Positions 1-64,000 of a DNA stretch of 64,000 nucleotides are shown here, one piece after another. Under the pieces are notes generated by a model. It was not told where the DNA came from. It worked only from the letters and a program-made list of their open reading frames with translations, and made no database searches. The position numbers and the translations under genes are program-made. The DNA is taken from the NCBI GenBank assembly GCA_964484655.1, contig CAZAFA010000003.1:28147-92146 (forward strand), written 5' to 3'. Positions within the stretch are counted from its first letter, which is position 1. Each line of letters begins with the position of its first letter. The stretch comes from an uncultured Candidatus Saccharibacteria bacterium. Lineage in GTDB: Bacteria > Patescibacteriota > Minisyncoccia > UBA6257 > 2-01-FULL-56-20.

Positions 1-562
1 CGATTCCAATGGCCAGCATGGAGGCCGCTACTGCGCTCATGATCAGAATTAGTACAGAGCTAGAGGCTACATATTTCCAAGTTATACCTTCGAACTTCCT
101 ATAGAGTTTTTCGAGAATTCCCCAATAGATAAGGAACAACAAAGTTGAAAAGCCTGGGGAAACAAGGCGAGCAAATTTATGCCATTCATCTCCGTATAAG
201 CTGATCGTGTATTTCCATGTGTTGTAAAGAAACCATGCAATAGATGCCAATACGACTGTGCTTATGCCCGATGTGATATCTAGTCCTGTTTTCTTTCTAT
301 AGTGCTCTTCAACTTTCCAAGTAAATTTGAGGAAAGAGAAGCCCAACCACACTGATGTCAAAGATATTATTAATATCCATAAGAATTGGAGATTGGATAA
401 AGCAATTTTTGCTGCTGTATTTTCTGGGATATTTATATTGAGGAAGATTGCCCCAGTAGCAAGTAGAAATCCTGCAAAGGTTAGCCCTTCTTTTTTTTCG
501 TCCCAAAAGAGCTGAAAGGTTCTTGACAGACTAGGTTTAGCGAAATCTCCGTTCTCTGTCAT
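1..562 (-). CDS. Integral membrane protein, 3'-truncated by window edge. Low-GC ORF, start ATG at 560-562, multiple hydrophobic segments (MTENGDFAKPSLSRTFQLFWDEKKEGLTFAGFLLATGAIFLNINI...)
   Basis: Hand translation of the minus strand gives an uninterrupted ORF from 562 to position 1. It is not in the ORF track because it runs off the edge. GC is about 38% against about 67% for the window. Several predicted TM helices. Confidence 0.55.
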   Translation of the reverse strand, partial: MTENGDFAKPSLSRTFQLFWDEKKEGLTFAGFLLATGAIFLNINIPENTAAKIALSNLQFLWILIISLTSVWLGFSFLKFTWKVEEHYRKKTGLDITSGISTVVLASIAWFLYNTWKYTISLYGDEWHKFARLVSPGFSTLLFLIYWGILEKLYRKFEGITWKYVASSSVLILIMSAVAASMLAIGI

Positions 563-594
563 AGCTCAATAGACGCTGTGCATTGTTGTTTCGG

Positions 595-665
595 CGGGGG
601 CACCAGGAATTGAACCCGGATTGGCGGTTTTGGAGACCGCTGTCCTACCATTGAACGATACCCCC
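595..665 (-). tRNA. trnW: tRNA-Trp (anticodon CCA)
   Basis: Cloverleaf on minus strand: acceptor GGGGGTA/TGCCCCC, T-loop GGTTCAATTCC, anticodon loop CUCCAAA. 3'-CCA not encoded (CCG follows). Confidence 0.8.
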
Positions 666-681
666 AGGACCAGCTCCTATT

Positions 682-864
682 TTACTTCTTGGAGCTGATC
701 TTCACCTCCTTGTGGACGGTGTGCGAGCGATCCCACGGGCAGAACTTCGTGAGCTCGATCTTCCGCGTGACCTTCTTCTTGTTGCGGTGCGTGTAGTAGT
801 TACGACGCTTGCACTCGACGCAACGGAGGCCGATGAGATTGTCTGCGTATTTGACCTTGGCCAT
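682..864 (-). CDS. rpmG: 50S ribosomal protein L33 (Zn-ribbon form)
   Basis: 60-aa ORF MAKVKYADNLIGLRCVECKRRNYYTHRNKKK...FCPWDRSHTVHKE, typical L33 with a CxxC...C motif. The conserved rpmG-tRNA-Trp neighbourhood is present. Confidence 0.85.
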   Translation of the reverse strand: MAKVKYADNLIGLRCVECKRRNYYTHRNKKKVTRKIELTKFCPWDRSHTVHKEVKISSKK

Positions 865-891
865 GTGAGTGATAATTGATTCTTCCGACCG

Positions 892-964
892 GAGCCGATG
901 ACAGGACTCGAACCTGCGACCCTTTCCTTACCATGGAAATGCTCTACCAGCTGAGCTACATCGG
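892..964 (-). tRNA. trnT: tRNA-Thr (anticodon GGU)
   Basis: Minus-strand cloverleaf GCCGATG...CATCGGC, D-arm GCTCAGCTGGTAGAGC, anticodon loop AUGGUAA, T-loop GGTTCGAGTCC. No encoded CCA. Confidence 0.8.
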
Positions 965-1021
965 CGAGTATCCAGGCCGGGCCATTGTGCCTCATCGCCC
1001 CTTGACGAGCAAGGCCTGATG

Positions 1022-1095
1022 AGCCGGAGGTGGGATTCGAACCCACGGCCTGCTGTTTACAAAACAGCCGCTCTGACCGCTAAAGCTACTCCGGC
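1022..1095 (-). tRNA. trnT: tRNA-Thr (anticodon UGU)
   Basis: Minus-strand cloverleaf GCCGGAG...CTCCGGC, anticodon stem GCTGT/ACAGC with loop UUUGUAA, T-loop GGGTTCGAATCCCAC. No encoded CCA. Confidence 0.75.
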
Positions 1096-1233
1096 TCGCT
1101 CCGGACGCACCTCACGCGCAACGGAGACGCGAGGAGGGTACCACGGCCGCTCCCGTCCGGGGAGGCCACGGGGCCACGGATGTGTATAGCAGTCGAGTTC
1201 CGGGAGGCGGCTGCGTCCCCTACACTAGGCTGC

Positions 1234-4200
1234 ATGAGGAGCCGGTTCGTCCATCTGCATACCCACTCCCACTATTCGCTGCTGGACGGACTCGGCAAGA
1301 TCCCTGACCTGATCGCTCGGGCGAAGGAACTCGGCATGGATGCCCTGGCGCTCACCGACCACGGCAACCTGTACGGGAGCATCGAGTTCTACGAGCAAGC
1401 CAAGAAGGCGGGCATCAGGCCGATCCTCGGCATGGAGGCGTACATGGCGCCGCGCAGCCGCTTCGACAAGTCCCCCGGCGAGAAGTACTACCACCTCGTC
1501 CTGCTCGTCGAGAACGAGACCGGCTGGCAGAATCTCGTGAAGCTCGCCTCGCGCGCGAACCTCGAAGGCTACTACTACAAGCCGCGCATAGACCGCGAGC
1601 TCCTGCGGGAGCACCACGAGGGCCTCATCGCGCTCTCGGCGTGCATCGGCGGCGAGGTGAACACGGCTCTCCTGCAAGGGCGCCTCGACGACGCCGAGTC
1701 GCTCGCGTACGAGTACCAGGAGATTTTCGGCGCGGGGAACTTCTTCCTCGAGATCCAGGACCACCCGAATCTGCCGGAAGCGATCACCGTGCGGGAGCGC
1801 GCGATCGCGCTCTCGCAGAAGACGGGCATCCCGCTCGTCGCGACCGCCGACCTCCACTACGTGAAGAGCACCGACGCGCCGTATCACGACGTGCTGCTCG
1901 CGGTGCAGACCGGGAGCCAGGTCGGCGACGCCAACCGCATGAGCATGGCGAGCGACGACTTCTCGATGGCTTCCCCCGACGCGATGGCCAATGCCTTCGC
2001 CGACGTGCCCGACGCGATCTCGAACACCGTGGCCATAGCCGAGCGCTGCGACCTGCAGCTCGAGCTCGGCACACCGCTCCTGCCGCGATTCCGCACCCCG
2101 GACGGGCAGAGCGCGAACGAGCACCTCGCCTCGCTGCTGACCGAACGCCTTCCCTCCCGCTATCCGGATCATGACTCCGACGCGCGCGTCCAGGAGCGCC
2201 TGGCGTACGAGCTCGGCGTCATCGAGCGCACGGGCTTCGCGGACTACTTCCTCATCGTCGCGGACCTCGTGAACTGGGCCAAGGAGCACGGCATCTCCGT
2301 CGGCCCCGGCCGCGGGTCCGCCGCCGGCTCGCTGGTCTCGTACGTCCTCGGCATCACGAACGTCGACCCCCTCCGCTGGGACCTCCTCTTCGAGCGCTTC
2401 CTCAACCCGGAGCGCATCGAGATGCCGGATATCGACCTCGACTTCGCCGACACGCGCCGCGACGAGGTCCTCGACTACGCCCGCCGCACGTACGGCGACG
2501 ACCACGTCGCGCAGATCATCACCTTCGGGACCATGGCCGCGCGCGCGGCCGTCCGTGACGCTGGTCGCGCCATGGGCATCCCGCTCCCGCTCTGCGACCA
2601 GATCGCCAAACTCATCCCGGGCGGGCCGAAGGGCCTCGACGTGAAGACGGCGCGGCGCACCATCCCTGATCTCCAGGCCCTCGAGAAGGAGGAGCCTGAC
2701 GCGACGCGCCTCCTGGACGTCGCCGAGCACCTCGAGGGCGTCGTGCGCCACGCGTCCGTCCACGCGTGCGGCACCGTGATCTCGGACCGCCCGCTCACCG
2801 ACGTCGTCCCGGTGCAGCTCGCGCCGCAGAACAAGGACGTGGTCATCACGCAGCTGGACATGCGGAACGTCGAGCGGCTCGGCCTCCTGAAGATCGACCT
2901 CCTCGGCCTCACCGGCCTGACCACGATCGAGGAGACCAAGAAGCTCATCCGCGAGCTCCGCGGCGAGGAGCTCGACCTCGACGGCATCCCGCTCGACGAC
3001 GAGGCGACGTTCGAGCTCTTCCGCAAGGCGGACATGACCGGCGTCTTCCAGTTCGAGTCCGGGGGCATGCGCAAGGTCATGCGCGAGCTGCAGCCGACGG
3101 TCTTCGAGGACCTCGTCGCCGTGGTGGCGCTCTTCCGCCCCGGCCCGATGGACCTGATCCCGAGCTTCATCGCGCGCAAGAAGGGCGAGGAGCCGGTGAC
3201 GTACCTCCACCCCCGCCTCCAGCCGATCCTCGAGAACACGTACGGCATCGGCGTCTATCAGGAGCAGATGATGCGCATCGCCACGGACCTCGCGGGCTAC
3301 ACGCTCCCGGAGGCGGACAAGCTCCGCAAGGCGATCGGCAAGAAGATCAAGTCCCTCCTCGACGAGCAGGAACAGAAGCTCGTGAAGGGCATGGTCGCAA
3401 ACGGCATCGACCAGCGCACGGCGCAGGCGATCTGGGAGATGTTCCCGCCCTTCGCGCGGTACGGCTTCAACAAGAGCCACGCGGTCTGCTACGCGCTCAT
3501 CGGGTACCAGACCGCGTACCTCCGCGCGCACTACCCGATCGAGTTCGCGACGGCGCAGTTCAACGCGGACCGGCACGACACGGAGCGCATCGCCATGCTC
3601 GCGCACGAGGCGGCGCTCTCCGGCATCCAGCTCCTCCCGCCGGACGTCAACGCGAGCGGCGTGGGCTTCCTGCCCGAGGACGGCGACGTGCGCTTCGGGC
3701 TCTCCGCAATCAAGAACGTCGGCGAGGGCATCGCTGAGGCGATCCACCGCGAGCGGCAGCAGAACGGCCCGTACAAGGACCTCGCGCAGTTCGTCGAGCG
3801 CCTGTGCAGCCACAAGGACCTCAACAAGCGCTCCCTCGAAAGCCTCGCCAAGGCCGGCGCGCTGGACTGCTTCGGCTTCGAGCGCGGCGAGCTCGTCGCG
3901 AACCTCGACTACGTCGTCCAGTGCGGTTCCGCGCAAAAGCGACGCATCGAGAGCCACAAGGCCTCTCTCTTCGGCTCCATGCAGCAGGTCGCCCCGCAGG
4001 TGCGCCTCGACAACTGGCTCTCGGCGCCGCCCGTGTCGAGCAAGGAGAAGCTCTCGTGGGAGAAGGAGCTCATCGGCCTCTACGTCTCAGACCATCCCCT
4101 CTCCGAGCACGAGGAGGAGCGCAAGCGCATCGGCGCCATCCCGATCGCAGAAGCGCGCGCACGGATGGCGGACGCTCAGGTGCGCGTCGTGGGCCTCGTC

Positions 4201-4425
4201 TCGCGCGTGCAGAGCATCACGACCAAGTCGGGAGAGCCGATGGCCTTCGCGCTCATCGAGGACCTCTCCCCGGAGCCTATCGAGGTCGTGGTGTTCACCC
4301 GCGTGTACGAGCAGACGCGCGCAGTATGGCAGCAGGACCAGATCATCGCGATCGCCGGGAGGATCCAGAAGCGCGACGACGAGGTGAAACTCATCGCGGA
4401 CAAGGCGAAGGCGCTCGTGATATGA
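1234..4425 (+). CDS. dnaE: DNA polymerase III alpha subunit (PHP-Pol3 catalytic core, about 1063 aa)
   Basis: ORF 1180..4425 trimmed to ATG at 1234 (MRSRFVHLHTHSHYSLLDGL PHP motif). Contains the polymerase core (GSAAGSLVSY...), fingers, HhH and OB regions. Confidence 0.9.
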   Translation: MRSRFVHLHTHSHYSLLDGLGKIPDLIARAKELGMDALALTDHGNLYGSIEFYEQAKKAGIRPILGMEAYMAPRSRFDKSPGEKYYHLVLLVENETGWQNLVKLASRANLEGYYYKPRIDRELLREHHEGLIALSACIGGEVNTALLQGRLDDAESLAYEYQEIFGAGNFFLEIQDHPNLPEAITVRERAIALSQKTGIPLVATADLHYVKSTDAPYHDVLLAVQTGSQVGDANRMSMASDDFSMASPDAMANAFADVPDAISNTVAIAERCDLQLELGTPLLPRFRTPDGQSANEHLASLLTERLPSRYPDHDSDARVQERLAYELGVIERTGFADYFLIVADLVNWAKEHGISVGPGRGSAAGSLVSYVLGITNVDPLRWDLLFERFLNPERIEMPDIDLDFADTRRDEVLDYARRTYGDDHVAQIITFGTMAARAAVRDAGRAMGIPLPLCDQIAKLIPGGPKGLDVKTARRTIPDLQALEKEEPDATRLLDVAEHLEGVVRHASVHACGTVISDRPLTDVVPVQLAPQNKDVVITQLDMRNVERLGLLKIDLLGLTGLTTIEETKKLIRELRGEELDLDGIPLDDEATFELFRKADMTGVFQFESGGMRKVMRELQPTVFEDLVAVVALFRPGPMDLIPSFIARKKGEEPVTYLHPRLQPILENTYGIGVYQEQMMRIATDLAGYTLPEADKLRKAIGKKIKSLLDEQEQKLVKGMVANGIDQRTAQAIWEMFPPFARYGFNKSHAVCYALIGYQTAYLRAHYPIEFATAQFNADRHDTERIAMLAHEAALSGIQLLPPDVNASGVGFLPEDGDVRFGLSAIKNVGEGIAEAIHRERQQNGPYKDLAQFVERLCSHKDLNKRSLESLAKAGALDCFGFERGELVANLDYVVQCGSAQKRRIESHKASLFGSMQQVAPQVRLDNWLSAPPVSSKEKLSWEKELIGLYVSDHPLSEHEEERKRIGAIPIAEARARMADAQVRVVGLVSRVQSITTKSGEPMAFALIEDLSPEPIEVVVFTRVYEQTRAVWQQDQIIAIAGRIQKRDDEVKLIADKAKALVI

Positions 4426-4426
4426 A

Positions 4427-4453
4427 GAGGCGGACCCGCAGGTCCGCCTCTCT
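4427..4453. terminator. Bidirectional hairpin between convergent dnaE and the 4458..4883 gene
   Basis: GAGGCGGACC-CGCA-GGTCCGCCTC perfect 10-bp stem immediately after the dnaE stop. Confidence 0.5.
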
Positions 4454-4457
4454 GTAA

Positions 4458-4883
4458 TCACTTCTCCTTCTTCGCCCGCCTGCCGAGCAGGTCTCTCGCG
4501 AGCTTGCCGCCGAGGATGACGCATCCCGCGAGCAGCACGTACCACGCGGTCGGCGCGACCCACCAGGGCATCGCGAAGCTGTCTGCGACCGCCTGCACGT
4601 CGTTCATCGCGCGCACGAGTATGAACACGAGCGCTGATGTGAACATCAGCCCGGCGAGGACGACGTTGAACGTCAGCCTCTTGAGGCGGTCCGAGCGTTC
4701 CTCGGCGTGGCTCACCCAGATAGCGAGGACCAGGATGCCGACGACGTAGGCGATGAGGATCCGCCAGTCGAGATACATCTGCGCGACGAACGCGTAGAGA
4801 AGACTCAGGACGACGATCCACGAGGCCAGGTACAGGAAGAGCCTGACGGGTTTCGAAGCGGCAGCGCCGCCTTTTTCAGCCAT
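4458..4883 (-). CDS. Small polytopic membrane protein (141 aa), function unknown
   Basis: ORF with 3-4 hydrophobic helices (LFLYLASWIVVLSLLYAFVAQMYL...). GGGAGG RBS 10 nt upstream of the ATG. Confidence 0.6.
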   Translation of the reverse strand: MAEKGGAAASKPVRLFLYLASWIVVLSLLYAFVAQMYLDWRILIAYVVGILVLAIWVSHAEERSDRLKRLTFNVVLAGLMFTSALVFILVRAMNDVQAVADSFAMPWWVAPTAWYVLLAGCVILGGKLARDLLGRRAKKEK

Positions 4884-4927
4884 AAACGAAATACCTCCCA
4901 GTTATTCGGATATCAGAGAACTCGCTA

Positions 4928-4956
4928 CTTATACGTATCTTTTGCTTATTTGACAA
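4928..4956 (-). promoter_or_regulatory. Sigma70-like promoter for the 4458..4883 gene: TTGTCA-17 nt-TATAAG on the minus strand
   Basis: AT-rich spacer. -35 TTGTCA (plus-strand 4951-4956) and -10 TATAAG (4928-4933) with a 17-nt spacer, followed by a GGGAGG Shine-Dalgarno. Confidence 0.45.
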
Positions 4957-6598
4957 TATCGGCTCCGAGGAGCGCGCGCACGCGGCTCTCGCCGAGCGAC
5001 AGGAAGAAGGTCGGCAGCCGCGGGCCGGTCTCGCTGTCGGTGAGGAGCAGGCGGTAGAGCGCCTTGAAGAAGTCGCGCTGAGCCGCCTTCACGGCTGGGG
5101 TCGGCTCGTCATCGGGGTCCTGGCCGGCGGCTTCCTTGGGGATGCCGTACAGGAGCGTCGTGAGGCCTTCCAAGGTCCAGGCCTCCCCCATCCGGTCGGC
5201 CAGGGTACGGACCTGCTCCTGCAGGTCAGGCGCGAGCGCCTCCCAGGCTTCCCGGGCGAATCCCTCGCGCACGTGCGTGCGCTCGTCCTCGGGGAGGTAA
5301 CGCGTGACCCAGGCGATCGCGCAGGTCAGGCGCGGCTCGGTCTCGCCCTCGGAGAGCTCCCGGCCCAGCTGGTCGCTCGCGACGCGGAGGATCTGCTCGC
5401 GATTGCCGAGCGTGACGTCCGCTGCGGAGGACAGCGTGCGGAACGGGACGGCGACGGGCGCATGCAGGACCGCGCCGGCGCTGGTCGCGAGACAGCGCTC
5501 ACGGACGAGCCGTTCGGCCTCGCTCGCCTGCCCAGCCGCCACCTTGTCGCCGAAGCTGTCCCACTCGTCGTAGAGGCGGATGACCTCCTTCCCGAAGTCG
5601 ATGTCGAAGTGCTTGCCGTAGTGCCGCCGCACGTAGAGCCAGCGGAGCATCGCGGGCTCCAGGATCTCGAGCGCCTGGCCCGGCGTCGGGCTGCCGCCGG
5701 CCGAGCTCGAGATCTTGGAACGGCCCGCCATGCCGACGAACGCGTACTGGACGAAGTACGGCGCCTCGTAGCCGAAGAGCTTCACGATCTCCTTGCCGAC
5801 GGTGTAGCTGCTGTTAGGCGCGGCATGATCCTCGCCGCCCGGCTCGAAGACGACGCCCTCGTGCGCCCAGCGCATCGGCCAGTCCACCTTCCAGACGAGC
5901 TTCCCTTGGATCTTCTCGTCCAGCGAGTAGCTCTCGCGATGGCCGCAGGCGCAGCGGTACGCGATCGTCGCCGTGGCCTCGTCGTAGCTCTCGACGACCG
6001 CGTCGTCCTTGCCGCACGTCGCGCAGTACGGCTTGAACGGGTAGTACGCCGCGCGGCGCTCCGCGAGGGGCCGGTCCTGCGGGTTAGCGGTCTGGTACCT
6101 CGCGAGGATGTCGAATATCTCGCTGCGCTTGGCCATGGCCGTACGGATACCCGCGCGGTAGTCGCCGCGCGGGTACGCTTCGGACTGGCGCACGTAGCGG
6201 ACGTTCTTTCCTGAGACGACGCCGAGCCGAGCCGCGGCCTGCTCGAAGTCGCGGATGTGCCGGTCCGCGTAGGACGGGAACTCTCCTCCCGGATCGGGGA
6301 CGGCGGCGAGGGGCTTGCCGATGTGCTCCGCCCAGCTCTCAGGGACGCCCTTCGGGACCTTGCGGAAGCGGTCGTAGTCGTCCCAGGAGTAGATATGCTC
6401 GACCTTCCTGCCGCGCCGGCGGAGCTCCTCGGCCACGAGATGGACCGTCATCAGCTCCCGGAGGTTGCCGAGATGGATCGCGCCGGACGGGCTGATGCCC
6501 GAGGCGCAGACGATCGTCTCCGGCATCTCGGGCTTCGTCGCCGCGAACGCCTCGACGGCGTCCGCGGTCTGCTCTATCCAGAAGCGCTCCTCGGCCAT
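4946..6598 (-). CDS. lysK: Lysyl-tRNA synthetase, class I (archaeal-type LysK)
   Basis: 550-aa ORF. N-terminal SGISPSGAIHLGNLRE (HIGH-like), Zn-binding cysteines (CATCG...CACGH) and a KISSS (KMSKS-like) motif. Confidence 0.8.
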   Translation of the reverse strand: MAEERFWIEQTADAVEAFAATKPEMPETIVCASGISPSGAIHLGNLRELMTVHLVAEELRRRGRKVEHIYSWDDYDRFRKVPKGVPESWAEHIGKPLAAVPDPGGEFPSYADRHIRDFEQAAARLGVVSGKNVRYVRQSEAYPRGDYRAGIRTAMAKRSEIFDILARYQTANPQDRPLAERRAAYYPFKPYCATCGKDDAVVESYDEATATIAYRCACGHRESYSLDEKIQGKLVWKVDWPMRWAHEGVVFEPGGEDHAAPNSSYTVGKEIVKLFGYEAPYFVQYAFVGMAGRSKISSSAGGSPTPGQALEILEPAMLRWLYVRRHYGKHFDIDFGKEVIRLYDEWDSFGDKVAAGQASEAERLVRERCLATSAGAVLHAPVAVPFRTLSSAADVTLGNREQILRVASDQLGRELSEGETEPRLTCAIAWVTRYLPEDERTHVREGFAREAWEALAPDLQEQVRTLADRMGEAWTLEGLTTLLYGIPKEAAGQDPDDEPTPAVKAAQRDFFKALYRLLLTDSETGPRLPTFFLSLGESRVRALLGADIVK

Positions 6599-6667
6599 GC
6601 AGGCATTGTATCGGAAGGAGGCCGAGATGCTACGCTGGGGGCAGATACTTCAGAAGGAGGTCAACCT

Positions 6668-7060
6668 ATGGCACGTAACGAGAGAGCGATGCTGGCCACC
6701 CGCATCAGGGGCATCGAGCTGCACGTAGCGCGCGAGCTAGCGAAGTTCCGCGAAAAGCTGGACTTCAGCGAGCGCTTCCATTGGATCATGCAGGATCGCG
6801 CGAACCTGCTCGATTCCCGGAGCGTCGTCATCGCGCTCAAGATCAGCGTCGCGCGCGACCTGCTCAGACAGACCGTGCGGAACATCCAGATCATGCTTGG
6901 ATACGCCCGGAAGGCTGAGGACCTCGGCAACAAGCTGCAGATCCTCGCGTCCCAGAAGCGGGCCTACAGCATGGCGCAATGCCTGCAGCAGGCGCTCCTC
7001 GAATCAGTCGCGGAGCTCATGTCCGACGAGCGATACCAGGACATCCTGTACGGAGAATAG
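6668..7060 (+). CDS. Hypothetical protein (130 aa), predicted helical
   Basis: ORF 6257..7060 trimmed to the ATG at 6668, which follows a strong AGGAGG RBS (GAAGGAGGTCAACCTATG). No recognisable domain. Confidence 0.5.
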   Translation: MARNERAMLATRIRGIELHVARELAKFREKLDFSERFHWIMQDRANLLDSRSVVIALKISVARDLLRQTVRNIQIMLGYARKAEDLGNKLQILASQKRAYSMAQCLQQALLESVAELMSDERYQDILYGE

Positions 7061-7061
7061 A

Positions 7062-7090
7062 AAAAGGCGGCCGGTCGGCCGCCTTTCCCG
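7062..7090. terminator. Bidirectional hairpin AAGGCGGCCGG-TCGG-CCGCCTT shared by the 6668..7060 gene and greA
   Basis: GC stem with A-tract and T-tract flanks between convergent genes. Confidence 0.5.
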
Positions 7091-7100
7091 CGCCTGCGGC

Positions 7101-7562
7101 TCAGGCTACCGAGACGATCGTGTAGTGCACGACGCCCGCGGGCGTGGTCACGGTCACCTTGTCGCCGGCCTTCGCGCCGAGGAAGGCGCGGCCGAGCGGC
7201 GACTCGTTGCTTACCTTGCCGGCAGCGGGATCCGCCTCCTCCGAGCCGACGATCTCGTACTCGGTCGCCTTCGCGCTCGCGCCGCGCTTGGCGGTGACGA
7301 TCGAGCCGATGACGGCGACGTCGCTCTTGGCGTGCTTGATGATCTCCGCGTGCTTGATCATCTCCTCGAGCTCGACGATGCGCATCTCGACGCGCTCCTG
7401 CTCGTTGCGCGCCTCGTCGTAGGCCGTGTTCTCGGAGAGGTCGCCGAGCTCCTTCGCCTCGCGGAGACGGTCCGCGACCTCGTGCCGCTTCTCGGTGCGG
7501 AACAGCTCGAGCTCCTGCTTGAGCTCGTCGAGACGCTTCTGGGTGACGTAGTACTTGTCCAT
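7101..7562 (-). CDS. greA: Transcription elongation factor GreA
   Basis: 153 aa. Coiled-coil N-terminus with ...LSENTAYDEARNEQ... and an FKBP-like C-terminal domain. Confidence 0.85.
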   Translation of the reverse strand: MDKYYVTQKRLDELKQELELFRTEKRHEVADRLREAKELGDLSENTAYDEARNEQERVEMRIVELEEMIKHAEIIKHAKSDVAVIGSIVTAKRGASAKATEYEIVGSEEADPAAGKVSNESPLGRAFLGAKAGDKVTVTTPAGVVHYTIVSVA

Positions 7563-7577
7563 TTCCTGAAAAGCGGC

Positions 7578-8513
7578 CTACCGCTTCGGGTAGGCGCCGA
7601 TGATCGAATTATACCGGATTCTAAGGTTCTCCCCCAGGGTCTGCAAGTATGCCCGGGCCCCCACGGTCGAGCCCGGCCGGTCGTGCCAGACGACCGGAAT
7701 CTCCTTGATTTTCAGGCCCAGGCGCCGGGCCAGCACGAGTGCCTCGATGTCGAATCCCCAGCGCCGGGTCCGCAGGTGCGGGAATACCGCCTCTGCCGCA
7801 TGGGCCGTGAACGCCTTGAAGCCGCACTGGGTGTCGTGGATGCCGGGCAGGTTGGTGGCCTGGATGAAGAGGTTGCCGAGGCGCCCGAGGAGCCTCCGCG
7901 GGAGCGGCTGCGGCGGGCGCATGACCGACCCCGGCAGCGCGCGCGAGGCGAAGGCGATATCCGCCCCCTCCTGCAGGGCTGCTGCGAGCTTCCCGAATTC
8001 CTCGAAAGGGGTCGCGCCGTCCGCGTCGGCGAACAGGCGGATCGCGCCGCGCGCCTCCTGCATGCCGCGCGCGACCGCGCTCCCCTTGCCCGCGTTCGGC
8101 TCCTGGCGGACCAGGCGCAGCTGCGGGAAATCCCGCATCATGCGCTCCACGATCTCCGCGGTCCGGTCGGTCGAGCCGTCGTCGACCACCAGCACCTCGA
8201 AGGGCTCGCTGCGCGTGAGGAAGTACGCGTGCGCGGCGACCAGGACCGGCGCGATGCGCTCCGCCTCGTTGTAGGCCGGGATGATGACCGACACCTCGGG
8301 CTGCATGCCGAGGAAGACGCTGTCCCCGGGAGGGGCCGGTCGCTCCTCGGCTACCGTGACCGGCACGGCCGCCTTCTTGCGCGTCGCGCGCTTCTTCGGC
8401 GCAGCCGCCGCTTCTGATGTCGCCGCCTTCGCGGGGCGCTTCCGCGGCGGCTTCGGCTTCTCGATAGCCGGGTCGGCGATCTGCTCGTCGAGGACTTTCT
8501 TCCGTCCGGGCAT
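7578..8513 (-). CDS. GT2 family glycosyltransferase (polyprenol-phosphate sugar transferase-like) with a basic N-terminal extension
   Basis: VSVIIPAYNEAERI...EVLVVDDGSTDRT (GT-A fold with a DxD motif). Lys/Pro/Ala-rich N-terminus. Confidence 0.7.
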   Translation of the reverse strand: MPGRKKVLDEQIADPAIEKPKPPRKRPAKAATSEAAAAPKKRATRKKAAVPVTVAEERPAPPGDSVFLGMQPEVSVIIPAYNEAERIAPVLVAAHAYFLTRSEPFEVLVVDDGSTDRTAEIVERMMRDFPQLRLVRQEPNAGKGSAVARGMQEARGAIRLFADADGATPFEEFGKLAAALQEGADIAFASRALPGSVMRPPQPLPRRLLGRLGNLFIQATNLPGIHDTQCGFKAFTAHAAEAVFPHLRTRRWGFDIEALVLARRLGLKIKEIPVVWHDRPGSTVGARAYLQTLGENLRIRYNSIIGAYPKR

Positions 8514-8531
8514 AGGGCCAGAGTATACCAG

Positions 8532-9302
8532 CTAGAGCGGGCAGTCCGTGACGGTCAGCACGACCGGCCCGTCCTCGGTGATCGCGACCGTGTGCTCGCT
8601 GTGCGCCGCGATGCTGCCGTCGAACGTCGCGAAGCTGTCATCGGGCATCTGGCGCACGATGCGGCTCCCGAGCGAGAACATCGGCTCGATGGCGATGACG
8701 AGCCCCGGCGTCAGGCGCATGCCCGCGCCCGGCTTCCCCGCGTTGGCCACGTACGGCGCCTCGTGCAGCTCGCGGCCGATGCCGTGGCCGCCGAGGCCCT
8801 CGACGACGCTCACCTTGCGCTTGCGCGCGACCTGGCTGACGGCGTGGCTGATGTCGCCGAGATGCCGTCCCGGCTGCGCCGCGGCGATGCCTGCGGCGAG
8901 GGCCTCCTCGGTCGCAAGGACGAGGTCGCGCACCTGCTCCGGAACCTCGCCGACGAGGAAGGTGCGCGCCGAATCCGAATGCCAGCCCTTGTGGACGAGT
9001 CCTAGGTCGACGGTCAGGACGTCCCCTTCCTTGAGGACGTACGCGCCCGGGAGGCCGTGCACCACCGTCTCGTTGACCGAGGCGCAGATCGTCGCGGGGA
9101 AGGGCCGCTCAGCCCCCGCAGGCGCGTATCCGAGGAAGGACGGCTCGTCGCCGCCCGCCTGGATGAGCTCGCGCGCGAGCGCGTCGAGCTCGCGCGTCGA
9201 GACGCCTGGCGCCACGCGCGCGGCGACCTGGTCGAGCACGCGCGCGAGGCGCCTCCCCGCCTCGGCCATGAGCGCGATCTCCTCGCGCGTCTTCGTCCGC
9301 AT
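8532..9302 (-). CDS. map: Methionine aminopeptidase type I
   Basis: ORF 8532..9551 trimmed to MRTKTREEIALMAEAGR. Pita-bread fold motifs. Its start overlaps the adk stop. Confidence 0.85.
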   Translation of the reverse strand: MRTKTREEIALMAEAGRRLARVLDQVAARVAPGVSTRELDALARELIQAGGDEPSFLGYAPAGAERPFPATICASVNETVVHGLPGAYVLKEGDVLTVDLGLVHKGWHSDSARTFLVGEVPEQVRDLVLATEEALAAGIAAAQPGRHLGDISHAVSQVARKRKVSVVEGLGGHGIGRELHEAPYVANAGKPGAGMRLTPGLVIAIEPMFSLGSRIVRQMPDDSFATFDGSIAAHSEHTVAITEDGPVVLTVTDCPL

Positions 9303-9976
9303 CACTCCCCGTCGAGCGCCTTGAGGATGTCCGTGAACACCATGACCGGCGCCTGGTCCCCGTCGATCGCCTGGACCGGGATGCCGAGCTTCTTCACGAA
9401 CTCGACGACCGGCAGCGTCTTCTCCTCGTACTCCTTGATCCGCGTTGCCGCCTTGTCGGCGTCGGCGCGGACGAAGAGCTCGCCGCCGCAGACGCGGCAC
9501 CGCTTGGGCGCTTCCTGCGCGGGGCCGGTCGCCAGCTGCGGGCGGCCGCATACCGTGCAGGTGGCGCGCCGGCTGTTGCGGATGTCGCCGACCTCCCGCG
9601 GGATCTCGATGACCACGCAGCGGACGTTCTCCGCGCCGTACCCGGCGACGAGCGTCGGCATTATGGCCTCCGCCTCGCCGAGCGTGCGCGGGCTCCCGCC
9701 GAGCACGCAGCTCGTACGGTGCTCCGCCAGCTGCGCGAGATGCTCGCTGAGGACGCCGATCACGAACGAAGGCGTCATGAGCAGGCCGCTGTCGTAGCGC
9801 TCGCGTTCGGCGGCGATCACCGGATCGGACTGGCGCTCCGGATCATGGACGATCTTGCCGACGAGCCTGCCGGTGTCGACGACCTCGAAGGCGAGGGTGT
9901 CGGCGAGCAGCATGGCCTGCGTGCTCTTCCCCGAGCCCGGGGGGCCGAAGATGATGACCGCGCGCGCCGCCTGCAT
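9302..9976 (-). CDS. adk: Adenylate kinase (Zn-lid form)
   Basis: P-loop GPPGSGKSTQA and a lid CTVCG...CRVCGG. Confidence 0.9.
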   Translation of the reverse strand: MQAARAVIIFGPPGSGKSTQAMLLADTLAFEVVDTGRLVGKIVHDPERQSDPVIAAERERYDSGLLMTPSFVIGVLSEHLAQLAEHRTSCVLGGSPRTLGEAEAIMPTLVAGYGAENVRCVVIEIPREVGDIRNSRRATCTVCGRPQLATGPAQEAPKRCRVCGGELFVRADADKAATRIKEYEEKTLPVVEFVKKLGIPVQAIDGDQAPVMVFTDILKALDGE

Positions 9977-9977
9977 G

Positions 9978-11263
9978 CTACCTGCGGTCGTATTCGCGGA
10001 CCTGGAGCTGCGAGTCGATCTGGCGCATGGACTCGAGCGCCACGGCGACCACGATGAGGATGGCGGTGCCGGAGAGCGAGAGCGCCGTCGAGGAGCCCGC
10101 GTTGACCCCGGTGATGGCGGCGACGAGCGCCTGCACGATCGCCGGCAGGATGGCGATGATCGCGAGCGCGAGCGCGCCGTAGAACGTGATGCGGCTGATG
10201 ACGTGCCGGAACGTGTTCTGGGTCTGCTCGCCCGGACGGACGCCGGGGATGAAGCCGCCGCTCCGCTGCAGGTTCTTGGAGATCTCCGCCGGATCGAACG
10301 TGACGGACGTGTAGAAGTACGTGAACGCGAAGACGAGGACGAAGTAGACGCTGTTGTGCGCCCACTGGTTGTTCAGGAAGGCGTTCGCCCACTCGTTCAC
10401 CCGGACGCCCCACTCGGGCGTGATGAGCGCGACCATCTGCGCGAAGAACTGCGGGAAGGTCAGGACCGAGATCGCGAAGATGAGCGGGATCATGCCCGCC
10501 TGGTTCACCTTGAGCGGGAGGTAGCTGGAGCTGCCGCCCATGAGGCGGTTGCCGCGCACCTGGCGCGCATAGGCGATGGGCATGCGCCGCTCCCCCTCCG
10601 TGAGATAGACCACGCCGAGCACGATCGCGAGGGTCAGGACGCCGAACCCGATGAGGATGTCCGGCGAGTAGTTCCGGAGGCCCTGGGTGATGGTGCCCGG
10701 AAGGCCCGCGAGGATGCCCGAGGCGATGATGAGCGAGATGCCGTTGCCGAGCTTCTGCTCGCTGATGATCTCGCCGATCCAGAGCGCGAGCATGGATCCC
10801 GCGACGATGATGAGCACGTTGCGGAGCATGTCGACCGGGCCGAGCGGGTCGATGATCCCCTGCGAGGTGAAGAGCATGAGGAAGCCGTACGCCTGGATGG
10901 CTGCGAGCGGCACCGTGATGTAGCGGCTGATGCGGTTGAACTTGGCCTGGCCGCGCGCGCCCTCCTCGTAGTACATCTCCTTGAGGCGCGGGAAGATGAT
11001 CGTCAGCAGCTGCATGATGATCGTGGCGGTGATGTACGGGCCGACGCCGAGCATGACCAGCGAGAGCGTCGAGAGGCCGCCTCCCGAGAAGAAGTCGAGG
11101 AAGCCGAGCAGCGTGCTGCCGCCGAAGAACGAGGCGAGCCGGGCCGGATCGATCTGTGGGATCGGGATGGCGGCGAGGACCCGGTACGCGACGAGGAGCC
11201 CCACCACCGTGAGGACACGGGTGCGGAGCTCGGGAATGGCGAAAAGCTTGGCGAAGCGCTGCA
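9978..11263 (-). CDS. secY: Preprotein translocase SecY
   Basis: 10-TM protein, ORF trimmed to MQRFAKLFAIPELRTRV. Conserved spc-operon position after rplO. Confidence 0.9.
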
Positions 11264-11271
11264 TGGGAGGA

Positions 11272-11691
11272 TCAGGCGACCGAGCCGCCCGCTGCCTCAA
11301 TCTTAGCACGCGCGCCTTCGGATACCTGGAGGCCCGAAAGCACCAGCTTGCCGGTCACCGAGCCGTTCGCGAGCACCTTGATGGGACCCTTGTGGCGCGC
11401 CGGGACGAGCTTGAGCTCGCGGAGCACCTCGGGCGTCACCTGGTCGCGTCCTGCGGCCTTCTTGCTCAGCGGGCCGACGTTGACCACGAACGCCTCTGCG
11501 GACGTCGGCTTGTTCGCGAAGCCGCGACGCTTCGGGATGCGCGAGATGAGGTCGCGGATCGCCGGGCGCATGGACGTGCCCGCGCGCGACTTCTGGCCCT
11601 TCTGGCCGCGGCCGCCGGTCTTGCCGCGCTTGCCGCCGCGGCCGATCCGCTGAGCGCGCTGCTTCTTGTATCCGATCTCGTGGAGCTGCAT
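11272..11691 (-). CDS. rplO: 50S ribosomal protein L15
   Basis: MQLHEIGYKKQRAQRIGRGGKRGKTGGRGQKGQ... Confidence 0.9.
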   Translation of the reverse strand: MQLHEIGYKKQRAQRIGRGGKRGKTGGRGQKGQKSRAGTSMRPAIRDLISRIPKRRGFANKPTSAEAFVVNVGPLSKKAAGRDQVTPEVLRELKLVPARHKGPIKVLANGSVTGKLVLSGLQVSEGARAKIEAAGGSVA

Positions 11692-11701
11692 GGGAGTGGT
11701 G

Positions 11702-12184
11702 TTAGGCGTCGGCGCGCTTCGGCTTCTCCGACTTGATGCTCTTGAGCGCCTCGACGGCCGCCCAGGCGTTGGTGAGCTTGTTCGGCGTGCGGCCGAGCAC
11801 CTTCGCGGTGGCGTCCTTCACGCCGGCGAGCGCGAGCACGGAGCGCACGGCGGAGCCGGCGCGGAGGCCATGGCCGTGCGGCGCCGGCTTGATGCGGACC
11901 TTCGCCGCGGAGTACTTGGCCTCGGTCTCGTGCGCGATGGTGCGCTTCTCGCGGAGGGGCACGGTGACGAGCTCGCGGTTCGCCTTGGCCTTCGCCTTGG
12001 CGATCGCCTGCTGGACGTCGAGGCCCTTGCCGACCCCGATGCCGACCTTCCCCGCCTCGTCGCCGACCACGACGGTCGCGCGGAAGCGGAAGCGCTTTCC
12101 GCCCGCGACCACGCGCGTCACGCGGCGCATGTCGAGCACCTTCTCCTTGAGTTCCGCCTTGGGCTGGGTGAATTCGCGTGCCAT
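11702..12184 (-). CDS. rpsE: 30S ribosomal protein S5 (directly followed by rplO, no rpmD/L30 between)
   Basis: MAREFTQPKAELKEKVLDMRRVTRVVAGGKRFRF... Confidence 0.9.
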   Translation of the reverse strand: MAREFTQPKAELKEKVLDMRRVTRVVAGGKRFRFRATVVVGDEAGKVGIGVGKGLDVQQAIAKAKAKANRELVTVPLREKRTIAHETEAKYSAAKVRIKPAPHGHGLRAGSAVRSVLALAGVKDATAKVLGRTPNKLTNAWAAVEALKSIKSEKPKRADA

Positions 12185-12191
12185 GTGCGTG

Positions 12192-12545
12192 TTAGATAGT
12201 GAGTCCTGCTGCGCGGGCGCCTTCGGCGAGGGCTTTCACGCGGCCGTGGTAGCGGTAGCTGCCGCGGTCGAAGACCGCGGAGGTGACGCCGGCGGCCTTC
12301 GCTTTCTCGGCGATGAGCGCCCCGAGGAGCGCGCCCTGCTCGACGCGCGCGGCCTTCTGGTCGACCTGCTTGGTCGAAGCCGCGGCCAGCGTCACGTGCG
12401 AGCTGTCGTCGATCAGCTGCGCGTAGAGCGCCGCGTTGCTGCGGAATACGGTCAGGCGCGGGCGCTCGGCGCTGCCGCGCACCTTGGCGCGCGTGCGGCC
12501 GGCCCGGCGGAGACGCTTCACGGTAGGAGACTTGGTGCGGTTCAT
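12192..12545 (-). CDS. rplR: 50S ribosomal protein L18
   Basis: Sequence and spc-operon order. Confidence 0.9.
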   Translation of the reverse strand: MNRTKSPTVKRLRRAGRTRAKVRGSAERPRLTVFRSNAALYAQLIDDSSHVTLAAASTKQVDQKAARVEQGALLGALIAEKAKAAGVTSAVFDRGSYRYHGRVKALAEGARAAGLTI

Positions 12546-12557
12546 GGGTTCGGTGGT

Positions 12558-13091
12558 TTACTTGCCGGCCTTCTTGCCTGCCTTCATACGGACGAACTCG
12601 CCCTGGTAGCGGATGCCCTTGCCCTTGTACGGCTCCGGCTTACGGAACTTGCGGATGAGCGCAGCCGTCTGGCCGACGTCCTCCTTGCTCGTGCCCGAGA
12701 CCGTGATGAGGTTCTTCTCGACCGCGACGGTCACGCCGGCAGGCGGGTCGAACTTCACCGGATGCGAGAAGCCGAGCGCGAGGCTGAGCGTAGCGCCTTC
12801 CATGGCGGCGCGATAGCCGACGCCCTGGATCTCGAGGGTCTTGCTGTACCCCTCGGTGACGCCGATCGCGGCGTTGCGCAGCAGCGACCACTGGGTGCCG
12901 AGGTTGGCGGCGGCCTGGCGGTCAGTGCCGGTCAGGGTCACGGCGACGCCTTCCTCGCCCTGCGCGACCGAGACGCCGGCGAGCTTCTGGACGCGGAGCT
13001 CGCCCTTCGGACCGCTCACCGAATACGCGCCGTCCTTCTCGGTGAAGGTCGCGCCGTTGAGCGGGATGGGCTTGCGTGCGAGTCGTGACAT
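12558..13091 (-). CDS. rplF: 50S ribosomal protein L6
   Basis: MSRLARKPIPLNGATFTEKDGAYSVSGPKGEL... Confidence 0.9.
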   Translation of the reverse strand: MSRLARKPIPLNGATFTEKDGAYSVSGPKGELRVQKLAGVSVAQGEEGVAVTLTGTDRQAAANLGTQWSLLRNAAIGVTEGYSKTLEIQGVGYRAAMEGATLSLALGFSHPVKFDPPAGVTVAVEKNLITVSGTSKEDVGQTAALIRKFRKPEPYKGKGIRYQGEFVRMKAGKKAGK

Positions 13092-13102
13092 GGGAGTGGA
13101 GA

Positions 13103-13483
13103 TTACCAGATCTGGAAGAGATATTCGCCGCCGGCCTTCTTGTCGCGGGCCTCGGCGTTGCTGAGCACGCCCTGCGGAGTCGTGAGGACGCCGATGCCGT
13201 AGCCCTGGCGGACCGCCTTGATGTCCCGGTAGCCGGAATACAGGCGACGGCTCGGCTTGCTCACGATCTTGAAGTCCTGGAAGCGCGGCTTGCCGTCGTC
13301 GTAGGCGAGCTTGATGTCGAGGTAGAGCTTCTTGTCGGAGACGCGCTTCTGCACCTCCTTGATGAAGCGGTAGCGGACCAGGAGCTTGGCGATCTCATGG
13401 TTGAGCTTGCTGTACGGCGTCTGGAAGCCCTCCTTCCGGGCGGCGTAGGCGTTCTTGATCTTGGCGAGCAGGTCGTAGTGCAT
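13103..13483 (-). CDS. rpsH: 30S ribosomal protein S8
   Basis: Sequence and operon order. Confidence 0.9.
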   Translation of the reverse strand: MHYDLLAKIKNAYAARKEGFQTPYSKLNHEIAKLLVRYRFIKEVQKRVSDKKLYLDIKLAYDDGKPRFQDFKIVSKPSRRLYSGYRDIKAVRQGYGIGVLTTPQGVLSNAEARDKKAGGEYLFQIW

Positions 13484-13491
13484 GGCTTCGG

Positions 13492-13677
13492 TTACCAGGA
13501 GGACTTGCGGATGCCCGGGATGAGGCCGGCGGAGGCCATCTCGCGGAAGCAGATGCGGCAGAGACCGAAGTCGCGGATGTAGCCGTGCTTGCGGCCGCAG
13601 CGGAAGCAGCGCCGGACGACCCTCGTGCTGAACTTGGGCTTCTTCTTGCTGCGGGCGATGAGTGACTGGCGTGCCAT
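13492..13677 (-). CDS. rpsN: 30S ribosomal protein S14, Z-type (61 aa, Zn-binding)
   Basis: [46 protein letters not shown]. Confidence 0.9.
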
Positions 13678-13678
13678 C

Positions 13679-14233
13679 TTACTTTGCGAACGGGAACCCG
13701 ATCTTCTTGAGGACCTCGATGGTCGCTGCGCGGTCGTGGACCTTGGGGACGGCGGTGATGCCGAGCGAGAAGGCGCTCTGCGAGCGCTCCGCGTTGATCT
13801 CGGGGAACACGTACTGCTCCTTCACGCCCACGTTGAGCGCGCCGCCCTGGTCGACCTTGCTCTCCGGGATGCCGGAGAAATCGCGTACGCGAGGCAGGAC
13901 CATCCTAGTGAAGCGGACCAGGAAATCAACCATCTTCCGGCCCCTGAGCGTCACCACGACGCCTACGACCTGGCCCTCGCGGACCTTGAATCCGGCGATG
14001 GACTTCTTCGCCGCGGTGGTGTGCGGCTGCTGCCCGGTCAAGTCCGCGACGTCGCGGATGACCTGCGGGAGGTACTTGTCCTCGAAGTTCGCCATGTTCC
14101 CGGCCCGGCCGACGCCGACCTGGATGATGACCTTGGCGAAGTGCGCGCCGAGGAGAGCAGCCTCGGGGGAAGCGTGCTCGGTCTTCGCGTGCTTGTGTGC
14201 GGTCTTCGTAGTCATGGCGTTAGAGTGCGGCAT
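13679..14233 (-). CDS. rplE: 50S ribosomal protein L5 (with an N-terminal extension of about 25 aa, or a later start)
   Basis: ...[18 protein letters not shown]...FRGL-type motifs. Its start overlaps the rplX end. Confidence 0.85.
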
Positions 14234-14540
14234 CGCACTTCTTGCAGAAGCGGACTTTGTTGTCGCCGTCCATGCGGTAGCCGACGCGGCCGGCCTTCTT
14301 GCAGCTCGGGCATACGAGCGCGACGTTGCTCACGTCGATCGGGCGCGGGATCTCGACCTGCTGCATGGTCGGCTTCGCCTGGCGGGTCGCCTGGCTCCGG
14401 ACGAACTTCTTGTACAGGTTGACGCCGTCGATCTGCACGCGGCCGGTCTCGGCGATGACGCGCGCGACCGTGCCGGTCTGCCCCTTCGCCCTCCCTGCGG
14501 TTACGAGGACCGTGTCCCCTTTCTTGATGCGGTACTTCAT
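14220..14540 (-). CDS. rplX: 50S ribosomal protein L24 with a C-terminal CxxC...CxxC zinc ribbon
   Basis: MKYRIKKGDTVLVTAGRAKGQTG (KOW) ... [30 protein letters not shown]. Confidence 0.85.
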   Translation of the reverse strand: MKYRIKKGDTVLVTAGRAKGQTGTVARVIAETGRVQIDGVNLYKKFVRSQATRQAKPTMQQVEIPRPIDVSNVALVCPSCKKAGRVGYRMDGDNKVRFCKKCDAAL

Positions 14541-14544
14541 GGCG

Positions 14545-14913
14545 TTAGACGATATCAGAGACCATGGTCATGAGCTTGTCGTGCCCCATCGCCTTGAGGT
14601 CGCGCGGGAACGGGCCGAAGACGCGGGTGCCCACCGGCTCCTTCTTTGCATCGAGCACGACGGCGGCGTTGTCGTCGAAGCGGACGTAGCTGCCGTCCGG
14701 GCGGCGCATGGCGTTGCGGGAGCGCACGACGAGCACCTTCACGATGTCCTTCTTCTTCACGTTCTTGCGCGGCTCCGCGGTCTGGACGGAGGCCACCACG
14801 ACGTCGCCGATGGAGGCGTAGCGCTTGCGGCTGCCGCCGAGCACGCGGAAGACGCGGACGACCTTGGCGCCGCTGTTGTCCGCAACCTTGAGGAGTGAGC
14901 GTTCCTGGATCAT
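14545..14913 (-). CDS. rplN: 50S ribosomal protein L14
   Basis: MIQERSLLKVADNSGAKVVRVFRVLGGS... Confidence 0.9.
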   Translation of the reverse strand: MIQERSLLKVADNSGAKVVRVFRVLGGSRKRYASIGDVVVASVQTAEPRKNVKKKDIVKVLVVRSRNAMRRPDGSYVRFDDNAAVVLDAKKEPVGTRVFGPFPRDLKAMGHDKLMTMVSDIV

Positions 14914-14915
14914 GG

Positions 14916-15170
14916 CTAGCTGTTGTTGGGGACGATCTCCCAGCGCTTCGTCTTCGAGAGCGGGCGCGCTGCCCGGATCGTGACGACGTCGCCGACCTTG
15001 GAGCTGTTCGCCTCATCATGCGCGGCGAACGTGGTGGTCACCTTGTAGTACTTGAGGTACTTCGGGTGCTTCTTCATGCGCGAGACAGCCACAATACGCG
15101 TCTTGTCCATCTTGTCGGACGTGACGGTGCCCGTGAACGAGCGCTGGTGGATGGTCTTGTTATCGGTCAT
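14916..15170 (-). CDS. rpsQ: 30S ribosomal protein S17
   Basis: ORF 14916..15248 trimmed to MTDNKTIHQRSFTGTVTSDKMDKTRIV... Confidence 0.85.
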   Translation of the reverse strand: MTDNKTIHQRSFTGTVTSDKMDKTRIVAVSRMKKHPKYLKYYKVTTTFAAHDEANSSKVGDVVTIRAARPLSKTKRWEIVPNNS

Positions 15171-15174
15171 GGCT

Positions 15175-15375
15175 TCAGGCGCGCGGCTCGCGGGCGACGG
15201 TGAGCGCGCGAGCGATGTCGCGCTTGATCTTCGCGACAGCCGCGCCATTCTTGCTCTTTCCCGTCATGATGTCCAGGCGCGTCACGCGGAGCTTCTCCTT
15301 GAGGTCCGCGACGACCTTGGCCAGCTCGCCTGCTGACTTCGTGCGGTAATCGGCGATAGTCTTGGAATGCTTCAT
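15175..15375 (-). CDS. rpmC: 50S ribosomal protein L29
   Basis: 66 aa helical protein in the conserved position. Confidence 0.85.
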   Translation of the reverse strand: MKHSKTIADYRTKSAGELAKVVADLKEKLRVTRLDIMTGKSKNGAAVAKIKRDIARALTVAREPRA

Positions 15376-15377
15376 GT

Positions 15378-15794
15378 TCAGGATACGCGGCTGATGACCT
15401 TGACCTTGAAGGGCAGCTTGTGGCCGGCGCGGCGGAAGGCCTCGCGCGCGAGCTCCTCGGCGACGCCGTCCATCTCGAAGATGACGCGGCCGGGCTTGAC
15501 CGGGAACACGTAGTGATCCACCGGCCCCTTGCCGCCGCCGAGGGTCTTCTCAGGCGGGCGCTTGGTCACCGGCTTGTCCGGGAAGACGCGGATCCAGACG
15601 CGGCCCTGGCGCTTGATGTAGCCGGTGATGGTCCGGCGCGCCGCCTCGATCTGGCGGGAGTTGAGCCATGCCGGCTCGAGCGCCTGGATGCCGATGCTGC
15701 CGTACTGCAGGTCGGTGCCGCGCGTCTCGACGAGGCGCTCGCGGGAGCGTCCCTTGTGCCACTTGCGGTGCTTTACTTTCTTCGGGATAAGCAT
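15378..15794 (-). CDS. rplP: 50S ribosomal protein L16
   Basis: MLIPKKVKHRKWHKGRSRE... Confidence 0.9.
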   Translation of the reverse strand: MLIPKKVKHRKWHKGRSRERLVETRGTDLQYGSIGIQALEPAWLNSRQIEAARRTITGYIKRQGRVWIRVFPDKPVTKRPPEKTLGGGKGPVDHYVFPVKPGRVIFEMDGVAEELAREAFRRAGHKLPFKVKVISRVS

Positions 15795-15798
15795 AGGT

Positions 15799-16485
15799 CT
15801 AGTCGCGGTCGAAGACGTCTCCCTTGTAGATCCAGACCTTCACGCCGACGGTGCCGTAGGTCGTGAACGCGGTCGCCTGCGCGTAGTCGATGTCCGCGCG
15901 CAGGGTCTGGAGCGGCAGGCTGCCGCGGACCTTCCACTCGCGGCGCGCGATCTCCGCGCCGTCGAGGCGGCCGGAGAGCAGGATCTTCGCTCCCTTCACG
16001 TCCTTGTTCTGCATGAGGGCGTCGAGCTGCTTGCGCATGGACTGGCGGAAGCGGATGCGGCGCTGGATGTCCTGGACGATGTTATGCGCCGTGGCGGCCG
16101 CCGAGACCTCGCTCCGCTTGAGCTCCTCGACGTTGAGACTGAGCGGCACCTGCTGGTAGCCGGGCGTCGCCTTGAGCGCCTTGTCGAGCGCCGCCGTCAG
16201 GTCCTGGATGCCCTTGCCGCCGCGACCGATGACCACGCCGGGACGCGCCGCCTTGATGACGACGCGCAGGCCGCCCGTGGTGCGCTCGATGTCGAGGCTC
16301 GCGATGCCAGCGGAGCCGACGCGCTTGTACACCGTATTGCGGATCGCCTCGTCCTGCATCAGGTACGTGCGGTACTGGGCGCGGTCGTTGAGCTTCGCGT
16401 TCGCGCGCACGCCGAAGAACCAGCGCGACGACCACGGCCTGCTGACTCCTACGCGGAACCCGACTGGATTGATCTTCTGTCCCAT
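15799..16485 (-). CDS. rpsC: 30S ribosomal protein S3
   Basis: MGQKINPVGFRVGVSRPWSSRWF... (KH domain). Confidence 0.9.
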   Translation of the reverse strand: MGQKINPVGFRVGVSRPWSSRWFFGVRANAKLNDRAQYRTYLMQDEAIRNTVYKRVGSAGIASLDIERTTGGLRVVIKAARPGVVIGRGGKGIQDLTAALDKALKATPGYQQVPLSLNVEELKRSEVSAAATAHNIVQDIQRRIRFRQSMRKQLDALMQNKDVKGAKILLSGRLDGAEIARREWKVRGSLPLQTLRADIDYAQATAFTTYGTVGVKVWIYKGDVFDRD

Positions 16486-16525
16486 GGTGTTGGATGACGA
16501 TACGTGAGGTGGTGGTCAGGGGCAA

Positions 16526-17047
16526 CTACGCGTCGCCGGTCTTGCGGCTGAAGAACTTCGACTTCTTCGCTGTCGTCTCCTTGACCTTCTTGTCGTCGGC
16601 GTGCTCGTGCGCCTTCGGCTTCTCGACCTTCTTCTCCTCGACCTTCGCCGGAGCCGTCTTCTTCTGGCGGCGCGGCATGACGAACGGAACGGCCTTGAGG
16701 CCCTCCTTCTCGCCGAGCACTAGGCTGACGTGGCTGCTGATCTTCTGGATCACGGTGCCGCGGCCGCGGGCCTTCGGGAGCATGCGCTTGATCATCGGGC
16801 CGTTGTCCACGCGGATGCTGGCGACGTAGAGCTTCTCCATGGCCATATCGGCGGCCTCCGCGTTGGCGATGGCGGACTGGAGGAGCTTGGCGAGCGGGGT
16901 CGCTGCGCGGCGCGTCTGCACCATGAGCTGCGCCTGCGCGTCCGGGACGGACTTGCCGCGGATGAGATCGGCGACGTTACGCACCTTGCGGGGCGCGACG
17001 CGGAGATGACGGAGGTTTGCCTTGGCGGTCTTCATGGTCGTGGTCAT
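16526..17047 (-). CDS. rplV: 50S ribosomal protein L22 with a Lys/Glu-rich C-terminal extension of about 60 aa
   Basis: L22 core ...LIRGKSVPDAQAQL...SAIANAE... followed by KKTAPAKVEEKKVEKPKAHEHADDKKVKETTAKK. Confidence 0.85.
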   Translation of the reverse strand: MTTTMKTAKANLRHLRVAPRKVRNVADLIRGKSVPDAQAQLMVQTRRAATPLAKLLQSAIANAEAADMAMEKLYVASIRVDNGPMIKRMLPKARGRGTVIQKISSHVSLVLGEKEGLKAVPFVMPRRQKKTAPAKVEEKKVEKPKAHEHADDKKVKETTAKKSKFFSRKTGDA

Positions 17048-17325
17048 TACTTCTTGCCCTTCGCGGCCTCCTTCATGAGCTTGCCGCCGTGACGGATGAA
17101 CTTCTTGGTCGGCGCGAACTCGCCCAGGCGATGGCCGACCATCTCCTCGGTGACGCGGACCGTCGTGAAGCCCTTGCCCATGTGGACGTCGAAGGCGTGC
17201 CCGACGAACTCAGGCGCGATCTCGGAGTCGCGCGCCCAGGTCTTGATGGGCTCGGGCTGGCCAGCCTCGATCTTCTTGAGGAGCTTGGCGTAGACGTACG
17301 GAGGCTTCTTGAGAGAACGTGACAT
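17047..17325 (-). CDS. rpsS: 30S ribosomal protein S19
   Basis: [20 protein letters not shown]... Confidence 0.9.
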
Positions 17326-17326
17326 G

Positions 17327-18172
17327 TTACTTGGACTGGCGGCCGGGGCGGCGCTTCACGATGAACTTGGTGGACGGCTTGGTCTTGCTGCGGGTCTTGC
17401 GGCCGCCGGTGATGTTGCCCCAGATGTCCTTGGGCTTGCGGGTACCGCGCGGCTGCCGGCCTTCGCCGCCTCCGTACGGATGGTCCACGGGGTTCATCGC
17501 CGAGCCGCGGACGGTCGGGCGGACGCCCATGTGACGGTTGCGGCCAGCCTTGCCGATGACCACGAGGCTGTGCTCGCCGTTGCTGACCTCGCCGAGGGAG
17601 GCGAAGCAGGTGGAGAGGACCTTGCGGACCTCGCCCGAGGCGAGCTTGAGGTTGGTGTAGCCGGCCTCGTGCGCCATGACCTCCATCGAGGTGCCGGCGC
17701 TCCGGGCGAGCTGGCCGCCCTTACCGGGCTGGAGCTCCACGTTGTAGACCTTGAAGCTGGTCGGGAAGTTGCCGAGGCGCATGCGATTGCCCGTGGTCAG
17801 CGGCACCTGCTCGTCGGCGACGATGGTGTCCCCCACCTTGAGGTCCTTCGGCGCGATCACGTAGCTGTACTCGCCGGTCTCGTACTTGATGAGCGCGATG
17901 AACGCCGTGCGGTACGGGTCGTACTGGAGCGACTCGACCACGGCAGGAACGCCGAGATGCGCGGTCTGCTTGAAGTCGACCAGGCGGTACCGGCGCTTGT
18001 TGTGGCCGCCCTGGTGGCGCATGGTGATGCGCCCGGTGCTGTTGCGGCCGGCGTGGTTCTTCAGCGTCACCAGGAGCGACTTCTTCGGCTTGGCGCCCTT
18101 GGTGAGCGTCTTGCCGTAGGAAACCGTCGTCATCTGACGGCGCGAAGGCGAGGTCGGCGAGTACTTCTTCAT
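17327..18172 (-). CDS. rplB: 50S ribosomal protein L2
   Basis: 281 aa with typical L2 motifs (...[10 protein letters not shown]...). Confidence 0.9.
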
Positions 18173-18176
18173 GGGA

Positions 18177-18452
18177 TTACTGGATGGTGATGGTCTGGCC
18201 GGCCTTGAGGGTGACGGTCGCCTTCTTGATCGCAGGCTTGGTGCCCGCGAGGCGTCCCCAGCCCTTCCGCTTTGCGGGACGGGTCGTGATGGTCACGTCG
18301 ATCGGGTCCACCTTGTAGAGCTCCTTCACGAGCTTCTTCACCTCGGTCTTCGTGGCCTCGGGGCGGACGAGGAAGGTGTACTTGCCCTTGCCCGAAGCCA
18401 TGGCCGTCTTCTCGGTCACCCAGATGCGCTTGATGAGGGTACGATCCAGCAT
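18177..18452 (-). CDS. rplW: 50S ribosomal protein L23
   Basis: Sequence and operon order. Confidence 0.9.
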   Translation of the reverse strand: MLDRTLIKRIWVTEKTAMASGKGKYTFLVRPEATKTEVKKLVKELYKVDPIDVTITTRPAKRKGWGRLAGTKPAIKKATVTLKAGQTITIQ

Positions 18453-18453
18453 G

Positions 18454-19107
18454 TTACTTGGTGAGGGAATAGCGCTCGGCGATGACGGGCAGGGCCTTCT
18501 GGTCGACGAGGATGTTCTTGTAGTTGAGCAGATCGTAGACGTTGAGCGACACCGGGGAGACGATCTTCGCCTTCACGAGGTTGCGGCCGATGCGGGTCAC
18601 GGTCGTGTCCTCGGGGTTGCGCACGATCAGAACGTCCACTTTCTTATGGTTCTTCGGCAGCGCGAGGAACGAGGAGAGCCGCGCGAAGAGCTCCTTCGTC
18701 TTCGGGGTCTCGACCTCGAAGTCCGTCATGACCTTCAGCTCCTGATCGGCGAGCCGCTTGGAGAGGATGGACTTGATGGCGGTGCTGCGCATCTTGCTGT
18801 TGACCTTCTGCGAGTAGTCGCGGTCCTTGCGGGGGCCGTGGCTGACGCCGCCGCCGACCCAAATCGGGCTGCGGCGGGAGCCGTGGCGGGCGCGGCCGGT
18901 GCCCTTCTGCTGCCAGGGCTTGGCGCCGGTACCGGAGACCTCGCCGCGGTTCTTCACGTGCGCCCACGGGCGGCGGGCGTTCGCCTGCTGCGCGACGAGC
19001 ACCTGCTTGACCAGGGCCGGCTTCCACTCCGTGTCGAAGACGCCCTCGGGGAGGGAGACCTTCCCCTTGGGGTCGGCGGAGGCGAGGGAGTAGAGCTGTG
19101 CGTCCAT
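18454..19107 (-). CDS. rplD: 50S ribosomal protein L4
   Basis: Sequence and operon order. Confidence 0.9.
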   Translation of the reverse strand: MDAQLYSLASADPKGKVSLPEGVFDTEWKPALVKQVLVAQQANARRPWAHVKNRGEVSGTGAKPWQQKGTGRARHGSRRSPIWVGGGVSHGPRKDRDYSQKVNSKMRSTAIKSILSKRLADQELKVMTDFEVETPKTKELFARLSSFLALPKNHKKVDVLIVRNPEDTTVTRIGRNLVKAKIVSPVSLNVYDLLNYKNILVDQKALPVIAERYSLTK

Positions 19108-19653
19108 TTACTTCGTGATGAGGATGAGGGCGCCGCGAGCGCCAGGAACGGCGCCCTTGATGAGGATGAAGCGGCCGTCCGCGTCGACCTCGACGACCTT
19201 CAGGCCCTTGATGGTGTTCCGCTCGTTGCCCATGCGGCCGGCCATCTTGCGGCCCGGCACGACGCGCTGCGGCGCGGTGCTGCCGATGGAGCCCGGATGG
19301 CGCTGGCGGTTCTTCTGGCCATGGCTAGCCATGCCGACGCCCGCGAAGCCGTGGCGCTTGACCACGCCCTGGAAGCCGCGGCCCTTGGAGTAGCCGGTGA
19401 TCTTCACCTTGTCGCCGGGCTTGAACTCCTCCAGAGAAACAGGAGCGCCCACCTCGTAGGTGGACGCGTCCTCAATGCGGAACTCGCGCTTCGTCGTGCC
19501 GGCTACGAGCTGGATGGCGGAATAGCCGTCCTTCTCGACGGTGCGGACCTGCGAGACGGCGGTCTCGGGGATGTCGAGGCGGGTCACCGGGGTAACCTTA
19601 TCGCCGTCCCAGACCTGGGTCATCGCGACTTTGCGGGCGAGCAGGAAGCTCAT
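19108..19653 (-). CDS. rplC: 50S ribosomal protein L3
   Basis: MSFLLARKVAMTQVWDGDKVTPVT... Confidence 0.9.
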   Translation of the reverse strand: MSFLLARKVAMTQVWDGDKVTPVTRLDIPETAVSQVRTVEKDGYSAIQLVAGTTKREFRIEDASTYEVGAPVSLEEFKPGDKVKITGYSKGRGFQGVVKRHGFAGVGMASHGQKNRQRHPGSIGSTAPQRVVPGRKMAGRMGNERNTIKGLKVVEVDADGRFILIKGAVPGARGALILITK

Positions 19654-19837
19654 CGGGGTAAAAAAATAAGGTGTTCCTTACCTTGTGCGCCGAACGGGAC
19701 ACAAAATGCTCGGCAAGTGTAACCAGGGGTTCACGCATTGGCAAGAGGCTGGCTCCCAGAAAGGGGCGGGGATTCAACGATCCTTCTCCTCCCCGCCTGG
19801 CTGGCTTGGGCGATCGAATAGTTCGTCCGCTAACCAA

Positions 19838-19867
19838 GGAGAAGCCCCGCCTGCGCGGGGCTTCTCC
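19838..19867 (-). promoter_or_regulatory. Perfect 13-bp GC-rich hairpin (GGAGAAGCCCCGC-CUGC-GCGGGGCUUCUCC) inside an unusual 233-nt rpsJ-rplC spacer. Candidate attenuator or r-protein leader element.
   Basis: Inverted repeat read directly from the sequence. The rest of the S10 operon has intergenic gaps of 0-12 nt. Confidence 0.4.
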
Positions 19868-19886
19868 AGGACAGGGTCTCCCCTGC

Positions 19887-20210
19887 TCAGATCATCTTCA
19901 GCTCAACGTCCACGCCTGCAGGCAGGTTGAGGTTGCTGAGAGACTCGATGATCTTCGGGTTCGGGTTGAGAATGTCGACGAGCCGCTTATGCACGCGGAG
20001 CTCGAACTGCTCGCGCGAGTTCTTGTCGATGTTCTGCGCCCGGTTGACCGTGTACTTCCGCAGCGATACCGGCAGCGGGATCGGTCCCTTGAGGTCGGCT
20101 TCGTTACGCTCGGCAGTCTCGATGATCTGCTTGGCGGTGTTGTCGACGAGCTTGTGGTCGTACGACTGAATCCGGAGCCGGAGCTTGGGGCCTGCTGCCT
20201 CTTTCGCCAT
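19887..20210 (-). CDS. rpsJ: 30S ribosomal protein S10
   Basis: MAKEAAGPKLRLRIQSYDHKLVDNTAKQI... Confidence 0.9.
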   Translation of the reverse strand: MAKEAAGPKLRLRIQSYDHKLVDNTAKQIIETAERNEADLKGPIPLPVSLRKYTVNRAQNIDKNSREQFELRVHKRLVDILNPNPKIIESLSNLNLPAGVDVELKMI

Positions 20211-20212
20211 GG

Positions 20213-21409
20213 TTACTTGATGATCTTGGTGACGACACCTGCGCCGACCGTGCGACCACCCTCGCGGATGGCGAAGCGCTGCTTGTCCTCGAGCGCGATC
20301 GGGCTGATGAGCTTGACCGTGACGCCGTTGACGGAGTCTCCCGGCATGGCCATCTCGGTGCCCTCAGGCAGGAAGAGCTCGCCGGTCACGTCCGTGGTGC
20401 GGACGTAGAACTGCGGCTTGTAGCCCTTGAAGAACGGGGTGTGGCGGCCGCCCTCGTCCTTGGTGAGGACGATGATGTCGGCGGTGAACTCCGAGTGCGG
20501 GGTCACCGTGCCCGGCTTGGCGAGCACCTGGCCGCGCTCAACCTGCTCCTTCTTGAGGCCGCGGATGAGCAGGCCGGCGTTGTCGCCCGCCTGGCCCTGG
20601 TCGAGGCTCTTGTTGAACATCTCGACGCCCGTGACGACGGTCTTCTGGGTGTCGCGGAGGCCGACGATCTCGATCTCCTCGTTCACCTTGATGACGCCGC
20701 GCTCGATGCGGCCCGTGACGACGGTGCCGCGGCCTTCGATCGAGAAGATGTCCTCGACCGGCATGAGGAACGGCTTGTCGAGCTCGCGGACCGGGTCCGG
20801 GATGTACTCGTCGACCGCGTCCATGAGGTCCTTGATGGGCTTGACCGCTTCATCGTCAGCGCTGCCGGCCTCGAGGGCCTTGAGGGCGGAACCGCGGATG
20901 ACCGGGGTCTTCTCGCCGTCGTAGCCGTACTTGGTCAGGAGGTCGCGGATCTCCGCCTCGACGAGGTCGAGGAGATCGGCGTCGTCGACCATGTCGCACT
21001 TGTTCATGAATACGACGAGCGCAGGGACGCCGATCTGCTTCGCGAGCAGGATGTGCTCACGGGTCTGCGGCATCGGGCCGTCCGTCGCGGCGACCACGAG
21101 GATCGCGCCGTCCATCTGGGCGGCACCCGTGATCATGTTCTTGATGTAGTCCGCGTGGCCAGGGGCGTCTACGTGGGCGTAGTGGCGCTTGGCGGTCTCG
21201 TACTCCGAGTGGTGGAGCGAGATGGTGATACCGCGGGCCTTCTCCTCAGGCGCGCTGTCGATAGCGTTGACGTCCTCGGCCTTCTTGGCGAGGCCCATCT
21301 TGAAGAGCGTGTTGGTGATAGCGGCAGTAAGGGTCGTCTTCCCGTGATCGACGTGGCCGATCGTACCGATGTTGACGTGAGGCTTACTGCGCTCGAACTG
21401 GTCTGCCAT
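20213..21409 (-). CDS. tuf: Elongation factor Tu
   Basis: [23 protein letters not shown]-motifs. 398 aa. Confidence 0.95.
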
Positions 21410-21487
21410 GGGTGTTCGAGTGGTAGTTGGTGATTGTTGTACGACTTAGGGAATAAGCGGCTTTCTAAAGCGGAGTTATAGTACGCG

Positions 21488-21946
21488 TCAAGCCGCCGGG
21501 GTGTCAACGTGGCGAGGCCGCATGCGCGCGCGGATGGCCGCCTCTACCTCGTGGCAGTCCCTGATTCCCGGGAAGACGATCTCCTTGGTATGGCCGCCCG
21601 CCGTGTTGATATGGAGGGTGCCGATGCCAAGCAGCCGCTCCACGAGGCTCTGGCTCACCTGGGTGTCCTGGATGCTCTCATACTCGGCGAACGTCTGGCT
21701 CGTCGAGAGCAGACGGTATTCCCGGGCGATGCCGTGCTCGTAGAGCGCGAGCCGATCAGCCCTGCGGACCACCTCGAGCATGATCAGGCCGACCGCTACC
21801 GCGGCCACGAGGAAGAGACCGAACCAGATGTTGAAATAGAAGCCTACCAGCGAGAGCAGCGCGACGAACGCCAGTCCCGCGTAGCCGCCTACATGGACCG
21901 CCGGACTCGCGTAGATGGCGCGGAGCGGGGCCTCATGCTGGTCCAT
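21488..21946 (-). CDS. Membrane protein with a bacterial PH (YdbS/YdbT-like) domain, inserted between fusA and tuf
   Basis: Two TM helices followed by a bPH-like region (...YRLLSTSQTFAEYESIQDTQVSQSLVERLLGIGTLHINTAGGHTKEIVFPGI...). Confidence 0.55.
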   Translation of the reverse strand: MDQHEAPLRAIYASPAVHVGGYAGLAFVALLSLVGFYFNIWFGLFLVAAVAVGLIMLEVVRRADRLALYEHGIAREYRLLSTSQTFAEYESIQDTQVSQSLVERLLGIGTLHINTAGGHTKEIVFPGIRDCHEVEAAIRARMRPRHVDTPAA

Positions 21947-21950
21947 GGCT

Positions 21951-24050
21951 TTAGCGGCGATCCGCGACGATGGAGGCCTCGATGTTCTTCGGCACCTCCT
22001 CGTAGTGGTCGAACTCCATGGTCGGCGCGCCGCGGCCCTGCGTGATGGAGCGGAGCTTCGTGATGTAGCCGAAGAGCTCGGAGAGCGGCACGAAGGCGTT
22101 GATCACCTTGATCATGCCGCGATCCTCGATCGAGTCCACCCGGCCGCGCTTGCCGGAGATGTCGCCGGTGACGTCGCCCATGAACTCCTGAGGAGCGCTG
22201 ACCTGCAGCTTCATGATCGGCTCGAGGAGAGCAGGATTGGCCTTCTTGGCCGCCTCCTGGAACGCCATCGAGCCGGCCATCTTGAACGCCATCTCGGACG
22301 AGTCGACGTCGTGGTAGCTGCCGTCGTAGAGGTCCACCGCGATGTCGACCATCGGGAATCCTGCGATGACGCCCCGGTCCATGGCCTCCTTCACGCCCTT
22401 CTCGATCGGGTTGATGAATTCCTGCGGGATGGCGCCGCCCTTCACGGAGTTCGTGAAGACGAAGCCGGAGCCCGGCTCGCCCGGCTTGATGCGGATCTTC
22501 GCATGGCCGTACTGGCCGCGGCCGCCGGACTGCTTGACGTATTTCCCGTCCCCTTCCGCCTCGGCGCGGATGGTCTCCTTGTACGCCACCTGCGGGCGGC
22601 CGACGTTGGCCTCGACGGAGAACTCGTCCTTCATGCGGCGCACGAGCACCTCGAGGTGCAGCTCGCCCATGCCCGCGATGAGCGTCTCGCCCGAATCCGG
22701 GTCCGAGGATACGCGGAAGGTCGGGTCCTCGTCCGCGAGGCGGCGGAGCGCGCCTCCCATCTTCTCCTGGTCAGCCTTGGTCTTCGGCTCGATCTTGATG
22801 GAGATGACCGGCTCCGGCGCGTCGATGCCGTCGAGGACGATCGGATGGGCCGGGTCGCAGAGCGTGTTGCCGGTCGTCGTGACTTTCATGCCCACGAGCG
22901 CGGCAATCTCGCCCGCGTACACCTCGCTGACCTCCTCGCGGTTGTTCGCGTGCATGCGCACGATGCGGCTCACGCGCTCCTGCTCCTCCTTGGTGGAGTT
23001 GAGGATGTACGAGCCCGTCTTGAGCGTGCCCGAGTAGACGCGGAAGAAGCAGAGGGAGCCGACGTACGGGTCGGTGGCGATCTTGAACGCGAGGCCGGTA
23101 AACGGCGCCTTGTCGTCGGTGGCACGCGTCACCTCCTGGTCGGTCTTCGGGTCCATGCCGACTACCGGCGGGATGTCGAGCGGGCTCGGCAGGTACTTGA
23201 TGACCGCGTCGAGCACGAGCTGCACGCCCTTGTTCTTGAGAGCCGAGCCGCAGAAGACCGGGACGATCTCGTTGGCGATGACGCCCTTGCGCAGCGCCTT
23301 GACGAGCGCCTCGTACGGGAGCTCCTCGCCGCCGAGGTACTTCTCCATGAGCGCCTCGTCCTGCTCGACGATCTTCTCGACGAGCATCTGGCGCCGGCGC
23401 TCCGCCTCCTCCTTGAGGTCAGCCGGGATCTCGAGGTCGACGATCTTCTCGCCGTTGTCCCCCTCGAAGCCGTACGCCTTCATCTTGAGCAGGTCGATCA
23501 CGCCCTTGTGGTCGGACTCGAGACCGATCGGCAGCTGCGCCATGACCGCGTTCTTGGTCAGGCGCTCGGTGATGGAGTCGAAGCTGCGCTCGAAGCTCGC
23601 GCCCATGCGGTCGAGCTTGTTGATGAAGCAGATGCGCGGGACGCGGTAGTCGTCCGCGTAGCGCCAGTTCGTCTCGGACTGCGGCTCGACGCCCGCGACG
23701 CCGTCGAAGACGGAGACGCCGCCGTCGAGGACGCGCAGTGAGCGCTTCACCTCGATGGTGAAGTCCACGTGGCCCGGCGTGTCGATGAGGTTGATGCGGT
23801 GCTCGTTTTCCTTGCCCGGCGCGTCGGTCGGGGTCCAGAACGCGGTCGTCGCCGCGGACGTGATGGTGATGCCGCGCTCCTGCTCCTGGGTCATCCAATC
23901 CATCGTGGCCGCGCCCTCGTGCACCTCGCCGATCTTATGGCTGACGCCGGTGTAGTAGAGGATGCGCTCGGAGACCGTGGTCTTTCCGGCGTCGATGTGC
24001 GCGAAGATGCCGATGTTGCGGATTTTCTCGAGAGGATGGGATCGAGGCAT
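21951..24050 (-). CDS. fusA: Elongation factor G
   Basis: 699 aa. [21 protein letters not shown] motifs. Confidence 0.95.
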
Positions 24051-24083
24051 ATAGGAGGTACGGGTTGATGCGGGTGCCGCTGC

Positions 24084-24551
24084 CTAGCGGGCGAAGTGGG
24101 CGAAGGCGCGGTTCGCCTCGGCCATGCGGTGCATGTCCTGCTTCTTCTTGATGGCGGCGCCGTCGTTGTTGGCCGCCGCGACGAGCTCGTCGGCGAGCTT
24201 GCGGGACATGGGCTTGCCGCTCTTCTTGCGAGCGGAATCGATGATCCAGCGGATCGCGAGCATGAAGCGGCGCGCCGGTCGCACCTCGCGGGGCACCTGG
24301 TAGTTGGCGCCGCCGACGCGGCGGGAAGCCACCTCGAGGAGCGGGCTGGCGTTCTCGATCGCCTTCTCGAAGACCTCCACCGGCTCCTGGCCGGTCTCGC
24401 TCTTCACGAGCTCGAAGGCGTCGTAGACGACCTTCTCGGCGACCGACTTCTTGCCGTCGTGCATGACGGCGTTGATGAAGCGGCCGATGTCGACCCGGTC
24501 GTAGACCTGGTCAGGGGTGTGGAACTTCTTGTAGACGCGGTTGCGACGCAT
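24084..24551 (-). CDS. rpsG: 30S ribosomal protein S7
   Basis: Sequence and str-operon order. Confidence 0.9.
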   Translation of the reverse strand: MRRNRVYKKFHTPDQVYDRVDIGRFINAVMHDGKKSVAEKVVYDAFELVKSETGQEPVEVFEKAIENASPLLEVASRRVGGANYQVPREVRPARRFMLAIRWIIDSARKKSGKPMSRKLADELVAAANNDGAAIKKKQDMHRMAEANRAFAHFAR

Positions 24552-24557
24552 TGGATT

Positions 24558-24977
24558 TTACTTGGCGGCCTTCGGGCGCTTCGCGCCGTACTTGGAGCGG
24601 CCCTGCTTGCGGTCGGTGACGCCGGCCGTGTCGAGCACGCCGCGGACGACGTGATAGCGGACGCCCGGGAGGTCCTTCACGCGGCCGCCGCGGATCATCA
24701 CGATGGAGTGCTCCTGGAGGTTGTGCTTCTCGCCGCCGATGTACGCCGTCACTTCGGTGCCGTTGCTCAGGCGGATGCGCGCGACCTTGCGGAGCGCGGA
24801 GTTCGGCTTCTTCGGGGTCTGGGTGAAAACCTTCACGCAGACGCCGCGCTTGAACGGCGCGGCGCCGTACACCGGCTTGTTATGGATGGTGTTGAAGTAG
24901 AAGCCGAAAGCAGGCGACTTGGTCTTCGCCTTCGCGGTCGTCCGCGACTTCTTGATGAGCTGATTGAGGGTCGGCAT
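24558..24977 (-). CDS. rpsL: 30S ribosomal protein S12
   Basis: [24 protein letters not shown]...[19 protein letters not shown]... Confidence 0.9.
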
Positions 24978-24990
24978 TAGTGCCCGGGCA

Positions 24991-25019
24991 TTCTGCCTAG
25001 CATTTACGAGGCCGTCAAC
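24991..25019 (-). promoter_or_regulatory. Candidate promoter of the str operon: TTGACG-17 nt-CAGAAT on the minus strand, overlapping the stop of the upstream M50 protease gene
   Basis: Hexamers read from the minus strand, 12 nt upstream of the rpsL ATG. Confidence 0.3.
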
Positions 25020-25635
25020 CGCCGAGGGGCAGGCCGGTCACCAGCCCGACCAGGAACGCGATCGCCTGGTAGAGCGCGCCGCCGGCGACGTAGAGCAGGA
25101 GGAAGACGACGAGGATGCCGCTGAACCCGATTCCCTCGAACCAGCGGTCGAGACGCGGCGAGAACAGGCCGACCAGCTTGCTGCCGTCGAGGGGCGGGAT
25201 CGGGATGAGATTGAACAGCCCGAGTGACGCGTTCACGAACGCGACGAGCACGAACCCGGCAACGAGGTCGCCGTCGAGCCTCCCGTACGAGAAACGCGCC
25301 GCGAGGCCGAATATCACCAGCAAAGCGAGGTTGGTCAGCGGTCCGGCAAGCGCTACCTTCAGCGGGCCCCATTGCCGGTCCTTCCAGAGGTTTGCCGGAT
25401 TATAGGGAACGGGCTTCGCCCACCCGATGATCGGCACCTGCGTGATCGCGCCGATGATCGGCAGGAGCACGGAGCCGATCGGATCGAGGTGCGGGATAGG
25501 ATTGAGCGTCAGGCGGCCGGCGCGCTCGGCGGTATCGTCGCCGAGCATGCGCGCGGCGTAGCCGTGCGCGACCTCGTGCAGGACCACGGAGAAGACCGAG
25601 ACCGCGACGAGCAGGATGATGACGGAGACGTCCAT
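25015..25635 (-). CDS. Site-2 protease family zinc metalloprotease (peptidase M50)
   Basis: HEVAHG (HExxH) in TM1 and [10 protein letters not shown] in a later TM. 206 aa polytopic. Confidence 0.75.
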
Positions 25636-25697
25636 GGACTGCAGTATACCCTCACTCCGGACGCATGCGGATGATCCGGTTTACACTATGGCTGTCC

Positions 25698-25769
25698 GCT
25701 CCTGTGGTGAAACGGATATCACAACGGTCTTCGGAACCGTCGTTGGGGGTTCGAATCCCTCCGGGAGCA
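25698..25769 (+). tRNA. trnR: tRNA-Arg (anticodon UCG)
   Basis: GCTCCTG...CGGGAGC acceptor, D-stem GTGA/TCAC, anticodon stem ACGGT/ACCGT with loop CUUCGGA, T-loop GGGGGTTCGAATCCCTC. No encoded CCA. Confidence 0.7.
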
Positions 25770-25865
25770 CACTTGACCGACGCATTTAAAATGGCGAAAA
25801 TGGGACTTAGGCCATCCGGCCATCTCCCTGAAAGACCAATACTGAAGATAAGGAGGGCTTCGCCT

Positions 25866-26549
25866 ATGAAGCACAATCAGCCGCCACGGCGTTACGAATT
25901 CGCCGGCGGCACCGTCTCCGGCATCACGAGAACGGACATCTACGTTCTCATGGATGACGGCACCGTCGTCCGCTCGCTCCCGATACAAGGGAAGCCGCCA
26001 TTCCGGCTTGCTGAAGGGATGCGCGTAACCTGCTCGTGGTATTGCCGCAGGAACGACGGGAGGATCATCCTCGATCCGACCGCCATCGAACCGTCCGACT
26101 ACTGGAGCCGCGCCCAGAAGCGCGTCACCAGGTTTCCCGAGCACGCATACACGCTCGGAAAGATCTGCGAGCCGTTCTTCGCCGAAGCGCTCGAGAAGCA
26201 CGGCGTCCGCGCCCACCAGGCGTCCATCTACGAGGACGAGTGCCTCCACGTGGATGTCTGGGTATTCCTCCGGATAGACGGCGTGTGGGACTGGTTCCCG
26301 CTCGACCTGACGCTCCGGAAGGTGCACGGGCCAGGATGCTCCGACAAGCTCGAGCGCGGCAAGCGCTACGGGGTCATCCCGCTGCAGATCACGTCTGAAA
26401 TCATTGACAGCGGAGCGACCATCGTTCCCTGGACCATCAAGAACGTCCTAGGCACCCTGCGGGGACCGCTCAAGGACATCGAACTCGTCTCCAGGCGCGC
26501 GGCCCTCATGCTCGAGGATTCCGTGCAGCCTGATCGCGTAACCATCTGA
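25866..26549 (+). CDS. Hypothetical protein (227 aa) in a lower-GC islet flanked by tRNA genes
   Basis: ORF 25665..26549 trimmed to the ATG at 25866, preceded by AAGGAGGG. No recognisable domain. Several Cys, His, Asp and Glu clusters. Confidence 0.5.
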   Translation: MKHNQPPRRYEFAGGTVSGITRTDIYVLMDDGTVVRSLPIQGKPPFRLAEGMRVTCSWYCRRNDGRIILDPTAIEPSDYWSRAQKRVTRFPEHAYTLGKICEPFFAEALEKHGVRAHQASIYEDECLHVDVWVFLRIDGVWDWFPLDLTLRKVHGPGCSDKLERGKRYGVIPLQITSEIIDSGATIVPWTIKNVLGTLRGPLKDIELVSRRAALMLEDSVQPDRVTI

Positions 26550-26601
26550 CCTAAGGCGGCCTCGGCCGCCTTAGCCCTTTGTAGGGGTATACTTATCCTC
26601 G

Positions 26602-26898
26602 ATGCATCACGGTTCCCACCACCTCGCGCGACGGCTGCGCGAATCGCCGAGCCTGTTCGACCGCTTCATGCTCGGAGTCAGCATCGCGGCGGCCTTCATG
26701 ACCCTGCCCCAGATCCTGGCAATCTGGCGCGACGGAGGGTCAGGCGTCTCGCTGGCATCATGGCTCGCGTACGCCCTCCACTCCTCACTGTGGCTCGTCT
26801 ACGGCATCAAGCATCGCGAGCGGACGCTCATCCTCGCGAACACGGTCTGGACCGCCATGAACCTCGTGGTCGTCGGCAGCGTCCTCGCGCTCCGTTGA
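26602..26898 (+). CDS. SemiSWEET-like PQ-loop sugar transporter (3-TM, about 77-98 aa). The true start is possibly ATG at 26668.
   Basis: MLGVSIAAAFMTLPQILAIW...SLASWLAYALHSSLWLVYGI...TLILANTVWTAMNLVVVGSVLAL matches the PQ motif and the W...Y pattern of the SemiSWEET triple-helix bundle. Confidence 0.55.
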   Translation: MHHGSHHLARRLRESPSLFDRFMLGVSIAAAFMTLPQILAIWRDGGSGVSLASWLAYALHSSLWLVYGIKHRERTLILANTVWTAMNLVVVGSVLALR

Positions 26899-26944
26899 CG
26901 GAGTTGCGCGCTTCCCGTCTGGAGGCATACAATCCCCCACGTCA

Positions 26945-27017
26945 GCCTCTATAGCTCAGTTGGTAGAGCAGCTCCCTCTTAAGGAGACGGTCCTAGGTTC
27001 GAGCCCTAGTGGAGGCA
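26945..27017 (+). tRNA. trnK: tRNA-Lys (anticodon CUU)
   Basis: GCCTCTA...TGGAGGC acceptor, D-arm GCTCAGTTGGTAGAGC, anticodon loop CUCUUAA, T-arm CTAGGTTCGAGCCCTAG. No encoded CCA. Confidence 0.75.
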
Positions 27018-27023
27018 CAGCGA

Positions 27024-27057
27024 GACAGAACGGGCGCCTGAAGGCGCCCGTTCTGTC
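27024..27057 (+). terminator. Perfect 15-bp hairpin GACAGAACGGGCGCC-UGAA-GGCGCCCGUUCUGUC immediately after tRNA-Lys
   Basis: Inverted repeat read directly from the sequence. No U-tract. Confidence 0.45.
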
Positions 27058-27085
27058 CTACCAGGGCGCGCGGTACACTCAGGGC

Positions 27086-29203
27086 ATGAAGCTCGAGACG
27101 CCGCTGTCTGCCGTACCCGGCATCGGGCCGCGCATGCTCGTGCCGCTGGCACGCCTGGGGCTCCATACGGTCCGGGACCTCCTCTGGCACTTCCCGGTCC
27201 GCTACGACGATTTCGTGGGCGTCGTGCCGATCGCCGAACTCGAGGCGGGCGCACAGGCGACCGTGTTCGCCGAGGTGACCGAGCTCGAGACCCGGCGCTC
27301 CTTCCGCAAGAAGCTGACCATCACCCAGGCGACCCTGACCGACGAGACCGGTTCGGTGCACGCGACCTGGTTCCAGCCCTACATGGCACAGCAGCTAGCG
27401 CCAGGCATCCGCGGGTACTTCGCCGGCAAGGTCGCCCAGCGGGACGGCCGGATTGAGCTGCCTGGTCCCGTCTTCGAGCGGGCGCGAGACCAGGGCGCGC
27501 AGCGCCATACCGGGCGCCTGGTACCGGTCTACCCCGAGACGCGCGGCATCACCTCGCGCGGCCTGCGCTACCTCATCATGCCGATCCTCGAGCAGATCGA
27601 CGCGCTTCTCGACCCGCTCGCCGGCGCGGCGGAGCAAGCCGGCTATCCGGACCGGCTCGAGGCCTTGCGCGCGGTGCACTTCCCGGACTCGCGCGACGAG
27701 GCGGCGCGCGCCCTGGACCGGTTCGCCTTCGAGGACCTGTTCGTCCTGCAGCTGGCGAACGCGCTCTCCAAGGCCGAGCTCGTCCAGAGCGCCGCGCGTC
27801 CGCTCGCCGTTCCCGTCGAGGAGCTCAAGGCGATGGTCGCGGCGCTCCCGTTCGCTCTGACGAAGCCGCAGAAGGCGGCGCTCTGGGAGGTCCTCCAGGA
27901 TATGGAGCGTCCGCATCCGATGAACCGCCTCGTGCAGGGGGACGTCGGCTCCGGCAAGACCGTCGTGGCCGTCCTCTCCTCCCACGTCGCGGCGCGCGCC
28001 GGAGCCCAGGCGGCGCTCATGGCCCCGACCGACGTCCTCGCGCGCCAGCATTTCGCCACGTTCACAAAGGCGCAGTCCTGGCTCGACGGGACCGGCGACC
28101 TCCCTACTGTCGCCCTCATCTCAGGTAATCACGGCGAGATCCTCTATCCTGAAGGCCTCCGCGCGGAGATGAAGCCCGCGAAGGTCCGCGCGCTGATCGC
28201 TGCCGGCTCGGTGGACATCGCGGTGGGAACCCACGCGCTCATCTCGGGAGGTACCGCCTTCCCGCGCCTGGGACTGGTCGTCATCGACGAGCAGCACCGG
28301 TTCGGCGTCGATCAGCGCAAGGCGCTCGTCGGCAGCGGCGCGAAGCTCCCCCACTTCCTGAGCATGACGGCCACGCCGATCCCGCGCACCGTCATGCTCA
28401 CGGCGTTCGGGGACCTCTCGACCTCGCTGATCACCGAGCTGCCGGCAGGGAGGCAGCCGATCCGGACGGTGATCGTCGAGCCTGGAGGCCGCGACGCCCT
28501 CTACCGGGAGCTCGACGCGCAGATCGGCGAAGGCAGGCAGGTGTTCCTGGTCTGTCCCCTGATCGAGCACGCCGAGCCGGACGAGACGCTCTCGCCTGCC
28601 GCCCGCGCGAAGCAGGAAGCGCTGCTCGAGGCCAGGTCGGTCGCCCAGGCCGCGGATCATGCCCGGGAAGCCCTCCCGCACCGGCACGTGGCAACGCTCC
28701 ACGGGAAGATGAAGGCCGCCGAGAAGGCGGAGGTCATGGCGGACCTCGTCGCCGGGCACATCGACGTGCTGGTAGCCACCACGGTCATCGAGGTCGGCGT
28801 CGACGTGCCGAACGCTTCCGTGATGGTCGTCGAGAGCGCGGACCGGTTCGGCCTCGCGCAACTCCATCAGCTCCGCGGCAGGATCGGCCGCGGCGGCCAC
28901 TCCTCGACCTGCTACCTCATCGCTGAGTCCGCCTCGAGGACTTCCCGGGAGCGGCTGCAGCTCCTCGCGACGACGTCGGACGGGTTCGCGCTCGCCGAGC
29001 ACGACCTGCGCCTGCGCGGTCCCGGCCAGCTTCTCGGCAGCCAGCAGAGCGGCCTGCCGGACCTGGCCATGCGTCACATGGGGAACGCGCGGCTGGTGAA
29101 GGCCGCCCGCGACGCGGTCGGCGCGACGCTCGCCTCGGGCGGCGTCACGCGCGACATGCTCCGCGAGGTCGCGCGCCTGCGCGCGCGGATGCATCGGGAA
29201 TAA
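27086..29203 (+). CDS. recG: ATP-dependent DNA helicase RecG
   Basis: ORF 26960..29203 trimmed to MKLETPLSAVPGIGPRM. Wedge domain, GDVGSGKT Walker A, DEQHRFG, helicase C motifs. Confidence 0.85.
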   Translation: MKLETPLSAVPGIGPRMLVPLARLGLHTVRDLLWHFPVRYDDFVGVVPIAELEAGAQATVFAEVTELETRRSFRKKLTITQATLTDETGSVHATWFQPYMAQQLAPGIRGYFAGKVAQRDGRIELPGPVFERARDQGAQRHTGRLVPVYPETRGITSRGLRYLIMPILEQIDALLDPLAGAAEQAGYPDRLEALRAVHFPDSRDEAARALDRFAFEDLFVLQLANALSKAELVQSAARPLAVPVEELKAMVAALPFALTKPQKAALWEVLQDMERPHPMNRLVQGDVGSGKTVVAVLSSHVAARAGAQAALMAPTDVLARQHFATFTKAQSWLDGTGDLPTVALISGNHGEILYPEGLRAEMKPAKVRALIAAGSVDIAVGTHALISGGTAFPRLGLVVIDEQHRFGVDQRKALVGSGAKLPHFLSMTATPIPRTVMLTAFGDLSTSLITELPAGRQPIRTVIVEPGGRDALYRELDAQIGEGRQVFLVCPLIEHAEPDETLSPAARAKQEALLEARSVAQAADHAREALPHRHVATLHGKMKAAEKAEVMADLVAGHIDVLVATTVIEVGVDVPNASVMVVESADRFGLAQLHQLRGRIGRGGHSSTCYLIAESASRTSRERLQLLATTSDGFALAEHDLRLRGPGQLLGSQQSGLPDLAMRHMGNARLVKAARDAVGATLASGGVTRDMLREVARLRARMHRE

Positions 29204-29220
29204 ACCCTATACTGAGGATC

Positions 29221-30561
29221 ATGGCACGCCGCACCGGCCCGCTGGTAGCGCTCGCAGGCATCGCCGCCCTCGCGGCGCTCTGCGTCGCCTCGCCGCGCTT
29301 CCTCGCCTTCTTCCATCACTACGCGAACTTCCTCGCCGTCGGGAGATCCTCGACGAAGCTGGCCGCGCTCGGCATCCTCGCGGCGATCGCCTGCGTCGCG
29401 CTCCTCATGCGTCCTCTGATGGCGGAATCACGTGCACGCAAGCTCCTCCACGGATGCCTCTACGCGCTGCTCGGCATCTCGCTGCTCTCCACGCTCGGCA
29501 TGGCTCTCCTGGGCGCGCGCATGGGCGTCCCCCTCAACACGACCTTCTACGCGGTCAACGACCGTGAGTTCAGCTTCAGCCACCTGACCCACAGCCATCT
29601 CCTCAGGCCAGTCAGCTATCCGGCACAGGCTGTCGTCAGCAACGAGGTCGGCACCGCATGGTTCGACGTGCTGCGTACGTTCTTCGGGATACCCCGTCCG
29701 GCGCTCGTCGCATTCTACGGCGCCTATGCGGCCTTCCTCGCCGTACTCGGCATCGCGAGCCTCGCGTACCTCCAGCACCTGCGCGGCGGCGCGCTCATCG
29801 CGCTCTATCTCGCCGGCATCGCCGCGGTCCTCAAGAGCGGCGTGGACGGCGCGTTCCTGGACCTCGCGGCGCTGCTCGGGATCCTCGTCATCGGATGGAT
29901 GCTGCGGGACCGCTTCCTGGCGCTGCTGCCGGTTCCCTTCCTCGTCTTGAACGCGTACGTCTGGTTCACGCCGACCTACGGCGCGCAGCTCGCCGTCAGC
30001 CTCATGCTCTTCGGATGCCTCGCGCTGATCCTCGCCGCGACGCGTTCCCGCGGCATCCTCCGCCTCGCCAGCTCCGGGGCAGCCCTGCTCGTCGCGCTCG
30101 CCTTCGTCTGGGGCGGGAGCCGGGTCTCCTTCTTCGGCGGCGACGCAGAAGCCGCGACGCCTTCGGACGAGCCTGTCATCCCGGCCCAGCAGGCCGTGTA
30201 CTTCCTCCCGCGCGGATCCGGCTTCCCGCAACGGGTCACGACGACCGCGACGACGAGCCCGGCTGCGTTCGTGCGCGCGCACGACGCGGTCTTCGAGAAC
30301 CTCCAGGAATCGCTGCGCATGCCAGACAGCACCTGCCGCGAAGGCCAGCGGCAGATGCTCCTCACGAGGATACGCATCTTCACGCCGGCTGCGGAAGCCG
30401 CGGAGTCGTTCAGCGTGCCCCCCTGGATCGAAGCTGCCTACAGCAACGGGTACTACCGCGTCACCATGGATTCCTGCATGCCGAACCTCCTGCCTTCGCT
30501 GGTCAGGACCGTGAAGACGAGGTTCCCTGACGAGGTCATCGTGATCGCCTTCCTGCGCTAG
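29221..30561 (+). CDS. Polytopic membrane protein (about 9 TM) with a C-terminal soluble domain, function unknown
   Basis: 446-aa ORF with many hydrophobic helices. Convergent with, and overlapping by 26 nt, the CarS-like gene. Confidence 0.5.
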   Translation: MARRTGPLVALAGIAALAALCVASPRFLAFFHHYANFLAVGRSSTKLAALGILAAIACVALLMRPLMAESRARKLLHGCLYALLGISLLSTLGMALLGARMGVPLNTTFYAVNDREFSFSHLTHSHLLRPVSYPAQAVVSNEVGTAWFDVLRTFFGIPRPALVAFYGAYAAFLAVLGIASLAYLQHLRGGALIALYLAGIAAVLKSGVDGAFLDLAALLGILVIGWMLRDRFLALLPVPFLVLNAYVWFTPTYGAQLAVSLMLFGCLALILAATRSRGILRLASSGAALLVALAFVWGGSRVSFFGGDAEAATPSDEPVIPAQQAVYFLPRGSGFPQRVTTTATTSPAAFVRAHDAVFENLQESLRMPDSTCREGQRQMLLTRIRIFTPAAEAAESFSVPPWIEAAYSNGYYRVTMDSCMPNLLPSLVRTVKTRFPDEVIVIAFLR

Positions 30562-31066
30562 CGGCGTGCAGGGCAGCAGAGCGGATGCCGAACGCCGCCG
30601 CCGCGGCGTTCGCGGTCGCCTGGAACCCGAAGACGAAGACGAGGTAATATACAGCTGAGAATCCTGGCGGATGCACGTCCAGGAGAGACAAGCCGATGAT
30701 CACCGCCAGCGCGTAGTCGACGTGGTCGAGTACCGACCGCGTGCCCTCCTTCATGCCCAGCCGGCGCTTGACGAAGCTGCTCGCGAGAGTGCCGGCAAGC
30801 GCGAAGAGCCCGAGCATGAAGCCGAGCCTCGGATCGCCTTGCAGCCATCCCACCGTCCCGGCGCAGAGTACAATGAACGCGGAACCGGCGACGGTACGGC
30901 TGTCCCCGAGGATGCGATGGCGGCCGAGACGTCGCCCGCCATCGAGCGGCGTCGCGGGCAGGATCCGCCAGCGCGCGATCAGGAAGTACCAGAAGACGGC
31001 GGTCGCGGCGTTCGCGATCCAAGCAGGAGCACCGTACCACACGGTGCTCATGAGCAGATCGATCAT
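30536..31066 (-). CDS. CDP-archaeol synthase-like (DUF46/CarS family) CTP-transferase membrane protein
   Basis: WRILPATPLDGGRRLGRHRILGDSRT and C-terminal SFVKRRLGMKEGTRSVLDHVD match the CarS/CdsA-superfamily signature. 176 aa, 4-5 TM. Its start overlaps the LamG gene stop (ATGA). Confidence 0.55.
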   Translation of the reverse strand: MIDLLMSTVWYGAPAWIANAATAVFWYFLIARWRILPATPLDGGRRLGRHRILGDSRTVAGSAFIVLCAGTVGWLQGDPRLGFMLGLFALAGTLASSFVKRRLGMKEGTRSVLDHVDYALAVIIGLSLLDVHPPGFSAVYYLVFVFGFQATANAAAAAFGIRSAALHAASAGRRSR

Positions 31067-32718
31067 CTAGGCGTCATCGGGTCTGGGGGTTCGTCGCCGC
31101 CGCCCGGAGGAGGCGCTCCAAAGTACAAATTATGCAAGGCGATGATATCGCTCTGGCTAAGGGCCCCGTTATAGATGCGCAGCTCGTCAATGGTGATGTC
31201 ACCATCTCCCTTGTTACCGAGGCTCATATAGTCTCCGAATATTGACGTTTCGCTCGATGCAGGATGCGAAGGATTGCTCCCATACGTCTCGAAGAGCAGG
31301 ATGCCATCCTGATACACCATGCCATGCCCACCCTCGCGAACAATGGTTATCATCTTCCAACTATACGGGGCAAGCGTGTTGGTATTAGCTGAAAGCCAGG
31401 TAGCCCATCCTCCGTCAGCTTTTGACTCACCAAAAAAGGACCAACCGCTTGGGTCTCCACCGTATCCCGAGATGCGACTTCCCGCCTGTAGGCGAATATG
31501 GTAATCGACCTGCAATCCGTCGAGGTCACCCTTCTTGAAGACATTCCATTGCCGAGATGAATCAGACACGGACCCGTCCGCGTTAACGTTCCATAGGAAG
31601 TTGATACTCATATCTCCAGGGAGCTGCATGGACGGTGAATCGGGCACGGTCATTCGATTGTTTGAAAAGAGCATACCTGTGTTGCTGAAGCCGGCTGGCC
31701 ACGAATTTATGTCGAAGGTGCCATAGTTCAAATATTCACTGTTGTCTCCAGCGGTATTGCCGCTACCCTCGTCAAAAGACCAATGTCCGACTAATGTCGC
31801 GATTACTCCGCAAGTATTGTTCGCGTTGTAGATGCTGTCATTACAGTCGATGCCTACCTGCTGTATATAGCGCCGCCTGCCGTTGGTAGGAGCGGAATCT
31901 TGCAGATACATCGTACTGGCCGCAGGATAACCGTCTGCATCAGAGTCAACCTGCCAGATGTTTGTCTGAAGGATGGCACAGCCGCCGCAGAGCGCGATAC
32001 TTCCGTTCGAAAGGATCGAAATTTGCATACCGCTGTTGAAAGCGAAGTTTGCATTAAGCGTCAAGGAATTATTGATGGTAACGTTGCCGTTATCGACTCC
32101 GTCCGCTGACGATATGACGCAGGGATCGTCCTTGTCCCCAAGGGTATAGTCGCCTCCTGGTGGAATACCGCAGGCGTCGGACCAAGCGAGAACCACTGAT
32201 GAGGAATCATTACCTGCCTCGGCCGTGATGGTCGTATAGTACTTGGTGTTATGCGTGTCGTGCACGACCCACTCTCCACGATAGCGTCCGCGAATAACCT
32301 CATCTGCAAAAGCATTCTGCGTATTGGTCTTTTCGCGACCAGCTACGAAGCCGGCAAGCCGATCCGGCACAGCCTCAGCAACTCCGACATAAGCTAGATT
32401 CAACCGAACGATCTTGTTGTCAGTCTCAATGTCAGCATAGACCGCAGTGACCGGTCCGCGAGATTCGATGACCGCCTCGATGACCTGCGTGTCGCCGACG
32501 TGCACATCAGGCGGGTTGATCGTCGCCTGGACGATCTTCGGCCATACCTCGGCCGCCTGTGCGATCGAGTAAGTCTGCTCGCCGCTCGGCAGGTTCGCGA
32601 GAGGTCCCGTTGGTGCAGGTTTGTCGAGCTTGTCGTAGTAGCTTATCGGGAGGAGTGCGAGCACCGCAATCGCGAGAAGGCTCCCCGCTCCTAAGCCGAA
32701 CATGAGTTTCCTATTCAT
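31063..32718 (-). CDS. Secreted or anchored protein with a C-terminal LamG/concanavalin-like lectin domain. Locally lower GC.
   Basis: N-terminal signal/TM (MNRKLMFGLGAGSLLAIAVLALL). C-terminal LVGHWSFDEGSGNTAGDNSEYLNYGT...LRIYNGALSQSDIIAL is typical of the Laminin_G_3 domain. Asn/Ser/Gly/Cys-rich middle. Confidence 0.6.
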   Translation of the reverse strand: MNRKLMFGLGAGSLLAIAVLALLPISYYDKLDKPAPTGPLANLPSGEQTYSIAQAAEVWPKIVQATINPPDVHVGDTQVIEAVIESRGPVTAVYADIETDNKIVRLNLAYVGVAEAVPDRLAGFVAGREKTNTQNAFADEVIRGRYRGEWVVHDTHNTKYYTTITAEAGNDSSSVVLAWSDACGIPPGGDYTLGDKDDPCVISSADGVDNGNVTINNSLTLNANFAFNSGMQISILSNGSIALCGGCAILQTNIWQVDSDADGYPAASTMYLQDSAPTNGRRRYIQQVGIDCNDSIYNANNTCGVIATLVGHWSFDEGSGNTAGDNSEYLNYGTFDINSWPAGFSNTGMLFSNNRMTVPDSPSMQLPGDMSINFLWNVNADGSVSDSSRQWNVFKKGDLDGLQVDYHIRLQAGSRISGYGGDPSGWSFFGESKADGGWATWLSANTNTLAPYSWKMITIVREGGHGMVYQDGILLFETYGSNPSHPASSETSIFGDYMSLGNKGDGDITIDELRIYNGALSQSDIIALHNLYFGAPPPGGGDEPPDPMTPR

Positions 32719-32721
32719 GCT

Positions 32722-35700
32722 CTACGGGATTATGAAGCCGGTCGCCTTGTCGGTTGTGCGGTTGCTCCACGAATCAGCATCGAACCGCGGCGCGGTAAAG
32801 CGATAGCTGACCTCGACCGAGTCGCGCTTCTCGAACGGGGTAGCGATGATGGTCAGCGTGCCGTCGCCCTTCTCGTAGCGTACGCGGCCGTCGAAGCCAG
32901 GAGTCAGGAGGATTGAGGCCTTCGGTAGATGCTTGCGGATGTCGGTCACCTTGCCGAAGAGCCAGAGATCGGAGCCATGGTCCTCCTTGGCGAAGTCGAT
33001 GAGCTTCACGCAGCGGCCGTCCACGCATGAAATCTCGAGATCGCCAGCGACCTCTTCCTTCACGCCGATCATACCGGCCATGTAGGTCGCGAACTTTTCG
33101 TTTCCAATCTGATAGATCGGGTCGATAGTACCGACGTTGATCTTTCCTGCGCCATCTCCGATGGTGAGCGTATCCCCTGAGCTGGTACCGATTCGCGCGG
33201 TCGTGCCGCCGGCGCTTGCGACGTCGAGCAGGTACCCCGGCGTCTTGGTGCCGATACCCACGTTGCCGCTCGCGAAGAAGGTGTAGACTCCGCCGCCGCC
33301 GCCTGACGCGAGAGCGATCTGGTTGGTGGTCGTGCCGAGATACCCGTTGCGGAACTGGATCGCCGACCACCAACTCCCCTCACCTTCGATCGTCAGGCCG
33401 TTGTAGCCGTTGTCATAGATCCGGTTGCTGATGCTGCCGTTGCTGTGCCAGGCAAGCGAGGATGAGGTGTTCATGATCAGGCGATCCGTGGATCCGAAGT
33501 TCGGGAAGGCAGAGGCGCCTGAGATTCCAAGTACTAAGTTTCCGCTCTGCGTGATGCTGGCGATTTCGTTGCCGCCTGTGTTGAAGATACCGAGGCGATT
33601 TGCTGGAAGGCTCACGTCGTTGCTGCCACGGTTATCGACGAACCAGGTGTTCGAATTGCTCGTGAAGTTGATGCCGGCGATACCAGATCCCGTGCTCGCG
33701 GCTATCCGCGCCTGGCTGCTGCCGGTTGTGCCGACGCTCAAGAGGTTACCGCTGGCGGTTGTACTCAGCGTCACAGTGCCTGGGAACGTGTAGTTCCCGC
33801 CGCCGGTGTTCGCGCCGAAACTTCCCGAAGAAACGTTGGCTGCCGCGATCGTGCCACTGCCGCTGGCTGCGGTTGTCTGTGTCGTGCCGTCCGGGAAACG
33901 GAATCCGCCCGACGAGCTATAGATGGTACCAGCGACTGTAAGCTTGTAGCCAGGCGTCGTTGTGGCAATACCTACGTTTCCGTTCGCTTGTATCTTCATC
34001 AAATTACCGCCACCCGCGCTTGTGAACTGCCAGTATTCATTAGTTCCACAGCCGGTCGAACCAAAGGTAACTTGCTGCGCTCCTGCTATGTACTGGGCGA
34101 ACATACCGCAGGAATCAGCAGCATTATTCGCGAAATAAAGTGCCCCACTTCCAATATCAAGGCGTCCACTTGGTGTAGCGATGCCAATACCGACGCTCCC
34201 GTCTGATCGAACGGTGAGGCGCTGCGTGCCACCAGTTGAAAGACTGATGGTGTCGCCTCCGCTCCAATACAAACCTGTATTGGTATCACCTATCGCGGCC
34301 AGCGACGGTGCTGCCGCGGATCCGTTCGTCATCCCAACCGTGCCGTCGGCCATGACGCCAAAGTTGGTGCCCGTTCCACCGACACCTCCATCACCCGCGG
34401 GACCGACGCAGAAGCGATATGTGCCACCATAGCATCCTATGCCGACCTGCTGACCGAGGAAATAGGTATCCCAGCCACCGCCTGCGCCGATCACCGTGTT
34501 GCTCGGATTGTTGCTGTTACCGATGACAAGTCTGCCGAGCGGCTGATTCGATACCGCATTGAGCGTGGTGAAGCCGGCACCTCCTGTTGCACTCACGTTG
34601 AAGTAGTAATTACCGCTGGCATCACCGTTGAAGCGTACACTGCCAGGGAAGGTATAAATGCCGCCGCCAGTATTTGCCCCAAACTGTCCGGATGAAACAT
34701 TTGCGGCAGACATTGTTCCCGCTGCCGCCGTCGTCTGAGTCGTACCATCGGGGAACCGGAACCCACCTGAGGAGCTATGAATAGTGCCTACTACTTGGAG
34801 CTTGTACTGGGGATCGCTGGTGCCTATGCCGACATTACTAGTGCTCCAGTCAATATTGAGAAGATCGACCCCGGCCGTCTCGTCCCGAATGATGAAATCG
34901 TAGTAACGCCCGGTCACTGCAGCTCCGCCGTACGGAGTAAGGATGCTGTACGTCTTTGTGTTGGAGCCGTTACCTGACGCGATCCGCATCGCAGCATCGT
35001 TCTGGTACGTATTTGATCCAAGCTGGAGTAAGGATCCGGGGCTTGTCGTTCCGATACCCGTGTTGCCGTTAGCCAGAATTGTCATACGTACGTTCGCGTT
35101 CGTGCCAAAACTCAAGGGATGATTCGAATATGTGCCAAGAATCATGCCCGCTGGTGCGCCCCACCAACCGATCTCATGCGCGAGAACGCGTGCATCGATA
35201 GCTGCAGTACGAACTGATAGCTTCGCGTGGCTGGCGCCAAGGATATCGAGTACGCGGCTCCAACCCTCACTATTCTCTGGCGAAGTGGTCCCCACTACGA
35301 CATGCGCAGGAAAGGCGTAATTTCCGCCTCCAGTGTTAGCGCCGAACGAACCAGCGGAGATGTTTGCTGCTGCCATAGTACTACTTCCAGAAACAGCTGC
35401 CGTCGACTGTGTCGTACCGTCAGGGAACATGATGTAGCCCGCGCTAGTGATCGAAAGAAGTCTGGTGCCCGCGCTATTCTGGGTATCGATGATGTTTGCC
35501 GACTGGCTGGCTGCTCCGCGCACAACCATGACTGGCTGCGTCGCGGTCCAGGCATTGCCGAAGAAGTTCGCTGCCGACTGCGCGCTGCCGACGCCGAAGT
35601 AGGAGCGCATATTGGCCGTGTCATAACCGAAATTCGTGCCAAGGATACCGGTCGTGGTAATTCGGAACTGTTCTGTTGAATTTGGCCTGAATACAAACGG

Positions 35701-36354
35701 AAGTGAAGCATTAGTATCAAACCAGAGTCCGGTGCCTCCGTATCCGAAGATGGTTCCGACCGGGGATCCGTTACCAACAAAGCTAATTGTAGGATAGTAG
35801 CCCCCTGCAGGAGCATAGAGTGTCAGACCCGGGTTTACTGAGGACACGTCGGCATAGATACGACTACCGCCCAAACTCGTCCTGTTAATATCGAGATTAT
35901 ATGAGGGAGCGGTACCGATACCGACGCTTGAAGGGAAGGTATAGTTCCCGCCACCCGTGTTCGCACCGAACTGGCCCGAGGAGACGTTCGGGGCTGACAT
36001 GGTGCTGCCCAGCGCGGTCCCGTTCACAGTCAGCGTCCCCTGGACGTTGGTCGTGCCGTCGTTGCGCACCCAGAAGAGCGAGGATCCGGCGGAGTTGTAG
36101 GCGTGGACGGCATACGCCGCGGAGGTCGTGCCGCTGCCGTAGACGTTCAGGCGGTTCGCCGACGCGACCGTGCTCGATCCGATAGCGACGTTGTTACTCG
36201 CATCGGTCGCGATTGCGCCGCTGCCGACGCCGCCAGAACCGGAAGGCCCGATGAACGCGTCAGCGACGCTGATCGCGATCACGCCCGCTGCGATGAGGCC
36301 GGATACGCCGAGCGCGATCAGCCCGAACGCTGGTGATGACTGCCGGAGGCGCAT
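32722..36354 (-). CDS. Giant (1210 aa) Gly/Ser/Thr/Asn-rich cell-surface repeat protein with fibre-like, beta-helical-looking repeats
   Basis: N-terminal signal/TM (FGLIALGVSGLIAAGVIAISVADA). Four copies of an (M/I)SAANVSSG(Q/S)FGANTGGGNYTFPG motif and three copies of FRFPDGTTQTTAA. A compact C-terminal domain of about 110 aa. Confidence 0.6.
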   Translation of the reverse strand: MRLRQSSPAFGLIALGVSGLIAAGVIAISVADAFIGPSGSGGVGSGAIATDASNNVAIGSSTVASANRLNVYGSGTTSAAYAVHAYNSAGSSLFWVRNDGTTNVQGTLTVNGTALGSTMSAPNVSSGQFGANTGGGNYTFPSSVGIGTAPSYNLDINRTSLGGSRIYADVSSVNPGLTLYAPAGGYYPTISFVGNGSPVGTIFGYGGTGLWFDTNASLPFVFRPNSTEQFRITTTGILGTNFGYDTANMRSYFGVGSAQSAANFFGNAWTATQPVMVVRGAASQSANIIDTQNSAGTRLLSITSAGYIMFPDGTTQSTAAVSGSSTMAAANISAGSFGANTGGGNYAFPAHVVVGTTSPENSEGWSRVLDILGASHAKLSVRTAAIDARVLAHEIGWWGAPAGMILGTYSNHPLSFGTNANVRMTILANGNTGIGTTSPGSLLQLGSNTYQNDAAMRIASGNGSNTKTYSILTPYGGAAVTGRYYDFIIRDETAGVDLLNIDWSTSNVGIGTSDPQYKLQVVGTIHSSSGGFRFPDGTTQTTAAAGTMSAANVSSGQFGANTGGGIYTFPGSVRFNGDASGNYYFNVSATGGAGFTTLNAVSNQPLGRLVIGNSNNPSNTVIGAGGGWDTYFLGQQVGIGCYGGTYRFCVGPAGDGGVGGTGTNFGVMADGTVGMTNGSAAAPSLAAIGDTNTGLYWSGGDTISLSTGGTQRLTVRSDGSVGIGIATPSGRLDIGSGALYFANNAADSCGMFAQYIAGAQQVTFGSTGCGTNEYWQFTSAGGGNLMKIQANGNVGIATTTPGYKLTVAGTIYSSSGGFRFPDGTTQTTAASGSGTIAAANVSSGSFGANTGGGNYTFPGTVTLSTTASGNLLSVGTTGSSQARIAASTGSGIAGINFTSNSNTWFVDNRGSNDVSLPANRLGIFNTGGNEIASITQSGNLVLGISGASAFPNFGSTDRLIMNTSSSLAWHSNGSISNRIYDNGYNGLTIEGEGSWWSAIQFRNGYLGTTTNQIALASGGGGGVYTFFASGNVGIGTKTPGYLLDVASAGGTTARIGTSSGDTLTIGDGAGKINVGTIDPIYQIGNEKFATYMAGMIGVKEEVAGDLEISCVDGRCVKLIDFAKEDHGSDLWLFGKVTDIRKHLPKASILLTPGFDGRVRYEKGDGTLTIIATPFEKRDSVEVSYRFTAPRFDADSWSNRTTDKATGFIIP

Positions 36355-36363
36355 GGGTACCGC

Positions 36364-36927
36364 TTAGCGCGACGCGACGACGAGATAGCCGATCGGGCCT
36401 TGCGAGGGACCGCCGAGGTTGCTGCAGAAGAACTGGTACTTGCCGGTCGCGGTCGCAGGCGGCGTCACTTCGATGAGCTGTTCGCGCTGCGACGTGAACG
36501 TTGCAGAGAGCCCGAGGTCGGGCTGCACGAACGAGCAGGTGCCGCTGGTCGTCTTGAAGCGGATCGAGGTCGTATCGCCAGCGTGCACGATAACATTCGC
36601 AGGTGAGAACGTGTTTCCGTTGAACGTAATGTCGAACGTGCGCCGCTTTGCCTCGACACCCGGCGCGGCCGGAGCGACGCTTACCGGCACGGCGACATCG
36701 CCGCTTACCTGTGCGCCCGCGTCAGGTACGACGATGTCGGTTGGGACTTCGGACCGGGTCGTCGTCGTCGCTACACCTTGGTTCTGGTTGCCGTTCTGAC
36801 CTCCCTGTCCGGCGGGAGCCTTACGGGCGATCGACCAGCCGATGAGCAAGCCCGCAGCGAGAACCGCGGCGAGGATAGCTATCTCGGCGACCGTCACGAG
36901 ACGAGAGCGAGTTTCGGGGTTGTTCAT
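36364..36927 (-). CDS. Membrane-anchored extracytoplasmic protein with a weak resemblance to a cupredoxin-like beta-sandwich
   Basis: ORF trimmed to MNNPETRSRLVTVAEIAILAAVLAAGLLIGW (TM anchor). Low-complexity Gln/Asn/Gly linker, then a beta-rich domain ...VIVHAGDTTSIRFKTTSGTCSF...KYQFFCSNLGG. Confidence 0.4.
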   Translation of the reverse strand: MNNPETRSRLVTVAEIAILAAVLAAGLLIGWSIARKAPAGQGGQNGNQNQGVATTTTRSEVPTDIVVPDAGAQVSGDVAVPVSVAPAAPGVEAKRRTFDITFNGNTFSPANVIVHAGDTTSIRFKTTSGTCSFVQPDLGLSATFTSQREQLIEVTPPATATGKYQFFCSNLGGPSQGPIGYLVVASR

Positions 36928-36970
36928 GGGAATATCATACCACAGCGGATATGCGATCCGCTGGGGATTA

Positions 36971-37798
36971 CTAGAGCGCGACCCAGACGTAGCTCGAGCT
37001 TGCGTTCCGCAGGCACGCCTCAATCGAGTCGCTCCCCGCTCCGGCCTGGGTCACCCAGAGCATGCCGCGGATGCTGCTGGTACAGCTCGGCTTCCCGGAA
37101 GCGGTGTTCAGGCGCACGCCGCCGTCCACCTCGAGCTTCGCGTTCGGGCTCGCCGAGCCGATGCCTACATTGCCCGAGGAGAAGTAGATGACGTCGTTGA
37201 TGTTGCTCCAGAGCTGTCCGCTCGCGCCGAGCTTGTACGCGTTGCTCGAGCTCGGGAGGACGTCCGCGTCGAAGCTCGCGGCGGAGACGCGCGTCACGAG
37301 GACGTCCAGGAAGCGCGCGACCTGGCGCGTCGTCGCCTGCGCGTTGCTGATCGTGAGGTTGACGCTGAGCGCGTCCTTGCCGCCCGGGTTGCTCCTCTTG
37401 GTGAACGTCGCGTTCGCGACGGTGACCGCGTCGGTGGTCAGCGCCTGCGCGGCGTCATTCCCCTGCTTCAGCCATACCTTGCTGTCGCTGACCCAGATGC
37501 TCGTCGGGTCCACCGACGAGCTCGCCATGCGCAGCATGACGCCCGAGGAAGCGACGGCGGACGTCCCCTCGATGTAGCTGCTCTGCTCGACGAGGCGCTG
37601 CACCTGCGCGAGCACGAAGTCGCTCTGCTGGTTCACCTCGTTGCTCGCGCTCTGCTTTGCCTGCACGCGGACGACCGCGACGAGGATCGAGATGAAGGAG
37701 ATGCTCACGAGCGCGAAGATCGCCGCGAACAGCAGCAGCTCGATCGTCGAGAATCCCTTTCGCGAGACGGTACGCTTCATGCCGGAAGTATACCGCAT
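36971..37798 (-). CDS. Type IV pilin or pseudopilin-like protein
   Basis: Class III leader with KG|FSTIELLLFAAIFALVSISF (prepilin peptidase site, E+5) and a C-terminal disulfide loop C-x22-C. The start is ATG at 37798 or 37780. Confidence 0.7.
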   Translation of the reverse strand: MRYTSGMKRTVSRKGFSTIELLLFAAIFALVSISFISILVAVVRVQAKQSASNEVNQQSDFVLAQVQRLVEQSSYIEGTSAVASSGVMLRMASSSVDPTSIWVSDSKVWLKQGNDAAQALTTDAVTVANATFTKRSNPGGKDALSVNLTISNAQATTRQVARFLDVLVTRVSAASFDADVLPSSSNAYKLGASGQLWSNINDVIYFSSGNVGIGSASPNAKLEVDGGVRLNTASGKPSCTSSIRGMLWVTQAGAGSDSIEACLRNASSSYVWVAL

Positions 37799-37806
37799 CC
37801 GCTCCC

Positions 37807-39356
37807 CTAGCTGCTCGCGGCGCCTCGCGTCTTCGGCGTCACCCAGAAGCCGAGCCGGAACCGGCCGCCGAGCGCGAGACGCGTCTGCGCCTCCAAGCCT
37901 GGGAAAGCGCCGAAGACGATCAGCGAGAGCGGGAGGAGGAGCCACTGCAGCACGAACCACGCGTACTGCCGCTTCCTGAAGTTGGCTGGACGCGGCGGAA
38001 GGAGCGTGATCGCCATGATCGCCGACGAGACGATCGTCACCATGGAGAGGGTGATGACGAAACGCGTGATGCGCGGGAGGTTGTACGAGAGGAGCGTGTT
38101 GTTGAACGCCTCACCGCCGAGCATGAGCGGGAGCCAGCCGAGCACGAAGATCATGATGCTGTTGGTCGCCCAAGAGTGGAATCCCTCGAGGCCGGAGAAG
38201 GTCCAATAGAGCTTCTTGCGCAGCGCGATGCGCTTGTTCTCGATGAATCCCTCGAGCATGTACGGCATGTTCTCGACGCCCCAGCCCCAGCGGCGCTGCT
38301 GCTTGTAGAGGTTGATCATGGTCTTCCAGAAGCTCGGGACGACGTTCGCGTCCATGTACACCGGGAAGTGGAGCGGTACCACCGAGAAGTCGCCGTCGTA
38401 GCGGAAGAACGCCTGCCAGAAGATGCGCGAGTCCTCTGAGACGACGTCCTTGTGCCAGTACCCGACGTCCATGAGGAGCCGCAGCGGGACCGCCTGCGAC
38501 GAGAAGGTCGTCAGGCGCTCCGGCCGGGACTGCTGCATCATCTGCCAGAACGTGCAGCTCCAGGCGATGACGCGCCCGAGCGCTGGCGTCTCGTACACGT
38601 TGTTGGTGAAGAACGGCACCGGCTGATAGATCTTCCGGAGCGGGTCGGGCGAGGTGAGGTAGGCGTGCGCGACGCGGCCGAAGTATCCGTTCGGGATCTG
38701 CGTGTCCACGTCGAAGACGGAGACGATGACGCGACGGGGGTCGACGCCCTTCTCGGTGATGAGCTTCGGCACCGCGATCGCCCCGGCGTACGCCTCGTTG
38801 CTCCCCTTCCCCTGGATCTCGCCAGGCAGGCCGTCCGGATGGACGGTGACGAGGAACGAGCCGAAGCGCGACCCGAACTCCTCCTCGATCAGACGCGCGG
38901 TCTCGAGCGGCGCGTCGCCTGCGCGCTCCTCGAGCGCGAGCACGACGTCGAACGACTCGAGCGGATAGCGCGCCTGCGTCAGGGAACGGAAGCTCTCGCG
39001 CACGAGCTCGTACGGCTCGGTGTACATCGGCAGCATGATGAGATGCCGGATATCGCGCCACGAGCCGATTCCCTCGACGGTGAGATCGTCCGGTTTGAGC
39101 TCGTCGAGCCGCGCTTCCCAGTCCACGTCGAGGTTCGCGCGCAGCTTCTTGTAGGTGGACCGGAGGTGGAACGCGAGGAAGACGGACTTCAGGAGCCAGT
39201 ACGTATCGAAGAGGATGATGAAGATGGCGGCCCAGACCGGCACGAGCCATGAGGCGAGGACCATGCCGACGAGTGTCGCCCAGGCGAGGATCGCCGGCAC
39301 TGTCTCGAAGAACCGCATGCGGCGGCTCTTCCTGGCGGGATACGCGTCGGCGTCCA
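37807..39356 (-). CDS. Processive family-2 glycosyltransferase (cellulose/chitin/NodC-type synthase-like). Integral membrane.
   Basis: ORF 37807..39651 trimmed to MDADAYP. Motifs VFDVDTQ (DxD) and QQRRWGWG (QxxRW). N- and C-terminal TM bundles. Confidence 0.65.
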
Positions 39357-39450
39357 TCTGATGCAATGGTAGCGCGCAGGGCGCTTGAAGCCTGGGGATA
39401 CTACGCCCGGCTTCACGGAGCGGCAAGGTGGCCATGCTATCCTCCTTTAT

Positions 39451-39804
39451 ATGAAGGACATACCGCCCATCGTATTCATAGCCGGAGCTGTCGTGCTCGG
39501 AGTCGTCGCCCTGGCCCTCCTCATCTTCTTCCGGCCGCGGACGGCGGTCGTGCAGACGCCGGCTCAACCCGGACTCCCCACGCAGACCCAGGGCGTCCTG
39601 AAGGGCTTCGACAGCTACAACCTGCCCGGATCTCCCGAGGGCATCTCCCAACCGAACACGACCCGTCTACCCGGGAAGCCTGCGCCGACCACGCAGCCGC
39701 AGGAACCGACATACTGCACGCAGGACGCGATGCTCTGCCCGGACGGCAGCTACGTCGGCCGCGTGCCGCCGAGCTGCCAGTTCGCGGCGTGCCCGGGGAG
39801 CTAG
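39451..39804 (+). CDS. Small membrane-anchored, Pro/Thr/Gln-rich protein with a C-terminal 4-Cys module
   Basis: ORF 39385..39804 trimmed to MKDIPPIVFIAGAVVLGVVALALLIFF. Ends with ...YCTQDAMLCPDGSYVGRVPPSCQFAACPGS. Confidence 0.45.
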   Translation: MKDIPPIVFIAGAVVLGVVALALLIFFRPRTAVVQTPAQPGLPTQTQGVLKGFDSYNLPGSPEGISQPNTTRLPGKPAPTTQPQEPTYCTQDAMLCPDGSYVGRVPPSCQFAACPGS

Positions 39805-39862
39805 CGTGTAAAAAATAAGCTCAGAAATTATTTGAGGGCATCATGCGATGCCCTCAAATACT

Positions 39863-40249
39863 TCATAGCGTCTCTTTTTCGGTTCCAAAGAATCTATGTA
39901 TAACCTCGTCGAAAGTATCGGCTCCTCCCGGCAGATGTTCCCTGACCGCCCAGGCGAAACCGACGAAGCCATTTCGAAACTTATTGCCGATGTATTCATC
40001 AGCAAGATCGGGATACAGATCCAGCTTGAAGATCGCGCTGAATGACCGAAGCATGACCTCTATTCCGCTCGCATACGGATTGCTCCGTATGAGGCAGGAC
40101 GCCTTGTGTTGGGCAGCATCGAGCATGGCTGCGACAACGTCGTCCTCGGTCATTCCGGCTGATTTTTTCTCTACAACCTCCAAGATTGCGGTTCGTAATT
40201 CCGATATCTTCTTTTCTCTCTCTTTCTGCTTTGCAGAAAAATTTCCCAT
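39863..40249 (-). CDS. Hypothetical protein (128 aa) in a low-GC islet
   Basis: ORF MGNFSAKQKEREKKISELRTAILEVV... Local GC is about 45% against about 67% background. Confidence 0.45.
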   Translation of the reverse strand: MGNFSAKQKEREKKISELRTAILEVVEKKSAGMTEDDVVAAMLDAAQHKASCLIRSNPYASGIEVMLRSFSAIFKLDLYPDLADEYIGNKFRNGFVGFAWAVREHLPGGADTFDEVIHRFFGTEKETL

Positions 40250-40347
40250 ATCCTATCTCCTTAGTTTCTAAATTGAGTGATAACACTCTTGCCGAATACA
40301 TTATACAACAAATTATGGAATTAGCAATATATCGCGTCCTTCCTCTC

Positions 40348-40425
40348 TGGTAGCCCCAACGGGATTCGAACCCGTGTTTTCGCCGTGAAAGGGCGACGTC
40401 CTGGACCGGGCTAGACGATAGGGCC
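40348..40425 (-). tRNA. trnE: tRNA-Glu (anticodon UUC), 3'-CCA encoded
   Basis: GGCCCTATCGTCTAGCCCGGTCCAGGACGTCGCCCTTTCACGGCGAAAACACGGGTTCGAATCCCGTTGGGGCTACCA closely resembles canonical bacterial tRNA-Glu. Confidence 0.75.
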
Positions 40426-40491
40426 GTATAGCGAAGGCAGTGTAGCCGAGCGCTCCCCTGCTCTCAACGCCTTTATATAAGGAGAAGCTCC

Positions 40492-41550
40492 GTGCATACT
40501 CCCTCCGTGATCAGGAGGATACTCGCCATCGAGACCAGCTTCGACGAGACGGGCATCGCCCTCGTCGAGCAGTCCGGCACCAAGGAGGCGCCGCGCTTCA
40601 AGGTGCTGCGCAACGCGCTCGCCACGCAGATCGAGAAGCACCGCCCCGCGGGCGGCGTCATCCCCAACCTCGCACGCAACGAGCATCTGAAGAACTTCCC
40701 CGTGATGCTCGCGCTCGCGGGCGGCGACGAGCCCGGATTCTGGGACGAGGTAGACATGATCGCAGTCACGGTATGCCCCGGCCTCGAGCCCGCGCTCTGG
40801 GTCGGCATCGAGGCCGCGAAGGCGCTCGCCGCTGAGAAGGGCAAGCCGCTCATGGGCGTGCACCACATGCAGGGACACCTCTACAGCCCGCTCATGGAGA
40901 TGCCCGAGGACGATTCGGTGCCGGCGCCGAGCGCGGGCATCCGCTTCCCCGCGATCGCGCTCGTCGTCTCCGGCGCGCATACCATGCTGCTTCACATGCC
41001 GGACCTGCATTCGTGGCAGCTGCTGGGCGAGACGCGCGACGACGCAGTCGGCGAAGCGTACGACAAGGTCGCGCGCATGCTCGGCCTCAGCTATCCCGGC
41101 GGGCCGGAGATCCAGAAGCTGGCGCAGGACGGCGACCCGCACGCTATCGCCTTCCCCCGACCCATGGTCCACGAGAAGAACTGGGACTTCAGCTTCTCGG
41201 GACTCAAGACCGCCGTGCTCTACCACCTCCGCAATAACCCGGCAGCGCCGAAGGCGGACGTTGCCGCATCCTTCCAGGAGGCGGCCGTCGACGTGCTCGC
41301 GACGAAGCTCTTCCGCGCCGCGGACGAGTTCGCCGCGCCGAGCATCCTGCTCGCGGGCGGCGTCGCCGCGAACGCGGCGCTCCGCGCGCGGCTGCAGGCG
41401 GGCGCCGACGAGCGCGGCATCGCCTTCCTCATGCCGCCGATGGCGTACAACACCGATAACGCGGCCATGATCGCGGTCGCCGCGCACATGGCGCTCTTGC
41501 GGGGCGCCGACCCGCTCCCGCTCGAGGCGCGCGGACGCGTACCGATGTGA
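40492..41550 (+). CDS. tsaD: tRNA N6-adenosine threonylcarbamoyltransferase TsaD (Kae1/YgjD family)
   Basis: GTG start after AAGGAG. ...ILAIETSFDETG..., HMQGHLYS, and the GGVAAN C-terminal region. Confidence 0.8.
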   Translation: MHTPSVIRRILAIETSFDETGIALVEQSGTKEAPRFKVLRNALATQIEKHRPAGGVIPNLARNEHLKNFPVMLALAGGDEPGFWDEVDMIAVTVCPGLEPALWVGIEAAKALAAEKGKPLMGVHHMQGHLYSPLMEMPEDDSVPAPSAGIRFPAIALVVSGAHTMLLHMPDLHSWQLLGETRDDAVGEAYDKVARMLGLSYPGGPEIQKLAQDGDPHAIAFPRPMVHEKNWDFSFSGLKTAVLYHLRNNPAAPKADVAASFQEAAVDVLATKLFRAADEFAAPSILLAGGVAANAALRARLQAGADERGIAFLMPPMAYNTDNAAMIAVAAHMALLRGADPLPLEARGRVPM

Positions 41551-41552
41551 CG

Positions 41553-41583
41553 AGAGGCGCTCCGCAGGAGCGCCTCTTCTTTA
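41553..41583. terminator. Hairpin AGAGGCGCUCC-GCA-GGAGCGCCUCU plus T-tract after tsaD. Bidirectional, also abuts the minus-strand gene end.
   Basis: Perfect 11-bp stem followed by TCTTT. Confidence 0.5.
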
Positions 41584-41886
41584 GTGGTTGCCGTTGTACA
41601 CGGGCTCGGGCAGCTGCCCGGAACGGATGCGCCTGAGCGTCTTCCACGCCGTATCGGCGAACTGCTTGATCGTCTCGATCGCGAGCGGCTTGCCGCCGTC
41701 GTGCTCGAGGGCGGGATTGATCATGTCGCGCGCGCCCCGCGCGGCGACGTCGATCTCGATGTCGCTCGGCGGGACGTCCAGCCGCAATCCTGATCCGGCG
41801 CTCAGCCGCACCTGCTCGAGCGTCAGCGCGAGCACTGACACGATGCTCGTCACGACCGTCGCCCTGTTCTTGATGATGTCCGTCAT
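41581..41886 (-). CDS. Hypothetical small protein (101 aa)
   Basis: ORF MTDIIKNRATVVTSIVSVLALTLEQVRL... No confident family. Confidence 0.4.
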   Translation of the reverse strand: MTDIIKNRATVVTSIVSVLALTLEQVRLSAGSGLRLDVPPSDIEIDVAARGARDMINPALEHDGGKPLAIETIKQFADTAWKTLRRIRSGQLPEPVYNGNH

Positions 41887-41995
41887 ATGCGGTTTTCGCC
41901 TCCTGGCGGCAGGAGAACATACGGGAGCCGGTTTGTAAACGGAGCCTTATCCGGCACGAGTAGCTGAAGCCCCCGAAAGGCCTATAATTCCGCCT

Positions 41996-44164
41996 ATGGA
42001 GCCCCGCTTCGACCACGATACGGAGGAGTCCCGGCTCTACGCGGCCTGGGAAGCCGCCGGATGCTTCACCCCCGAGCGCAACGTGGCCTCGGGCCTCGCG
42101 CAGAAGGACAGCAAGGCGTTCTCGATCGTGCTGCCGCCGCCGAACGTGACCGGCACGCTCCACACCGGCCACGCGATGATGCTCGCCGTCGAGGACATCC
42201 TGGTGCGCTATCACCGCATGAAGGGCGACCGCACCCTCTGGATCCCGGGAACCGACCATGCGGCCATCGCGACGCAGGAGAAGGTGGAGAAGGAGCTGTA
42301 CAAGTCTGAGAAGCTCACGCGCCACGACCTCGGCCGCGAGGTGTTCCTCAAGCGCGTCGAGGAGTTCGCCCAGGAAAGCCACGACACCATCGCGGACCAG
42401 ATCCGCGCCATGGGCGCGTCCGTGGACTGGACGCGCGAGGCGTACACACTCGACGCGACGCGCAACCGCGCGGTCGTGGAGATGTTCTGCCGCATGCACG
42501 AGGACGGCCTCATCTACCGCGGCGCGCGCATCGTCAACTGGGACCCGAAGATGCAGACCACCGTCTCCGACGAGGAGATCGAATGGGTCGAGGAGAAGGC
42601 ACCCCTCTACTACCTCCAGTACGGCCCCTTCGAGATCGCCACGGCGCGGCCGGAGACCAAGTTCGGCGACAAGTACGTGGTGGTCCATCCGGACGACCCG
42701 CGGTACGCGCAGTACGCGGACCGGCAGACCTTCGAGCTCGAGTGGATCAACGGCCCGGTGACGGCGACCCTCGTTAAGGATCCGGTCATCGACATGGAAT
42801 TCGGCACCGGCGCCATGACGATCACGCCGTGGCACGACGCGGTGGACTTCGAGATCGCGGAGCGACACGGCCTCGACAAGGAGCAGATCATCGACGAGTA
42901 CGGGAAGCTCCGGGAGGTCGCGGGCGACCTCGCCGGCATGAAGATCGGCCCGGCGCGCGAGGCGGTGGTCGAGAAGCTGCGCGCGAAGGGGCTCGTCACG
43001 CGCGTCGACGAGGACTACGTGCATCGCACCGCGCGCAGCAGCCGCGGCGGCGGCAAGATCGAGCCGCAGATCAAGGAGCAGTGGTTCGTCGCGGTGCACG
43101 AGCCGTTCCTCCTGCGCCAGAGCGTCATCGACGGCGTGCCGCCCGGGAGCGAGGTCACGCTCGCGCAGCTGATGGAGCACGTGGTCGAGCGCGGACTGGT
43201 GGAGATCATCCCCGAGTACGCCGCGAAGACGTACTTCCACTGGATCCGCAACCTCCGCGACTGGTGCATCAGCCGCCAGATCTGGTACGGGCACCGCATC
43301 CCCGCCTGGTACCGGGACGGCAAGACGTACGTCGGCCGCACCGCTCCCGAAGGAGACGGCTGGTCGCAGGATCCGGACACGCTCGACACCTGGTTCTCGT
43401 CGGGCATGTGGACGTTCTCGACGCTCGGATGGCCGGAGGACACCGAGGACCTGCGGACCTACCACCCGACCGCGGTCCTCGAGACCGGCACCGACATCCT
43501 CTTCTTCTGGGTGGCGCGCATGATCCTCATGAGCACGTACGCCCTCGGCGACGTCCCCTTCCGCACGGCCTACCTGCACGGCCTCGTCCTCGACGCGAAG
43601 GGGCAGAAGATGAGCAAGTCGAAGAACAACGGCATCGACCCGCGCGACATGATCGAGCTCTACGGCGCCGATGCGCTCCGCATGGCGCTTGTCGTCGGCG
43701 TGACGCCTGGGAGCGAGCAGCGCCTGACCGAGGACAAGATCCGCGGCTACCGGAACTTCACGACCAAGGTATGGAACCTGGGGCGCTTCGTCCTGAGCAG
43801 CAAGCCGGACGGCTTCGAGGCCTCGTCGGTGGCTCTCACCGAGGCCGACGAGGCGAGGATCGCCGAGGCTCGCGCGATGCGGGACGAGATCGCGCAGCAC
43901 CTGGACCGCTTCGAGCTGCATCTCGCGGGCGAGAAGGCGTACCACTACGTCTGGCACACCTTCGCGGACAAGGTCGTCGAGGAAGCCAAGCCGCGCCTGC
44001 GCGGCGACGATCCCGCGGACGCGGCGGCGGCCTGGGCGATGCTCGAGGAGGTGCTCGAGACCTGCCTCGGATTCCTGCATCCGTTCATGCCCTTCGTCAC
44101 CGAGCAGGTGCACCAGCACGTCCGCGACGGCGGCTGGCTCATGACACGCCGCTGGAACGCATGA
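41996..44164 (+). CDS. valS: Valyl-tRNA synthetase (short form, 722 aa, no C-terminal coiled coil)
   Basis: PPPNVTGTLHTGHA (HIGH), KMSKS, and the editing CP1 region. TATAAT 6 nt upstream of the ATG. Confidence 0.85.
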   Translation: MEPRFDHDTEESRLYAAWEAAGCFTPERNVASGLAQKDSKAFSIVLPPPNVTGTLHTGHAMMLAVEDILVRYHRMKGDRTLWIPGTDHAAIATQEKVEKELYKSEKLTRHDLGREVFLKRVEEFAQESHDTIADQIRAMGASVDWTREAYTLDATRNRAVVEMFCRMHEDGLIYRGARIVNWDPKMQTTVSDEEIEWVEEKAPLYYLQYGPFEIATARPETKFGDKYVVVHPDDPRYAQYADRQTFELEWINGPVTATLVKDPVIDMEFGTGAMTITPWHDAVDFEIAERHGLDKEQIIDEYGKLREVAGDLAGMKIGPAREAVVEKLRAKGLVTRVDEDYVHRTARSSRGGGKIEPQIKEQWFVAVHEPFLLRQSVIDGVPPGSEVTLAQLMEHVVERGLVEIIPEYAAKTYFHWIRNLRDWCISRQIWYGHRIPAWYRDGKTYVGRTAPEGDGWSQDPDTLDTWFSSGMWTFSTLGWPEDTEDLRTYHPTAVLETGTDILFFWVARMILMSTYALGDVPFRTAYLHGLVLDAKGQKMSKSKNNGIDPRDMIELYGADALRMALVVGVTPGSEQRLTEDKIRGYRNFTTKVWNLGRFVLSSKPDGFEASSVALTEADEARIAEARAMRDEIAQHLDRFELHLAGEKAYHYVWHTFADKVVEEAKPRLRGDDPADAAAAWAMLEEVLETCLGFLHPFMPFVTEQVHQHVRDGGWLMTRRWNA

Positions 44165-44874
44165 GCCTCCTCTCGGTAGCCATCGGCCTCCTGCCCGGCA
44201 TGACCTGGCTCCTGTTCTACCTCCGCGAGGACGGCAAGCGCGAGCCGTTCTTCGCCATCGTAAGAGTCTTCGTCGCCGGCGCGGTCGCCGCGTTCGCCGG
44301 GCTCGCCGTCCAGCTCCTGATCCGCGGGCAGCTCGCCGGAGACAACCTGGGCATAGCGAGCAGCGGTCACACGTTCCTGTACGCGAGCATCGAGGAGATC
44401 GTGAAATTCGGCGCGGCGTTCCTCGCGATCCGCTACTCGCGGGCGCTCGACGAGCCGGTCGACGCCATCTTCTATCCGATCGTCGCGGCGCTCGGGTTCG
44501 CCAGCGTGGAGAACATCTCGGTCGCGTACACCCTCATCGCAGGCGGCTCGATCTCTGGCGCGTTCGAGGTCATCACGCTCCGATTCGTAGGCGCGACGTT
44601 CATCCATACGGTCGCGAGCGGCACCGCCGGCTTCTTCTGGGGACACTCCCTCATGCGTTACGGCAACTCGCTCCTCGCGCTCGTCGGCCTCGTCGTCGCT
44701 TCCGCGTTGCACGGCACGTTCAACCTTCTTATACTTTGGTACGGAAACACCGTGTACACGTTCGCGTTCCTCGCCGGCGCCGTGATGCTCGTCCTGTACG
44801 ACTTCCGCGAGATCCGCAGCGAGGAACGCAAGCTCGGTCTCCTGCCACCGCTCACCACCTCCCGTGTCCGATAA
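44161..44874 (+). CDS. PrsW-family intramembrane protease-like protein
   Basis: Start overlaps the valS stop (ATGA). Motifs SIEEIVKFG (EExxK), FASVEN, FIHTVAS, HGTFN in TM helices. Confidence 0.55.
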   Translation: MSLLSVAIGLLPGMTWLLFYLREDGKREPFFAIVRVFVAGAVAAFAGLAVQLLIRGQLAGDNLGIASSGHTFLYASIEEIVKFGAAFLAIRYSRALDEPVDAIFYPIVAALGFASVENISVAYTLIAGGSISGAFEVITLRFVGATFIHTVASGTAGFFWGHSLMRYGNSLLALVGLVVASALHGTFNLLILWYGNTVYTFAFLAGAVMLVLYDFREIRSEERKLGLLPPLTTSRVR

Positions 44875-45430
44875 CCTCTTCCCTTACACCGTGAACGAAG
44901 CCGGCTACGTCGACGATCCGAACTTCCGGGAGCCTTCCTTCTTCGCGGAGCTCGCGAAGGCGAGCGACCCGGTCCCGATGCCGGTCGCCGAGCCCGCGGT
45001 CGCGCGCACCGCGACGCACGTGCACGAGCTTCCCGTCATCGAGGTGGGAGCCGGAGAGGACGAGAGCGACGACGACGAAGAGGACGAGGGCCCGGACGGA
45101 CAGCTCGCGATCGACGTCTATCAGACGCCGACGGACATCATCATCCGCGCGCCCATCGCCGGCGTCGCCAAGCCGGAGGACATCGAGATCCACATCGCCC
45201 ACGACGTCGTGACGATCCGCGGCGAGCGCAAGCCGGACGTGAAGGTAGCAGAGAGCGACTACCTCTACCAGGAATGCTACTGGGGGCGGTTCTCCCGGAG
45301 CGTGGTCCTGCCCCAGGAGGTGGACGCGGCGGCGGCGGTTGCAAATTTCTCGCGCAACGGTATCCTCTCCCTACGTCTGCCGAAGCTCGTCCGCGAGAAG
45401 GCACGCAAGGTCTCGGTCCGGTTCAGCTAA
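44864..45430 (+). CDS. Small heat-shock protein (Hsp20/alpha-crystallin family)
   Basis: GTG start. ACD region ...AIDVYQTPTDIIIRAPIAGV...IHIAHDVVTIRGERK...GRFSRSVVLP...GILSLRLPK. Confidence 0.8.
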   Translation: MSDNLFPYTVNEAGYVDDPNFREPSFFAELAKASDPVPMPVAEPAVARTATHVHELPVIEVGAGEDESDDDEEDEGPDGQLAIDVYQTPTDIIIRAPIAGVAKPEDIEIHIAHDVVTIRGERKPDVKVAESDYLYQECYWGRFSRSVVLPQEVDAAAAVANFSRNGILSLRLPKLVREKARKVSVRFS

Positions 45431-45470
45431 ATCAAGGCTTTTCCGGCCTGCCCCCTCTCTCAACACGCCA

Positions 45471-45656
45471 ATGCGCCAGTGCATGCTCTGCCTCAAGGGA
45501 TCGGTCATCCGCGGGAAGCGGCGTCTTCTGCGCGGCCACTACAACCCGGTCTCGAAGTCGCGCAAGTACCCCAACCTCCAGAAGACGAAGGTCCTCGGCA
45601 TCACGGTGAAGGCCTGCACCAAGTGCATGCGCACCCTCGCCCGGACGGACCGGTAG
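45471..45656 (+). CDS. rpmB: 50S ribosomal protein L28 (Zn-binding form)
   Basis: ORF 45339..45656 trimmed to MRQCMLCLKG...YPNLQKTKVLGITVKACTKCMRTLAR. Confidence 0.7.
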   Translation: MRQCMLCLKGSVIRGKRRLLRGHYNPVSKSRKYPNLQKTKVLGITVKACTKCMRTLARTDR

Positions 45657-45661
45657 CGAAG

Positions 45662-45735
45662 CGGGCTGTAGTATACCGGTAGTACGCATGCATGGGGTGC
45701 ATGTAGACCGGGTTCAATTCCCGGCAGCCCGACCA
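45662..45735 (+). tRNA. trnP: tRNA-Pro (anticodon GGG), 3'-CCA encoded
   Basis: CGGGCTG...CAGCCCG acceptor (C1-G72), anticodon stem CATGC/GCATG with loop AUGGGGU (G37), T-arm CCGGGTTCAATTCCCGG, ACCA end. Confidence 0.7.
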
Positions 45736-45740
45736 GGCAA

Positions 45741-45771
45741 CGCGAAAGCCGCTCATCGAGCGGCTTTCGCG
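45741..45771 (+). terminator. Perfect 14-bp hairpin CGCGAAAGCCGCUC-AUC-GAGCGGCUUUCGCG after tRNA-Pro
   Basis: Inverted repeat read directly from the sequence. Confidence 0.45.
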
Positions 45772-45894
45772 TACCCCGTAGAGATTGACCCGGCCAGAAG
45801 CCAGGTGGGAGAGCTCAGCGTACGGCCCACGGGCCGAAGCGATTCGCAATCCCCTTTCATTAGCAGTCGAGAATCTCTACGGGGCTGCCTTACC

Positions 45895-45914
45895 CTACCA
45901 TGCCGGCATGGTAG
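45895..45914 (+). promoter_or_regulatory. Perfect 20-nt palindrome CTACCATGCC|GGCATGGTAG overlapping a TAGAAT -10-like hexamer, 9 nt upstream of the ATG of the 45927 gene. Candidate operator.
   Basis: Palindrome and hexamer read directly from the sequence. Confidence 0.4.
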
Positions 45915-45926
45915 AATGCACCCTGC

Positions 45927-47234
45927 ATGACGCTCCGCACGCGCCGCATATTCTTCTGGTCGCTTATCCCCTGCTTCGTCGTGGGCGGGGCGGCCGCGGT
46001 GCTCTACTCCCAGGGATACCGTATCGACACCGAGACCCGGCAGGTCGCCAAGGTCGGTGCCCTTTTCGTGCGCGGCTTCCCGAAGACGGCGCACATCACG
46101 CTCGACGGCGAGACGCTCAACACGGGATCGTGGTGGCCCCTCCAGAGCGGCACGCTCGTCGGCAGTCTCGTGCCCGGAACATACAGCCTCCATGCCGAAG
46201 CGCCCGGCTTCCGGACCTGGGACGCGGAGGTGGTGATCCGTCCCGCGCTCGTCACCGAGCGCAAGTCGCTCATCCTCTTCCCTGACCGGCAGGTCCCGCT
46301 CGTCATGGCTACCGGCACGGCTGCCGCGGACATCGACGCTCCGGACGACTTCGAGCGCCCGGTCGTGATCACCGGCGCGGACAATCCGCGCGCGGTCGTC
46401 GGGACCGCGGCGGTGCCAGGCACGTACGTGGGCACGGTGAACGGGAAGCTCGCGCTCACCTCGGCGGTGCGCCGCGGCAAGGTCACCGGCCAGATCCTCA
46501 CCCTCCAGGCCCCGACTGAACCCGCGGCCACGACCGTCACCCTGCAGGGCGAGGGCGAGACCGCCGTCATGGCCGATTCCGTGCTCCACCGCGAGAGCAG
46601 CCGCCTGATCGCTGCTTACGACGGCTCCACTGGCCGCCGTACGGTGTTCGCCTCCTCTACGGACCCGATCGGCGCCTATATCCGGACGTCCTCCGTGGAC
46701 GCCTGGCAGACGCTGGGCGCCCGCCCGCAGCTGCAGATCCGCCGCAGAGGAGCCACCTCCGTCATCGCTATCCCCCTGGGCGAGATCGCGTCCATACAGC
46801 GCTCCGGGGCGGCCCTGGGAATCGCCGGCAAGAACGGCAGCCTCTGGCTCGTCAACCCCGACTCGGGCGCCATCCAGGAGATCGGACACCGCGCGGCGCA
46901 CGCCTCCTGGAAGGATGATGGGAGCGCCGTCGCCGCCATCATCGACGACCAGATCGAGGTCATCCCGCTCAAGCGCGACGTGCCGCACGGCAGGCTCTCC
47001 GGAATCCTCGATCGCGCGGACAAGGTCCGCCGCATCGCCTGGTACCCGGACGGCGAGCATCTCTTCGTCGAGACCTCGGAGGCGCTCCTGTTCGCCGACG
47101 TCATCGACGGAAGCACAGCAGAGCAGCACGCATACCGACTGCCCCTTCCGGACGCATGGTCCTATTCCGACAGGAACAAGGCGCTCTACGTCATCCGCGG
47201 CGGCGCCGCGCTCAGCTACGTGTTCCCCGACTAG
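45927..47234 (+). CDS. Membrane-anchored protein with a PEGA-like domain and a C-terminal beta-propeller-like (TolB/WD40-like) region
   Basis: N-terminal TM IFFWSLIPCFVVGGAAAVLY. VRGFPKTAHITLDGETLNTGSW...GTYSL resembles PEGA. C-terminal ...IAWYPDGEHLF... The opposite-strand ORF 45753..47129 looks like a GC-driven artefact. Confidence 0.5.
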   Translation: MTLRTRRIFFWSLIPCFVVGGAAAVLYSQGYRIDTETRQVAKVGALFVRGFPKTAHITLDGETLNTGSWWPLQSGTLVGSLVPGTYSLHAEAPGFRTWDAEVVIRPALVTERKSLILFPDRQVPLVMATGTAAADIDAPDDFERPVVITGADNPRAVVGTAAVPGTYVGTVNGKLALTSAVRRGKVTGQILTLQAPTEPAATTVTLQGEGETAVMADSVLHRESSRLIAAYDGSTGRRTVFASSTDPIGAYIRTSSVDAWQTLGARPQLQIRRRGATSVIAIPLGEIASIQRSGAALGIAGKNGSLWLVNPDSGAIQEIGHRAAHASWKDDGSAVAAIIDDQIEVIPLKRDVPHGRLSGILDRADKVRRIAWYPDGEHLFVETSEALLFADVIDGSTAEQHAYRLPLPDAWSYSDRNKALYVIRGGAALSYVFPD

Positions 47235-47669
47235 GCCGGAGATACGCCCACGCGGCCGTCAAAGCGCCTCCGAGCAGGTCCAGCGCGAGATCCTTCATCG
47301 TGTCCCATCGCAGGTTGAACGGCGGCTGGTCGAGAAGGCGGGGCACGTCGGCCCAGGTGGCTCCCCAGGCCCGCAGGCGCGACGCATCGGCCGCCAGTTC
47401 CAGGAACTCCCAGAGGATGCCGACGAGCGCGACGAAGCAGACGAGGCCGAATGCCTGCGCCCACCGCGGCAGCGCCGCGTAGCCGCGGATGCGGTCCCGG
47501 TACGCATACGCGAGCCATGCCACGAGGACGCCGCCGCCGAGGTGCGCGACGATATCGATCCACGGATAGTCGTAATACCAGCCGCGCTGGTTCGCGAGCA
47601 GGTGCAGGAAAGCGAAACCCGCCACGTACGCTCCAAGCGATACGGGCGGGCTCTTGCGGGATACAGCGC

Positions 47670-47685
<16 letters not shown>
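47212..47685 (-). CDS. Hypothetical membrane protein (up to 157 aa, start uncertain)
   Basis: Hydrophobic ORF upstream of rpsI. No family assigned. Confidence 0.4.
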
Positions 47686-48060
<375 letters not shown>

Positions 48061-48074
<14 letters not shown>

Positions 48075-48408
48075 TGAAAGAAAGCTGGTTCATGCGGCGC
48101 GCGTTCAGGAAGTTCTTGGGGAGCATGCGGCGGACGGCCTCGCGGATGACCTTCTCCGGGCTCTTGGCGAAGGCCTCGGCATACGTGCGCTCCTTGAGGT
48201 GGCCCATGTAGCCGGTGTGGCGGTAGTAGACCTTCGTCTCTTCCTTGGTGCCGCCGATCTCGATCTTGGACGGGTTCTCGATCACGACCGTGTCCTCGGT
48301 GACGCGGTTCGGCTGGTAGTCCGGGCGATGCTTGCCCTGCAGGATCTTAGCGGCTTCCGTCGCGAGACGGCCGAGGCGCTTCCCTGATGCGTCGATGCGG
48401 TACTCCAT
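48061..48408 (-). CDS. rplM: 50S ribosomal protein L13
   Basis: MEYRIDASGKRLGRLATEAAKILQGKH... Confidence 0.85.
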
Positions 48409-48410
48409 GG

Positions 48411-48764
48411 TTATACGAACTCGATGATGGCACGGGAGGCGCCGTCGCGCTTGCGCGCGCCCATGAGCTTCTGGATGCGGAGGTAGCCCCCCGGACGCTC
48501 CTTGTAGCGGGGCGCGATGTCCTCGACGAGGCGGCGCGCCGTCTCGGCGTTGGCGAGACGTGAGATCACCTCGCGGCGGCTGGCGAGATCCCCGCGGCGG
48601 GCGATGCTCACGAGGCGCTCGACCATGGGACGGATGGCCTTAGCGCGCGTCTCCGTGGTCTCGATGCGGCCCGAGCGGATCAGGTTGCTCGCGAGGCCGC
48701 GCATGAAAGCCACGCGCTGACCCTTCAGGCGATGGAACTTGCGGCCGACGCGGCGATGCTGCAT
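48411..48764 (-). CDS. rplQ: 50S ribosomal protein L17
   Basis: MQHRRVGRKFHRLKGQRVAFMRGLASNLI... Confidence 0.9.
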   Translation of the reverse strand: MQHRRVGRKFHRLKGQRVAFMRGLASNLIRSGRIETTETRAKAIRPMVERLVSIARRGDLASRREVISRLANAETARRLVEDIAPRYKERPGGYLRIQKLMGARKRDGASRAIIEFV

Positions 48765-48794
48765 GGGATGCGGTTACGTGATTGCCGGGGTACC

Positions 48795-49499
48795 TTACTC
48801 GGTATCTGCGGACTTGGCCAGGATGCGCTCGAAGTGCTCCCGGAGGACCTTGGCGGCATGCTCGACGGCTGCCGACGGGGCGACCGTGCCGTCCGTCTCG
48901 ACGTCGAGCTTCACGCGGTTGAAGTCCGTCCGTTTGCCGACGCGCATGTCCTCGACGGACACGTTCGCCGAGACGACCGGGGAGAAGATGCCGTCCACGC
49001 CGATGGCGCCGATCGGGAGCTTCTCCTGGTGATGCACCTCGCTCGGGACGTAGCCCATGCCGCGCTCGACCGTGATCTCGACGTTGAGGTCGGCCGACTT
49101 CGCGGTCAGGTGCCCGAGGACGAGGTCGGGGTTCGCGAGCGTGACGTCGCTGGTGAGCTTGATGTCGGCGCCGGTGATCGGGCCCTCACCCTTCTTGTGC
49201 AGGACGAGCACGACCGGCTCCTGGCTGTGCGAGGCGAAGCGGAGCTTCTTGAAGTTGAGCGAGAACTCCACGAGGTCCTCCTTGAGGCCAGGGAAGGTCG
49301 AGAACTCGTGGTTCGCGTTCTTCACCTTGATCATGGTGACGGCAGCGCCCGGGAGCGAGGTCAGGAGCACGCGGCGCAGCGCCGTGCCGATGGTGAGGCC
49401 GTAGCCAGCCTCGAGACCCTCAATGGCGAAGGAGCCGCGGGAGGCGTCCTCGGAAAGGGTCTTGAGTACGACGTGGTCGCTGAGGTGTGAGGTATCCAT
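48795..49499 (-). CDS. rpoA: DNA-directed RNA polymerase alpha subunit, N-terminal domain only (234 aa, no alpha-CTD)
   Basis: Alpha-NTD motifs (...IEGLEAGYGLTIGTALRRVLLTSLPGAAVT...). The ORF stops 30 nt before rplQ. No linker or CTD is encoded. Confidence 0.8.
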   Translation of the reverse strand: MDTSHLSDHVVLKTLSEDASRGSFAIEGLEAGYGLTIGTALRRVLLTSLPGAAVTMIKVKNANHEFSTFPGLKEDLVEFSLNFKKLRFASHSQEPVVLVLHKKGEGPITGADIKLTSDVTLANPDLVLGHLTAKSADLNVEITVERGMGYVPSEVHHQEKLPIGAIGVDGIFSPVVSANVSVEDMRVGKRTDFNRVKLDVETDGTVAPSAAVEHAAKVLREHFERILAKSADTE

Positions 49500-49518
49500 G
49501 GGAATAAGTATAGAGGGA

Positions 49519-50136
49519 CTACTTGGAGAATGATTCGACGACGAGCGGGATCTGGAACGTGACCTCGATGTCGCTCGGGAGCGCCGTGACCTGCGCAGCC
49601 AGGTCGCCCGCCTTAACCTGGAGCCAGTACGGGGACTCGTGCTTCTCGAGCGAGCCCTTGAGCTCGCGGAACGCGGCGCGCTCGCGCGAGTTCGGGTAGA
49701 CCGCGATGACGTCGCCGACCTTCACGACGAAGTTCGGGGACTTGGTGCGCACGCCGTTGACGGCGATATGACCGTCGAGCACGTACTTGCGCGCGACCGA
49801 GCGTCCCGGCGCGATGCCGGCGCGGTAGACGGCGTTGTCGAGCCGACGCTCGAGGAGCTCCACCAGCTTGCGGCTGACGTCTCCCTTCGCCTTGCTCGCG
49901 AGCTTCATGACCGAGCGGAGGCCGCCTTCGTCGATGCGGTACGTGAGCTTCACCTTCTGCTTCTCTTGGAGCTGGAGGCCGAAGTCGGACACGTTCCGGC
50001 GGCGGCGGCTGTTGCCGTGCTGGCCGGGCTTGTACGGGCGCCGATGGAGCGCCGACTTCGGGCCGATGGAGCGCTCCGCCTTGAGCTGCAGCGATTCGCC
50101 GAGCGCGCGTTCCTTCCTTTGCTTGGGTCCCATCAT
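49519..50136 (-). CDS. rpsD: 30S ribosomal protein S4
   Basis: Sequence and alpha-operon order. Confidence 0.9.
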   Translation of the reverse strand: MMGPKQRKERALGESLQLKAERSIGPKSALHRRPYKPGQHGNSRRRRNVSDFGLQLQEKQKVKLTYRIDEGGLRSVMKLASKAKGDVSRKLVELLERRLDNAVYRAGIAPGRSVARKYVLDGHIAVNGVRTKSPNFVVKVGDVIAVYPNSRERAAFRELKGSLEKHESPYWLQVKAGDLAAQVTALPSDIEVTFQIPLVVESFSK

Positions 50137-50148
50137 GTCTTTGGTGTG

Positions 50149-50565
50149 TTATACGCGGCGGACTTTCTTCGGCTTCGGACCGTTGTGCGGGACCGGCGTG
50201 ACGTCCTTGAATGAGGCGATGTTGAAGCCCTGCGCGACGAACGAGCGCATGGCGGAATCGCGTCCTCCCCCGCTTCCCTTCACGAGGATCTCGAGGTCGG
50301 TGATCTTCTTCTGCTTCAGCTTCTCGGTGAGGGTCGCCACGATCTTCGACGAGGCGAATGGGGTCGCCTTCTTCGGGCCGCTGAACCCGAGGCTGCCCGC
50401 GGTCGCCCAGGCGATCACCCCGCCCTTGAGGTCCGTGACGGTCACCACCGTGTTGTTGTACGAGGCGTTGATATAGACACGCGCCGAGCCGCCCTTCTTC
50501 GGGACGCGGACCGGAGCGGCCTGCTCCTGGTTCTCGGCGACGGGGGTGGTGATCTCTTCTGCCAT
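50149..50565 (-). CDS. rpsK: 30S ribosomal protein S11
   Basis: Sequence and alpha-operon order. Confidence 0.9.
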   Translation of the reverse strand: MAEEITTPVAENQEQAAPVRVPKKGGSARVYINASYNNTVVTVTDLKGGVIAWATAGSLGFSGPKKATPFASSKIVATLTEKLKQKKITDLEILVKGSGGGRDSAMRSFVAQGFNIASFKDVTPVPHNGPKPKKVRRV

Positions 50566-50569
50566 GGGA

Positions 50570-50950
50570 TTACTTCAGTGCGACCTTCCGCTTGCCGCTG
50601 CCTGCGGTCTTGCGGACGTTGCCGCGGACGGTACGGGAGTTGGTCTTGGTGCGCTGGCCGCGCGTCGGGAGGCGGCGGGAATGCCTGCTGCCACGATAGG
50701 TGCCCAGGTCCTTGAGGCGCTGGACGTTCGTCTTCACGTACTGGCGGAGCTCGCCCTCCACGCGCACGTTCTCGAGGCTGTTCTGGATCTTCGTGATCTC
50801 GTCGGTGGTCAGGTCCGCGGCCCGCTTCTTCGGGTCGATCTTGGTCGATTCCACGATGCGCGTCGCCGTCACCGGACCGATGCCGTACACGTACGTCAGC
50901 GCGATGGTGACGCGCTTGTTGTCCGGGATGTTGACGCCGAGGAGACGCAT
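50570..50950 (-). CDS. rpsM: 30S ribosomal protein S13
   Basis: MRLLGVNIPDNKRVTIALTYVYGIGPVTA... Confidence 0.9.
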   Translation of the reverse strand: MRLLGVNIPDNKRVTIALTYVYGIGPVTATRIVESTKIDPKKRAADLTTDEITKIQNSLENVRVEGELRQYVKTNVQRLKDLGTYRGSRHSRRLPTRGQRTKTNSRTVRGNVRKTAGSGKRKVALK

Positions 50951-50971
50951 GGGTGTGTAGTGAGGTGTTGG

Positions 50972-51088
50972 CTAGCCCTGACGCTGCTTATGCTTGGGGT
51001 TCTTCTTGCAGATGACGAAAAGGACGCCCTCGCGCTTAACCACCTGGCAGGCGTTGCACATCGTCTTAATGGAGCTGCGTACCTTCAT
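50972..51088 (-). CDS. rpmJ: 50S ribosomal protein L36 (38 aa, zinc ribbon)
   Basis: Hand-translated [38 protein letters not shown]. Below the ORF-track length cutoff. Confidence 0.8.
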
Positions 51089-51103
51089 GGATGGTCAGGG
51101 GGG

Positions 51104-51337
51104 TCAGTGACGCCGCACGATGCGGCCGCGCTTACGGTCCGGCGCCAAGACCACGGCGACGCGGTCTCCGGCCAGAACCCGGATACGGTTGATCTTCATC
51201 CTTCCGGCGATCTTGGCGATCACGGGATGCTGGATGCCGGGAATCTCAATGAGGAACTCGAGGCCCGGCAGCGCCTCCTTCACGATACCGTCCACCGCTT
51301 CTGCGGGGACATTGATCGCGAGTCGGGGACGAGGCAT
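51104..51337 (-). CDS. infA: Translation initiation factor IF-1
   Basis: ORF 51104..51496 trimmed to MPRPRL... S1-like ...VIAKIAGRMKINRIRVLAGDRVAVVLAPDRKRGRIVRR. Confidence 0.75.
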   Translation of the reverse strand: MPRPRLAINVPAEAVDGIVKEALPGLEFLIEIPGIQHPVIAKIAGRMKINRIRVLAGDRVAVVLAPDRKRGRIVRRH

Positions 51338-51387
51338 ATAGGGCGTAAGCGGGGTGAGAGTACCGTGGACGTTCGGATGCGTCAACT

Positions 51388-53076
51388 CTACTTGATCTCC
51401 AGGCGTACCTTCGCGGGGTCGGCCGGCAGCGTGAAGCGCCAGAAGGGCCTGACCGACACCGAGCCCTCCTTGAACTGCTCCTGCGAGCGTAGCCATTCGG
51501 CCGCCTCGCCGCGGCTCTTGCCCGCCACCTCCGCGCGGATGCTTTCCTCGGTCGCCTGGCCGATCACGCTCCCCCGGACGGTCACCTTGAAGGTGAGGCG
51601 GCCGTTGGCGAGATCCGGCTGCACGTCGCTGTAACCGACCTCGTAGCTGCGGAACGTCGCTGGGTAGTTGATGCCCTTCTCGGACGTGGCGCGCTTGAGA
51701 AGGAGGGCCTTGAGGTCGTCCTCCTTGAAGGCGAGGCCGCGGAGCGTCGCCTGGCCGACGACATTGAAGTTGCCTGACGCGTCCACCTCCTTGTTGACCG
51801 TCAGCTGACGCTGCTCGATCTGGATCGCACCCTCGATGAGCGCGAGCGCCTCCGGCTTCGAGGAGAGCAGCTTCGTCTTGAACGTGCCGATGAGGATGTC
51901 GTTGATCTTCGCGAGCGCGCCTTCGGCATCGGCGTCGGTCACGACCCGCTCGCTCGGCGGCGTGGTCGACTGCGCAGGCTTGGCCTCGGGCGCCGCCGGC
52001 TTGCTCAGAACGCCGTAGAAGAGGTTCGCTTTCGGCGAGCCCGCGAGGCCCGGGACCGTCAGCCGCTCGCCGTCGCTGCTTCCCGTGAGGACCGCCTCTG
52101 AATCGGGTGTCACCTCGACCGACGCCGTGCCCGGCGTCAGCTTGTCGCCGTCCTTCTTCGCCGCCGGGATCGCGACGGCCGTCGCGGCGCGGAATACGCC
52201 CGCCTTGCCCTGGAAGCGGGTCCGTACCACGAACGTCTCCGCCTCGAGGCTCTCGTTGTAGACGGTCACCTTCGGACGCGCGCCGGCCGGCACGCTGCTC
52301 GCGCCTGGCTCGCCGGTCGCCGGGAACGGCTGCGCGACATTCAGGGGCGGGCTCGTCTCGAAGAGCTGGCCCGGGATCGAGCCCGTCTCGACGGTCGTCG
52401 TCGTGACCGACGTCGCGGCGACCACGGTGCCCGAATACTCCCAGGGCGTCTCAGCCAGCGTCACCGCTACCGATCCCGAGCGCATGAAACCCTCGCCGAT
52501 GCCAACGACTAGCGCGATGGCGATCAGGGCGGCGGCGATGGCGCGCGGGCGCGAGAGGCGCATGCGGCGCTCCTTGCGCGGCCGGTCCTCGACCGTCACC
52601 GGCTGCGCCTCGTACGAAGGGCGCGCGGCGACCGGCGTCGGCACCGGATGGTCGTGCGGCGGCAGCGGGTTCTCTTCGGCGTCGTCGTCATGCACGATCA
52701 CCGGCTGCAGCTCCGCGCGATGCGGGCGTGGCGCGTGCTCCGCATGCCGCGCGGCGACCGCGGGATGACGCGTCGTGTGCTTGGTCGCCTGCACGCCGTC
52801 GAGCGCCAGATGGCGCTTGTCAGCGCGGAAGAACGGATGCACCGTCTCGAGATGCGCCGCGTGCGCGAGCGAGAGCAGCTCCTCGTCCACCGACTCGATG
52901 GCGACGGCGATGCCGCGCTCGGCGGCCAGGTCGCCGATCTGGGAAAGCTGCTCGCGGTCGGCGAGCGCAGATCCGCGCGGCGCGACCACCGTCAGGGCGC
53001 TCTCATTGAACGCGTTGAGTGCTTCGATGACGCGTTCAGCGGTCTCGTCGCGCGTCAGGATGAGTTTTCGTGCCAT
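51388..53076 (-). CDS. Hypothetical 562-aa protein with a central TM segment and Ala/Pro/Thr-rich linkers
   Basis: ORF only. No recognisable catalytic motif. Lies between infA and the mraY-proximal gene. Confidence 0.45.
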   Translation of the reverse strand: MARKLILTRDETAERVIEALNAFNESALTVVAPRGSALADREQLSQIGDLAAERGIAVAIESVDEELLSLAHAAHLETVHPFFRADKRHLALDGVQATKHTTRHPAVAARHAEHAPRPHRAELQPVIVHDDDAEENPLPPHDHPVPTPVAARPSYEAQPVTVEDRPRKERRMRLSRPRAIAAALIAIALVVGIGEGFMRSGSVAVTLAETPWEYSGTVVAATSVTTTTVETGSIPGQLFETSPPLNVAQPFPATGEPGASSVPAGARPKVTVYNESLEAETFVVRTRFQGKAGVFRAATAVAIPAAKKDGDKLTPGTASVEVTPDSEAVLTGSSDGERLTVPGLAGSPKANLFYGVLSKPAAPEAKPAQSTTPPSERVVTDADAEGALAKINDILIGTFKTKLLSSKPEALALIEGAIQIEQRQLTVNKEVDASGNFNVVGQATLRGLAFKEDDLKALLLKRATSEKGINYPATFRSYEVGYSDVQPDLANGRLTFKVTVRGSVIGQATEESIRAEVAGKSRGEAAEWLRSQEQFKEGSVSVRPFWRFTLPADPAKVRLEIK

Positions 53077-53091
53077 GTGCTGGTAAGTTGG

Positions 53092-54219
53092 TTAGATGCC
53101 TTCCGCGGTGCCGAGCCAGGCGATGCGCCTGCGCAGCCACGCGTTCAGGCCGCTATAGCGCTCACTATAATAGAACTCCGCGAACGCGGCCAGGGCGAGC
53201 ACGCTCGCCTCGCCGTCGAACTCGAGCCCGGTGGCGCGCAGCGCGGCCTGCGCATCCAGATCCTCGAGGACGACGCTCCCCTCGGTGGACGGGATGCGGA
53301 TATCGCTCGCGACCGGCAGCGGACCCCTAGCGCGCGCCTTGCGCAGCTCCTCGTCGAGCGCGGCTCGCGGCGCAGCGATCGCCTCGTCGACAGCACGGCG
53401 CACCGACCCGGCAGTCAATCCGGCAACGTGCACCGCGAGCAGGTCGGCGGCAGCCCTGCGCGAGAGGCCCCAGCGCAGCTCGAGTTCGCGCGCGAGGTCG
53501 TTCGGCGACCAGGAAAGCGGACTGCGCGCGATCTCGCGCACCGCGTCGCGGCGCGCATCGGCCGCGAGCACGACCGGATTCCCCTGCGCGAGCAGCACCG
53601 CCGGCGCAACGGCGCTGTGCCCGGCGACCAGCGACCACGCCGGGTCTGCGAAATACGGCGCCGGCGCCGCTTCGCGCGCGCGCTCGAATGTCTCGCGCGC
53701 GACGAAGCGCACGGTCACGTCGAGCTCCACCGGGCTCCCGGTCAGGTCGCTCGGGTCGAGGACCTCGGCGCCGTTGACGCGCACCGAGTCAACGCGGAAC
53801 GAGGCGAGGACCGCGTCTATCGGATCGACGCCGAGCTGAGCGGCGACGCGCGGGCGCTGCTCCGCCCAGAGCGAGACCTGCAGCTTCTTGAGAGCCTCCT
53901 GGAACTCGGCCAGGTGCACCCGCATCAGCGGATGCTCGCGCTCGAAGGACACGGGCAGCGAGAGCGTGACCACGCCGAGCGCCGGACTCGCGACCACCGC
54001 CGGCGGCAGGTAGCGCGCGATGGCGGGGTGCATCGGCCGGAGCCGGTCCCACGGAACGTCCGTTTCCGACTCGAGGAGCTGCAGGCGATGGCCGTCGCGC
54101 GCTATGGCGAACAGGTACGCGTCGGCGGACGGCCCGTTCGGCACGAGCACGAGCGCGCGGTCGCGCCTGTTCGTTGCGAGGCGCGCGTGCCGGATGATGC
54201 TGTGCAGCGTACGTATCAC
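53092..54219 (-). CDS. Hypothetical 375-aa protein (GTG start) directly downstream of mraY
   Basis: ORF MIRTLHSIIRHARLATNRRDRALVLVPNGPSADAYLFAIARDG... No confident family. Confidence 0.45.
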   Translation of the reverse strand: MIRTLHSIIRHARLATNRRDRALVLVPNGPSADAYLFAIARDGHRLQLLESETDVPWDRLRPMHPAIARYLPPAVVASPALGVVTLSLPVSFEREHPLMRVHLAEFQEALKKLQVSLWAEQRPRVAAQLGVDPIDAVLASFRVDSVRVNGAEVLDPSDLTGSPVELDVTVRFVARETFERAREAAPAPYFADPAWSLVAGHSAVAPAVLLAQGNPVVLAADARRDAVREIARSPLSWSPNDLARELELRWGLSRRAAADLLAVHVAGLTAGSVRRAVDEAIAAPRAALDEELRKARARGPLPVASDIRIPSTEGSVVLEDLDAQAALRATGLEFDGEASVLALAAFAEFYYSERYSGLNAWLRRRIAWLGTAEGI

Positions 54220-54223
54220 GCTA

Positions 54224-55267
54224 TCAGAAGAAGCGGGCGAGGAAGTAGAGCAGCAGGCCGAGGACGCTCGCGATCGCCGAGACGATCCAGAAGCGCATCG
54301 TCACCTGGGTCTCCGGCCATCCGAGCGCCTCGAAGTGGTGGTGCACCGGAGCGGAGCGGAAGACCTTCCGCTTGAACACCTTCTTGCTGAAGACCTGGAT
54401 GATGACCGACAGCGACTCGAAGACGAGGATTATCGCGAACAGCGGCAGGAAGAGCGCCGAGTTGGTCAGCATCGCGATCGTGCCGATGGTGATGCCGATC
54501 GCCATCGATCCCGTATCGCCCATGAAGAACCGCGCGGGATAGATGTTGTACCAGAGGAACGCGAGCAGCGCGCCCACGAGCGCGCCGCCGAATACCGCGA
54601 GGTCGAAGCGGCCGATCGAGAAGGCCACGGCCACGAGCGCGAGGATCGTGAACAGGGAGGTGCCGCCGAGCAGGCCGTCCAGGCCGTCCGTCTCGTTCGC
54701 GGAGAAGGCCGAGGCGATCAGGACGAGCATGAACAGCGGCACGTACCACCAGCCGATCGCGAACGAGCCGAGGAACGGCACCTGGATCACGTCGAAGCCC
54801 AGACGGACGTAGAACCACCATGCGCCGAGCGCGGCGAGCGCGGTGTAGACCAGGATCTTGTGCTTGACCGTCAGTCCCCCGCCCTTGCCCCCGCCCTTGC
54901 GCCGGGCATTGAACCAGTCGTCGAGGAATCCGAGCGTGCCCGCGAGCACGAGCGCCGCGAGCGGCAGGTAGGTCTCGGCGCGCGAGACGAAGTTCAGGTA
55001 CTCGAAGATGCCGTCGAAGACGGTGCCGAACGCCCAGAGGATGAGCGCGATCCCGGTCACGGTCCCCCAGATGATGACGCCGCCGCCGTTGAGCGTTCCC
55101 GCCTTCTTCTGGTGCAGTTGGCTGAACACCGGCGTCTCCTCGCCGGTGCGGATGCTCTTGCCGAAGCCGAGACGCTCGAGGATCTCGAGCCAGAAGGGCG
55201 TCGCGATGAGCGCTACGAGGAACGCGAGCGTCGTGACGGAGATGATGCGGATGCCTTCGGCGATCAC
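54224..55267 (-). CDS. mraY: Phospho-N-acetylmuramoyl-pentapeptide transferase MraY
   Basis: ORF 54224..55516 trimmed to a GTG that overlaps the upstream stop (GTGA). MGDTGS, HHHFE motifs. Confidence 0.85.
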   Translation of the reverse strand: MIAEGIRIISVTTLAFLVALIATPFWLEILERLGFGKSIRTGEETPVFSQLHQKKAGTLNGGGVIIWGTVTGIALILWAFGTVFDGIFEYLNFVSRAETYLPLAALVLAGTLGFLDDWFNARRKGGGKGGGLTVKHKILVYTALAALGAWWFYVRLGFDVIQVPFLGSFAIGWWYVPLFMLVLIASAFSANETDGLDGLLGGTSLFTILALVAVAFSIGRFDLAVFGGALVGALLAFLWYNIYPARFFMGDTGSMAIGITIGTIAMLTNSALFLPLFAIILVFESLSVIIQVFSKKVFKRKVFRSAPVHHHFEALGWPETQVTMRFWIVSAIASVLGLLLYFLARFF

Positions 55268-56187
55268 GGGTTCTGCTTGAGTGTCTTGAGGAGCCTGCGG
55301 GTATCGCCGAAGCGATCGTCGCTCCCGAGCACGATCAGGGCCTCGATCCGCGGCCCGACCTGGAAGAGGGAGAGGAGGTTGCCTCGCGCCTCGTCCGTGT
55401 AGCCCGTCTTGCCGCCCAGGAAACCCGGGTCGCGGACGAGCTCGTGCGTCGCGTAGGCAGTATACGCCACCCCGGTGCCCTGCGCATGCACGGTGACCGA
55501 CCCGCGCCGGGTCCATTGGAAAACCTCAGGGAACTCGGCATGTATCCGCTGCACGAGCGTCAGGAGCTCGCGCCCCGTGCTCTTGTTGCCGGGCGAGAGG
55601 CCGGACGCGTCCGCGTACGCGGTGCGCTGCAGGCCCCAGGCGCGCGCGGCCGCGTTCATCTCCCCGAGGAAGCGCTCGCGGCCGACGTGCGCGGCGAGGC
55701 TCTCGGCCGCCTCGTTCGAGGACGCGACGAGCATGACGGCGAGGACGTCCCGCATGGCGAACGTCTCGCCTGCGGGCAGGACGGGCCGCGACGGATTCCC
55801 GCCGGGCACCGGGACGATGACGATCGGCTCGTCGGCCGCGATGTCGCGCAGCGCGATCGTCGCGGTCATGAGCTTGGTCAGCGAGGCCATCGGCCACGCA
55901 TCCGTGCTCCTGCGGCTCGCGAGCACCTGGTCGGCGGCGAGGTCGCCGGCCACGAAGATGCGCGCGCCGATGACGTCGGGCGGCGTGCTCGACGCGGTGC
56001 TGGTCGCCGTGCTCGTGGCCGTCGCGACCGTGGAGGTCGCCTCCGGGACCTGCGCCGTGGAGGTCGCCGCGACCGGATCGCCCGGCTGCTCCGCGCGGCG
56101 CGCGGCCGCGCTCATCGTGCCGGCGATCGCGATCACCAGGAGCAGGGCGGCTCCGCCGCCGAAGAGCGCCGCCTGACGCTGCGTCAT
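55264..56187 (-). CDS. D-alanyl-D-alanine carboxypeptidase (PBP5-like, peptidase S11)
   Basis: Signal/TM. SxxK (ASLTKLMTA), SxN (SSNEAA), KTG (GGKTGYT). Confidence 0.8.
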   Translation of the reverse strand: MTQRQAALFGGGAALLLVIAIAGTMSAAARRAEQPGDPVAATSTAQVPEATSTVATATSTATSTASSTPPDVIGARIFVAGDLAADQVLASRRSTDAWPMASLTKLMTATIALRDIAADEPIVIVPVPGGNPSRPVLPAGETFAMRDVLAVMLVASSNEAAESLAAHVGRERFLGEMNAAARAWGLQRTAYADASGLSPGNKSTGRELLTLVQRIHAEFPEVFQWTRRGSVTVHAQGTGVAYTAYATHELVRDPGFLGGKTGYTDEARGNLLSLFQVGPRIEALIVLGSDDRFGDTRRLLKTLKQNP

Positions 56188-56768
56188 GCCCCCGGTGCTT
56201 CCTGCGCCTGCTCGGCCGGAGCCGGCTCGCGCGCGGCGAGGCTGCGCGCGAGGAGCGCGCCGAGCTCCTCGAAGTCCGGGAGGTCCTCCCGCGCCGTGAT
56301 ACCCATCTCGCGGAGCAGCTCCGGCGTGACCTGGTACTGGTGCTCGCCCTTCCCCTGCCGCGTTCGCTCGACGAGCCCGCGCACCATGAGCGTGCGGAGG
56401 CTCAGCGCCGAGCTGACGCCGCGGACGTGATCGATGACGCTGCGCGGCACCGGGCCGAAGTACGCTACCAGCGCGAGCGTCTCCACCGCTGCCGGACCGA
56501 GGTCCTGGCTCATCTCGCCGCGCAGCAGCTCGGCGACCGCCGCCTCGTGCCGCGGATGCGTCACCAGCTGCGCGCTCGCGCCGTGGCGCAGCAGCGCGAG
56601 CCCGCGGGCTGCATCTGACTCCAGGCCGGCCCCGAGCTCGTCGACCGCGGCTTCGACCTCGCCGAACGAGGCGCCCGTGAGCGCCGCGAGCCGCTCGAGC
56701 GGCATCGGCTCGCCGTAGGCGAACAGCAGCGCCTCAACCGCCCCGATCAGATCACGCTGCGCTCCCAT
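56184..56768 (-). CDS. scpB: Segregation and condensation protein B
   Basis: ...GAVEALLFAYGEPMPLERLAALTG... Two winged-helix domains. Confidence 0.8.
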   Translation of the reverse strand: MGAQRDLIGAVEALLFAYGEPMPLERLAALTGASFGEVEAAVDELGAGLESDAARGLALLRHGASAQLVTHPRHEAAVAELLRGEMSQDLGPAAVETLALVAYFGPVPRSVIDHVRGVSSALSLRTLMVRGLVERTRQGKGEHQYQVTPELLREMGITAREDLPDFEELGALLARSLAAREPAPAEQAQEAPGA

Positions 56769-57486
56769 GCTCGAGGACTATATCGGAGAAGGCCTCCTCC
56801 TGCACCAGCACGACCTTCTGGTCGCGCGCGAGATGGAGCGCGGCGAGGAACACGACGATGCGGTCCCCCGCGCTGCGTCCCGCGACCAGCTCGGAGAAGC
56901 GCGCCGCGCCGCCGCTCGCGAGACGGTGCACGAGGTCCGAGATCGCCTTCTGCAGCGAGATGACCCGGTGCCGGACCTCCGCGACCTCCTTGGCTACCTG
57001 CGTCGCCAGCTGCAGCACGCGCGCCGCCGTCGCGTGCAAATCGGCAATGGCGAGCCCGTCGGGCGGCGCGAACACGCGCGCCGAGCCGCGCATCCCCTTG
57101 AGGTAGGGCCGCGCCACGAGCGGCCGCCGCTTGGCGTACGCGCGCCGGAACGCGAGGAGCGCCGGCTTCACCGCCTGGTACGCGCGCAGCTGCTCCGCCA
57201 GCAGCTGCGGATCCTCCGCCTCGTCTTCCGCCTCGTCGCCCGGCAGCAGCGAGCGCGACTTGAGCAGCAGGAGGCGCGTCGCGACCGTCAGGAAATCGGC
57301 GATCGCGTGCACCACGGACACCGTCCGCGGCTCCGGCGTACGCGCGAGCTCGTTCACGTAGCGGAGGAAGTCCGCCGTGACGTGCGCGAGGCTCACCTCG
57401 GTGATGTCGAGCTTGTCCCGCTCGACGAGCTCGAGGAGCGCCTCGAGCGGCCCCGAGAAGGTCCCGACCTCGACCTCGTACCTCAT
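56752..57486 (-). CDS. scpA: Segregation and condensation protein A
   Basis: ...FSGPLEALLELVERDKLDITEVSLAHVTADFLRYV... Confidence 0.8.
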   Translation of the reverse strand: MRYEVEVGTFSGPLEALLELVERDKLDITEVSLAHVTADFLRYVNELARTPEPRTVSVVHAIADFLTVATRLLLLKSRSLLPGDEAEDEAEDPQLLAEQLRAYQAVKPALLAFRRAYAKRRPLVARPYLKGMRGSARVFAPPDGLAIADLHATAARVLQLATQVAKEVAEVRHRVISLQKAISDLVHRLASGGAARFSELVAGRSAGDRIVVFLAALHLARDQKVVLVQEEAFSDIVLEHGSAA

Positions 57487-58803
57487 GGCGCGAGCCAGGA
57501 CGCCGCTGCGGCGATGTCAGCGATAGAGGTCGCGGCGACGACCACGTGACGCTTCTCGCCTCCGATCGGCAGCGTCAGGGTTGCTACGGCCGGCCCTTCG
57601 CCGGCGCCCCCGAAGAAGCCCGGGAGCGCGAGCAGCTCGTCCGAGAACCGCAGGTCGCTCCAGATCGGCGGATCGTACGCGAGGTTGCCGCGCGCGGCCT
57701 TCGTCAGGCCGAGCACGAAGCTGCGGTTCTCGGCGAGGTAGCGCGCGAGCACGGCGAGGTCCGCGATGGTCGTGGTATTGCCCGGATCTGCGGCATCGAC
57801 GGAGACCACCTGCGTATGCCCCATGCCGATCGCCGACGCCTTGGCGTTCATATACTTCACGAACGCCTGCTCGTTGCGCGCGCCCGCGATGGCGTGCGCC
57901 GCGCCCGCGTCGTGCTCAGAGAGCATGAGGCGTAGCAGGTCGAGAACGCTCGCGCTGCCGAGCCCTGCGAGGCGAGGCGAGCCCGGCTGATCCACGTTCA
58001 CCCGGCTCTCAATGTTGATGTAGTCGACCGCGGTCAGCGCGGTTAGCAGGTCGATCGCCTGCCCGAACGGGATCTGCGCGCCTGCCTCGCGCGAGCGGAT
58101 CGTCGCGCCGCTCGGGACGTCCACGATCGCGTAGGTGCCCGCCGCATCCGGACTGCCGGAAAACGTGGGGAGCTCGGGAGCCTCGATCGGCGACTTGTAG
58201 ACGAGCACCGGCGTGCCGACCTCGACCGCCTCGTACACGAGCTGGGCGTTCTCGTCGCTCAGGCGGATGCATCCGCCCGAGTACTGGCTGCTGACCGGCG
58301 TGCCGTCCGGGTAATACGGCCATCCGTGGATGAAGAAGTTGCCCTGGAAGACGAGGCTCCAGGGCTGGTACACGTGCCCAAAGGTGGAGAAGTGGTTCCG
58401 CGCCTTGCTCTTCACGCTGTAGACGCCGACCGGCGTCTCCCACCACGAGCCTTCCTTTCCCTTCGTCTTGATCGGGACGTCGATGACCACCTCGCCGTCC
58501 TTGTAGACCTTGAGCTGCATGTCGCTGAGGTCGGCTTCCACGAAGGTGCGCCGCTCCGCCACGTACTGGTCGCGGACGGTGAGCACGTACGAGCCGGACG
58601 CCGGCGTCGACGAGGCGAGATCCTCGTCGTCGGGGAAGACCGCGGCGACCGCGCCTATCGCCTGCTGGACCTTGTCCCCCGCCGCCTGCGCACGGAACAG
58701 GTCCGGCAGCAGCGCCGACGCCGCGAGCAGGAGCCCTGTGAAGAGCAGGGCGGCGAGGCCGAGGACGAGCGGCAGGGAAGGGTGGGTTAGCAGGCGCTTC
58801 ACG
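57483..58803 (-). CDS. Membrane-anchored L,D-transpeptidase (YkuD domain) fused to a C-terminal PBP5/S11-like domain
   Basis: ORF 57483..59249 trimmed to the GTG at about 58803 (VKRLLTHPSLPLVLGLAALLFTG), because the upstream part is antisense to dnaX. Motif HGWPYYPDGTPVSSQYSGGCIRL. Confidence 0.65.
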
Positions 58804-58887
58804 GGGCTATTATGCCGATTCGAACCCGACGGTTCTACCCTTCGGGCGCGCTTTGCCAATTCCCGGCCTGCGGCGATAATGCGCCCG

Positions 58888-59988
58888 ATGGCCTCCTTGT
58901 ACCGCGCGCACCGCCCGAAGACGCTTGCCGACCTCGTCGGCCAGGACCAGGTGACGGCGGTGCTCCGCAACGCTGCCGCACAGGGGCAGCTCGGGCACGC
59001 GTACCTCTTCTCGGGGCCGCGCGGGACTGGCAAGACCACGACGGCGCGCATCCTCGCGAAGCTCCTCGTGTGCCGGAAGCGGGAGGAGGACCCCGCGTTC
59101 GCCCTCGCGGGCGAGGCCTGCAACGCCTGCGACCGGTGCGCGGCCGTGGATAGCGGTTCGCTCCTCGACGTGGTGGAGATCGACGCCGCGAGCAACCGCG
59201 GCATCGACGAGATCCGCGAGCTGCGCGAGCGCATCCGCGCCGTGCCCACGCAGGCTCCGAAGAAGGTCTACATCGTCGACGAGGCGCACATGCTCACGAC
59301 GCAAGCATGGAACGCGCTCCTGAAGACCCTCGAGGAGCCGCCGGCGCACGGGGTCATCGTGCTCGCCACGACCGACCACGAGAAGCTGCCCGCCACCATC
59401 ACCTCGCGCGTGCAGCGGTTCCGGTTCCGTAAGCCGGGCAAGAAGGACCTCCTCGCGAAGCTCGGCGCCGTCGCGGAGAAGGAAGGCATCGCCATCGAGC
59501 CGGCGGCCCTCGAGCTCATCGCCGCGGTCTCCGGCGGCAGCTTCCGCGACGCCGAGTCGCTCCTCGAGCAGGCGCGCGGCCTGAGCCAGCCCGTCACCGC
59601 TGCCTCCGTCGCCGAGCTGATCGGACGCTCCGCCGTCGGACGCGTGCAGGCCCTCGCCGAGGCGATCGCTTCGTCGGACGCAGCCGCGGCGCTCTCGCTC
59701 CTCAAGGAGGCGGAGGCCTCGGGGGCGAACCTCACCGAGCTCGCCCGCGAGCTCGTGCACGCGTTCAAGCGCGCGACGGCGCTCGCGGCGGACGCGTCCC
59801 TGTCCTCGCTCTACGAGGACGAGCTCACCGCCGAGGAGCTCGACGGCATCCGCCGCCTCGCCGCGTCCCTCTCGCCGGAGCGCGGTGCGGCGGTCACGCG
59901 CGCCTTCCTAGAGGCGTTCCGCGAGATGCGCACGAGCCCGTTCGAGGCCGTGCCGCTGGAGATCGCGATACTGGAGGTCACCCGCTGA
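58888..59988 (+). CDS. dnaX: DNA polymerase III subunit gamma/tau, short form (about 367 aa, domains I-III)
   Basis: ORF 58510..59988 trimmed to MASLYRAHRPKTLADLVGQ (alternative ATG at 58879). GPRGTGKTT Walker A, Zn module CRKREEDPAFALAGEACNACDRC, SRC motif region. Confidence 0.8.
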   Translation: MASLYRAHRPKTLADLVGQDQVTAVLRNAAAQGQLGHAYLFSGPRGTGKTTTARILAKLLVCRKREEDPAFALAGEACNACDRCAAVDSGSLLDVVEIDAASNRGIDEIRELRERIRAVPTQAPKKVYIVDEAHMLTTQAWNALLKTLEEPPAHGVIVLATTDHEKLPATITSRVQRFRFRKPGKKDLLAKLGAVAEKEGIAIEPAALELIAAVSGGSFRDAESLLEQARGLSQPVTAASVAELIGRSAVGRVQALAEAIASSDAAAALSLLKEAEASGANLTELARELVHAFKRATALAADASLSSLYEDELTAEELDGIRRLAASLSPERGAAVTRAFLEAFREMRTSPFEAVPLEIAILEVTR

Positions 59989-60934
59989 TCGTCGTCAGCA
60001 GGCCGCCGAGGCGCTTGATCGAGGCGTCGTCGATGATCGACGTCGCGAGCACGTCGCCGCCGCAGGCTCGCGCCAGCCGCTGCCGCTTCTCCTCGAGCTC
60101 GGCGGCGTCGAGCTCGTCCGCCTTGGTCAGGAGGACGTGCTCGGGCTTCGCGGCGAGCTCCGCGCTGTACTTGCCGAGCTCCGCGCGGATCGCCTCGTAG
60201 TCCGCGACGGGATCGTCGCTGGTCGCGGCGACGCAGTGCAGGATGACGCGCGTCCGCACGATGTGGCGCAGGAACTTGGTGCCGAGACCCTTCCCTTCGG
60301 ACGCGCCCTCGATGATGCCCGGGATGTCCGCGAGCACCAGGTCGTGGAACACGCCGAGGTGCGGCTCGAGCGTCGTGAAGGCGTAGTTGGCCACGCGGCT
60401 GCTCGCGCGCGTGAGCGCGTTGAGCAGGCTCGACTTGCCGACGTTCGGGTAGCCGACGAGCCCGACGTCGGCGATCAGCCGGAGCTCGAGCCGCACGTCG
60501 GTCTCCTCGCCCGGCTTGCCCGCCTGGAACTGGCGGGGCGCGACGTTGGTAGAGGACCGGAAGAGGAAGTTGCCCTTGCCGCCCCGGCCGCCCTCGGCGA
60601 CCGTGATGCGGTCTCCGACGCGGACGAGCTCGGCTGGCTCGCGCCCCTCGATGTGGACCACCGTGCCGCGCGGCACGGGGAGCACGAGGTCGTCGCCATC
60701 GCGGCCGTCCCGGAACTTGCTGCGGCCGTCGCGGCCCGCTTCGGCCTTGAACTTCTTGACGGCGCGGTACTTGCGGAGCGCGCCGAGGTCCGCGACCGCC
60801 TCGAGGATCACGTTGCCGCCGTGGCCGCCGCTGCCGCCGTCCGGGCCGCGGCTGCTGATGCCGTTGCCGAAGGTGGCGGTGCCGGAGCCGCCGGGTCCGG
60901 CGGACACATGGATGGTGACGTCGTCTATGAGCAC
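59978..60934 (-). CDS. obg: GTPase Obg (no C-terminal TGS/Obg-CT domain)
   Basis: Gly-rich Obg fold. GYPNVGKSS, DIPGIIEGA, TKAD motifs. Confidence 0.85.
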   Translation of the reverse strand: MLIDDVTIHVSAGPGGSGTATFGNGISSRGPDGGSGGHGGNVILEAVADLGALRKYRAVKKFKAEAGRDGRSKFRDGRDGDDLVLPVPRGTVVHIEGREPAELVRVGDRITVAEGGRGGKGNFLFRSSTNVAPRQFQAGKPGEETDVRLELRLIADVGLVGYPNVGKSSLLNALTRASSRVANYAFTTLEPHLGVFHDLVLADIPGIIEGASEGKGLGTKFLRHIVRTRVILHCVAATSDDPVADYEAIRAELGKYSAELAAKPEHVLLTKADELDAAELEEKRQRLARACGGDVLATSIIDDASIKRLGGLLTTISG

Positions 60935-60959
60935 GGGACGAGCCTAGCAGAAACGTGAA

Positions 60960-60994
60960 AGAGGACGCCATACGGCGTCCTCTCTTCTTTTTCT
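60960..60994. terminator. Hairpin AGAGGACGCC-AUAC-GGCGUCCUCU with a T-tract, between the 60999..61574 gene and obg
   Basis: 10-bp perfect stem followed by CTTCTTTTTCT on the plus strand. Confidence 0.45.
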
Positions 60995-60998
60995 CTCG

Positions 60999-61574
60999 TT
61001 ACGCTTCCGCGCCCAGGATCTCCCGCGCGAGACCGGCGTAGAACGGATTGCCCGTTCGCGCGACGATCTGCGCGCACCGCTCGCGGACGGCCGCGCCCCG
61101 GTCGTAGCGCCTGCCCAGGAGGAGGCAGAACGCCTCGTCGGCGTATTCCGGCAGCCCGCTCAGGGACAGGATGGTCTCCGTGCCCAGGAGCGGCAGCACG
61201 ACCGCGCCCCCGTAGCGATCCTTCTCGGGATCGCGCGTCTCCCAGGAAGCGACGTAGGAGCGGTCCAGCCCCGACTCGAGGCGGAGCGCCTTCTCGCCGA
61301 CCAGCTCGAGGTACTTCATCCGCTTCTCGTAGTTCGGCCCCTCGCCGCCGAGGAACTTCACGAACATGAGCTCCCGGTCCATGCCGAACATCGCCGGCAT
61401 GACCTGCAGGACCGCGCAGGAGCGGTTGAGCCAGCCTGGCTCATCGTCGCCGAACATGCTTCCGCCGAGGCGGAGCACCTTCGGAAATAGTTCGAGCGCC
61501 ATCTCGATCAGCGCCTTCTCGTCGAAGATACCCGCTGGCTGCGGGATCCCCGTCATGCACATACCCATAGTCAC
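60999..61574 (-). CDS. Hypothetical protein (191 aa)
   Basis: ORF with a GAGAGGTGA RBS. No family recognised. Confidence 0.45.
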   Translation of the reverse strand: MTMGMCMTGIPQPAGIFDEKALIEMALELFPKVLRLGGSMFGDDEPGWLNRSCAVLQVMPAMFGMDRELMFVKFLGGEGPNYEKRMKYLELVGEKALRLESGLDRSYVASWETRDPEKDRYGGAVVLPLLGTETILSLSGLPEYADEAFCLLLGRRYDRGAAVRERCAQIVARTGNPFYAGLAREILGAEA

Positions 61575-61691
61575 CTCTCATTTTCAGATATCAACGGACG
61601 GATCCGTCTGCACGAGTCATACCGCGTATCCACGCGTGCGGCAAACGGAAACGCCCGCGATGCGGGCGTTTCCTTCGAGGTTCTCGGGATG

Positions 61692-62069
61692 CTAGTAGCG
61701 TCCGCCGCCGCCGAAGCCGCGCGAGGCGCGCGCCTTGGCGTGACAGTCGCGGCAGGTGACCGGACGATCCCCGCTCGGCATGAACGGGAGCTCGGTGATC
61801 TCCTTGCCGCACTCGCCGCAGGTCCAGTTGCCCTGGACCATCTGGCGCGGGCCCCGGTCTCCGCCGCCAAAGCTGTCGCGCGCCGGCCGGTTCTGCATGT
61901 GGCAGTCGCGGCAGAGCACGTTCTCAGCATCGCGCGGGGAGAACGGGAGCTCGGTGATCTCCTTGCCGCAGTTCTTGCAGGTCCAGTTGCCCTGGACCAT
62001 CTGGCGCGGGCCGCCGAAGCCGCCACCGCCGCCGCGGTTTCCGCCGAAACCTCCTCCGTTGTTGTACAT
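61692..62069 (-). CDS. Tandem zinc-ribbon protein with glycine-rich (RGG-like) termini
   Basis: Two copies of RQMVQGNWTCxxCGKEITELPF(S/M)P...V(L/T)CRDCH(M/A), flanked by GGGFGGNRGGGGGFGG and GFGGGGRY. Confidence 0.6.
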   Translation of the reverse strand: MYNNGGGFGGNRGGGGGFGGPRQMVQGNWTCKNCGKEITELPFSPRDAENVLCRDCHMQNRPARDSFGGGDRGPRQMVQGNWTCGECGKEITELPFMPSGDRPVTCRDCHAKARASRGFGGGGRY

Positions 62070-62205
62070 GGAGTGTTCTGACTTTCTCTTTTCTGACGAC
62101 CTTGATGATTTTCCGTTTCAGGTCGCCTTCAGGCGCGCTTCGCGCCTACCACGTACTTGAACCGTGCCATAAGCCTAGCAGGCCCGCCGGCCTTGGCAAT
62201 GACTA

Positions 62206-62676
62206 TTGGAGGACGCAGGAGACGTCCCGTCCGGAAGCGTCCTGGAGCCGGGCTTCGGGGCCGACCAGGGTCAGGACGAGGTCGCCGTCCCCGTACTGCA
62301 TGATGTTCGCGGCCGGATCCACTTTGCTGAGCTCACGGGTGGTGGCCGCATCCTGCTGGTAGCTCATGCGGCCCTGGTCGATCTCGCGCAGCGTAAACTG
62401 CGTCCCGTCGCCGCAGCGATAGGCCGTCTGCCCCGCCGGCGCGGCGCTCGCCGGCGCCTCCCGCTTCTCGATGCAGAGTCCGCGTCCGGCATCCCACTCC
62501 CCTTCCTTGGCGGCGCACGCGTCCGCGAGGCCCGTGCGGGTCACGGTCGTGCCGGTCACGAAGCCGGCGGCGAACGCGACCACGAGCATGAACGCGCCGA
62601 ATCCGAGCGCCACCACGGCGGCGATGAGCTTCGTCTTCAGGCTGAACCGCCGTCCTTCTCCGCGCATGGTCATGGC
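62206..62676 (-). CDS. Membrane-anchored small protein with a 4-Cys extracytoplasmic domain
   Basis: ORF 62203..62883 trimmed to MTMRGEGRRFSLKTKLIAAVVALGFGAFMLVV (TM). The upstream extension is Arg-rich and GC-driven. Confidence 0.45.
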
Positions 62677-63206
62677 GTCATCGTACCATGCGCGAGCTCG
62701 TACGCGATGCCGTCCCTGCCCGTCATCGGCTTGAGGGCGATCACCTGTCCCGGCATGCCGCCGCCCGGCAGGCAGACGAAGTAGCAGCCGCGGAACCAGA
62801 TCTTTTCCTGGTCCCAGCCGAGCCCGCGCGGATCGATGATGCAGCTCTTGGTCTTCCAGATCAGGAGGACCAGCTGCTCGCACGTCGCGCGGCCGTACCG
62901 CTCCTGCTTCCGCTCGATGGCGGCGGCTATGTCGTAGGGCGTGGTGAGGTCGATGACGTTGCCGGCGTTCCTCCGGAAGTTACGCCCCAGCACCGATCCC
63001 CCTTCGTGGGGCAGGCCGTTGTCCGCGTAGGTGACCTGGAAGTTGAGCGGCGGCTCGTTCGGTGCCGCGGAGCGGCCGCGCGTGTCGATGCGCGTGTGCT
63101 CGTTATACACAGCCTCGCCCGCGTAATGCGTGCCGTACGCGGCATTGAGCTTCGCCAGGAAGAAATCGGTGATGAGGAGCTCCTCGCGCTTCTTCGTTCC
63201 CTGCAT
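62670..63206 (-). CDS. Hypothetical soluble protein (178 aa)
   Basis: ORF MQGTKKREELLITDFFLAKLNAAYGTHYAGEAVY... Overlaps the downstream gene by 7 nt. Confidence 0.45.
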   Translation of the reverse strand: MQGTKKREELLITDFFLAKLNAAYGTHYAGEAVYNEHTRIDTRGRSAAPNEPPLNFQVTYADNGLPHEGGSVLGRNFRRNAGNVIDLTTPYDIAAAIERKQERYGRATCEQLVLLIWKTKSCIIDPRGLGWDQEKIWFRGCYFVCLPGGGMPGQVIALKPMTGRDGIAYELAHGTMTP

Positions 63207-63232
63207 GCGCGCCTATTCTAGCGCACAACGCG

Positions 63233-63703
63233 TCAGCGGTCCGCCTCGAACGCGCTTATGACCCAGCGGCCGTCCTGCTCGACGAGCGTCGCCACGACCG
63301 GATACCGGTTCGCCGCGCCGCCGTTGACCAGCTCCTCGCTCGTGATCTCGAGCACGTCGCCCCGGATCACGAACGAGCCGTTCTCCTGCGATACGGTCTG
63401 CGGCTCGATGCCGTCCGGCCACGGGCTCGACGTGCGACGTCCCGGCGCGCGCTCGGGATCCTGCTGCCACTCGGACAGGAGCTCGCGAGTGAGATACGGC
63501 TTGTAGTGCAGCCGCATGGCGGCGCGCACCGCTTCGGGCTCGCTGGCGAGCGGCACCATCTTCAGCACCTTGCCGAACCCGACGAGAGTCGAGACCGCTT
63601 TGTCGAGCTCGCTGTCGGGAGCCTGCTGCGGCAGCCACCAGTACTGGTACGCGCCGAAGACTGCCGCGACGAGGACGAGGAGGATGACCAGGGCCTTGAA
63701 CAT
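63233..63703 (-). CDS. Membrane-anchored hypothetical protein (156 aa)
   Basis: ORF 63233..63760 trimmed to MFKALVILLVLVAAVFGAYQYWW. Its start overlaps the upstream stop (ATGA). Confidence 0.45.
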   Translation of the reverse strand: MFKALVILLVLVAAVFGAYQYWWLPQQAPDSELDKAVSTLVGFGKVLKMVPLASEPEAVRAAMRLHYKPYLTRELLSEWQQDPERAPGRRTSSPWPDGIEPQTVSQENGSFVIRGDVLEITSEELVNGGAANRYPVVATLVEQDGRWVISAFEADR

Positions 63704-63704
63704 C

Positions 63705-64000
63705 AGAGCCGCTCGAGCGAGGCCGCGTTGATCACGCCGACGATCGCGTAGCGCTGCCATTCGGAATTCGAGGACGCCTCGACGGGGACGACGCTGCCGG
63801 TGACCCGGACGCGCGCGCCCGTGGGCGTCGTGGCGCTCGCCGATTCGGCGCTCGCGCCGCTCCCTACGACCGCGTAGTGGCTGCCGTCATCGGTACGCAA
63901 TCCGAGCGCGCACTCGAGCGTCTGCGGTCCGCCCGTATCGCGGTGCGGGAGGCAGACGTACGTGCCTTCGAGCGATTCGCGGGAGCCGCTCCCGTCTTCC
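63705..64000 (-). CDS. Hypothetical protein, 5'-truncated by window edge (C-terminal fragment)
   Basis: Open minus-strand frame continues past position 64000. Ends ...SNSEWQRYAIVGVINAASLERL*. Confidence 0.35.

Follow-up and report, generated by a model that had tools for sequence, protein, structure and literature searches.

On the archaeal side of the 'lipid divide', CarS is one of the defining enzymes. It belongs to Pfam family PF01864 (DUF46), in which cytidylyl transfer is, to our knowledge, the sole characterised activity, and we know of no bacterial member that has been characterised biochemically. The CTP-transferase superfamily also includes CTP-dependent dolichol, phytol and farnesol kinases (PF01148); dolichol kinase (Sec59/DOLK) and phytol kinase (VTE5), for example, are polytopic, CTP-using membrane enzymes with isoprenoid lipids as substrates. 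All kinases of the superfamily that we are aware of fall in PF01148. The same Pfam family accommodates CdsA (for example, T. maritima TmCdsA), which belongs to the same superfamily, catalyses a reaction analogous to that of CarS and shares a common catalytic core with it (PMC9385802, PMC7018664).

Here we analyse a CarS-like gene in a 64-kb stretch of DNA (hereafter, the window). Judging from the EF-G relatives, of which the named ones come from Liptonbacteria, Harrisonbacteria or 'Patescibacteria group' MAGs (~70% identity), and from the missing L30 gene (S5 adjoins L15 with no L30 gene in between), the host is a Parcubacteria-type bacterium of the Patescibacteria (CPR). The CarS-like gene and its surroundings comprise the following features:

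29221..30561, plus strand: partner protein, 446 aa, with ~9 predicted TM segments, a 67-aa conserved loop and a ~150-aa C-terminal domain
30536..30561, both strands: 26-nt overlap of the convergent 3' ends of the CarS-like and partner genes, from ORF coordinates
30536..31066, minus strand: CarS-like gene (PF01864), 176 aa, five-TM membrane protein of the CTP-transferase superfamily from a rare Patescibacteria clade, identified by ORF, Pfam and fold match
31063..31066, minus strand: ATGA stop/start overlap from the LamG gene to the CarS-like gene (translational coupling, read from the sequence)
31063..32718, minus strand: LamG-domain (Laminin_G_3) surface protein, 546-551 aa, directly upstream of the CarS-like gene (Pfam PF13385, 35 bits)
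32722..36354, minus strand: repetitive Gly/Ser/Thr/Asn-rich surface protein, 1210 aa, an ORF in the same gene string
36364..36927 (ORF to 37023), minus strand: cupredoxin-like protein, 187 aa (Pfam PF13473, 38.6 bits; gene call in L001)
36971..37780, minus strand: type IV pilin-like protein, 269 aa, with prepilin motif KGFSTIELLLFAAIF (269-aa gene call in L001)
37807..39435, minus strand: GT2-like multi-TM processive synthase with QQRRW and SED motifs, the first large gene of the string

The motifs PATPLDGGRRLGRHRILGDSRTVAGS and SFVKRRLGMKEGTRSVLDHVDYAL, quoted for a 176-aa membrane protein in an earlier sequence-only reading of this DNA, are both found exactly in the translation of the minus-strand ORF 30536..31066. 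The frame is a genuine coding one rather than a chance ORF of high GC content, given the contrast between GC3 (0.80) and GC2 (0.54; gene GC ~0.66), the significant Pfam match and the existence of homologues (31-61% identity) that share its N-terminus and length. The three ORFs that overlap the gene (30558-31040 on the minus strand, 30671-31174 and 30741-31070 on the plus strand) are spurious alternative-frame ORFs of the sort that is usual at 66% GC. The coupling of the start codon to the LamG gene, which the same reading had pointed out, is real: the minus strand reads ATG ACG CCT AGA TGA TCG across this junction, and the LamG stop codon (TGA, 31065-31063) overlaps the CarS-like ATG (31066-31064).

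Assignment of the protein to the CarS family rather than to CdsA, as that reading had proposed, holds in both sequence and structure searches. PF01864 is the sole Pfam match (42.5 bits against a gathering threshold of 22; E 9e-11), with no match to PF01148 (CdsA/CTP_transf_1) even at E<=10, and PF01864 matches are precomputed for all members of the clade; several more distant PF01864 relatives match PF01148 as well. A PDB sequence search yields the CarS of A. pernix (ApCarS, 5GUF; E 2e-5, full-length alignment) as the only meaningful match. The AF2 model of the protein (pLDDT 92.6; helices at 2-32, 59-75, 79-102, 113-128 and 138-158) has the five-TM fold with two cytoplasmic loops of ApCarS, and 5GUF is its only Foldseek match at E<=1e-3 (probability 1.00, TM 0.63/0.69; 29% identity over 163 aligned columns), with no CdsA chains among the matches. 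At 176 aa, the protein is also in the size range of CarS (~160-180 aa). Sec59/DOLK and VTE5, which are much larger, have only the superfamily in common with it and show no detectable sequence match. CdsA proteins (~250-290 aa) carry extra N-terminal and dimerisation helices, whereas the protein described here, with five TM helices and a short C-terminal helix, is ~100 aa shorter and lacks them (PMC7018664).

Within the CarS family, the protein keeps all family-invariant residues in an alignment with 277 PF01864 relatives, from which the residue roles discussed here are inferred. K100, R101 and D114 are conserved in all 277 relatives and D42 in 271; N19, P40, G54, T58, G61, G92, S97 and F98 are kept as well. 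Accordingly, the CarS motifs N, P-x-D-x-G, G-D-x-[KR]-T-x-x-G and S-F-x-K-R-R-x-G...D-x-x-D are all recognisable. Three otherwise conserved positions, unlike in CarS, are substituted: the Asp of the TM3 GD pair, present in ApCarS and 217 of the 277 relatives, is Thr93 (Thr or Ser in 12 of the 12 clade members and in 20 other relatives), the motif Lys57 is Arg, and Gln115, beside the invariant Asp, is His. With these changes, metal or nucleotide handling may differ from that of ApCarS. The segment between N19 and P40, which covers the end of TM1 and the start of the first loop, is ~10 residues longer than in CarS, and the C-terminal helix is an addition.

Family membership does not extend to the equivalog level. 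CDP-archaeol synthase (EC 2.7.7.67) converts CTP and DGGGP, with Mg2+, to CDP-archaeol and PPi. Against its equivalog model, NCBIfam NF003114, the protein aligns over its full length and scores 64.4 bits, well below the cut-off of 148; the clade members score 62.5-77.3 bits, whereas an archaeal (Sulfolobales) control passes at 161.6 bits. By this measure, the protein is not an orthologue or equivalog of archaeal CDP-archaeol synthase, and of the original description as 'archaeal CDP-archaeol synthase-like', the family (PF01864, 5GUF fold) stands but the functional call does not. The NCBI pipeline names one member of the clade 'CDP-archaeol synthase', a label that reads too much into family membership when applied to bacterial genes of this kind. 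Our literature search on CDP-archaeol or CarS in Patescibacteria/CPR returned no paper describing such a gene.

The clade consists of ~12 clusters at >=182 bits among 5.8 billion proteins, the next score being 101 bits; close representatives of the CarS-like protein number 3 among 1.84e9. A scan of genome contigs recovered only one gammaproteobacterial locus (36% identity), and a metagenome scan a single locus, L004. One member of the clade carries the NCBI label Patescibacteria, and in an unbootstrapped NJ tree the clade is monophyletic and separate from the named archaeal sequences. The native base composition and the recurrence of RecG and TsaD near the clade loci argue for vertical descent and against recent transfer from archaea. 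On these sequence comparisons, the clade is a Patescibacteria-specific, probably vertically inherited, divergent branch of CarS. The view that CarS-like genes are rare in bacteria needs narrowing: rarity belongs to this clade and not to bacterial CarS-like genes in general, examples of which come from Competibacteraceae, Contendobacter, a gammaproteobacterial MAG and a 'bacterium' MAG. Such proteins (Ca. Competibacteraceae MCB1824204.1, Contendobacter, gammaproteobacterial MAG DATCIR010000282.1) are similar in size and also fall below the equivalog cut-off (82 bits), yet they retain the GD Asp as well as the K/Q residues, and in them the second Asp of DxxD is Pro. They group separately in the NJ tree, and their genes are found in unrelated metabolic contexts with no gene of the partner family.

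The principal new result is the constancy of the partner gene beside the CarS-like gene in this rare Patescibacteria clade. The earlier reading had looked to the GT2 gene as a possible functional neighbour and made no mention of the 446-aa partner, which is encoded on the other strand and adjoins the CarS-like gene in 10 of the 10 clade loci, at GC contents of 0.29-0.67. The pairing is kept where the two genes turn from convergent to divergent and, among the fetched loci, a partner HMM finds matches in the clade loci only. CPR genomes are compact and syntenic, and some of this adjacency may come from common ancestry; RecG and TsaD recur near the pair too. Persistence across a rearrangement and a GC range of 29-67% is hard to explain by synteny alone. 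The convergent arrangement includes an overlap of the two 3' ends, likewise absent from the earlier reading, with comparable overlaps of 11-20 nt in three other loci (L003, L009, L018).

The partner has invariant motifs (HHYxN..GRSxxK, YAV..SF..HxH..P, K..DG, C419, K432) and no match to any known family: six partner-family members yield nothing in Pfam at E<=10, and NCBIfam, a PDB profile search and tblastn against plasmids likewise give no match. Similarity to the GT-C, Wzy and WaaL families is not detectable in the Pfam, NCBIfam and PDB profile searches. A single-sequence structure model is unusable (pLDDT 44). From a rough topology, obtained by a crude hydropathy and positive-inside count, the His-rich loops and the C-terminal domain tentatively face outward.

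The 'envelope operon' of the original reading is better described as a cluster of pilin-like, LamG and giant surface-protein genes in a CPR bacterium. In all six loci of subclade A, a LamG gene immediately precedes the CarS-like gene, and the LamG product bears a prepilin N_methyl signal in L005 and L009; the 1210-aa repetitive protein shows only a faint Tcp10_C match and a low GC content (0.555-0.58). Elsewhere in the clade, a gene for a Wzx/MurJ-type MOP flippase lies between the two members of the pair in two of the ten loci (L005, L017), and an NTP_transferase gene is located directly downstream in L006 and L011; Glycos_transf_4 (MraY/WecA-type) and GT2 genes are found elsewhere in the window. 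A search by Pfam labels for CDP-alcohol phosphatidyltransferase, PlsC, UbiA and GGGPS genes yielded none in the scanned window ORFs or among the genes called in ~150 kb of clade contexts, so the context lends no support to a glycerophospholipid head-group pathway. Compared with CarS, the gene differs in residing in a CPR bacterium next to an obligate neighbour of no matched family, with archaeal lipid pathway genes not seen nearby. The scan of 29-41 kb found four promoter-like sites (3.0 expected, that is, not above chance), including a weak candidate promoter at 40327-40300, and no minus-strand terminator.

The GT2-like synthase gives weak Glyco_trans_2_3 (22.3 bits) and PgaC_IcaA matches and is 47% identical to the product of 12011-13498 in L004, which is encoded 1.5 kb from the CarS-like gene of that locus. 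In the window, the synthase gene, previously described as adjacent, lies 6.7 kb upstream of the CarS-like gene, at a distance of four genes. Processive QxxRW synthases use nucleotide sugars directly and are not known to need a polyprenyl-phosphate carrier. The distance and the processive QxxRW type of the synthase together lead us to reject the suggestion that the CarS-like enzyme supplies it with a carrier lipid.

Taken together, the constant membrane-protein companion and the rarity and divergence of this bacterial branch indicate that the protein is probably not a true archaeal-lipid synthase. The reading that we prefer, with moderate confidence, is that of a divergent, CTP-dependent lipid-phosphate-activating enzyme of the CarS branch that is paired with the partner for the production of a cell-surface lipid or glycoconjugate. 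Under this scheme, the protein is a predicted catalytically competent CarS-branch member of the membrane CTP-transferase superfamily, with CTP/Mg2+ predicted to bind at the two loops on its cytoplasmic side, PLDGG...GDSRT and SFVKRRLG...LDHVD; judging from its family and its conserved residues, it would transfer CMP to a membrane-lipid phosphate on the cytoplasmic face, yielding a CDP-activated lipid. The co-inherited partner and the CarS-like enzyme would form a two-gene accessory module, with the partner using or processing the activated lipid for a cell-surface lipid or glycoconjugate. Candidate substrates are diacyl-phosphatidate, an isoprenoid glycerol phosphate or polyprenyl phosphate. 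The recurrent LamG/pilin and Wzx-flippase neighbours fit such a surface-lipid module.

The glycan and surface context would also suit a CTP-dependent lipid kinase that phosphorylates a polyprenol (undecaprenol-like), regenerating or salvaging the polyprenyl-phosphate carrier for the flippase, the partner and envelope glycosylation enzymes. The prenol kinases of the same superfamily, the flippase, NTP_transferase, Glycos_transf_4 and GT2 genes, and the predicted layout of the partner (multiple TM segments and an external C-terminal domain), which resembles enzymes of Wzy, WaaL and GT-C type that act on polyprenyl-linked substrates, all point in this direction, and the changes at three conserved positions could mean altered chemistry. 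Nevertheless, we consider this explanation unlikely: as far as we know, PF01148, which the protein does not match, holds all the superfamily kinases and PF01864 is known for cytidylyl transfer only; furthermore, the partner lacks detectable similarity to GT-C, Wzy or WaaL and the flippase is present in just 2 of the 10 loci. Replacement of CdsA, with housekeeping CDP-diacylglycerol made from scavenged phosphatidic acid and the link to the partner and surface genes being inherited synteny only, appears more doubtful still. It would accord with the absence of cdsA from the scanned ORFs of the 64-kb window, with the analogous reactions and common core of CarS and CdsA (PMC9385802) and with the proposal that CPR bacteria, unable to make lipids de novo, use salvaged ones to rebuild their phospholipids by way of CDP-DAG (PMC6031116). 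A housekeeping gene, however, is expected to be common and not limited to ~12 clusters in 5.8e9 proteins despite the abundance of Patescibacteria sequence; the partner pairing outlasts the convergent-to-divergent rearrangement across GC 29-67%; and the purified CarS of A. fulgidus (AfCarS) discriminates against phosphatidic acid and fails to complement E. coli mutated in cdsA (PMC9385802).

The literal interpretation, a genuine CDP-archaeol (CDP-isoprenoid-glycerol) synthase in a bacterium that makes archaeal-type ether lipids or re-uses those of an archaeal host, is the least probable of those considered here. The CarS fold and family membership and the name given by the NCBI pipeline are in its favour, as are the homologues of GGGP and DGGGP synthase described from a Ca. 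Parcubacteria genome (PMC7852524) and reports that some Patescibacteria parasitise methanogenic archaea (PMC10936435, PMC12281837). Against these stand the score on NF003114, less than half of the cut-off (64 vs 148, compared with 162 for the Sulfolobales protein), the monophyly of the clade apart from named archaeal sequences in the NJ tree, the three substituted residues, and the vertical descent indicated by native base composition (GC3 0.80) and RecG/TsaD synteny; in addition, no gene for G1P dehydrogenase, GGGPS or UbiA was found in the scanned window ORFs or in ~150 kb of clade loci. A bolder form of the preferred two-gene module can be envisaged, although we regard it as improbable: a hitherto unrecognised, Patescibacteria-specific two-protein membrane system in which a CTP-activated lipid phosphate of isoprenoid type (archaeal-like or polyprenyl) would be handed on to an enzyme that faces outward and has a new fold or belongs to a new family. 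Such a system could allow an episymbiotic bacterium to recycle the lipids of its host, which may be an archaeon, or to make a novel type of CDP-lipid-derived anchor for its pili or giant surface proteins.

CPR/Patescibacteria do not synthesise lipids de novo, and how these cells assemble and decorate their membranes is still being worked out. The CarS-like/partner pair, embedded among pilin, LamG and flippase genes, offers a testable two-gene handle on a lipid-activation step. Should the substrate be of isoprenoid or archaeal type, the pair would bear directly on the lipid divide and on host dependence; a diacyl-PA or polyprenol substrate would amount to a modest but useful reassignment.

An additional candidate identity for the partner, a YdjM-type membrane metallohydrolase (PF04307), was considered because one CarS-like relative (P0048) is fused to a YdjM-like domain and the partner contains an 'HLTHS' string; it was rejected given an hhalign probability of 0.7% against the YdjM alignment and no Pfam match. 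A YdjM gene also occurs near CarS-like relatives in L012/L013.

The CarS-like gene ends a minus-strand string of genes, each at most about 45 nt from the next, which faces a convergent gene for a membrane protein (hereafter, the partner):

37807..39435, minus strand: GT2-like multi-TM protein (Pfam and NCBIfam scores below cut-off), first in the string
36971..37780, minus strand: pilin-like protein with the prepilin motif GFSTIELL
36364..36927, minus strand: cupredoxin-like protein
32722..36354, minus strand: repetitive surface protein of 1210 aa, rich in Gly, Ser, Thr and Asn
31063..32718, minus strand: LamG protein, directly upstream of the CarS-like gene
30536..31066, minus strand: CarS-like protein of 176 aa (the query)
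29221..30561, plus strand: partner, 446 aa (family about 450 aa, with about 9 hydrophobic or TM segments)

The open reading frame described in the sequence-only reading is present, on the minus strand, and its translation carries both motifs quoted there (PLDGGRRLGRHRILGDSRT and KRRLGMKEGTRSVLDHVD). The proposed coupling to the LamG gene is also real: the minus-strand sequence at the junction (...ATG ACG CCT AGA TGA TCG...) shows the CarS-like ATG overlapping the LamG TGA stop, so that ATGA is common to both. The frame has the codon-position pattern of genuine genes (GC3 0.80, GC2 0.54, in a window of 66% GC), and the three further ORFs that overlap it are ordinary alternative-frame artefacts. 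At its 3' end, the gene shares 26 nt with the 3' end of the partner gene.

The query belongs to the CarS family, has the CarS fold and keeps the invariant core intact. The predicted assignment to the CarS type as opposed to CdsA was confirmed by a Pfam search, in which PF01864 was the sole family (42.5 bits against a cut-off of 22, E 9e-11) and CTP_transf_1/CdsA gave no match even at E<=10. The only meaningful PDB sequence match is 5GUF, the CarS of A. pernix (E 2e-5), which is also the sole significant Foldseek match in the PDB (E 1e-4, probability 1.00, TM 0.63/0.69) for the AlphaFold2 model of the query (pLDDT 92.6, pTM 0.87, with a 36-sequence alignment as input), a structure of five TM helices and a short C-terminal helix. 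The suggested likeness to archaeal CDP-archaeol synthase holds for family and fold but not at the equivalog level: NF003114, the NCBIfam equivalog model for this enzyme, aligns end to end with query residues 2-162 and yields 64.4 bits, below the cut-off of 148, which a Sulfolobales protein used as positive control exceeds (161.6 bits). Two other members of the Patescibacteria clade described below score 62.5 and 77.3 bits, a Competibacteraceae protein 82 and a relative from a CPR context 105. The characterized CarS is Mg2+-dependent and stimulated by K+, is selective for unsaturated DGGGP as opposed to phosphatidic acid and has a catalytic core in common with CdsA (PMC9385802).

Across 277 relatives, K100, R101 and D114 never vary, and 271 have D42; the query retains all four, along with N19, P40, G54, T58, G61, G92, S97, F98 and D117. 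It deviates at three conserved positions, with R for K57 (K in 233 of the 277), T for D93 (D in 217) and H for Q115 (Q in 216). An exhaustive phmmer search against 1.84 billion representatives produced 341 matches at E<=1e-3, among which close relatives number only three (P0029, 50%; P0030, 48%; P0031, 35%), and when 5.8 billion proteins were searched with a profile, about 12 clusters stood out at 182 bits or more, the next score down being 101 bits. In an unbootstrapped neighbor-joining tree, these clusters form a monophyletic clade, distinct both from a gammaproteobacterial group and from those archaeal sequences that carry names, that splits into subclade A, which includes the query (R57/T93/H115), and subclade B (K57/S or T93/Q115); position 93 is Thr or Ser in all 12 members. 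The claim that CarS-like genes are rare in bacteria does not stand, given the PF01864 proteins of Competibacteraceae, Contendobacter and other MAGs: bacterial members of the family are generally not rare, and the rarity applies to the Patescibacteria clade. CarS-like proteins that fall outside this clade show links to YdjM-type membrane metallohydrolases: P0048 (331 aa) is a fusion with an N-terminal YdjM-like part, and in L012 (9972-10517) and L013 (1575-2120) the second gene downstream of the CarS-like gene encodes a YdjM protein. This hints at a lipid-remodelling context for these other bacterial proteins.

In all 10 independent clade loci (the window/L001, L003, L004, L005, L006/7, L008, L009, L011, L017 and L018), which span 29% to 67% GC, the CarS-like gene is adjoined by a gene for a homologous partner of 417-466 aa (alignment A6). 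In subclade A, the order is LamG gene, CarS-like gene and convergent partner, with 3' ends overlapping by 11-26 nt, and a Polysacc_synt (Wzx/MurJ-type) flippase gene sits between the two in L005 and L017; in subclade B, the two genes diverge, and 8-23 nt separate their start codons. When loci are compared in pairs, the identities of the CarS-like protein and of the partner rise and fall together (Spearman 0.83 for 45 pairs, which are not independent). Among the loci examined, the partner HMM matches only in those of the clade; L002 and L012-L016, which have CarS-like genes of other types, give no match. Searches of Pfam, NCBIfam, PDB sequences and plasmids likewise returned nothing for the partner. 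Its roughly 9 hydrophobic segments are accompanied by a 67-aa conserved loop and a C-terminal domain of about 150 aa; the invariant residues (H32, H33, Y34, N36, G41, R42, S43, K46; Y110, A111, V112, S118, F119, H124, H126, P130, G144, W147; K205, D209, G210; C419; K432) include the motifs HHYxN..GRSxxK, YAV..SF..HxH..P and K..DG. By a crude positive-inside count, the conserved loops and the C-terminal domain would face outward, a tentative assignment. In two subclade B loci, a small NTP_transferase gene (PF00483/PF12804, soluble nucleotidyltransferase) shares its strand with the CarS-like gene and lies 3' of it (L006, 10664-11305; L011, 4318-4998).

Surface-related genes recur around the pair. 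The 1210-aa protein contains reiterated blocks (e.g., SSGGFRFPDGTTQTTAA and GANTGGGNYTFP) and is encoded in a stretch of distinctly lower GC (0.555-0.58, in a window of about 0.66); in L005 and L009, the LamG protein encoded upstream has a prepilin signal; and type IV pilus genes (T2SSE, T2SSF, Peptidase_A24, N_methyl pilins) occur nearby in L005, L006, L008 and L011. L004 encodes, 1.5 kb from its CarS-like gene, a homolog with 47% identity to the GT2-like protein of the window; the mechanical ORF of the latter (37807-39651) has an over-called start, the Logan gene call being 542 aa and the alignment with the L004 ortholog starting at residue 113. The GT2-like protein contains QQRRW and SED, the signature of processive synthases. 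Because such enzymes polymerize directly from nucleotide sugars, the suggestion that the CarS-like protein supplies a carrier to the GT2 synthase is unlikely.

The host is a high-GC Parcubacteria-type CPR bacterium, as indicated by several features. Its EF-G (21951..24050) has relatives at 88-92% identity that are unnamed, and the named ones, at about 70%, belong to MAGs of Ca. Liptonbacteria, Ca. Harrisonbacteria and the 'Patescibacteria group'; only 10 nt, and no L30 gene, separate the S5 and L15 genes (11272-12184, minus strand), a known CPR hallmark; and the pilin-like genes, giant surface proteins and class I lysyl-tRNA synthetase are also consistent with such a host. The synthetase gene (4946-6598, minus strand; PF01921, 350 bits), of archaeal type, is a second archaeal-flavoured gene in the window.

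Thus, a CPR bacterium encodes a CarS-like protein that is not an equivalog of archaeal CarS and belongs to a rare clade with a fixed membrane partner of no known family and recurrent surface, pilin and flippase neighbors. The PF01864 family, the CarS fold and the automatic GenBank annotation of one clade member (P0303, 'MAG: CDP-archaeol synthase [Patescibacteria group bacterium]') are already known; what is new is the recognition that Patescibacteria have a subfamily of their own, changed at conserved residues and strictly linked to a family of uncharacterised membrane proteins, and our literature search found no paper on CarS homologs in CPR. We consider it an even proposition that the CarS-like enzyme carries out CTP-dependent activation of a lipid phosphate, acting with the partner toward a surface lipid or glycoconjugate; the activation would occur on a membrane lipid phosphate at the cytoplasmic face, and the two proteins together would make the surface-associated product.

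A CTP-dependent polyprenol kinase, for which there is precedent in the superfamily and which would suit the glycan-type gene context, appears rather unlikely. Less probable still is a plain CdsA substitute serving lipid salvage, which is consistent with CPR biology (PMC6031116) but fits poorly with the rarity of the clade and the conserved pairing with the partner. A true CDP-archaeol synthase is the least likely, considering the low equivalog score (64.4 vs 148 bits), the native base composition, a synteny that suggests vertical descent and the pathway genes missing from the sequence scanned. Neither the window ORFs scanned nor the Pfam labels of genes called in the clade loci include cdsA, pgsA/pssA, plsC, UbiA or GGGPS. 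One Parcubacteria genome is reported to contain homologs of GGGPS and DGGGPS (PMC7852524). It is doubtful that the pair forms a CPR-specific two-protein system in which lipids of isoprenoid or archaeal type are activated, either to be salvaged or to build a new surface anchor.

Elsewhere in the window, a 588-aa protein (57483-59249, minus strand) contains both a YkuD L,D-transpeptidase domain and a Peptidase_S11 (D-Ala-D-Ala carboxypeptidase) segment. A SemiSWEET-like membrane protein of 98 aa (26602-26898, plus strand; MtN3_slv 22.4 bits, just under the cut-off of 23.7) is encoded between tRNA-Arg and tRNA-Lys/RecG. The mechanical RecG ORF (26960-29203, plus strand) overlaps tRNA-Lys (26945-27018) at its start and is longer than the Logan call (747 vs 739 aa); translation probably begins a few codons further on.

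Follow-up and report, generated by a model that had tools for sequence, protein, structure and literature searches.

Bdellovibrio bacteriovorus makes mosaic adhesive trimer (MAT) fibres, such as Bd2133. They are large secreted proteins of ~1000 aa in which a leader is followed by an N-terminal domain, conserved, rich in beta structure and about 130 aa long, and then by a beta-helix fibre along which NVGIGxxxPxxKL capping loops recur (Caulton et al., 2024; PMC10769870). The beta-helix of Bd2133 ends at A907 and is followed by a stalk-like linker and the next domain; the list of MATs in other organisms given in the same study names no Patescibacteria (PMC10769870). The 1210-aa protein described here, encoded in the window (the whole 64,000-nucleotide stretch of DNA that was analyzed), is likewise a large, predicted secreted chain with a leader-like segment and an N-terminal domain conserved in its own family, and shares with MATs the capping loops, a VxGTIxSSSGGxxFPDGxxQTTAA strand that leads into a thin linker before the next domain, and mosaic evolution; the C-terminus of relatives is S74 or non-S74, and this CPR fibre ends in a beta-sandwich. 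It differs in belonging to another phylum and cell plan and in carrying an NVSxGxFGANTGGGNY motif that was not found in any PDB chain, MAT tip constructs included; moreover, whereas MATs combine a constant N-terminal domain with varied tips, the CPR fibre is most conserved at its C-terminal domain.

Other structures offer further comparisons. S74 phage tail fibres and tailspikes (K1F endosialidase, the T5 L-shaped fibre) and cyanophage fibres share with the CPR fibre a capping-loop triple beta-helix (aa 654–862), a modular, recombining architecture and a companion gene directly downstream, but the CPR fibre has no S74 domain, bears a Sec-type leader and lies at a chromosomal locus without phage genes. 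In trimeric autotransporter adhesins (YadA, BadA, UspA), heterologous cassettes are joined by short conserved connectors ("necks"), and cassette number and order vary by strain. The analogy with these adhesins is functional only: the CPR fibre matches none of their domains in Pfam, has no C-terminal beta-barrel (a YadA-type barrel anchor gave no Pfam or NCBIfam match, and the C-terminus is predicted as a soluble beta-sandwich) and bears an N-terminal anchor, in an organism without an outer membrane, Patescibacteria being generally regarded as single-membrane. That a C-terminal globular domain can set the register of three chains is a known principle among collagen-like proteins such as Bacillus BclA, and provides an analogy for the C-terminal domain of the CPR fibre, which also ends collagen-like G-X-Y proteins in nine CPR loci.

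From the analysis below, this protein is probably a secreted, N-terminally held and most likely homotrimeric surface fibre, of the phage tail-fibre/MAT kind, of a Patescibacteria (Paceibacterota-like) bacterium; its trimeric state, its surface display, the connector role of its long motif and its binding to a host are inferences. The features of the protein and of its gene neighbours are listed in Table 1.

Table 1. Features of the fibre and neighbouring genes, with positions in the window.
Feature	Residues	Position (strand)	Remarks
Fibre ORF	1–1210	32722..36354 (-)	Signal/anchor, N-terminal domain, four beta-rich modules, C-terminal beta-sandwich
Signal peptide or membrane anchor	1–33	36256..36354 (-)	Basic start; hydrophobic aa 9–31; VADA↓F
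Conserved N-terminal domain	34–118	36001..36255 (-)	FIGPSGSGGVGSGAIATDASNNVAIG...FWVRNDGT...; shared with homologues
Long motif copy 1	119–143	35926..36000 (-)	MSAPNVSSGQFGANTGGGNYTFPSS
Capping loop	143–155		SVGIGTAPSYNLD; directly after long motif copy 1
Module 1 body	144–307	35434..35925 (-)	Nearest relative: one P0006 module, 51% identity
Short motif copy 1	308–320	35395..35433 (-)	IMFPDGTTQSTAA; module 1 end
Long motif copy 2	327–351	35302..35376 (-)	MAAANISAGSFGANTGGGNYAFPAH
Module 2 body	352–505	34840..35301 (-)	...ENSEGWSRVLDILG...SNHPLSFGTNANVRMTI..NTGIGTTSP...
Capping loop and short motif copy 2	506–544	34723..34839 (-)	SNVGIGTSDPQYKLQVVGTIHSSSGGFRFPDGTTQTTAA
Long motif copy 3	548–572	34639..34713 (-)	MSAANVSSGQFGANTGGGIYTFPGS
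Module 3 body	573–791	33982..34638 (-)	From ~aa 654 homologous to MAT/phage tail-fibre beta-helix
Capping loop and short motif copy 3	792–830	33865..33981 (-)	GNVGIATTTPGYKLTVAGTIYSSSGGFRFPDGTTQTTAA
Long motif copy 4	836–860	33775..33849 (-)	IAAANVSSGSFGANTGGGNYTFPGT
Module 4 body	861–1044	33223..33774 (-)	Last capping loop GNVGIGTKTPGYLLD at aa 1030–1044
Conserved C-terminal beta-sandwich	1071–1210	32725..33144 (-)	KINVGTIDPIYQIG..KFATY..GVKEE..GSDLWLF..LTP.FDG..VSYRFTAPRFD
Downstream partner gene	546–551 aa	31063..32718 (-)	Starts 3 nt past fibre stop codon
Upstream small membrane protein, cupredoxin-like	187 aa	36364..36927 (-)	Pfam Cupredoxin_1, E 1.2e-9
Prepilin-type protein	269 aa	36971..37780 (-)	MKRTVSRKG↓FSTIELL...; one capping loop VGIGSASPNAKL
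Multi-pass membrane protein, glycosyltransferase family 2-like		37807..39435 (-)	QQRRW; first gene of conserved cassette

Terminal Domains of the Fibre

The fibre ORF, which has an ATG start, was called identically on two independent assemblies. Its product contains 16% G, 11% S, 11% T, 10% A and 7% N, which agrees with the G/S/T/N-rich tracts of the original prediction. The signal/anchor foreseen at the N-terminus was also recovered: the top hydrophobicity windows begin at aa 9–13, and ~20 homologues have the same leader layout, with A-x-A followed by F-T/I-G-P. The distinct C-terminal domain, in contrast, had been placed at about 110 aa and extends over ~140 aa.

The 85-aa N-terminal domain is common to 27 of 120 homologues (32–57% identity), some of which end in Peptidase_S74. 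The fibre itself has no match to that family (PF13884) at E ≤ 1, and the catalytic SDxxxK motif is absent from its last 250 aa, the sole copy in the chain, at aa 513, being part of a capping loop. The C-terminal domain occurs in 35 homologues (30–77% identity), always at the extreme C-terminus, and at 179 loci in GTDB species genomes across CPR lineages. AlphaFold2 modelled it as a self-contained beta-sandwich (block-mean pLDDT 83–97, model residues 81–170) whose nearest folds are tailspike/tail-fibre distal domains and H-type lectins, with BFVD fold matches that include collagen-repeat phage proteins; neither a Pfam family nor a PDB sequence match was found for it, and C1q/TNF-like domains matched it neither in sequence nor strongly in fold. 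Because S74-ended homologues share the N-terminal domain and the C-terminal domain caps collagen-like proteins, a trimeric context is suggested for the fibre. The C-terminal tip is strongly conserved across CPR classes, the reverse of the pattern in receptor-binding tips of phages and MATs, which makes it less likely that host specificity is set by the tip alone.

Gene Neighbourhood

The fibre gene belongs to a cassette that keeps its gene order in about a dozen CPR loci. Its neighbours are housekeeping and cell-envelope genes, with RecG, TsaD, a tRNA synthetase and ribosomal protein operons in the flanks. The first ~300 aa of the downstream partner are conserved as a companion to the C-terminal domain and are followed by a Laminin_G_3 lectin-like domain (aa 411–525); at more than 20 of 85 loci, a homologue of this partner lies within ~1.5 kb downstream, on the same strand, of a gene encoding the C-terminal domain. 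On the other side, the cupredoxin-like gene ends 9 nt before the fibre start, and its position is kept in L003–L006, L009, L012, L014, L021 and other loci. The multi-pass membrane protein, which is 55–86% identical in syntenic loci, matches Pfam Glyco_trans_2_3 at E 1.3e-4, under the curated cut-off.

In about a dozen loci this compact cassette includes a genuine prepilin gene (KG↓FSTIELL) that contains a capping loop; here it lies two genes upstream of the fibre. This raises the alternative that the fibre is not membrane-held but is carried on the end of a type IV pilus, where it would work with the prepilin-type protein and the C-terminal domain would be the shared working end. Homologues of the prepilin-type protein in other CPR loci (L049, L059, L063, L068 and L069) do end in the C-terminal domain of the fibre, the fibre homologues P0104 and P0023 are prepilin N-termini fused to long-motif modules, and type IV pili are reported to mediate host association in cultivated Saccharibacteria (PMC9894109; PMC11623550). 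However, the prepilin cleavage motif G↓F(T/S)(L/I)(I/L)E with its hydrophobic helix is absent from the fibre N-terminus, which has instead a Sec-type leader and a conserved N-terminal domain of its own, and adjacency could mean merely that the surface structures are co-regulated. A place at the pilus tip is therefore unlikely, and attachment through the N-terminal signal/anchor is preferred.

Modules, Capping Loops and Similarity to Solved Fibres

Three copies of the short motif FPDGTTQ[ST]TAA (aa 310, 534 and 820) were identified, as the original prediction held, although copy 1 reads IMFPDGTTQSTAA and not FRFPDGTTQTTAA, and the motif ends 3–6 residues before the long motif (14–17 from start to start) rather than lying 10–15 residues ahead of it. 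Six capping loops with the pattern V-G-I-G/N-small-x-x-P-x-x-x-L are located at aa 144, 432, 508, 721, 794 and 1032, and all six agree with the published MAT consensus and alignment (PMC10769870). Modules 2 and 3 each end in a capping loop NVGIGxxxPxYKLxVxG followed by the strand TIxSSSGGFRFPDGTTQTTAA; the end of module 1 has no preceding capping loop. The module 2 end SNVGIGTSDPQYKLQVVGTIHSSSGGFRFPDGTTQTTAA is identical at 18 of 24 residues to VAGTIHSTSGGIKFPDGSVQTTAA, the last strand of the second beta-helix domain of Bd2133, and FPDGSVQTTAA of Bd2133 aligns exactly at the A907 beta-helix end.

Beginning within module 3, aa 654–862 match Bd2133, the Bdellovibrio trimeric fibre (PDB 8OND_A, E 1.5e-13), aa 665–739 match two tail-fibre families of PHROG (E ~1e-13) and aa 668–822 match cyanophage tail-fibre genes; together with the capping loops and the S74-ended homologues, these matches uphold the earlier description of the protein as tail-fibre-like. 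A significant resemblance to fibres that are solved or annotated is confined to aa 654–862, ~17% of the protein, and the assignment of modules 1, 2 and 4 to a fibre rests on motif content and uncharacterised relatives. Module 2 is 40–48% identical to the module upstream of Peptidase_S74 in P0034, P0036, P0037 and P0031, and for module 4 the identity to modules of P0002–P0004, the closest relatives, is 49%.

A single-chain AlphaFold2 model of aa 296–580 was poor (pLDDT 51.8), as expected for a chain that would form part of an intertwined trimer, and contained short strands throughout. Such strands, and the G/S/T/N-rich, beta-rich sequence, would also suit a monomeric beta-solenoid associated with the wall or S-layer, with the repeats as ordinary internal elements of the fold and not trimer joints; this reading is improbable, given that the sole solved homologue is an intertwined trimer, that relatives bear S74 domains, which are chaperones of trimers, that collagen-like repeats end in the same C-terminal domain, and that the repeats are aperiodic and the module bodies unrelated.

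The Long Motif at Module Boundaries

The long motif, with the consensus xxAxNVSxGxFGANTGGGNYxFP, is present in four copies, the number originally predicted, with a core of 23–25 aa instead of about 29 and a pairwise protein identity of 68–88%. The copies start at aa 119, 327, 548 and 836, and the resulting spacings (208, 221 and 288 aa) correspond to the predicted 210–290 residues but follow no fixed period, the motifs bounding unequal modules. Each copy was detected by the family profile with an i-Evalue of 1e-16 to 1e-19, and a six-frame search with this profile found no further match elsewhere in the window. Of 120 homologues, 59 carry the same consensus, in 145 copies altogether, with the commonest residue at 90–99% in eleven positions. 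Among 1.84 billion cluster representatives, 549 match the motif, with up to six copies per protein, and all named carriers are Patescibacteria; no Pfam family matches it.

Identical, recombination-prone DNA repeats, for which a check had been proposed, were not found: the copies are only 68–75% identical in DNA, so they are old and have been maintained by selection, and 10–14 of 17–21 conserved codons differ synonymously between copies. These differences, and the recurrence of the same consensus in 59 other proteins, support the view that the motif is under functional constraint and not a product of recent duplication. Of the two functions that had been suggested for it, an assembly or junction role is favoured over receptor binding because the motifs sit at domain boundaries.

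The motif also has two N-x-S/T sequons (N-V-S and N-Y-S/T) with invariant Asn and Gly (N4 97%, S6 94%, N18 84%, S/T at position 20 78%), the cassette includes a glycosyltransferase-like membrane protein, and the Bd2133 tip has ions on its three-fold axis (PMC10769870), all of which could indicate a site kept mainly for modification or ion binding and not as a connector. Sequons are not enriched in the whole fibre, however (18 observed vs. 17.7 expected), no oligosaccharyltransferase was seen near the locus, and the resemblance of the glycosyltransferase-like protein is to a processive polysaccharide synthase; such a site would fit alongside the connector role without replacing it, and there is little likelihood that it is the main reason for the conservation.

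Mosaic Composition and Origin of the Gene

The module bodies are ~20% identical to one another, which is the level of shuffled sequence, so the earlier statement of diverged intervening sequence holds, and every module is nearest to a module from a different protein. GC3 changes along the gene from 0.86 to 0.57 to 0.79, against a genome background of 0.93 ± 0.04: the N-terminal domain (0.86) is near the genome's own level, and values of 0.59, 0.57 and 0.77 were obtained for module 1 (aa 119–326), module 2 (aa 327–547) and module 4 (aa 836–1070), respectively. One breakpoint was placed at codon 137 (support 125–144, almost wholly within long motif copy 1) and another at codon 845 (support 798–851, at or next to long motif copy 4), with a likelihood gain of 41 vs. 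a shuffle maximum of 11, and one relative has the same module-by-module patchwork. These shifts at motif copies 1 and 4 point to modules imported as cassettes.

The PHROG and cyanophage matches, the GC3 of the fibre and downstream genes well under the genome background, and a fibre-companion gene order like that of a phage tail fibre and its assembly/adhesin gene could be taken to indicate the tail fibre of an integrated phage or tailocin, but this is very improbable, as no other phage-like gene lies near the locus, the locus is syntenic in several CPR genomes and has housekeeping surroundings, the fibre has a Sec-type leader, and the phage collections searched yielded neither the long motif nor the C-terminal domain (2.9 million IMG/VR contigs, where absence is unproven because the scan was pattern-based). 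From the housekeeping flanks and the conserved CPR cassette order, the gene is cellular.

Proposed Assembly and Biological Meaning

In the proposed assembly of the surface fibre, the Sec-type signal/anchor would hold the protein by its N-terminus at the cell surface. A beta-helix module would close with the FPDG strand, the last strand before a thin linker as in Bd2133, and after 3–6 Gly/Ser/Thr residues the 25-aa long motif would open the next module, whatever its kind. Three copies of the motif, one per chain, may pack round the axis of the fibre and bring its three chains back into register, so that the motif would act as a universal connector joining unrelated cassettes. The C-terminal domain would form the exposed far end, where it may nucleate the trimer and carry binding, possibly with the protein encoded downstream, and the fibre would serve in attachment to a host cell. 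Although not a new kind of molecule, the fibre is thus a candidate host-attachment protein of an ultrasmall CPR bacterium.

Fibre Gene and Its Repeated Motifs

The fibre open reading frame (ORF) encodes a protein of 1210 aa, and an identical protein was called on two independent Logan assemblies. A pattern search located four copies of a long motif (a 25-aa element, NVSxGxFGANTGGGNYxFP) starting at aa 119, 327, 548, and 836, and three copies of a short motif (FPDGTTQ[ST]TAA) starting at aa 310, 534, and 820. Each copy of the long motif was also recovered with a family profile (i-Evalues of 1e-16 to 1e-19), bearing out the motif counts of the original prediction, and a profile search of the 64-kb window revealed no further copies in other frames. 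The repeat is real; the length of about 29 aa first ascribed to it did not stand, since the core measures 23–25 aa, and the spacing is unequal, with no fixed period.

The long-motif copies are 68–88% identical as protein and only 68–75% identical as DNA, and each pair uses a different codon at 10–14 of its 17–21 identical residues, indicating that the repeats are old and have been kept by purifying selection. The earlier preference for constraint over recent duplication is thus upheld by mostly synonymous codon differences, and the idea that the copies might be identical, recombination-prone DNA repeats is refuted; they are not a substrate for repeat-mediated slippage. The sequence between the motifs is approximately 20% identical, equal to the value for shuffled sequences, in agreement with the divergence originally proposed. 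Self-BLASTP of the fibre protein (E ≤ 1e-3) returned zero internal repeats, owing to the shortness of the motifs and the lack of relationship among the module bodies, i.e., the β-rich segments between motif copies (modules 1–4). N-glycosylation was considered as a cause of motif conservation and found no support in sequon counts.

Relationship to Tail Fibres and MAT Fibres

No Pfam or NCBIfam family matched the fibre above threshold, and its sub-threshold Pfam matches, Tcp10_C (aa 819–836) and CsgH, were put down to the chance resemblance of a short β-hairpin motif. The segment aa 654–862 matched PDB entry 8OND, the Bdellovibrio fibre Bd2133 (E = 1.5e-13), two PHROG tail-fibre families (E of about 1e-13), and cyanophage tail-fibre genes (30–36% identity). 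By sequence, these three independent comparisons with solved and annotated tail fibres place the segment among tail fibres, and the tail-fibre-like interpretation of the original prediction was essentially right.

Bd2133 is one of 21 mosaic adhesive trimer (MAT) fibres, which are homotrimers with intertwined β-helices and capping loops (Caulton et al., PMC10769870), and six sites in the fibre fit the published MAT capping-loop alignment. The MAT plan comprises a signal peptide, a conserved N-terminal domain, and a C-terminus that is either an S74 chaperone-protease or another fold (PMC10769870), and the domain content of the fibre family in the Candidate Phyla Radiation (CPR) appears to mirror it. 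The N-terminal domain of the fibre is common to 27 of 120 homologues, four of which (P0025, P0042, P0057, and P0060) carry Peptidase_S74 (PF13884) at the C-terminus, whereas others, like the fibre, end in a non-S74 domain; the fibre itself lacks an S74 domain, and no SDxxxK motif occurs close to its C-terminus. It fits best among the MAT/tail-fibre mosaic adhesins, as a non-S74 variant from Patescibacteria, presumably trimeric, located at the cell surface, and engaged in host binding; the MAT/tail-fibre kind itself is already known.

Position and Distribution of the Motifs

In the 8OND alignment, the fibre sequence NVGIATTTPGYKLTVAGTIYSSSGGFRFPDGTTQTTAASG lies opposite NVGIGATAPTAKLEVAGTIHSTSGGIKFPDGSVQTTAASG of Bd2133, with 18 identities within a 24-residue core. 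The second β-helix domain of Bd2133 (N814–A907) is followed by a stalk-like linker and by a tip domain beginning at W913 (PMC10769870). When residues are counted back from W913, the FPDG strand falls at the extreme end of this β-helix, and the short motif therefore corresponds to the strand with which a module closes; the same count places I888, the mutation of which was needed for Bd2133 to tolerate a C-terminal tag (PMC10769870), in the GTIHS segment. The long motif follows 3–6 residues after the short motif and opens the next module; its first copy runs directly into a capping loop (NVGIGxxxPxxKL-type), and the family consensus after the F-P of the long motif is x-N-V-G-I-G.

A total of 145 copies of the long motif were found in 59 of the 120 homologues, in which the commonest residues are N4 (97%), S6 (94%), G8 (97%), F10 (99%), N13 (90%), T14 (92%), G15 (97%), G16 (91%), G17 (99%), and F21 (97%). 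When 1.84 billion cluster representatives were searched in full with HMMER (E ≤ 1e-3), the motif was detected in 549 proteins with 1–6 copies each, among which the fibre protein ranks fourth best. Those homologues that have both the long motif and a source name all belong to Patescibacteria, Paceibacterota, or Parcubacteria. The long-motif profile matched no chain in the PDB, a pattern-based scan of IMG/VR gave no confirmed match, and a word-indexed search with the junction alignment yielded just two short fragments from 207 candidates. Mutually unrelated module bodies are all preceded by the same long motif, and the simplest reading is that it is a self-contained connector that would restart the trimer after a linker. 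The fold of the long motif could not be read from a single-chain AlphaFold2 model of aa 296–580 (module 2 with two junctions), which was of poor quality.

Mosaic Composition and GC3 Breakpoints

Each module of the fibre has its nearest counterpart in a different protein (see the table of segments below). The GC content at third codon positions (GC3) of the housekeeping genes is 0.93 ± 0.04 (minimum 0.81), far above that of the whole fibre gene (0.67) and of the companion gene directly downstream (0.61); in the same cassette, the prepilin-type (0.94) and glycosyltransferase-like (0.92) genes are at background.

Nearest relatives and GC3 of the segments of the fibre
Segment	Nearest relative	Identity	GC3
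N-terminal domain			0.86
Module 1	P0006	51%	0.59
Module 2	Module of S74-ended proteins	40–48%	0.57
Module 3		nothing nearer than 32%	0.56
Module 4	P0002–P0004	49%	0.77
C-terminal domain	P0002–P0004	69–76%	0.80

A two-breakpoint likelihood scan placed both GC3 breakpoints at copies of the long motif: the first at codon 137 (support 125–144; motif copy 1, aa 119–143) and the second at codon 845 (support 798–851; motif copy 4, aa 836–860), with a gain of 41 log-likelihood units compared with at most 11 in shuffles. The pattern is not due to amino-acid composition, since similarly composed segments differ in GC3. Approximately 700 codons therefore appear to have been imported as a block whose seams coincide with conserved joints. 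Such seams may arise because the long motif promotes crossover, or may reflect the survival only of those recombinants joined at module boundaries. A like module-wise patchwork is present in the syntenic relative P0005, with the first breakpoint again at the first motif copy. In this protein (locus L003, 8001–11924), modules 1 and 4 open with an identical long motif and are both 148 aa long (GC3 0.56 and 0.57), and modules 3 and 5 are of equal length (214 aa; GC3 0.83 and 0.85), pointing to the duplication of a block of several modules within the protein.

C-Terminal Domain

The C-terminal domain (aa 1071–1210) is the best-conserved part of the fibre, with 30–77% identity in 35 homologues of 700–1925 aa, always at the extreme C-terminus. 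An AlphaFold2 run with a 26-sequence alignment produced a β-sandwich with two short helices (block-mean pLDDT of 83–97, model residues 81–170), of which the nearest folds, phage tail proteins in BFVD, are weak matches (E = 4.6e-6; query-normalised TM-score 0.49); against the PDB, the profile gave only chance-level matches (E ≥ 0.4).

A scan of GTDB species genomes with a 12-sequence alignment, in which two peptide patterns from the domain served as probes, recovered 179 confirmed loci, whereas the same scan with the single protein found no relative. The loci are nearly all from CPR lineages, including Paceibacterota, Liptonbacteria, Jorgensenbacteria, Falkowbacteria, Gottesmanbacteria, Collierbacteria, Roizmanbacteria, Woesebacteria, and Minisyncoccia. 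One locus (L030) belongs to a contig that was attributed to a Micrarchaeia (DPANN) archaeon, which could reflect cross-domain sharing or a binning error. Approximately 20 titles name “uncultured Gammaproteobacteria” or “Pseudomonadales” (L011, L020, L025, L031, L034, L037, and others); the proteins under these titles have the unusual architecture of the Collierbacteria, Roizmanbacteria, and Gottesmanbacteria loci, and the titles are therefore probably automatic mislabels.

The carriers range from 230 to 3256 aa and comprise capping-loop fibres, prepilin-type proteins, and collagen-like proteins, the last at nine loci (L020, L025, L029, L034, L041, L050, L053, L066, and L083) with G-X-Y runs reaching 1023 aa. 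The domain is linked with obligate trimers, in support of a part played in registering the trimer, and its occurrence on short pilin-type proteins suggests that it may also function by itself at an exposed end. That it is so strongly conserved speaks against its being the sole variable determinant of host specificity.

Gene Cassette and Genomic Context

The fibre gene lies in a tight same-strand cassette with intergenic gaps or overlaps of a few bases, and this gene order was found again in about a dozen loci; promoter and terminator scans within the cassette gave results at or below chance.

Coordinates of the genes discussed
Feature	Position	Strand	Remarks
Glycosyltransferase-family-2-like membrane protein	37807–39435	-	First gene of conserved cassette
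Prepilin-type protein	36971–37780	-	KG|FSTIELL
Cupredoxin-like membrane protein	36364–36927	-	Cupredoxin_1, E = 1.2e-9
Fibre ORF	32722–36354	-	1210 aa
Companion protein	31063–32718	-	551 aa; last of cassette, after fibre
CarS-like protein	30536–31066	-	CDP-archaeol synthase family, Pfam E = 9e-11
Ribosomal protein S5	11702–12184	-	
Ribosomal protein L15	11272–11691	-	10 nt on from S5

The companion protein has an N-terminal membrane segment, and its first ~300 aa are encoded on the same strand, downstream of a C-terminal-domain gene and within ~1.5 kb of it, in more than 20 of the 85 loci fetched; its Laminin_G_3 domain (aa 411–525) is an add-on specific to the genome of the fibre. The order of fibre and companion recalls, by analogy only, the phage arrangement in which an assembly or adhesin gene comes directly after the gene for the tail fibre.

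The prepilin-type protein holds one fibre capping-loop motif, VGIGSASPNAKL, and prepilin-type homologues in other CPR genomes (L049 and L063), as well as other prepilin-type proteins (L059, L068, and L069), end in the C-terminal domain of the fibre. The cupredoxin-like gene keeps its place directly upstream of the fibre gene and was detected by tblastn in 20 of the 85 loci fetched. The product of the first cassette gene is a multi-pass membrane protein, 55–86% identical in syntenic loci; it contains a QQRRW motif, matches Glyco_trans_2_3 below threshold, and resembles a processive polysaccharide synthase. A CarS-like gene, here in a bacterial genome, overlaps the cassette end by 4 nt.

Elsewhere, the window carries ribosomal protein operons and the genes for EF-Tu, EF-G, RecG, and TsaD. 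No L30 gene is present between S5 and L15, an arrangement consistent with the CPR, which characteristically lacks L30. The overall GC content of ~66% is unusually high for the CPR. The closest fibre homologue comes from L006, whose contig bears the title Candidatus Paceibacterota, and a syntenic relative is on a 698-kb scaffold.

Possible Cassette Exchange and Its Significance

In a literature search, which was incomplete and thus no proof of absence, no account of such fibres in Patescibacteria came to light. Nor did the literature searched describe how MAT-like fibres occur and are distributed in the CPR, the long connector motif, the C-terminal domain that is widespread in the CPR together with its companion gene, or the compositional evidence of cassette import at joints.

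We tentatively propose, as a possible though rather unlikely account, that Patescibacteria swap cassettes of host-contact fibres. Foreign β-helix cassettes would be swapped in by recombination at the invariant 25-aa NVSxGxFGANTGGGNYxFP element, which would double as a universal trimer connector, and the CPR-wide C-terminal domain of fibres, collagen-like stalks, and pilin-type proteins, with a companion gene behind it, would serve as a shared docking or working end. If this is true, the locus would be a main determinant of the host to which an episymbiont can attach.

In the few cultivated species of Patescibacteria, type IV pili and unnamed adhesins have been shown to be required for host association (PMC10633639, PMC9894109). 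For the means by which ultrasmall Patescibacteria recognize and hold their hosts, the locus offers a concrete candidate: a family of tail-fibre-like fibres with exchangeable middle modules, a conserved junction motif, a C-terminal domain that recurs across CPR lineages, and a conserved adjoining companion gene. The conserved connector motif may also be of use in engineering chimeric fibres. If some of the Saccharibacteria titles are correct, many of them being automatic labels, a genetically manipulable group would possess homologues of the C-terminal domain, and the idea would be directly testable.

Follow-up and report, generated by a model that had tools for sequence, protein, structure and literature searches.

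A putative orphan RNA gene and a divergent pair of predicted extended -10 promoters beside a beta-propeller gene in uncultured Paceibacterota-like bacteria

Background

The SRP (4.5S) RNA folds into one long hairpin, in which a GNRA tetraloop and two internal loops of domain IV are conserved. Actinobacteria and Deinococcus are well known for leaderless mRNAs, in which a -10 box lies just before the start codon. Apart from the universal ones, very few non-coding RNAs have been described in the candidate phyla radiation, no mapped promoters of organisms of this radiation were found in the literature, and a literature search on structured RNAs or leaderless promoters in this bacterial group returned nothing relevant. 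Divergent transcription from a compact site has been described at the bidirectional promoters of Escherichia coli, where a single -10 element serves both directions, the distance between the divergent starts is most often 18 bp (10 and 23 bp also occur), and polymerase bound in one orientation keeps out polymerase in the other (Warman et al., Nucleic Acids Res. 2026, PMC12825309).

Here we analyze the DNA between a tRNA-Pro gene and a beta-propeller gene in a 64-kb stretch (the window, which means the whole stretch of DNA analyzed) from an uncultured bacterium. The first-pass annotation had described this DNA as a structured leader of the beta-propeller gene, made of a long-range inverted repeat and a palindrome over the -10 box, and had proposed either a cis-regulatory RNA or a repressor operator on an almost leaderless transcript. 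Comparison of the window with 16 related loci leads us to a different reading, which we regard as likely: the region would comprise a divergent promoter pair and, on the minus strand, the gene of a small RNA, and would not be the leader of the plus-strand gene.

Results and discussion

Gene neighborhood and related loci

The G+C content of the window is about 62-73%. Upstream of the element, the gene order is a PrsW-type protease, an HSP20 gene, a short L28-like gene (45471-45656) with a weak, sub-threshold Pfam match, and tRNA-Pro(GGG) (45662-45735, plus strand), a neighbor that lies outside the RNA and promoter unit. Downstream, the beta-propeller gene (45927-47234, plus strand) encodes a protein of 435 aa with a membrane anchor, an Ig-like (PEGA-like) domain and a beta-propeller. 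No Pfam family was found above threshold in this protein. Its structure model (pLDDT 85.3) contains an N-terminal membrane helix, an Ig-like sandwich and a beta-propeller, and the best solved match is the Lp49 antigen (3bws, a leptospiral surface antigen), together with many propellers. Given this model, the label of PEGA/beta-propeller gene used by the first-pass annotation appears reasonable.

Nineteen homologs of the protein were found at 48-75% identity, and scans of genomes and of metagenomes with the protein gave one locus each. A Candidatus Paceibacterota genome bin is the one relative that carries a name. The RNA element described below is present immediately upstream of the beta-propeller gene in 16 of 16 related loci, all of them fetched via the protein (48-100% amino-acid identity), so that the occurrence of the RNA is sampled only beside this gene. 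The conservation of the repeat upstream of orthologs, proposed earlier as a check, is therefore observed. The element stays in place in one locus (L007) where rpmB and tRNA-Pro are missing, and in four others (L009, L013, L015 and L016) despite the presence of other DNA between tRNA-Pro and the element. Because it is fixed beside the gene in all loci, the element belongs with the promoter region of the gene and not with the tRNA.

A conserved RNA with a three-way junction

The inverted repeat is formed by CCCCGTAGAGATT (45774-45786) and AATCTCTACGGGG (45872-45884), which are 13 nt long, 100% complementary and separated by 85 nt; its 13-mer is single in the window when no mismatches are allowed. 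The palindrome CTACCATGCCGGCATGGTAG (45895-45914) was recovered by the repeat finder as a perfect 10+10 match. It overlaps TAGAAT (45912-45917), which ends 9 nt before the ATG at 45927, and it has no other copy in the window even with 3 mismatches (0 expected from shuffles). The sequence and the repeat finder thus bear out the exact 13-bp repeat and the perfect 20-nt palindrome that had been reported, and a local stem inside the repeat is likewise present (GGCCCACGGGCC, 45825-45836). A 111-nt segment folds better than shuffled sequences on both strands (z -4.5 on plus, -3.7 on minus; 0 of 200 shuffles as good). The main evidence against chance is the conservation and the compensatory changes seen in 13 other distinct sequences.

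Alignment and consensus folding predict a structured non-coding RNA of 113 nt on the minus strand (45773-45885), running from G45885 to U45773, and of 112-113 nt in related loci. As predicted from this comparison, the 13-bp repeat is the closing helix (P1, 14 bp) of an RNA with a three-way junction of P1, P2 and P3. The 5' arm of P1, GCCCCGUAGAGAUU (45872-45885), consists of the right-hand arm of the repeat plus one base, while the 3' arm, AAUCUCUACGGGGU (45773-45786), consists of the left-hand arm plus one base, which adds a terminal G·U pair. P1 is followed by J1/2 (45854-45871; alignment columns 15-32), 18 unpaired nt with a conserved YCGAC(U) and a variable, U/A-rich middle. P2 (45807-45853) is a long hairpin with the conserved internal loops RAAUC and UGN and an apical stem GGCCC-GUG-GGCC, the local stem that had been reported earlier. 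P3 (45789-45805) is a hairpin with an invariant stem of 6 bp (CCUGGC/GCCGGG), which includes an invariant U·G pair, and a variable loop.

The alignment comprises 14 distinct sequences from the window and the 16 related loci, with a mean column identity of 82%. Changes on both sides were found in 12 of the 35 pairs. Standard pairs occupy 96.9% of the pair cells against 90.8% in shuffles, and 0 of 500 shuffles reach the observed values, a control that may overstate significance owing to the kinship of the sequences. A second control, which is free of this problem, consisted of sliding the partners by 1-3 columns, and pairing then fell to 32-47%. Four pairs of P1 changed on both sides (UA to CG, AU to GC), as did 8 of the 15 pairs of helices 2 and 3, which make up P2. 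P3 receives no covariation support because its stem never varies. A covariance model of the RNA (R1) scores 102-129 bits on the minus strand, with one copy per locus, and finds no further copies within the 64-kb window.

A scan of all column pairs for a pseudoknot gave nothing beyond G+C-rich matches that are short and ambiguous and compete with the main helices. One alternative pairing is conserved, between UUYCC and GGGGA (45869-45873 with 45850-45854, RNA positions 13-17 with 32-36). Its formation would come at the expense of the inner end of P1 and of the base of P2, and it could represent a conformational switch, or chance in a G+C-rich RNA. A small ORF in the element was also considered: the window has a minus-strand frame that opens with ATG, this ATG is missing from relatives, and the alignment contains indels of 1-2 nt, which break the frame and rule out a conserved reading frame.

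Strand and 3' end of the RNA

Most pairs are Watson-Crick and therefore compatible with either strand. The remaining pair cells of the 14-sequence alignment differ strongly between the two readings: on the minus strand they comprise 33 G·U pairs and 15 mismatches, whereas on the plus strand the same pairs give 4 G·U pairs and 44 mismatches, mostly A·C. The invariant U·G pair of P3 becomes a C·A mismatch if it is read on the plus strand. In addition, the energy of the consensus fold is -54.1 kcal/mol on the minus strand versus -47.9 kcal/mol on the plus strand. This asymmetry of the wobble pairs and of the consensus energy indicates that the RNA is read from the minus strand, so that the predicted structured RNA is encoded pointing away from the beta-propeller gene. 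The proposal of a cis-regulatory structured RNA is accordingly upheld in one part, since a conserved structured RNA is present, and is not supported in the other, since its fold is kept on the strand opposite to the gene.

Between tRNA-Pro (plus strand) and the RNA (minus strand) lies a G+C-rich hairpin of 15 bp (45740-45772; arms 45740-45754 and 45758-45772). A terminator hairpin with 14-bp arms had been annotated after tRNA-Pro; the hairpin is there, with arms of 15 nt. It is followed by no U run on either strand in the window and is not called by a simple terminator scan. Read on the minus strand, a G+C-rich hairpin of 15-17 bp begins 0-2 nt after P1 in 11 of the 14 sequences, and the other 3 have a U-rich run directly after P1. 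The U tail is clear, or better, on the minus strand in L001, L013 and L015. The hairpin at 45740-45772 is probably a two-way terminator, and transcription of the RNA probably ends at or just after this hairpin shared with tRNA-Pro.

Two back-to-back -10 boxes

Upstream of the RNA, on the minus strand, stands TGGTAGGGT (45892-45900), a predicted extended -10 box of the form TGnTAnnnT, which would place the start of transcription at G45885. On the plus strand, TGGTAGAAT (45909-45917) is the predicted extended -10 box of the beta-propeller gene, of the form TGsTAGAAT. We compared these boxes in 17 sequences (the window and the 16 related loci). The minus-strand box is found in all 17; its T, G, T, A and final T never change, each of its four n positions takes three or four different bases, and its distance to the first G of P1 is always 6 nt. 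The plus-strand TGsTAGAAT is invariant in 17 of 17 and stands 6-9 nt before the ATG. TGn followed by TAnnnT, with T-12, A-11 and T-7 conserved, is the pattern of an extended -10 element of the sigma-70 type, and it occurs on both strands in every sequence. At such elements transcription begins about 7 nt past the hexamer, and the constant 6 nt to P1 and the 6-9 nt to the ATG give this indirect support. TAGAAT thus behaves as the -10 box that it had been taken for, within a predicted promoter.

The palindrome is formed by the outward-facing TGGTAG halves of the two boxes and an inner TGCCGGCA, and its perfection is particular to this genome. The gap between the boxes is 8 bp in the window and 4 or 8 bp among relatives, and the inner (third, "n") positions of the halves are C·C or T·C in most relatives. 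A variable gap and asymmetric inner positions are evidence against an operator or an RNA hairpin, and neither a conserved dyad nor a conserved half-site spacing, as expected of a symmetric operator, was found. On the plus strand, the palindrome hairpin reaches about -9.6 kcal/mol in the window and L010 only, and is absent in 6 of 14 relatives (0 to -0.5 kcal/mol). On this comparative evidence, the conserved unit is the pair of divergent, predicted extended -10 boxes, and the palindrome is a by-product of the pair and not a conserved hairpin or operator. What is invariant upstream of orthologs is only the two outward-facing -10 boxes, and not the palindrome, whose conservation had been put forward as a check. 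The palindrome of the window and L010 could nevertheless also be bound by a protein, besides its predicted role as promoter.

The layout resembles the bidirectional promoters of E. coli (PMC12825309) in its pseudo-symmetric DNA and in divergent transcription, the latter predicted here from sequence. It differs in having two hexamers, at 45892-45897 (TAGGGT, minus strand) and 45912-45917, which are separate, 10-14 bp apart and each with its own TG extension, and in predicted starts 36-42 bp apart instead of a shared -10 element with starts about 18 bp apart. No other back-to-back pair of boxes was found within the window. A simple promoter scan, which needs -35 and -10 hexamers, found nothing; this fits extended -10 promoters, because those have no -35 element.

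Leaderless geometry across the window

The window contains 25 boxes of the form TGnTAnnnT, and for 10 of these an ORF of at least 80 aa starts 4-11 nt downstream (background 8.3%, P=1.5e-5). An ATG follows 6-9 nt after the box in 8 of the 25, against a background of 1.9% (P=1.6e-8). Boxes 6-9 nt before the start codons of long ORFs are found at 35883(+), 39435(+), 62688(-), 60949(-), 36942(-), 14557(-), 13108(-) and 8530(-). It therefore seems that this genome commonly uses extended -10 promoters to make leaderless transcripts. The layout resembles that of the leaderless mRNAs of Actinobacteria and Deinococcus, with TAnnnT 6-9 nt before the ATG, no Shine-Dalgarno sequence between them and many genes involved; it differs in that nearly every case here has the TGn extension, and in the different, uncultured lineage.

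A box 6-9 nt before the ATG implies a leaderless mRNA, and the mRNA of the beta-propeller gene is predicted to be leaderless or nearly so, with a leader of 0-3 nt. The 9-nt distance in the window makes a leader of 2-3 nt just as likely as none. The almost leaderless transcript suggested for this gene is in line with the recurrence of its box-ATG layout at 8 of the 25 boxes. A structured leader does not agree with this geometry, as the predicted start of the transcript is downstream of both the inverted repeat and the palindrome.

Two further observations concern start sites in this genome. No Shine-Dalgarno-like sequence precedes the ATG of the L28-like gene (45471-45656, plus strand), and no -10 box does so either; thus the absence of a Shine-Dalgarno sequence is uninformative in this genome. 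A box, TGGTACCCT (1135-1143, minus strand), lies about 33 nt upstream of tRNA-Thr (1021-1095, minus strand) and is probably the promoter of the tRNA-Thr/Thr/Trp cluster.

Comparison with known RNAs and elements

Searches of Rfam 15 (4227 models), with the region at E<=10 and with the entire window at gathering scores, returned nothing but tRNAs and scattered chance matches below threshold, and in 13 related loci at E<=10 no family recurs at the element. The Rfam scan suggested earlier for a cis-regulatory RNA thus gave no family that matches the element. In its short length, its multi-stem covarying fold, its invariant junction and loop nucleotides and its narrow taxonomy, the RNA resembles the orphan motifs, discovered through comparative genomics, that Rfam classes as "Gene; sRNA". 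Unlike these, it comes from an uncultured, high-G+C, Paceibacterota-like lineage, and its promoter is interlocked with that of a protein gene. It also shares with 4.5S/SRP, 6S and Y RNAs a length of about 110 nt, ends locked in a long helix and an independent gene with its own (predicted) promoter and terminator; unlike them, it has a three-way junction and not a rod, no SRP-type tetraloop or loops and no central bubble. The partner genes ffh and rsr were not found near the RNA.

A search of viral contigs used the invariant P3 pattern, with 16 specified bases, and gave at least 120 matches, which by our estimate is about the number expected by chance. Eighty viral stretches were fetched as loci and none fits the covariance model (best E 0.38). 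Plasmid and phage collections gave no BLAST match.

A trans-acting antisense regulator of the mRNA of the neighboring gene was considered and rejected as a general mechanism: pairing of J1/2 with the first 80 nt is no better than in shuffles in 12 of 14 loci (z -1.5 to +1.3). The exceptions, L004 and L006, are closely related and have z of about -4, with a 10-bp match at codons 17-20. This potential pairing joins CCGACUAUGA in the single strand of the RNA (RNA positions 15-24) to UCAUGGUCGG or UCGUGGUCGG of the mRNA.

Alternative explanations

The first two alternatives take up the readings offered by the first-pass annotation. If the element were a plus-strand 5' leader, that is, a riboswitch or other cis-regulatory RNA with the palindrome hairpin as its expression platform, its place directly upstream of the gene in every locus would be explained, and its good folding on the plus strand (z -4.5) and its mostly Watson-Crick pairs would be compatible with it. 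The 44 mismatch cells that this strand implies, including the invariant C·A in P3, together with the G·U pairs on the minus strand, make this quite unlikely. Furthermore, no conserved plus-strand promoter exists upstream of the element, where the DNA differs among loci and usually forms a strong hairpin, and the invariant TGsTAGAAT stands past the element, at a leaderless distance from the ATG. The supposed expression platform would have no Shine-Dalgarno sequence to sequester, its hairpin fails to form in the 6 relatives mentioned above, and no cis-regulatory family of Rfam matches. A dimeric repressor that covers the -10 box and silences the gene would account for a perfect 20-nt palindrome that is single in the window and overlaps the -10 box, and good dyads are also present in L010 and L008. 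We nonetheless consider such an operator unlikely. With a gap of 4 or 8 bp, depending on the relative, the half-sites would not keep to one face of the helix, most relatives have C·C or T·C at the third position of each half, and a second copy of the site is absent from the window. Beyond TGnTA the halves are conserved differently (TAGAAT against TAnnnT), which is the pattern of two -10 boxes.

The other alternatives concern the identity of the element. A very divergent form of a known housekeeping RNA (4.5S/SRP, 5S rRNA, Y RNA or 6S RNA) would be in keeping with a single-copy RNA of 112-113 nt with its ends paired in a long helix and with its own predicted promoter and terminator, and also with an RNA that is better conserved (82% column identity) than the protein beside it (about 50-65% amino-acid identity). 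Even with permissive filters, however, the window and 13 related loci show no such family at E<=10. In place of a conserved GNRA tetraloop or SRP-type loops, the apical loop of P2 is CGUG or CUUG and the loop of P3 is variable, and no SRP model matches. The arrangement of an 18-nt junction strand, a long arm and a short arm is neither the rod of SRP and 6S RNAs nor the layout of 5S rRNA, and we judge this identity very unlikely. An element acting as DNA, such as the terminal repeats of a miniature mobile element, an integration site at tRNA-Pro or a cruciform, might be suspected from a long perfect inverted repeat beside a tRNA gene and from the variable space between tRNA-Pro and the element in relatives. 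It is the least probable of the explanations considered: a single copy is found in 64 kb and at each related locus, always at the same position, and this position is fixed to the gene and not to the tRNA. The compensatory changes affect the interior and not the ends alone, the asymmetry of the G·U pairs indicates an RNA of one strand, and in the searches for mobile DNA no plasmid or phage matched, the P3-pattern matches in viral contigs being those of chance.

Proposed mechanism and significance

A minus-strand RNA gene with a divergent promoter pair would work as follows. Transcription of the RNA would proceed from the minus-strand box TGGTAGGGT and start 6 nt downstream, at G45885. The first and last 14 nt of the transcript would pair as P1 and enclose J1/2, P2 and P3. 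The beta-propeller gene would be transcribed in the opposite direction from its own box, TGGTAGAAT, with little or no mRNA leader. Predicted starts about 36-42 bp apart suggest, from typical footprints, that the polymerase sites overlap and that one initiation may exclude the other; in that case initiation would couple the RNA gene to the protein gene. The structure of the RNA, its strand, the conserved boxes and the fixed distances to P1 and to the ATG come from the comparison of loci. From these we infer that both boxes are active, where the transcripts end, that the genes may be coupled and what role the RNA may have.

A stable RNA with a protein or a small ligand as its binding partner is suggested by the paired ends, the invariant junction and P3, and the conserved internal loop. 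Our best guess, held with low confidence, is that a protein or a small ligand is bound through the invariant junction, P3 and the internal loop of P2. A more far-reaching reading, which we find doubtful, is that of a clade-specific new class of RNA whose synthesis sets the expression of the leaderless gene for the envelope beta-propeller, with the junction sensing a ligand or protein. Under that reading, control might act through the choice of polymerase between the interlocked promoters, or through negative supercoiling produced by divergent transcription of the RNA. The locus probably harbors a new orphan RNA family and a predicted divergent promoter pair, an arrangement that is conserved in related uncultured Paceibacterota-like bacteria.

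The locus settles no long-standing question. The RNA family is well supported, with 12 covarying pairs from only 14 sequences, and the locus represents a compact and conserved case of two predicted back-to-back extended -10 promoters. The sequence evidence for leaderless genes with extended -10 boxes would improve the annotation of gene starts and promoters in such genomes.

Variable DNA beside the RNA gene

In L007, a PemK/MazF-type toxin gene (137-541, minus strand) is found 58 nt downstream of the RNA (599-710, minus strand) and on the same strand; no antitoxin gene was called. Between tRNA-Pro and the RNA, an islet of variable DNA is present in L009 (1104-1854), L013 (1198-1854), L015 (1451-1813) and L016 (1539-1733). 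These islets contain ORFs of 218, 120 (coiled-coil-like) and 64 aa, without a convincing Pfam family, or about 750 nt with no called gene. The islet may be an insertion hot spot at the 3' side of the tRNA.

Follow-up and report, generated by a model that had tools for sequence, protein, structure and literature searches.

The rpoA locus

The window, the whole 64-kb stretch of DNA that was analysed, carries rpoA within the array infA-rpmJ-rpsM-rpsK-rpsD-rpoA-rplQ-rplM-rpsI, which places the gene in the canonical alpha-operon position (rpsM-rpsK-rpsD-rpoA-rplQ). The features of this array are as follows.

51104-51337, reverse strand: infA ORF
50972-51088, reverse strand: rpmJ ORF
50570-50950, reverse strand: rpsM ORF
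50149-50565, reverse strand: rpsK ORF
49519-50136, reverse strand: rpsD (ribosomal protein S4; PF00163 and PF01479), the canonical gene upstream of rpoA
48795-49499, reverse strand: rpoA, 234 aa, ATG start, TAA stop; complete alpha-NTD (assembly) domain only
48795-48797, reverse strand: the TAA that ends rpoA, at the point where the inter-domain linker begins in E. coli alpha
48765-48794, reverse strand: rpoA-rplQ spacer, 30 nt, which cannot encode a linker or CTD and holds another in-frame TAA
48411-48764, reverse strand: rplQ (ribosomal protein L17; PF01196, E=4e-31), the canonical gene downstream of rpoA
48061-48408, reverse strand: rplM, after rplQ; PF00572 (L13) on the identical gene of L005
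47670-48074, reverse strand: rpsI, after rplM; PF00380 (S9) on the syntenic gene of L012

For infA, rpmJ, rpsM and rpsK, the Pfam labels were those of the identical L005 genes and the syntenic L012 genes. The rpsD gene, on the upstream side, ends 19 nt before rpoA. A sequence-only reading of this DNA had described an alpha-subunit ORF of 234 aa that ends 30 nt before rplQ, and the coordinates of the ORF and the spacer agree with that description in every detail.

Several other features of the window were recorded. The infA-rpmJ-rpsM-rpsK-rpsD-rpoA-rplQ genes normally follow adk/map. Here an rpsL-rpsG-fusA-tuf-S10-spc-secY-adk array lies at 9302-25000 (reverse strand), about 37 kb from the infA-to-rplQ part (47670-51337, reverse strand), and the usual ribosomal super-operon is thus broken in this genome. 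Directly upstream of infA, at 51388-54219 (reverse strand), are two ORFs of 562 and 375 aa without a Pfam match. Their counterparts occupy the same position in L005, where they are identical, and in the 75%-identical relative L012, where they are 574 and 381 aa long; both are conserved genes of unknown function. The GC content dips at 31063-36354 (reverse strand) to about 0.56-0.60, against 0.66 for the window. The dip contains two large ORFs, one of 551 aa with a Laminin_G_3/ConA-like lectin domain and one of 1210 aa with no significant domain, which may encode surface proteins or be horizontally acquired. The transcript-cleavage factor GreA is complete at 7101-7562 (reverse strand; PF03449 and PF01272), indicating that this accessory transcription factor is retained. 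No rRNA operon was found in the 64-kb window.

RpoA is a complete alpha-NTD without linker or CTD

Pfam identified two domains in the window RpoA. PF01193 (RNA_pol_L, the Rpb3/Rpb11-type dimerisation domain) matched residues 29-223 (E=3.3e-18) and PF01000 (RNA_pol_A_bac, the RpoA/Rpb3 insert domain) matched residues 57-173 over its full profile, 1-119 (E=7.4e-25). By contrast, PF03118 (RNA_pol_A_CTD, helix-hairpin-helix) gave no match in this protein even at E<=1. The NCBIfam rpoA equivalog models, which have 298-344 positions, matched over about positions 2-231 only. The resulting scores fell below the full-length threshold of TIGR02027 (216.6 against a cut-off of 227.8) and below that of NF003519 (238.1 against 277).

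Structural comparison gave the same end point. Solved alpha subunits in the PDB aligned to residues about 12-233 of the window RpoA, and residues 22-231 of E. coli alpha aligned to residues 20-226, indicating that the window protein ends where the E. coli inter-domain linker starts. An AlphaFold model built with 120 homologs as input had a pLDDT of 89.9 and a long last helix at residues 208-227. Foldseek matched this model to solved alpha-NTDs with TM scores of 0.80-0.89 and an rmsd of about 2-4 A over some 225 residues, the matches being alpha chains of E. coli, Thermus, Mycobacterium and Bacillus RNA polymerase, including the E. coli alpha-NTD crystal structure 1bdf. The window alpha subunit is clearly of the bacterial type and consists of a complete alpha-NTD without linker or CTD. 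The sequence-only reading had also placed the linker and the alpha-CTD outside both rpoA and the flanking 30 nt; the missing PF03118 match and the in-frame TAA in the spacer bear this out.

CTD-less alpha subunits are found in many relatives

We compared the window RpoA with its closest database relatives. The best 120 matches among 5.8 billion clusters (90% identity) were all 234-263 aa long and contained PF01000 and PF01193 only; a CTD profile searched against these 120 clusters found no match better than E=2.1. Alignment with relatives, suggested earlier as a check, thus marks the absence of the CTD as a lineage trait. Named members among these best 120 clusters were called 'Patescibacteria group bacterium' or 'Candidatus Paceibacterota bacterium', and over 30 representative clusters the names were no finer than 'Paceibacterota', 'Patescibacteria group' and 'Giovannonibacteria'.

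A classification set was assembled from the best 150 representatives at 50% identity and 16 nearer matches, and 160 of these proteins had a complete NTD. The CTD was present in 90 of them and genuinely absent from 44, whilst 19 were frameshifted or chimeric junk and 7 were ambiguous. At the DNA level, rpsD-rpoA-rplQ without a CTD was found in L002 (RpoA of 255 aa) and L011 (303 aa). Other CPR have kept the domain: L003, a MAG labelled Saccharibacteria, encodes a 320-aa RpoA with a clear helix-hairpin-helix CTD, and a 326-aa RpoA from Giovannonibacteria (P0127) also retains it. In an un-bootstrapped neighbour-joining tree of the NTD (a single gene, 207 columns), CTD-less forms fell into about 13 clades amid CTD-bearing ones. 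This scatter could reflect repeated loss, or simply the poor resolution of a single-gene tree of 207 columns.

Most CTD-less proteins end in a short basic tail. Outside the 234-aa clade, the tails had a median length of 22 residues (range 7-67), and 93% of 128 CTD-less representatives, with the 234-aa clade left out, had at least five Lys or Arg among the last 15 residues. The Lys/Arg tail is a trait seen in most CTD-less members here, not a published criterion. Lys-tailed CTD-less RpoA was found at L002:10001-10768 and L011:2501-3412, in both cases with rplQ directly next to rpoA, and in proteins P0017-P0120, P0123, P0183, P0198 and P0263. An AT-hook-like [KR]GRP motif was present in 14 of the 144 CTD-less proteins scored, for example in the ending ...KKRGRPKKQD.

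The window RpoA and its 15 closest clusters, by contrast, have no Lys/Arg tail, and the net charge over their final 11 residues is -2 to 0. The closest 16 cluster representatives (90%-identity clusters, 75-100% identical to the query) are all 234-235 aa long, and each ends with the motif [ED][KR][IL]LAK[ST]xxxE, 11 residues beyond F223. High GC was considered as the origin of the tail-less state and rejected. The correlation between tail length and a GC proxy of the NTD was only weak (Spearman -0.34), and tails are present in other GC-rich relatives, indicating that GC content alone does not explain the absence of the tail. The 234-aa clade has lost even this replacement for the CTD.

We tentatively suggest that many Paceibacterota/Patescibacteria lineages lack the alpha-CTD, perhaps after several losses, with the Lys/Arg tail as a substitute and with the high-GC clade of the window lacking the tail as well. 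This wider picture is possible rather than probable. If it is true, no bacterium in nature would have a polymerase more stripped down on the alpha side than that of the window clade, in which alpha would convey nothing from promoters or activators.

An RNA polymerase without the alpha-CTD

Bacterial RNA polymerase as described in textbooks has an alpha-CTD, which recognises UP elements, touches sigma region 4 and is targeted by class I activators, CRP among them. The domain is essential for viability in E. coli, and promoters in a bacterium that lacks it would be expected to be organised differently. The RNA polymerase of the organism studied here, an uncultured ultra-small bacterium of the Candidatus Paceibacterota (Parcubacteria, CPR/Patescibacteria), very probably does lack the alpha-CTD, as the sequence-only reading had proposed, with an intact and functional rpoA from which the lineage has deleted the linker and CTD. 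The gene encodes only the NTD, its stop is conserved and no CTD was found in the sequence searched; this assessment draws on 64 kb of this genome and on up to 20 kb around rpoA in relatives.

The 234-aa alpha-NTD is expected to form a dimer that nucleates assembly of beta and beta', as happens in other bacteria. Residues R42, R43, L45, L46 and K84 are invariant across 120 homologs, and by alignment offset we take them to include the equivalents of E. coli R45, L48 and K86, which are beta-binding determinants. The invariance of R43, L46 and K84, together with purifying selection on the gene, suggests that the protein joins an alpha2-beta-beta' core enzyme.

Without an alpha-CTD, such a polymerase would read no UP elements, would not be recruited by class I (alpha-CTD-contacting) activators and would make no alpha-CTD contact with sigma region 4. 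Promoter recognition would rest on sigma-promoter contacts, and regulation would act via other surfaces or through repression. Judged by composition, the basic tails of the sister clades, occasionally AT-hook-like (KRGRPKK), might make non-specific or minor-groove contacts with upstream DNA and so act as a minimal substitute for the alpha-CTD; the window clade would manage without even that. A mechanism of this kind is plausible because one report notes a conspicuous lack of full-length CRP/FNR regulators (c-f-HTH plus ligand-binding domain) in the CPR-containing clade (PMC12531629), which agrees with the minimal regulatory repertoire suggested by the sequence-only reading. Most likely, transcription here proceeds with neither UP-element recognition nor class I activation.

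Regulatory capacity might also have been kept in a different form, if an unrelated protein, or some other surface of RNA polymerase or sigma, has assumed the function of the CTD. The sister clades consistently swap the CTD for a basic tail, which suggests that a DNA-proximal function is not freely dispensable, and the same operon region also includes conserved genes that are specific to CPR and have no known function. However, none of these observations yields a candidate protein, and the 234-aa clade has neither tail nor CTD, a state kept across divergence to 75% identity. We consider such a takeover unlikely.

Search for a free-standing alpha-CTD

If the alpha-CTD were encoded by a separate gene elsewhere in the genome and joined the polymerase in trans, the short rpoA would be one half of a split gene. 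We searched all six frames of the 64-kb window with an alpha-CTD profile of three sequences and found nothing better than E=0.36. This best match was the ORF at 56184-56768 (reverse strand), whose L005 counterpart is annotated SMC_ScpB. A larger profile of about 90 CTDs gave a best E of 8.9 across the six frames of the window, L001, L002 and L005, the relatives being covered over 11-20 kb around rpoA. A separate alpha-CTD ORF, the finding that would have overturned the earlier claim, was thus absent from the window and from the rpoA flanks of these three relatives or copies.

Databases do contain short CTD proteins. A profile of 33 CPR CTDs retrieved 599 candidates, 45 of them short PF03118-only proteins. 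Three of the 45 were located, on long contigs, and all three adjoin rplQ at the rpoA locus of other lineages, either immediately after the part of rpoA that encodes the NTD or, for one of them, at the edge of a contig. These three are fragments of the rpoA locus rather than free-standing genes. No CTD gene away from the rpoA locus was found among the sequences reached, namely the window, the flanks of the relatives and the three located proteins.

In a MAG labelled Paceibacterota, NCBI also lists an 84-aa 'alpha C-terminal domain-containing protein' (P0278) beside an RpoA of 220 aa that has only the NTD. In L007, a CPR contig with 29% GC whose clustered relatives are labelled 'Candidatus Paceibacterota' by NCBI, the 220-aa and 84-aa parts are joined by an in-frame TGA and form a normal 309-aa rpoA at L007:1342-2271. 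In-frame TGA codons occur in five of the seven genes of this contig:

L007:1342-2271, 3-344, 502-1122, 2635-2991 and 2996-3511: genes with in-frame TGA

TGA is thus recoded in this lineage, and a full-length rpoA was annotated with the wrong code; reading under table 11 splits it into HRV32416.1 (the 220-aa 'RpoA') and HRV32417.1 (84 aa). The apparent split rpoA is an annotation artefact of TGA recoding. Stop-codon recoding is not at play in the window because it encodes a tRNA-Trp(CCA) and its rpoA ends in TAA.

The CTD search of this genome covered the 64-kb window only, which together with P0278 and the 45 short database proteins leaves a split gene some room. Against it, the 220 plus 84 aa case comes from the TGA-recoded L007 lineage, the short CTD proteins that were located all sit beside rplQ, and no frame of the window, L001, L002 or L005 holds a CTD-like ORF. 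A CTD supplied in trans is very unlikely.

The short rpoA is an intact gene

The rpoA stop is conserved. Protein and DNA across the stop and spacer are identical in L005 and L006, two independent assemblies (runs SRR11845634 and SRR11845619). In L001, a GTDB species representative titled Candidatus Paceibacterota bacterium, RpoA is 80% identical and 234 aa long, with a TAA at the same codon and 11 nt to rplQ. A 75%-identical RpoA (P0016), also 234 aa, stops at the corresponding position, lies in a conserved gene order and occurs on six contigs, of which four measure 0.2-1 Mb. Between the window and L001, dN was 0.159 and dS 0.672, a ratio of about 0.24, indicating that rpoA is under purifying selection.

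A decaying pseudogene or redundant paralog, with a second full-length alpha doing the work, would look different. Two alpha paralogs in one bacterium are possible, as PDB 6wmp shows (compare Francisella). Here, however, the gene has a dN/dS of about 0.24 and invariant core residues, it sits in the canonical operon position, an NTD profile found a single copy in each of the window, L001, L002 and L005, and the nearest database homologs all lack the CTD. We regard this explanation as extremely improbable.

That an error in sequencing or assembly, or a frameshift, has shortened a normal protein of about 320 aa is a reasonable prior for a MAG, the more so with 19 of 160 complete-NTD representatives (50% identity) being frameshifted or chimeric junk, but it found no support here and has next to no chance of being right: the DNA is identical in three assemblies (the window, L005 and L006), the stop position is kept in the 80%- and 75%-identical relatives, only 30 nt with a second in-frame stop precede rplQ, and no downstream frame encodes a CTD. 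Frameshift or readthrough of rpoA was likewise ruled out by the second TAA in the spacer and the lack of any frame with a CTD. No error that would restore about 320 aa, the outcome that the earlier reading had named as refuting it, turned up in these comparisons. The window rpoA is an intact gene, and the absence of the CTD is a conserved lineage trait rather than an error.

Comparison with known systems

The alpha-like assembly subunits of archaea (Rpo3, subunit D) and eukaryotes (Rpb3/AC40) contain PF01193 and PF01000 and no CTD, the same domain set as the window alpha. Rpo3 and Rpb3 heterodimerise with Rpo11 (subunit L) and Rpb11, respectively; unlike these heterodimer partners, the window protein is of the bacterial type, and its match to the RpoD model NF001988 was marginal (E=0.0015 over 40 residues).

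E. coli alpha truncated near residue 235 is not known to support viability as the sole alpha. Such engineered subunits (Igarashi & Ishihama; Hayward et al., 1991) have the same NTD/linker end point as the window alpha but are laboratory constructs, whereas the window alpha is natural and the only alpha detected. As summarised in PMC8321222, E. coli alpha truncations showed that RNA polymerase can assemble and carry out basal transcription without the CTD, whereas UP elements and activators depend on it.

Loss of the alpha-CTD in Parcubacteria was stated in a single sentence in 2021 (PMC8321222; preprint 10.1101/2020.09.07.285775), citing Nelson & Stegen 2015 and naming Parcubacteria beside Hodgkinia, Tremblaya and microalgal (Euglena) chloroplasts. 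These Parcubacteria resemble the window in belonging to the same phylum-level group and in keeping the RpoA NTD without the CTD. Nelson & Stegen 2015 (PMC4508563; reference 68 of PMC8321222) list rpoA as a core gene, and no mention of RNA polymerase or a CTD was found in the text or supplements searched. Full-text literature searches found no dedicated study of CTD-less alpha in Parcubacteria. Unlike the present analysis, PMC8321222 and its preprint give no distribution within CPR, no Lys-rich tails and no tail-less 234-aa clade.

The alpha subunits of Hodgkinia and Tremblaya are, like the window alpha, mostly NTD only, and loss of UP-element recognition has been proposed for them (PMC8321222). 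These are intracellular insect endosymbionts with extremely reduced genomes and eroding RNA polymerase subunits, some Hodgkinia having no recognised rpoA (PMC8321222). The window differs in its 66% GC, in a conserved NTD under purifying selection and in having a relative (P0016) on contigs of 0.2-1 Mb. The Euglena chloroplast rpoA, described as lacking the alpha-CTD by Sheveleva et al. 2002 as cited in PMC8321222, is CTD-less like that of the window but is an organellar gene.

The window rpoA is thus a well-supported new instance of a feature that was noted before but barely documented. As the loss had already been stated for Parcubacteria, the novelty of the finding is limited; the literature searched seems to contain no description of how the trait is distributed across CPR, of the Lys-rich tails that replace the CTD or of the clade without a tail. 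A large and widespread bacterial group that naturally lacks the alpha-CTD offers a natural experiment on the need for this domain. It also implies that promoters and regulators are organised there in ways that depart from the E. coli paradigm. Everything said here beyond gene content is inferred, and the finding is of moderate interest to transcription specialists. There is also a practical consequence: tools that use full-length rpoA models or PF03118 as a universal marker will under-score such genomes.

Two database titles looked inconsistent with their sequences. L004 (CAYZUJ010000006.1) is titled 'uncultured Neisseria sp.', yet it has 29% GC and its RpoA NTD is 41% identical to the query. 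L002 (CAYPDQ010000009.1) is titled 'Saccharibacteria', yet its RpoA is of the CTD-less, Lys-tailed type, whilst L003, also titled 'Saccharibacteria', has a full-length RpoA.
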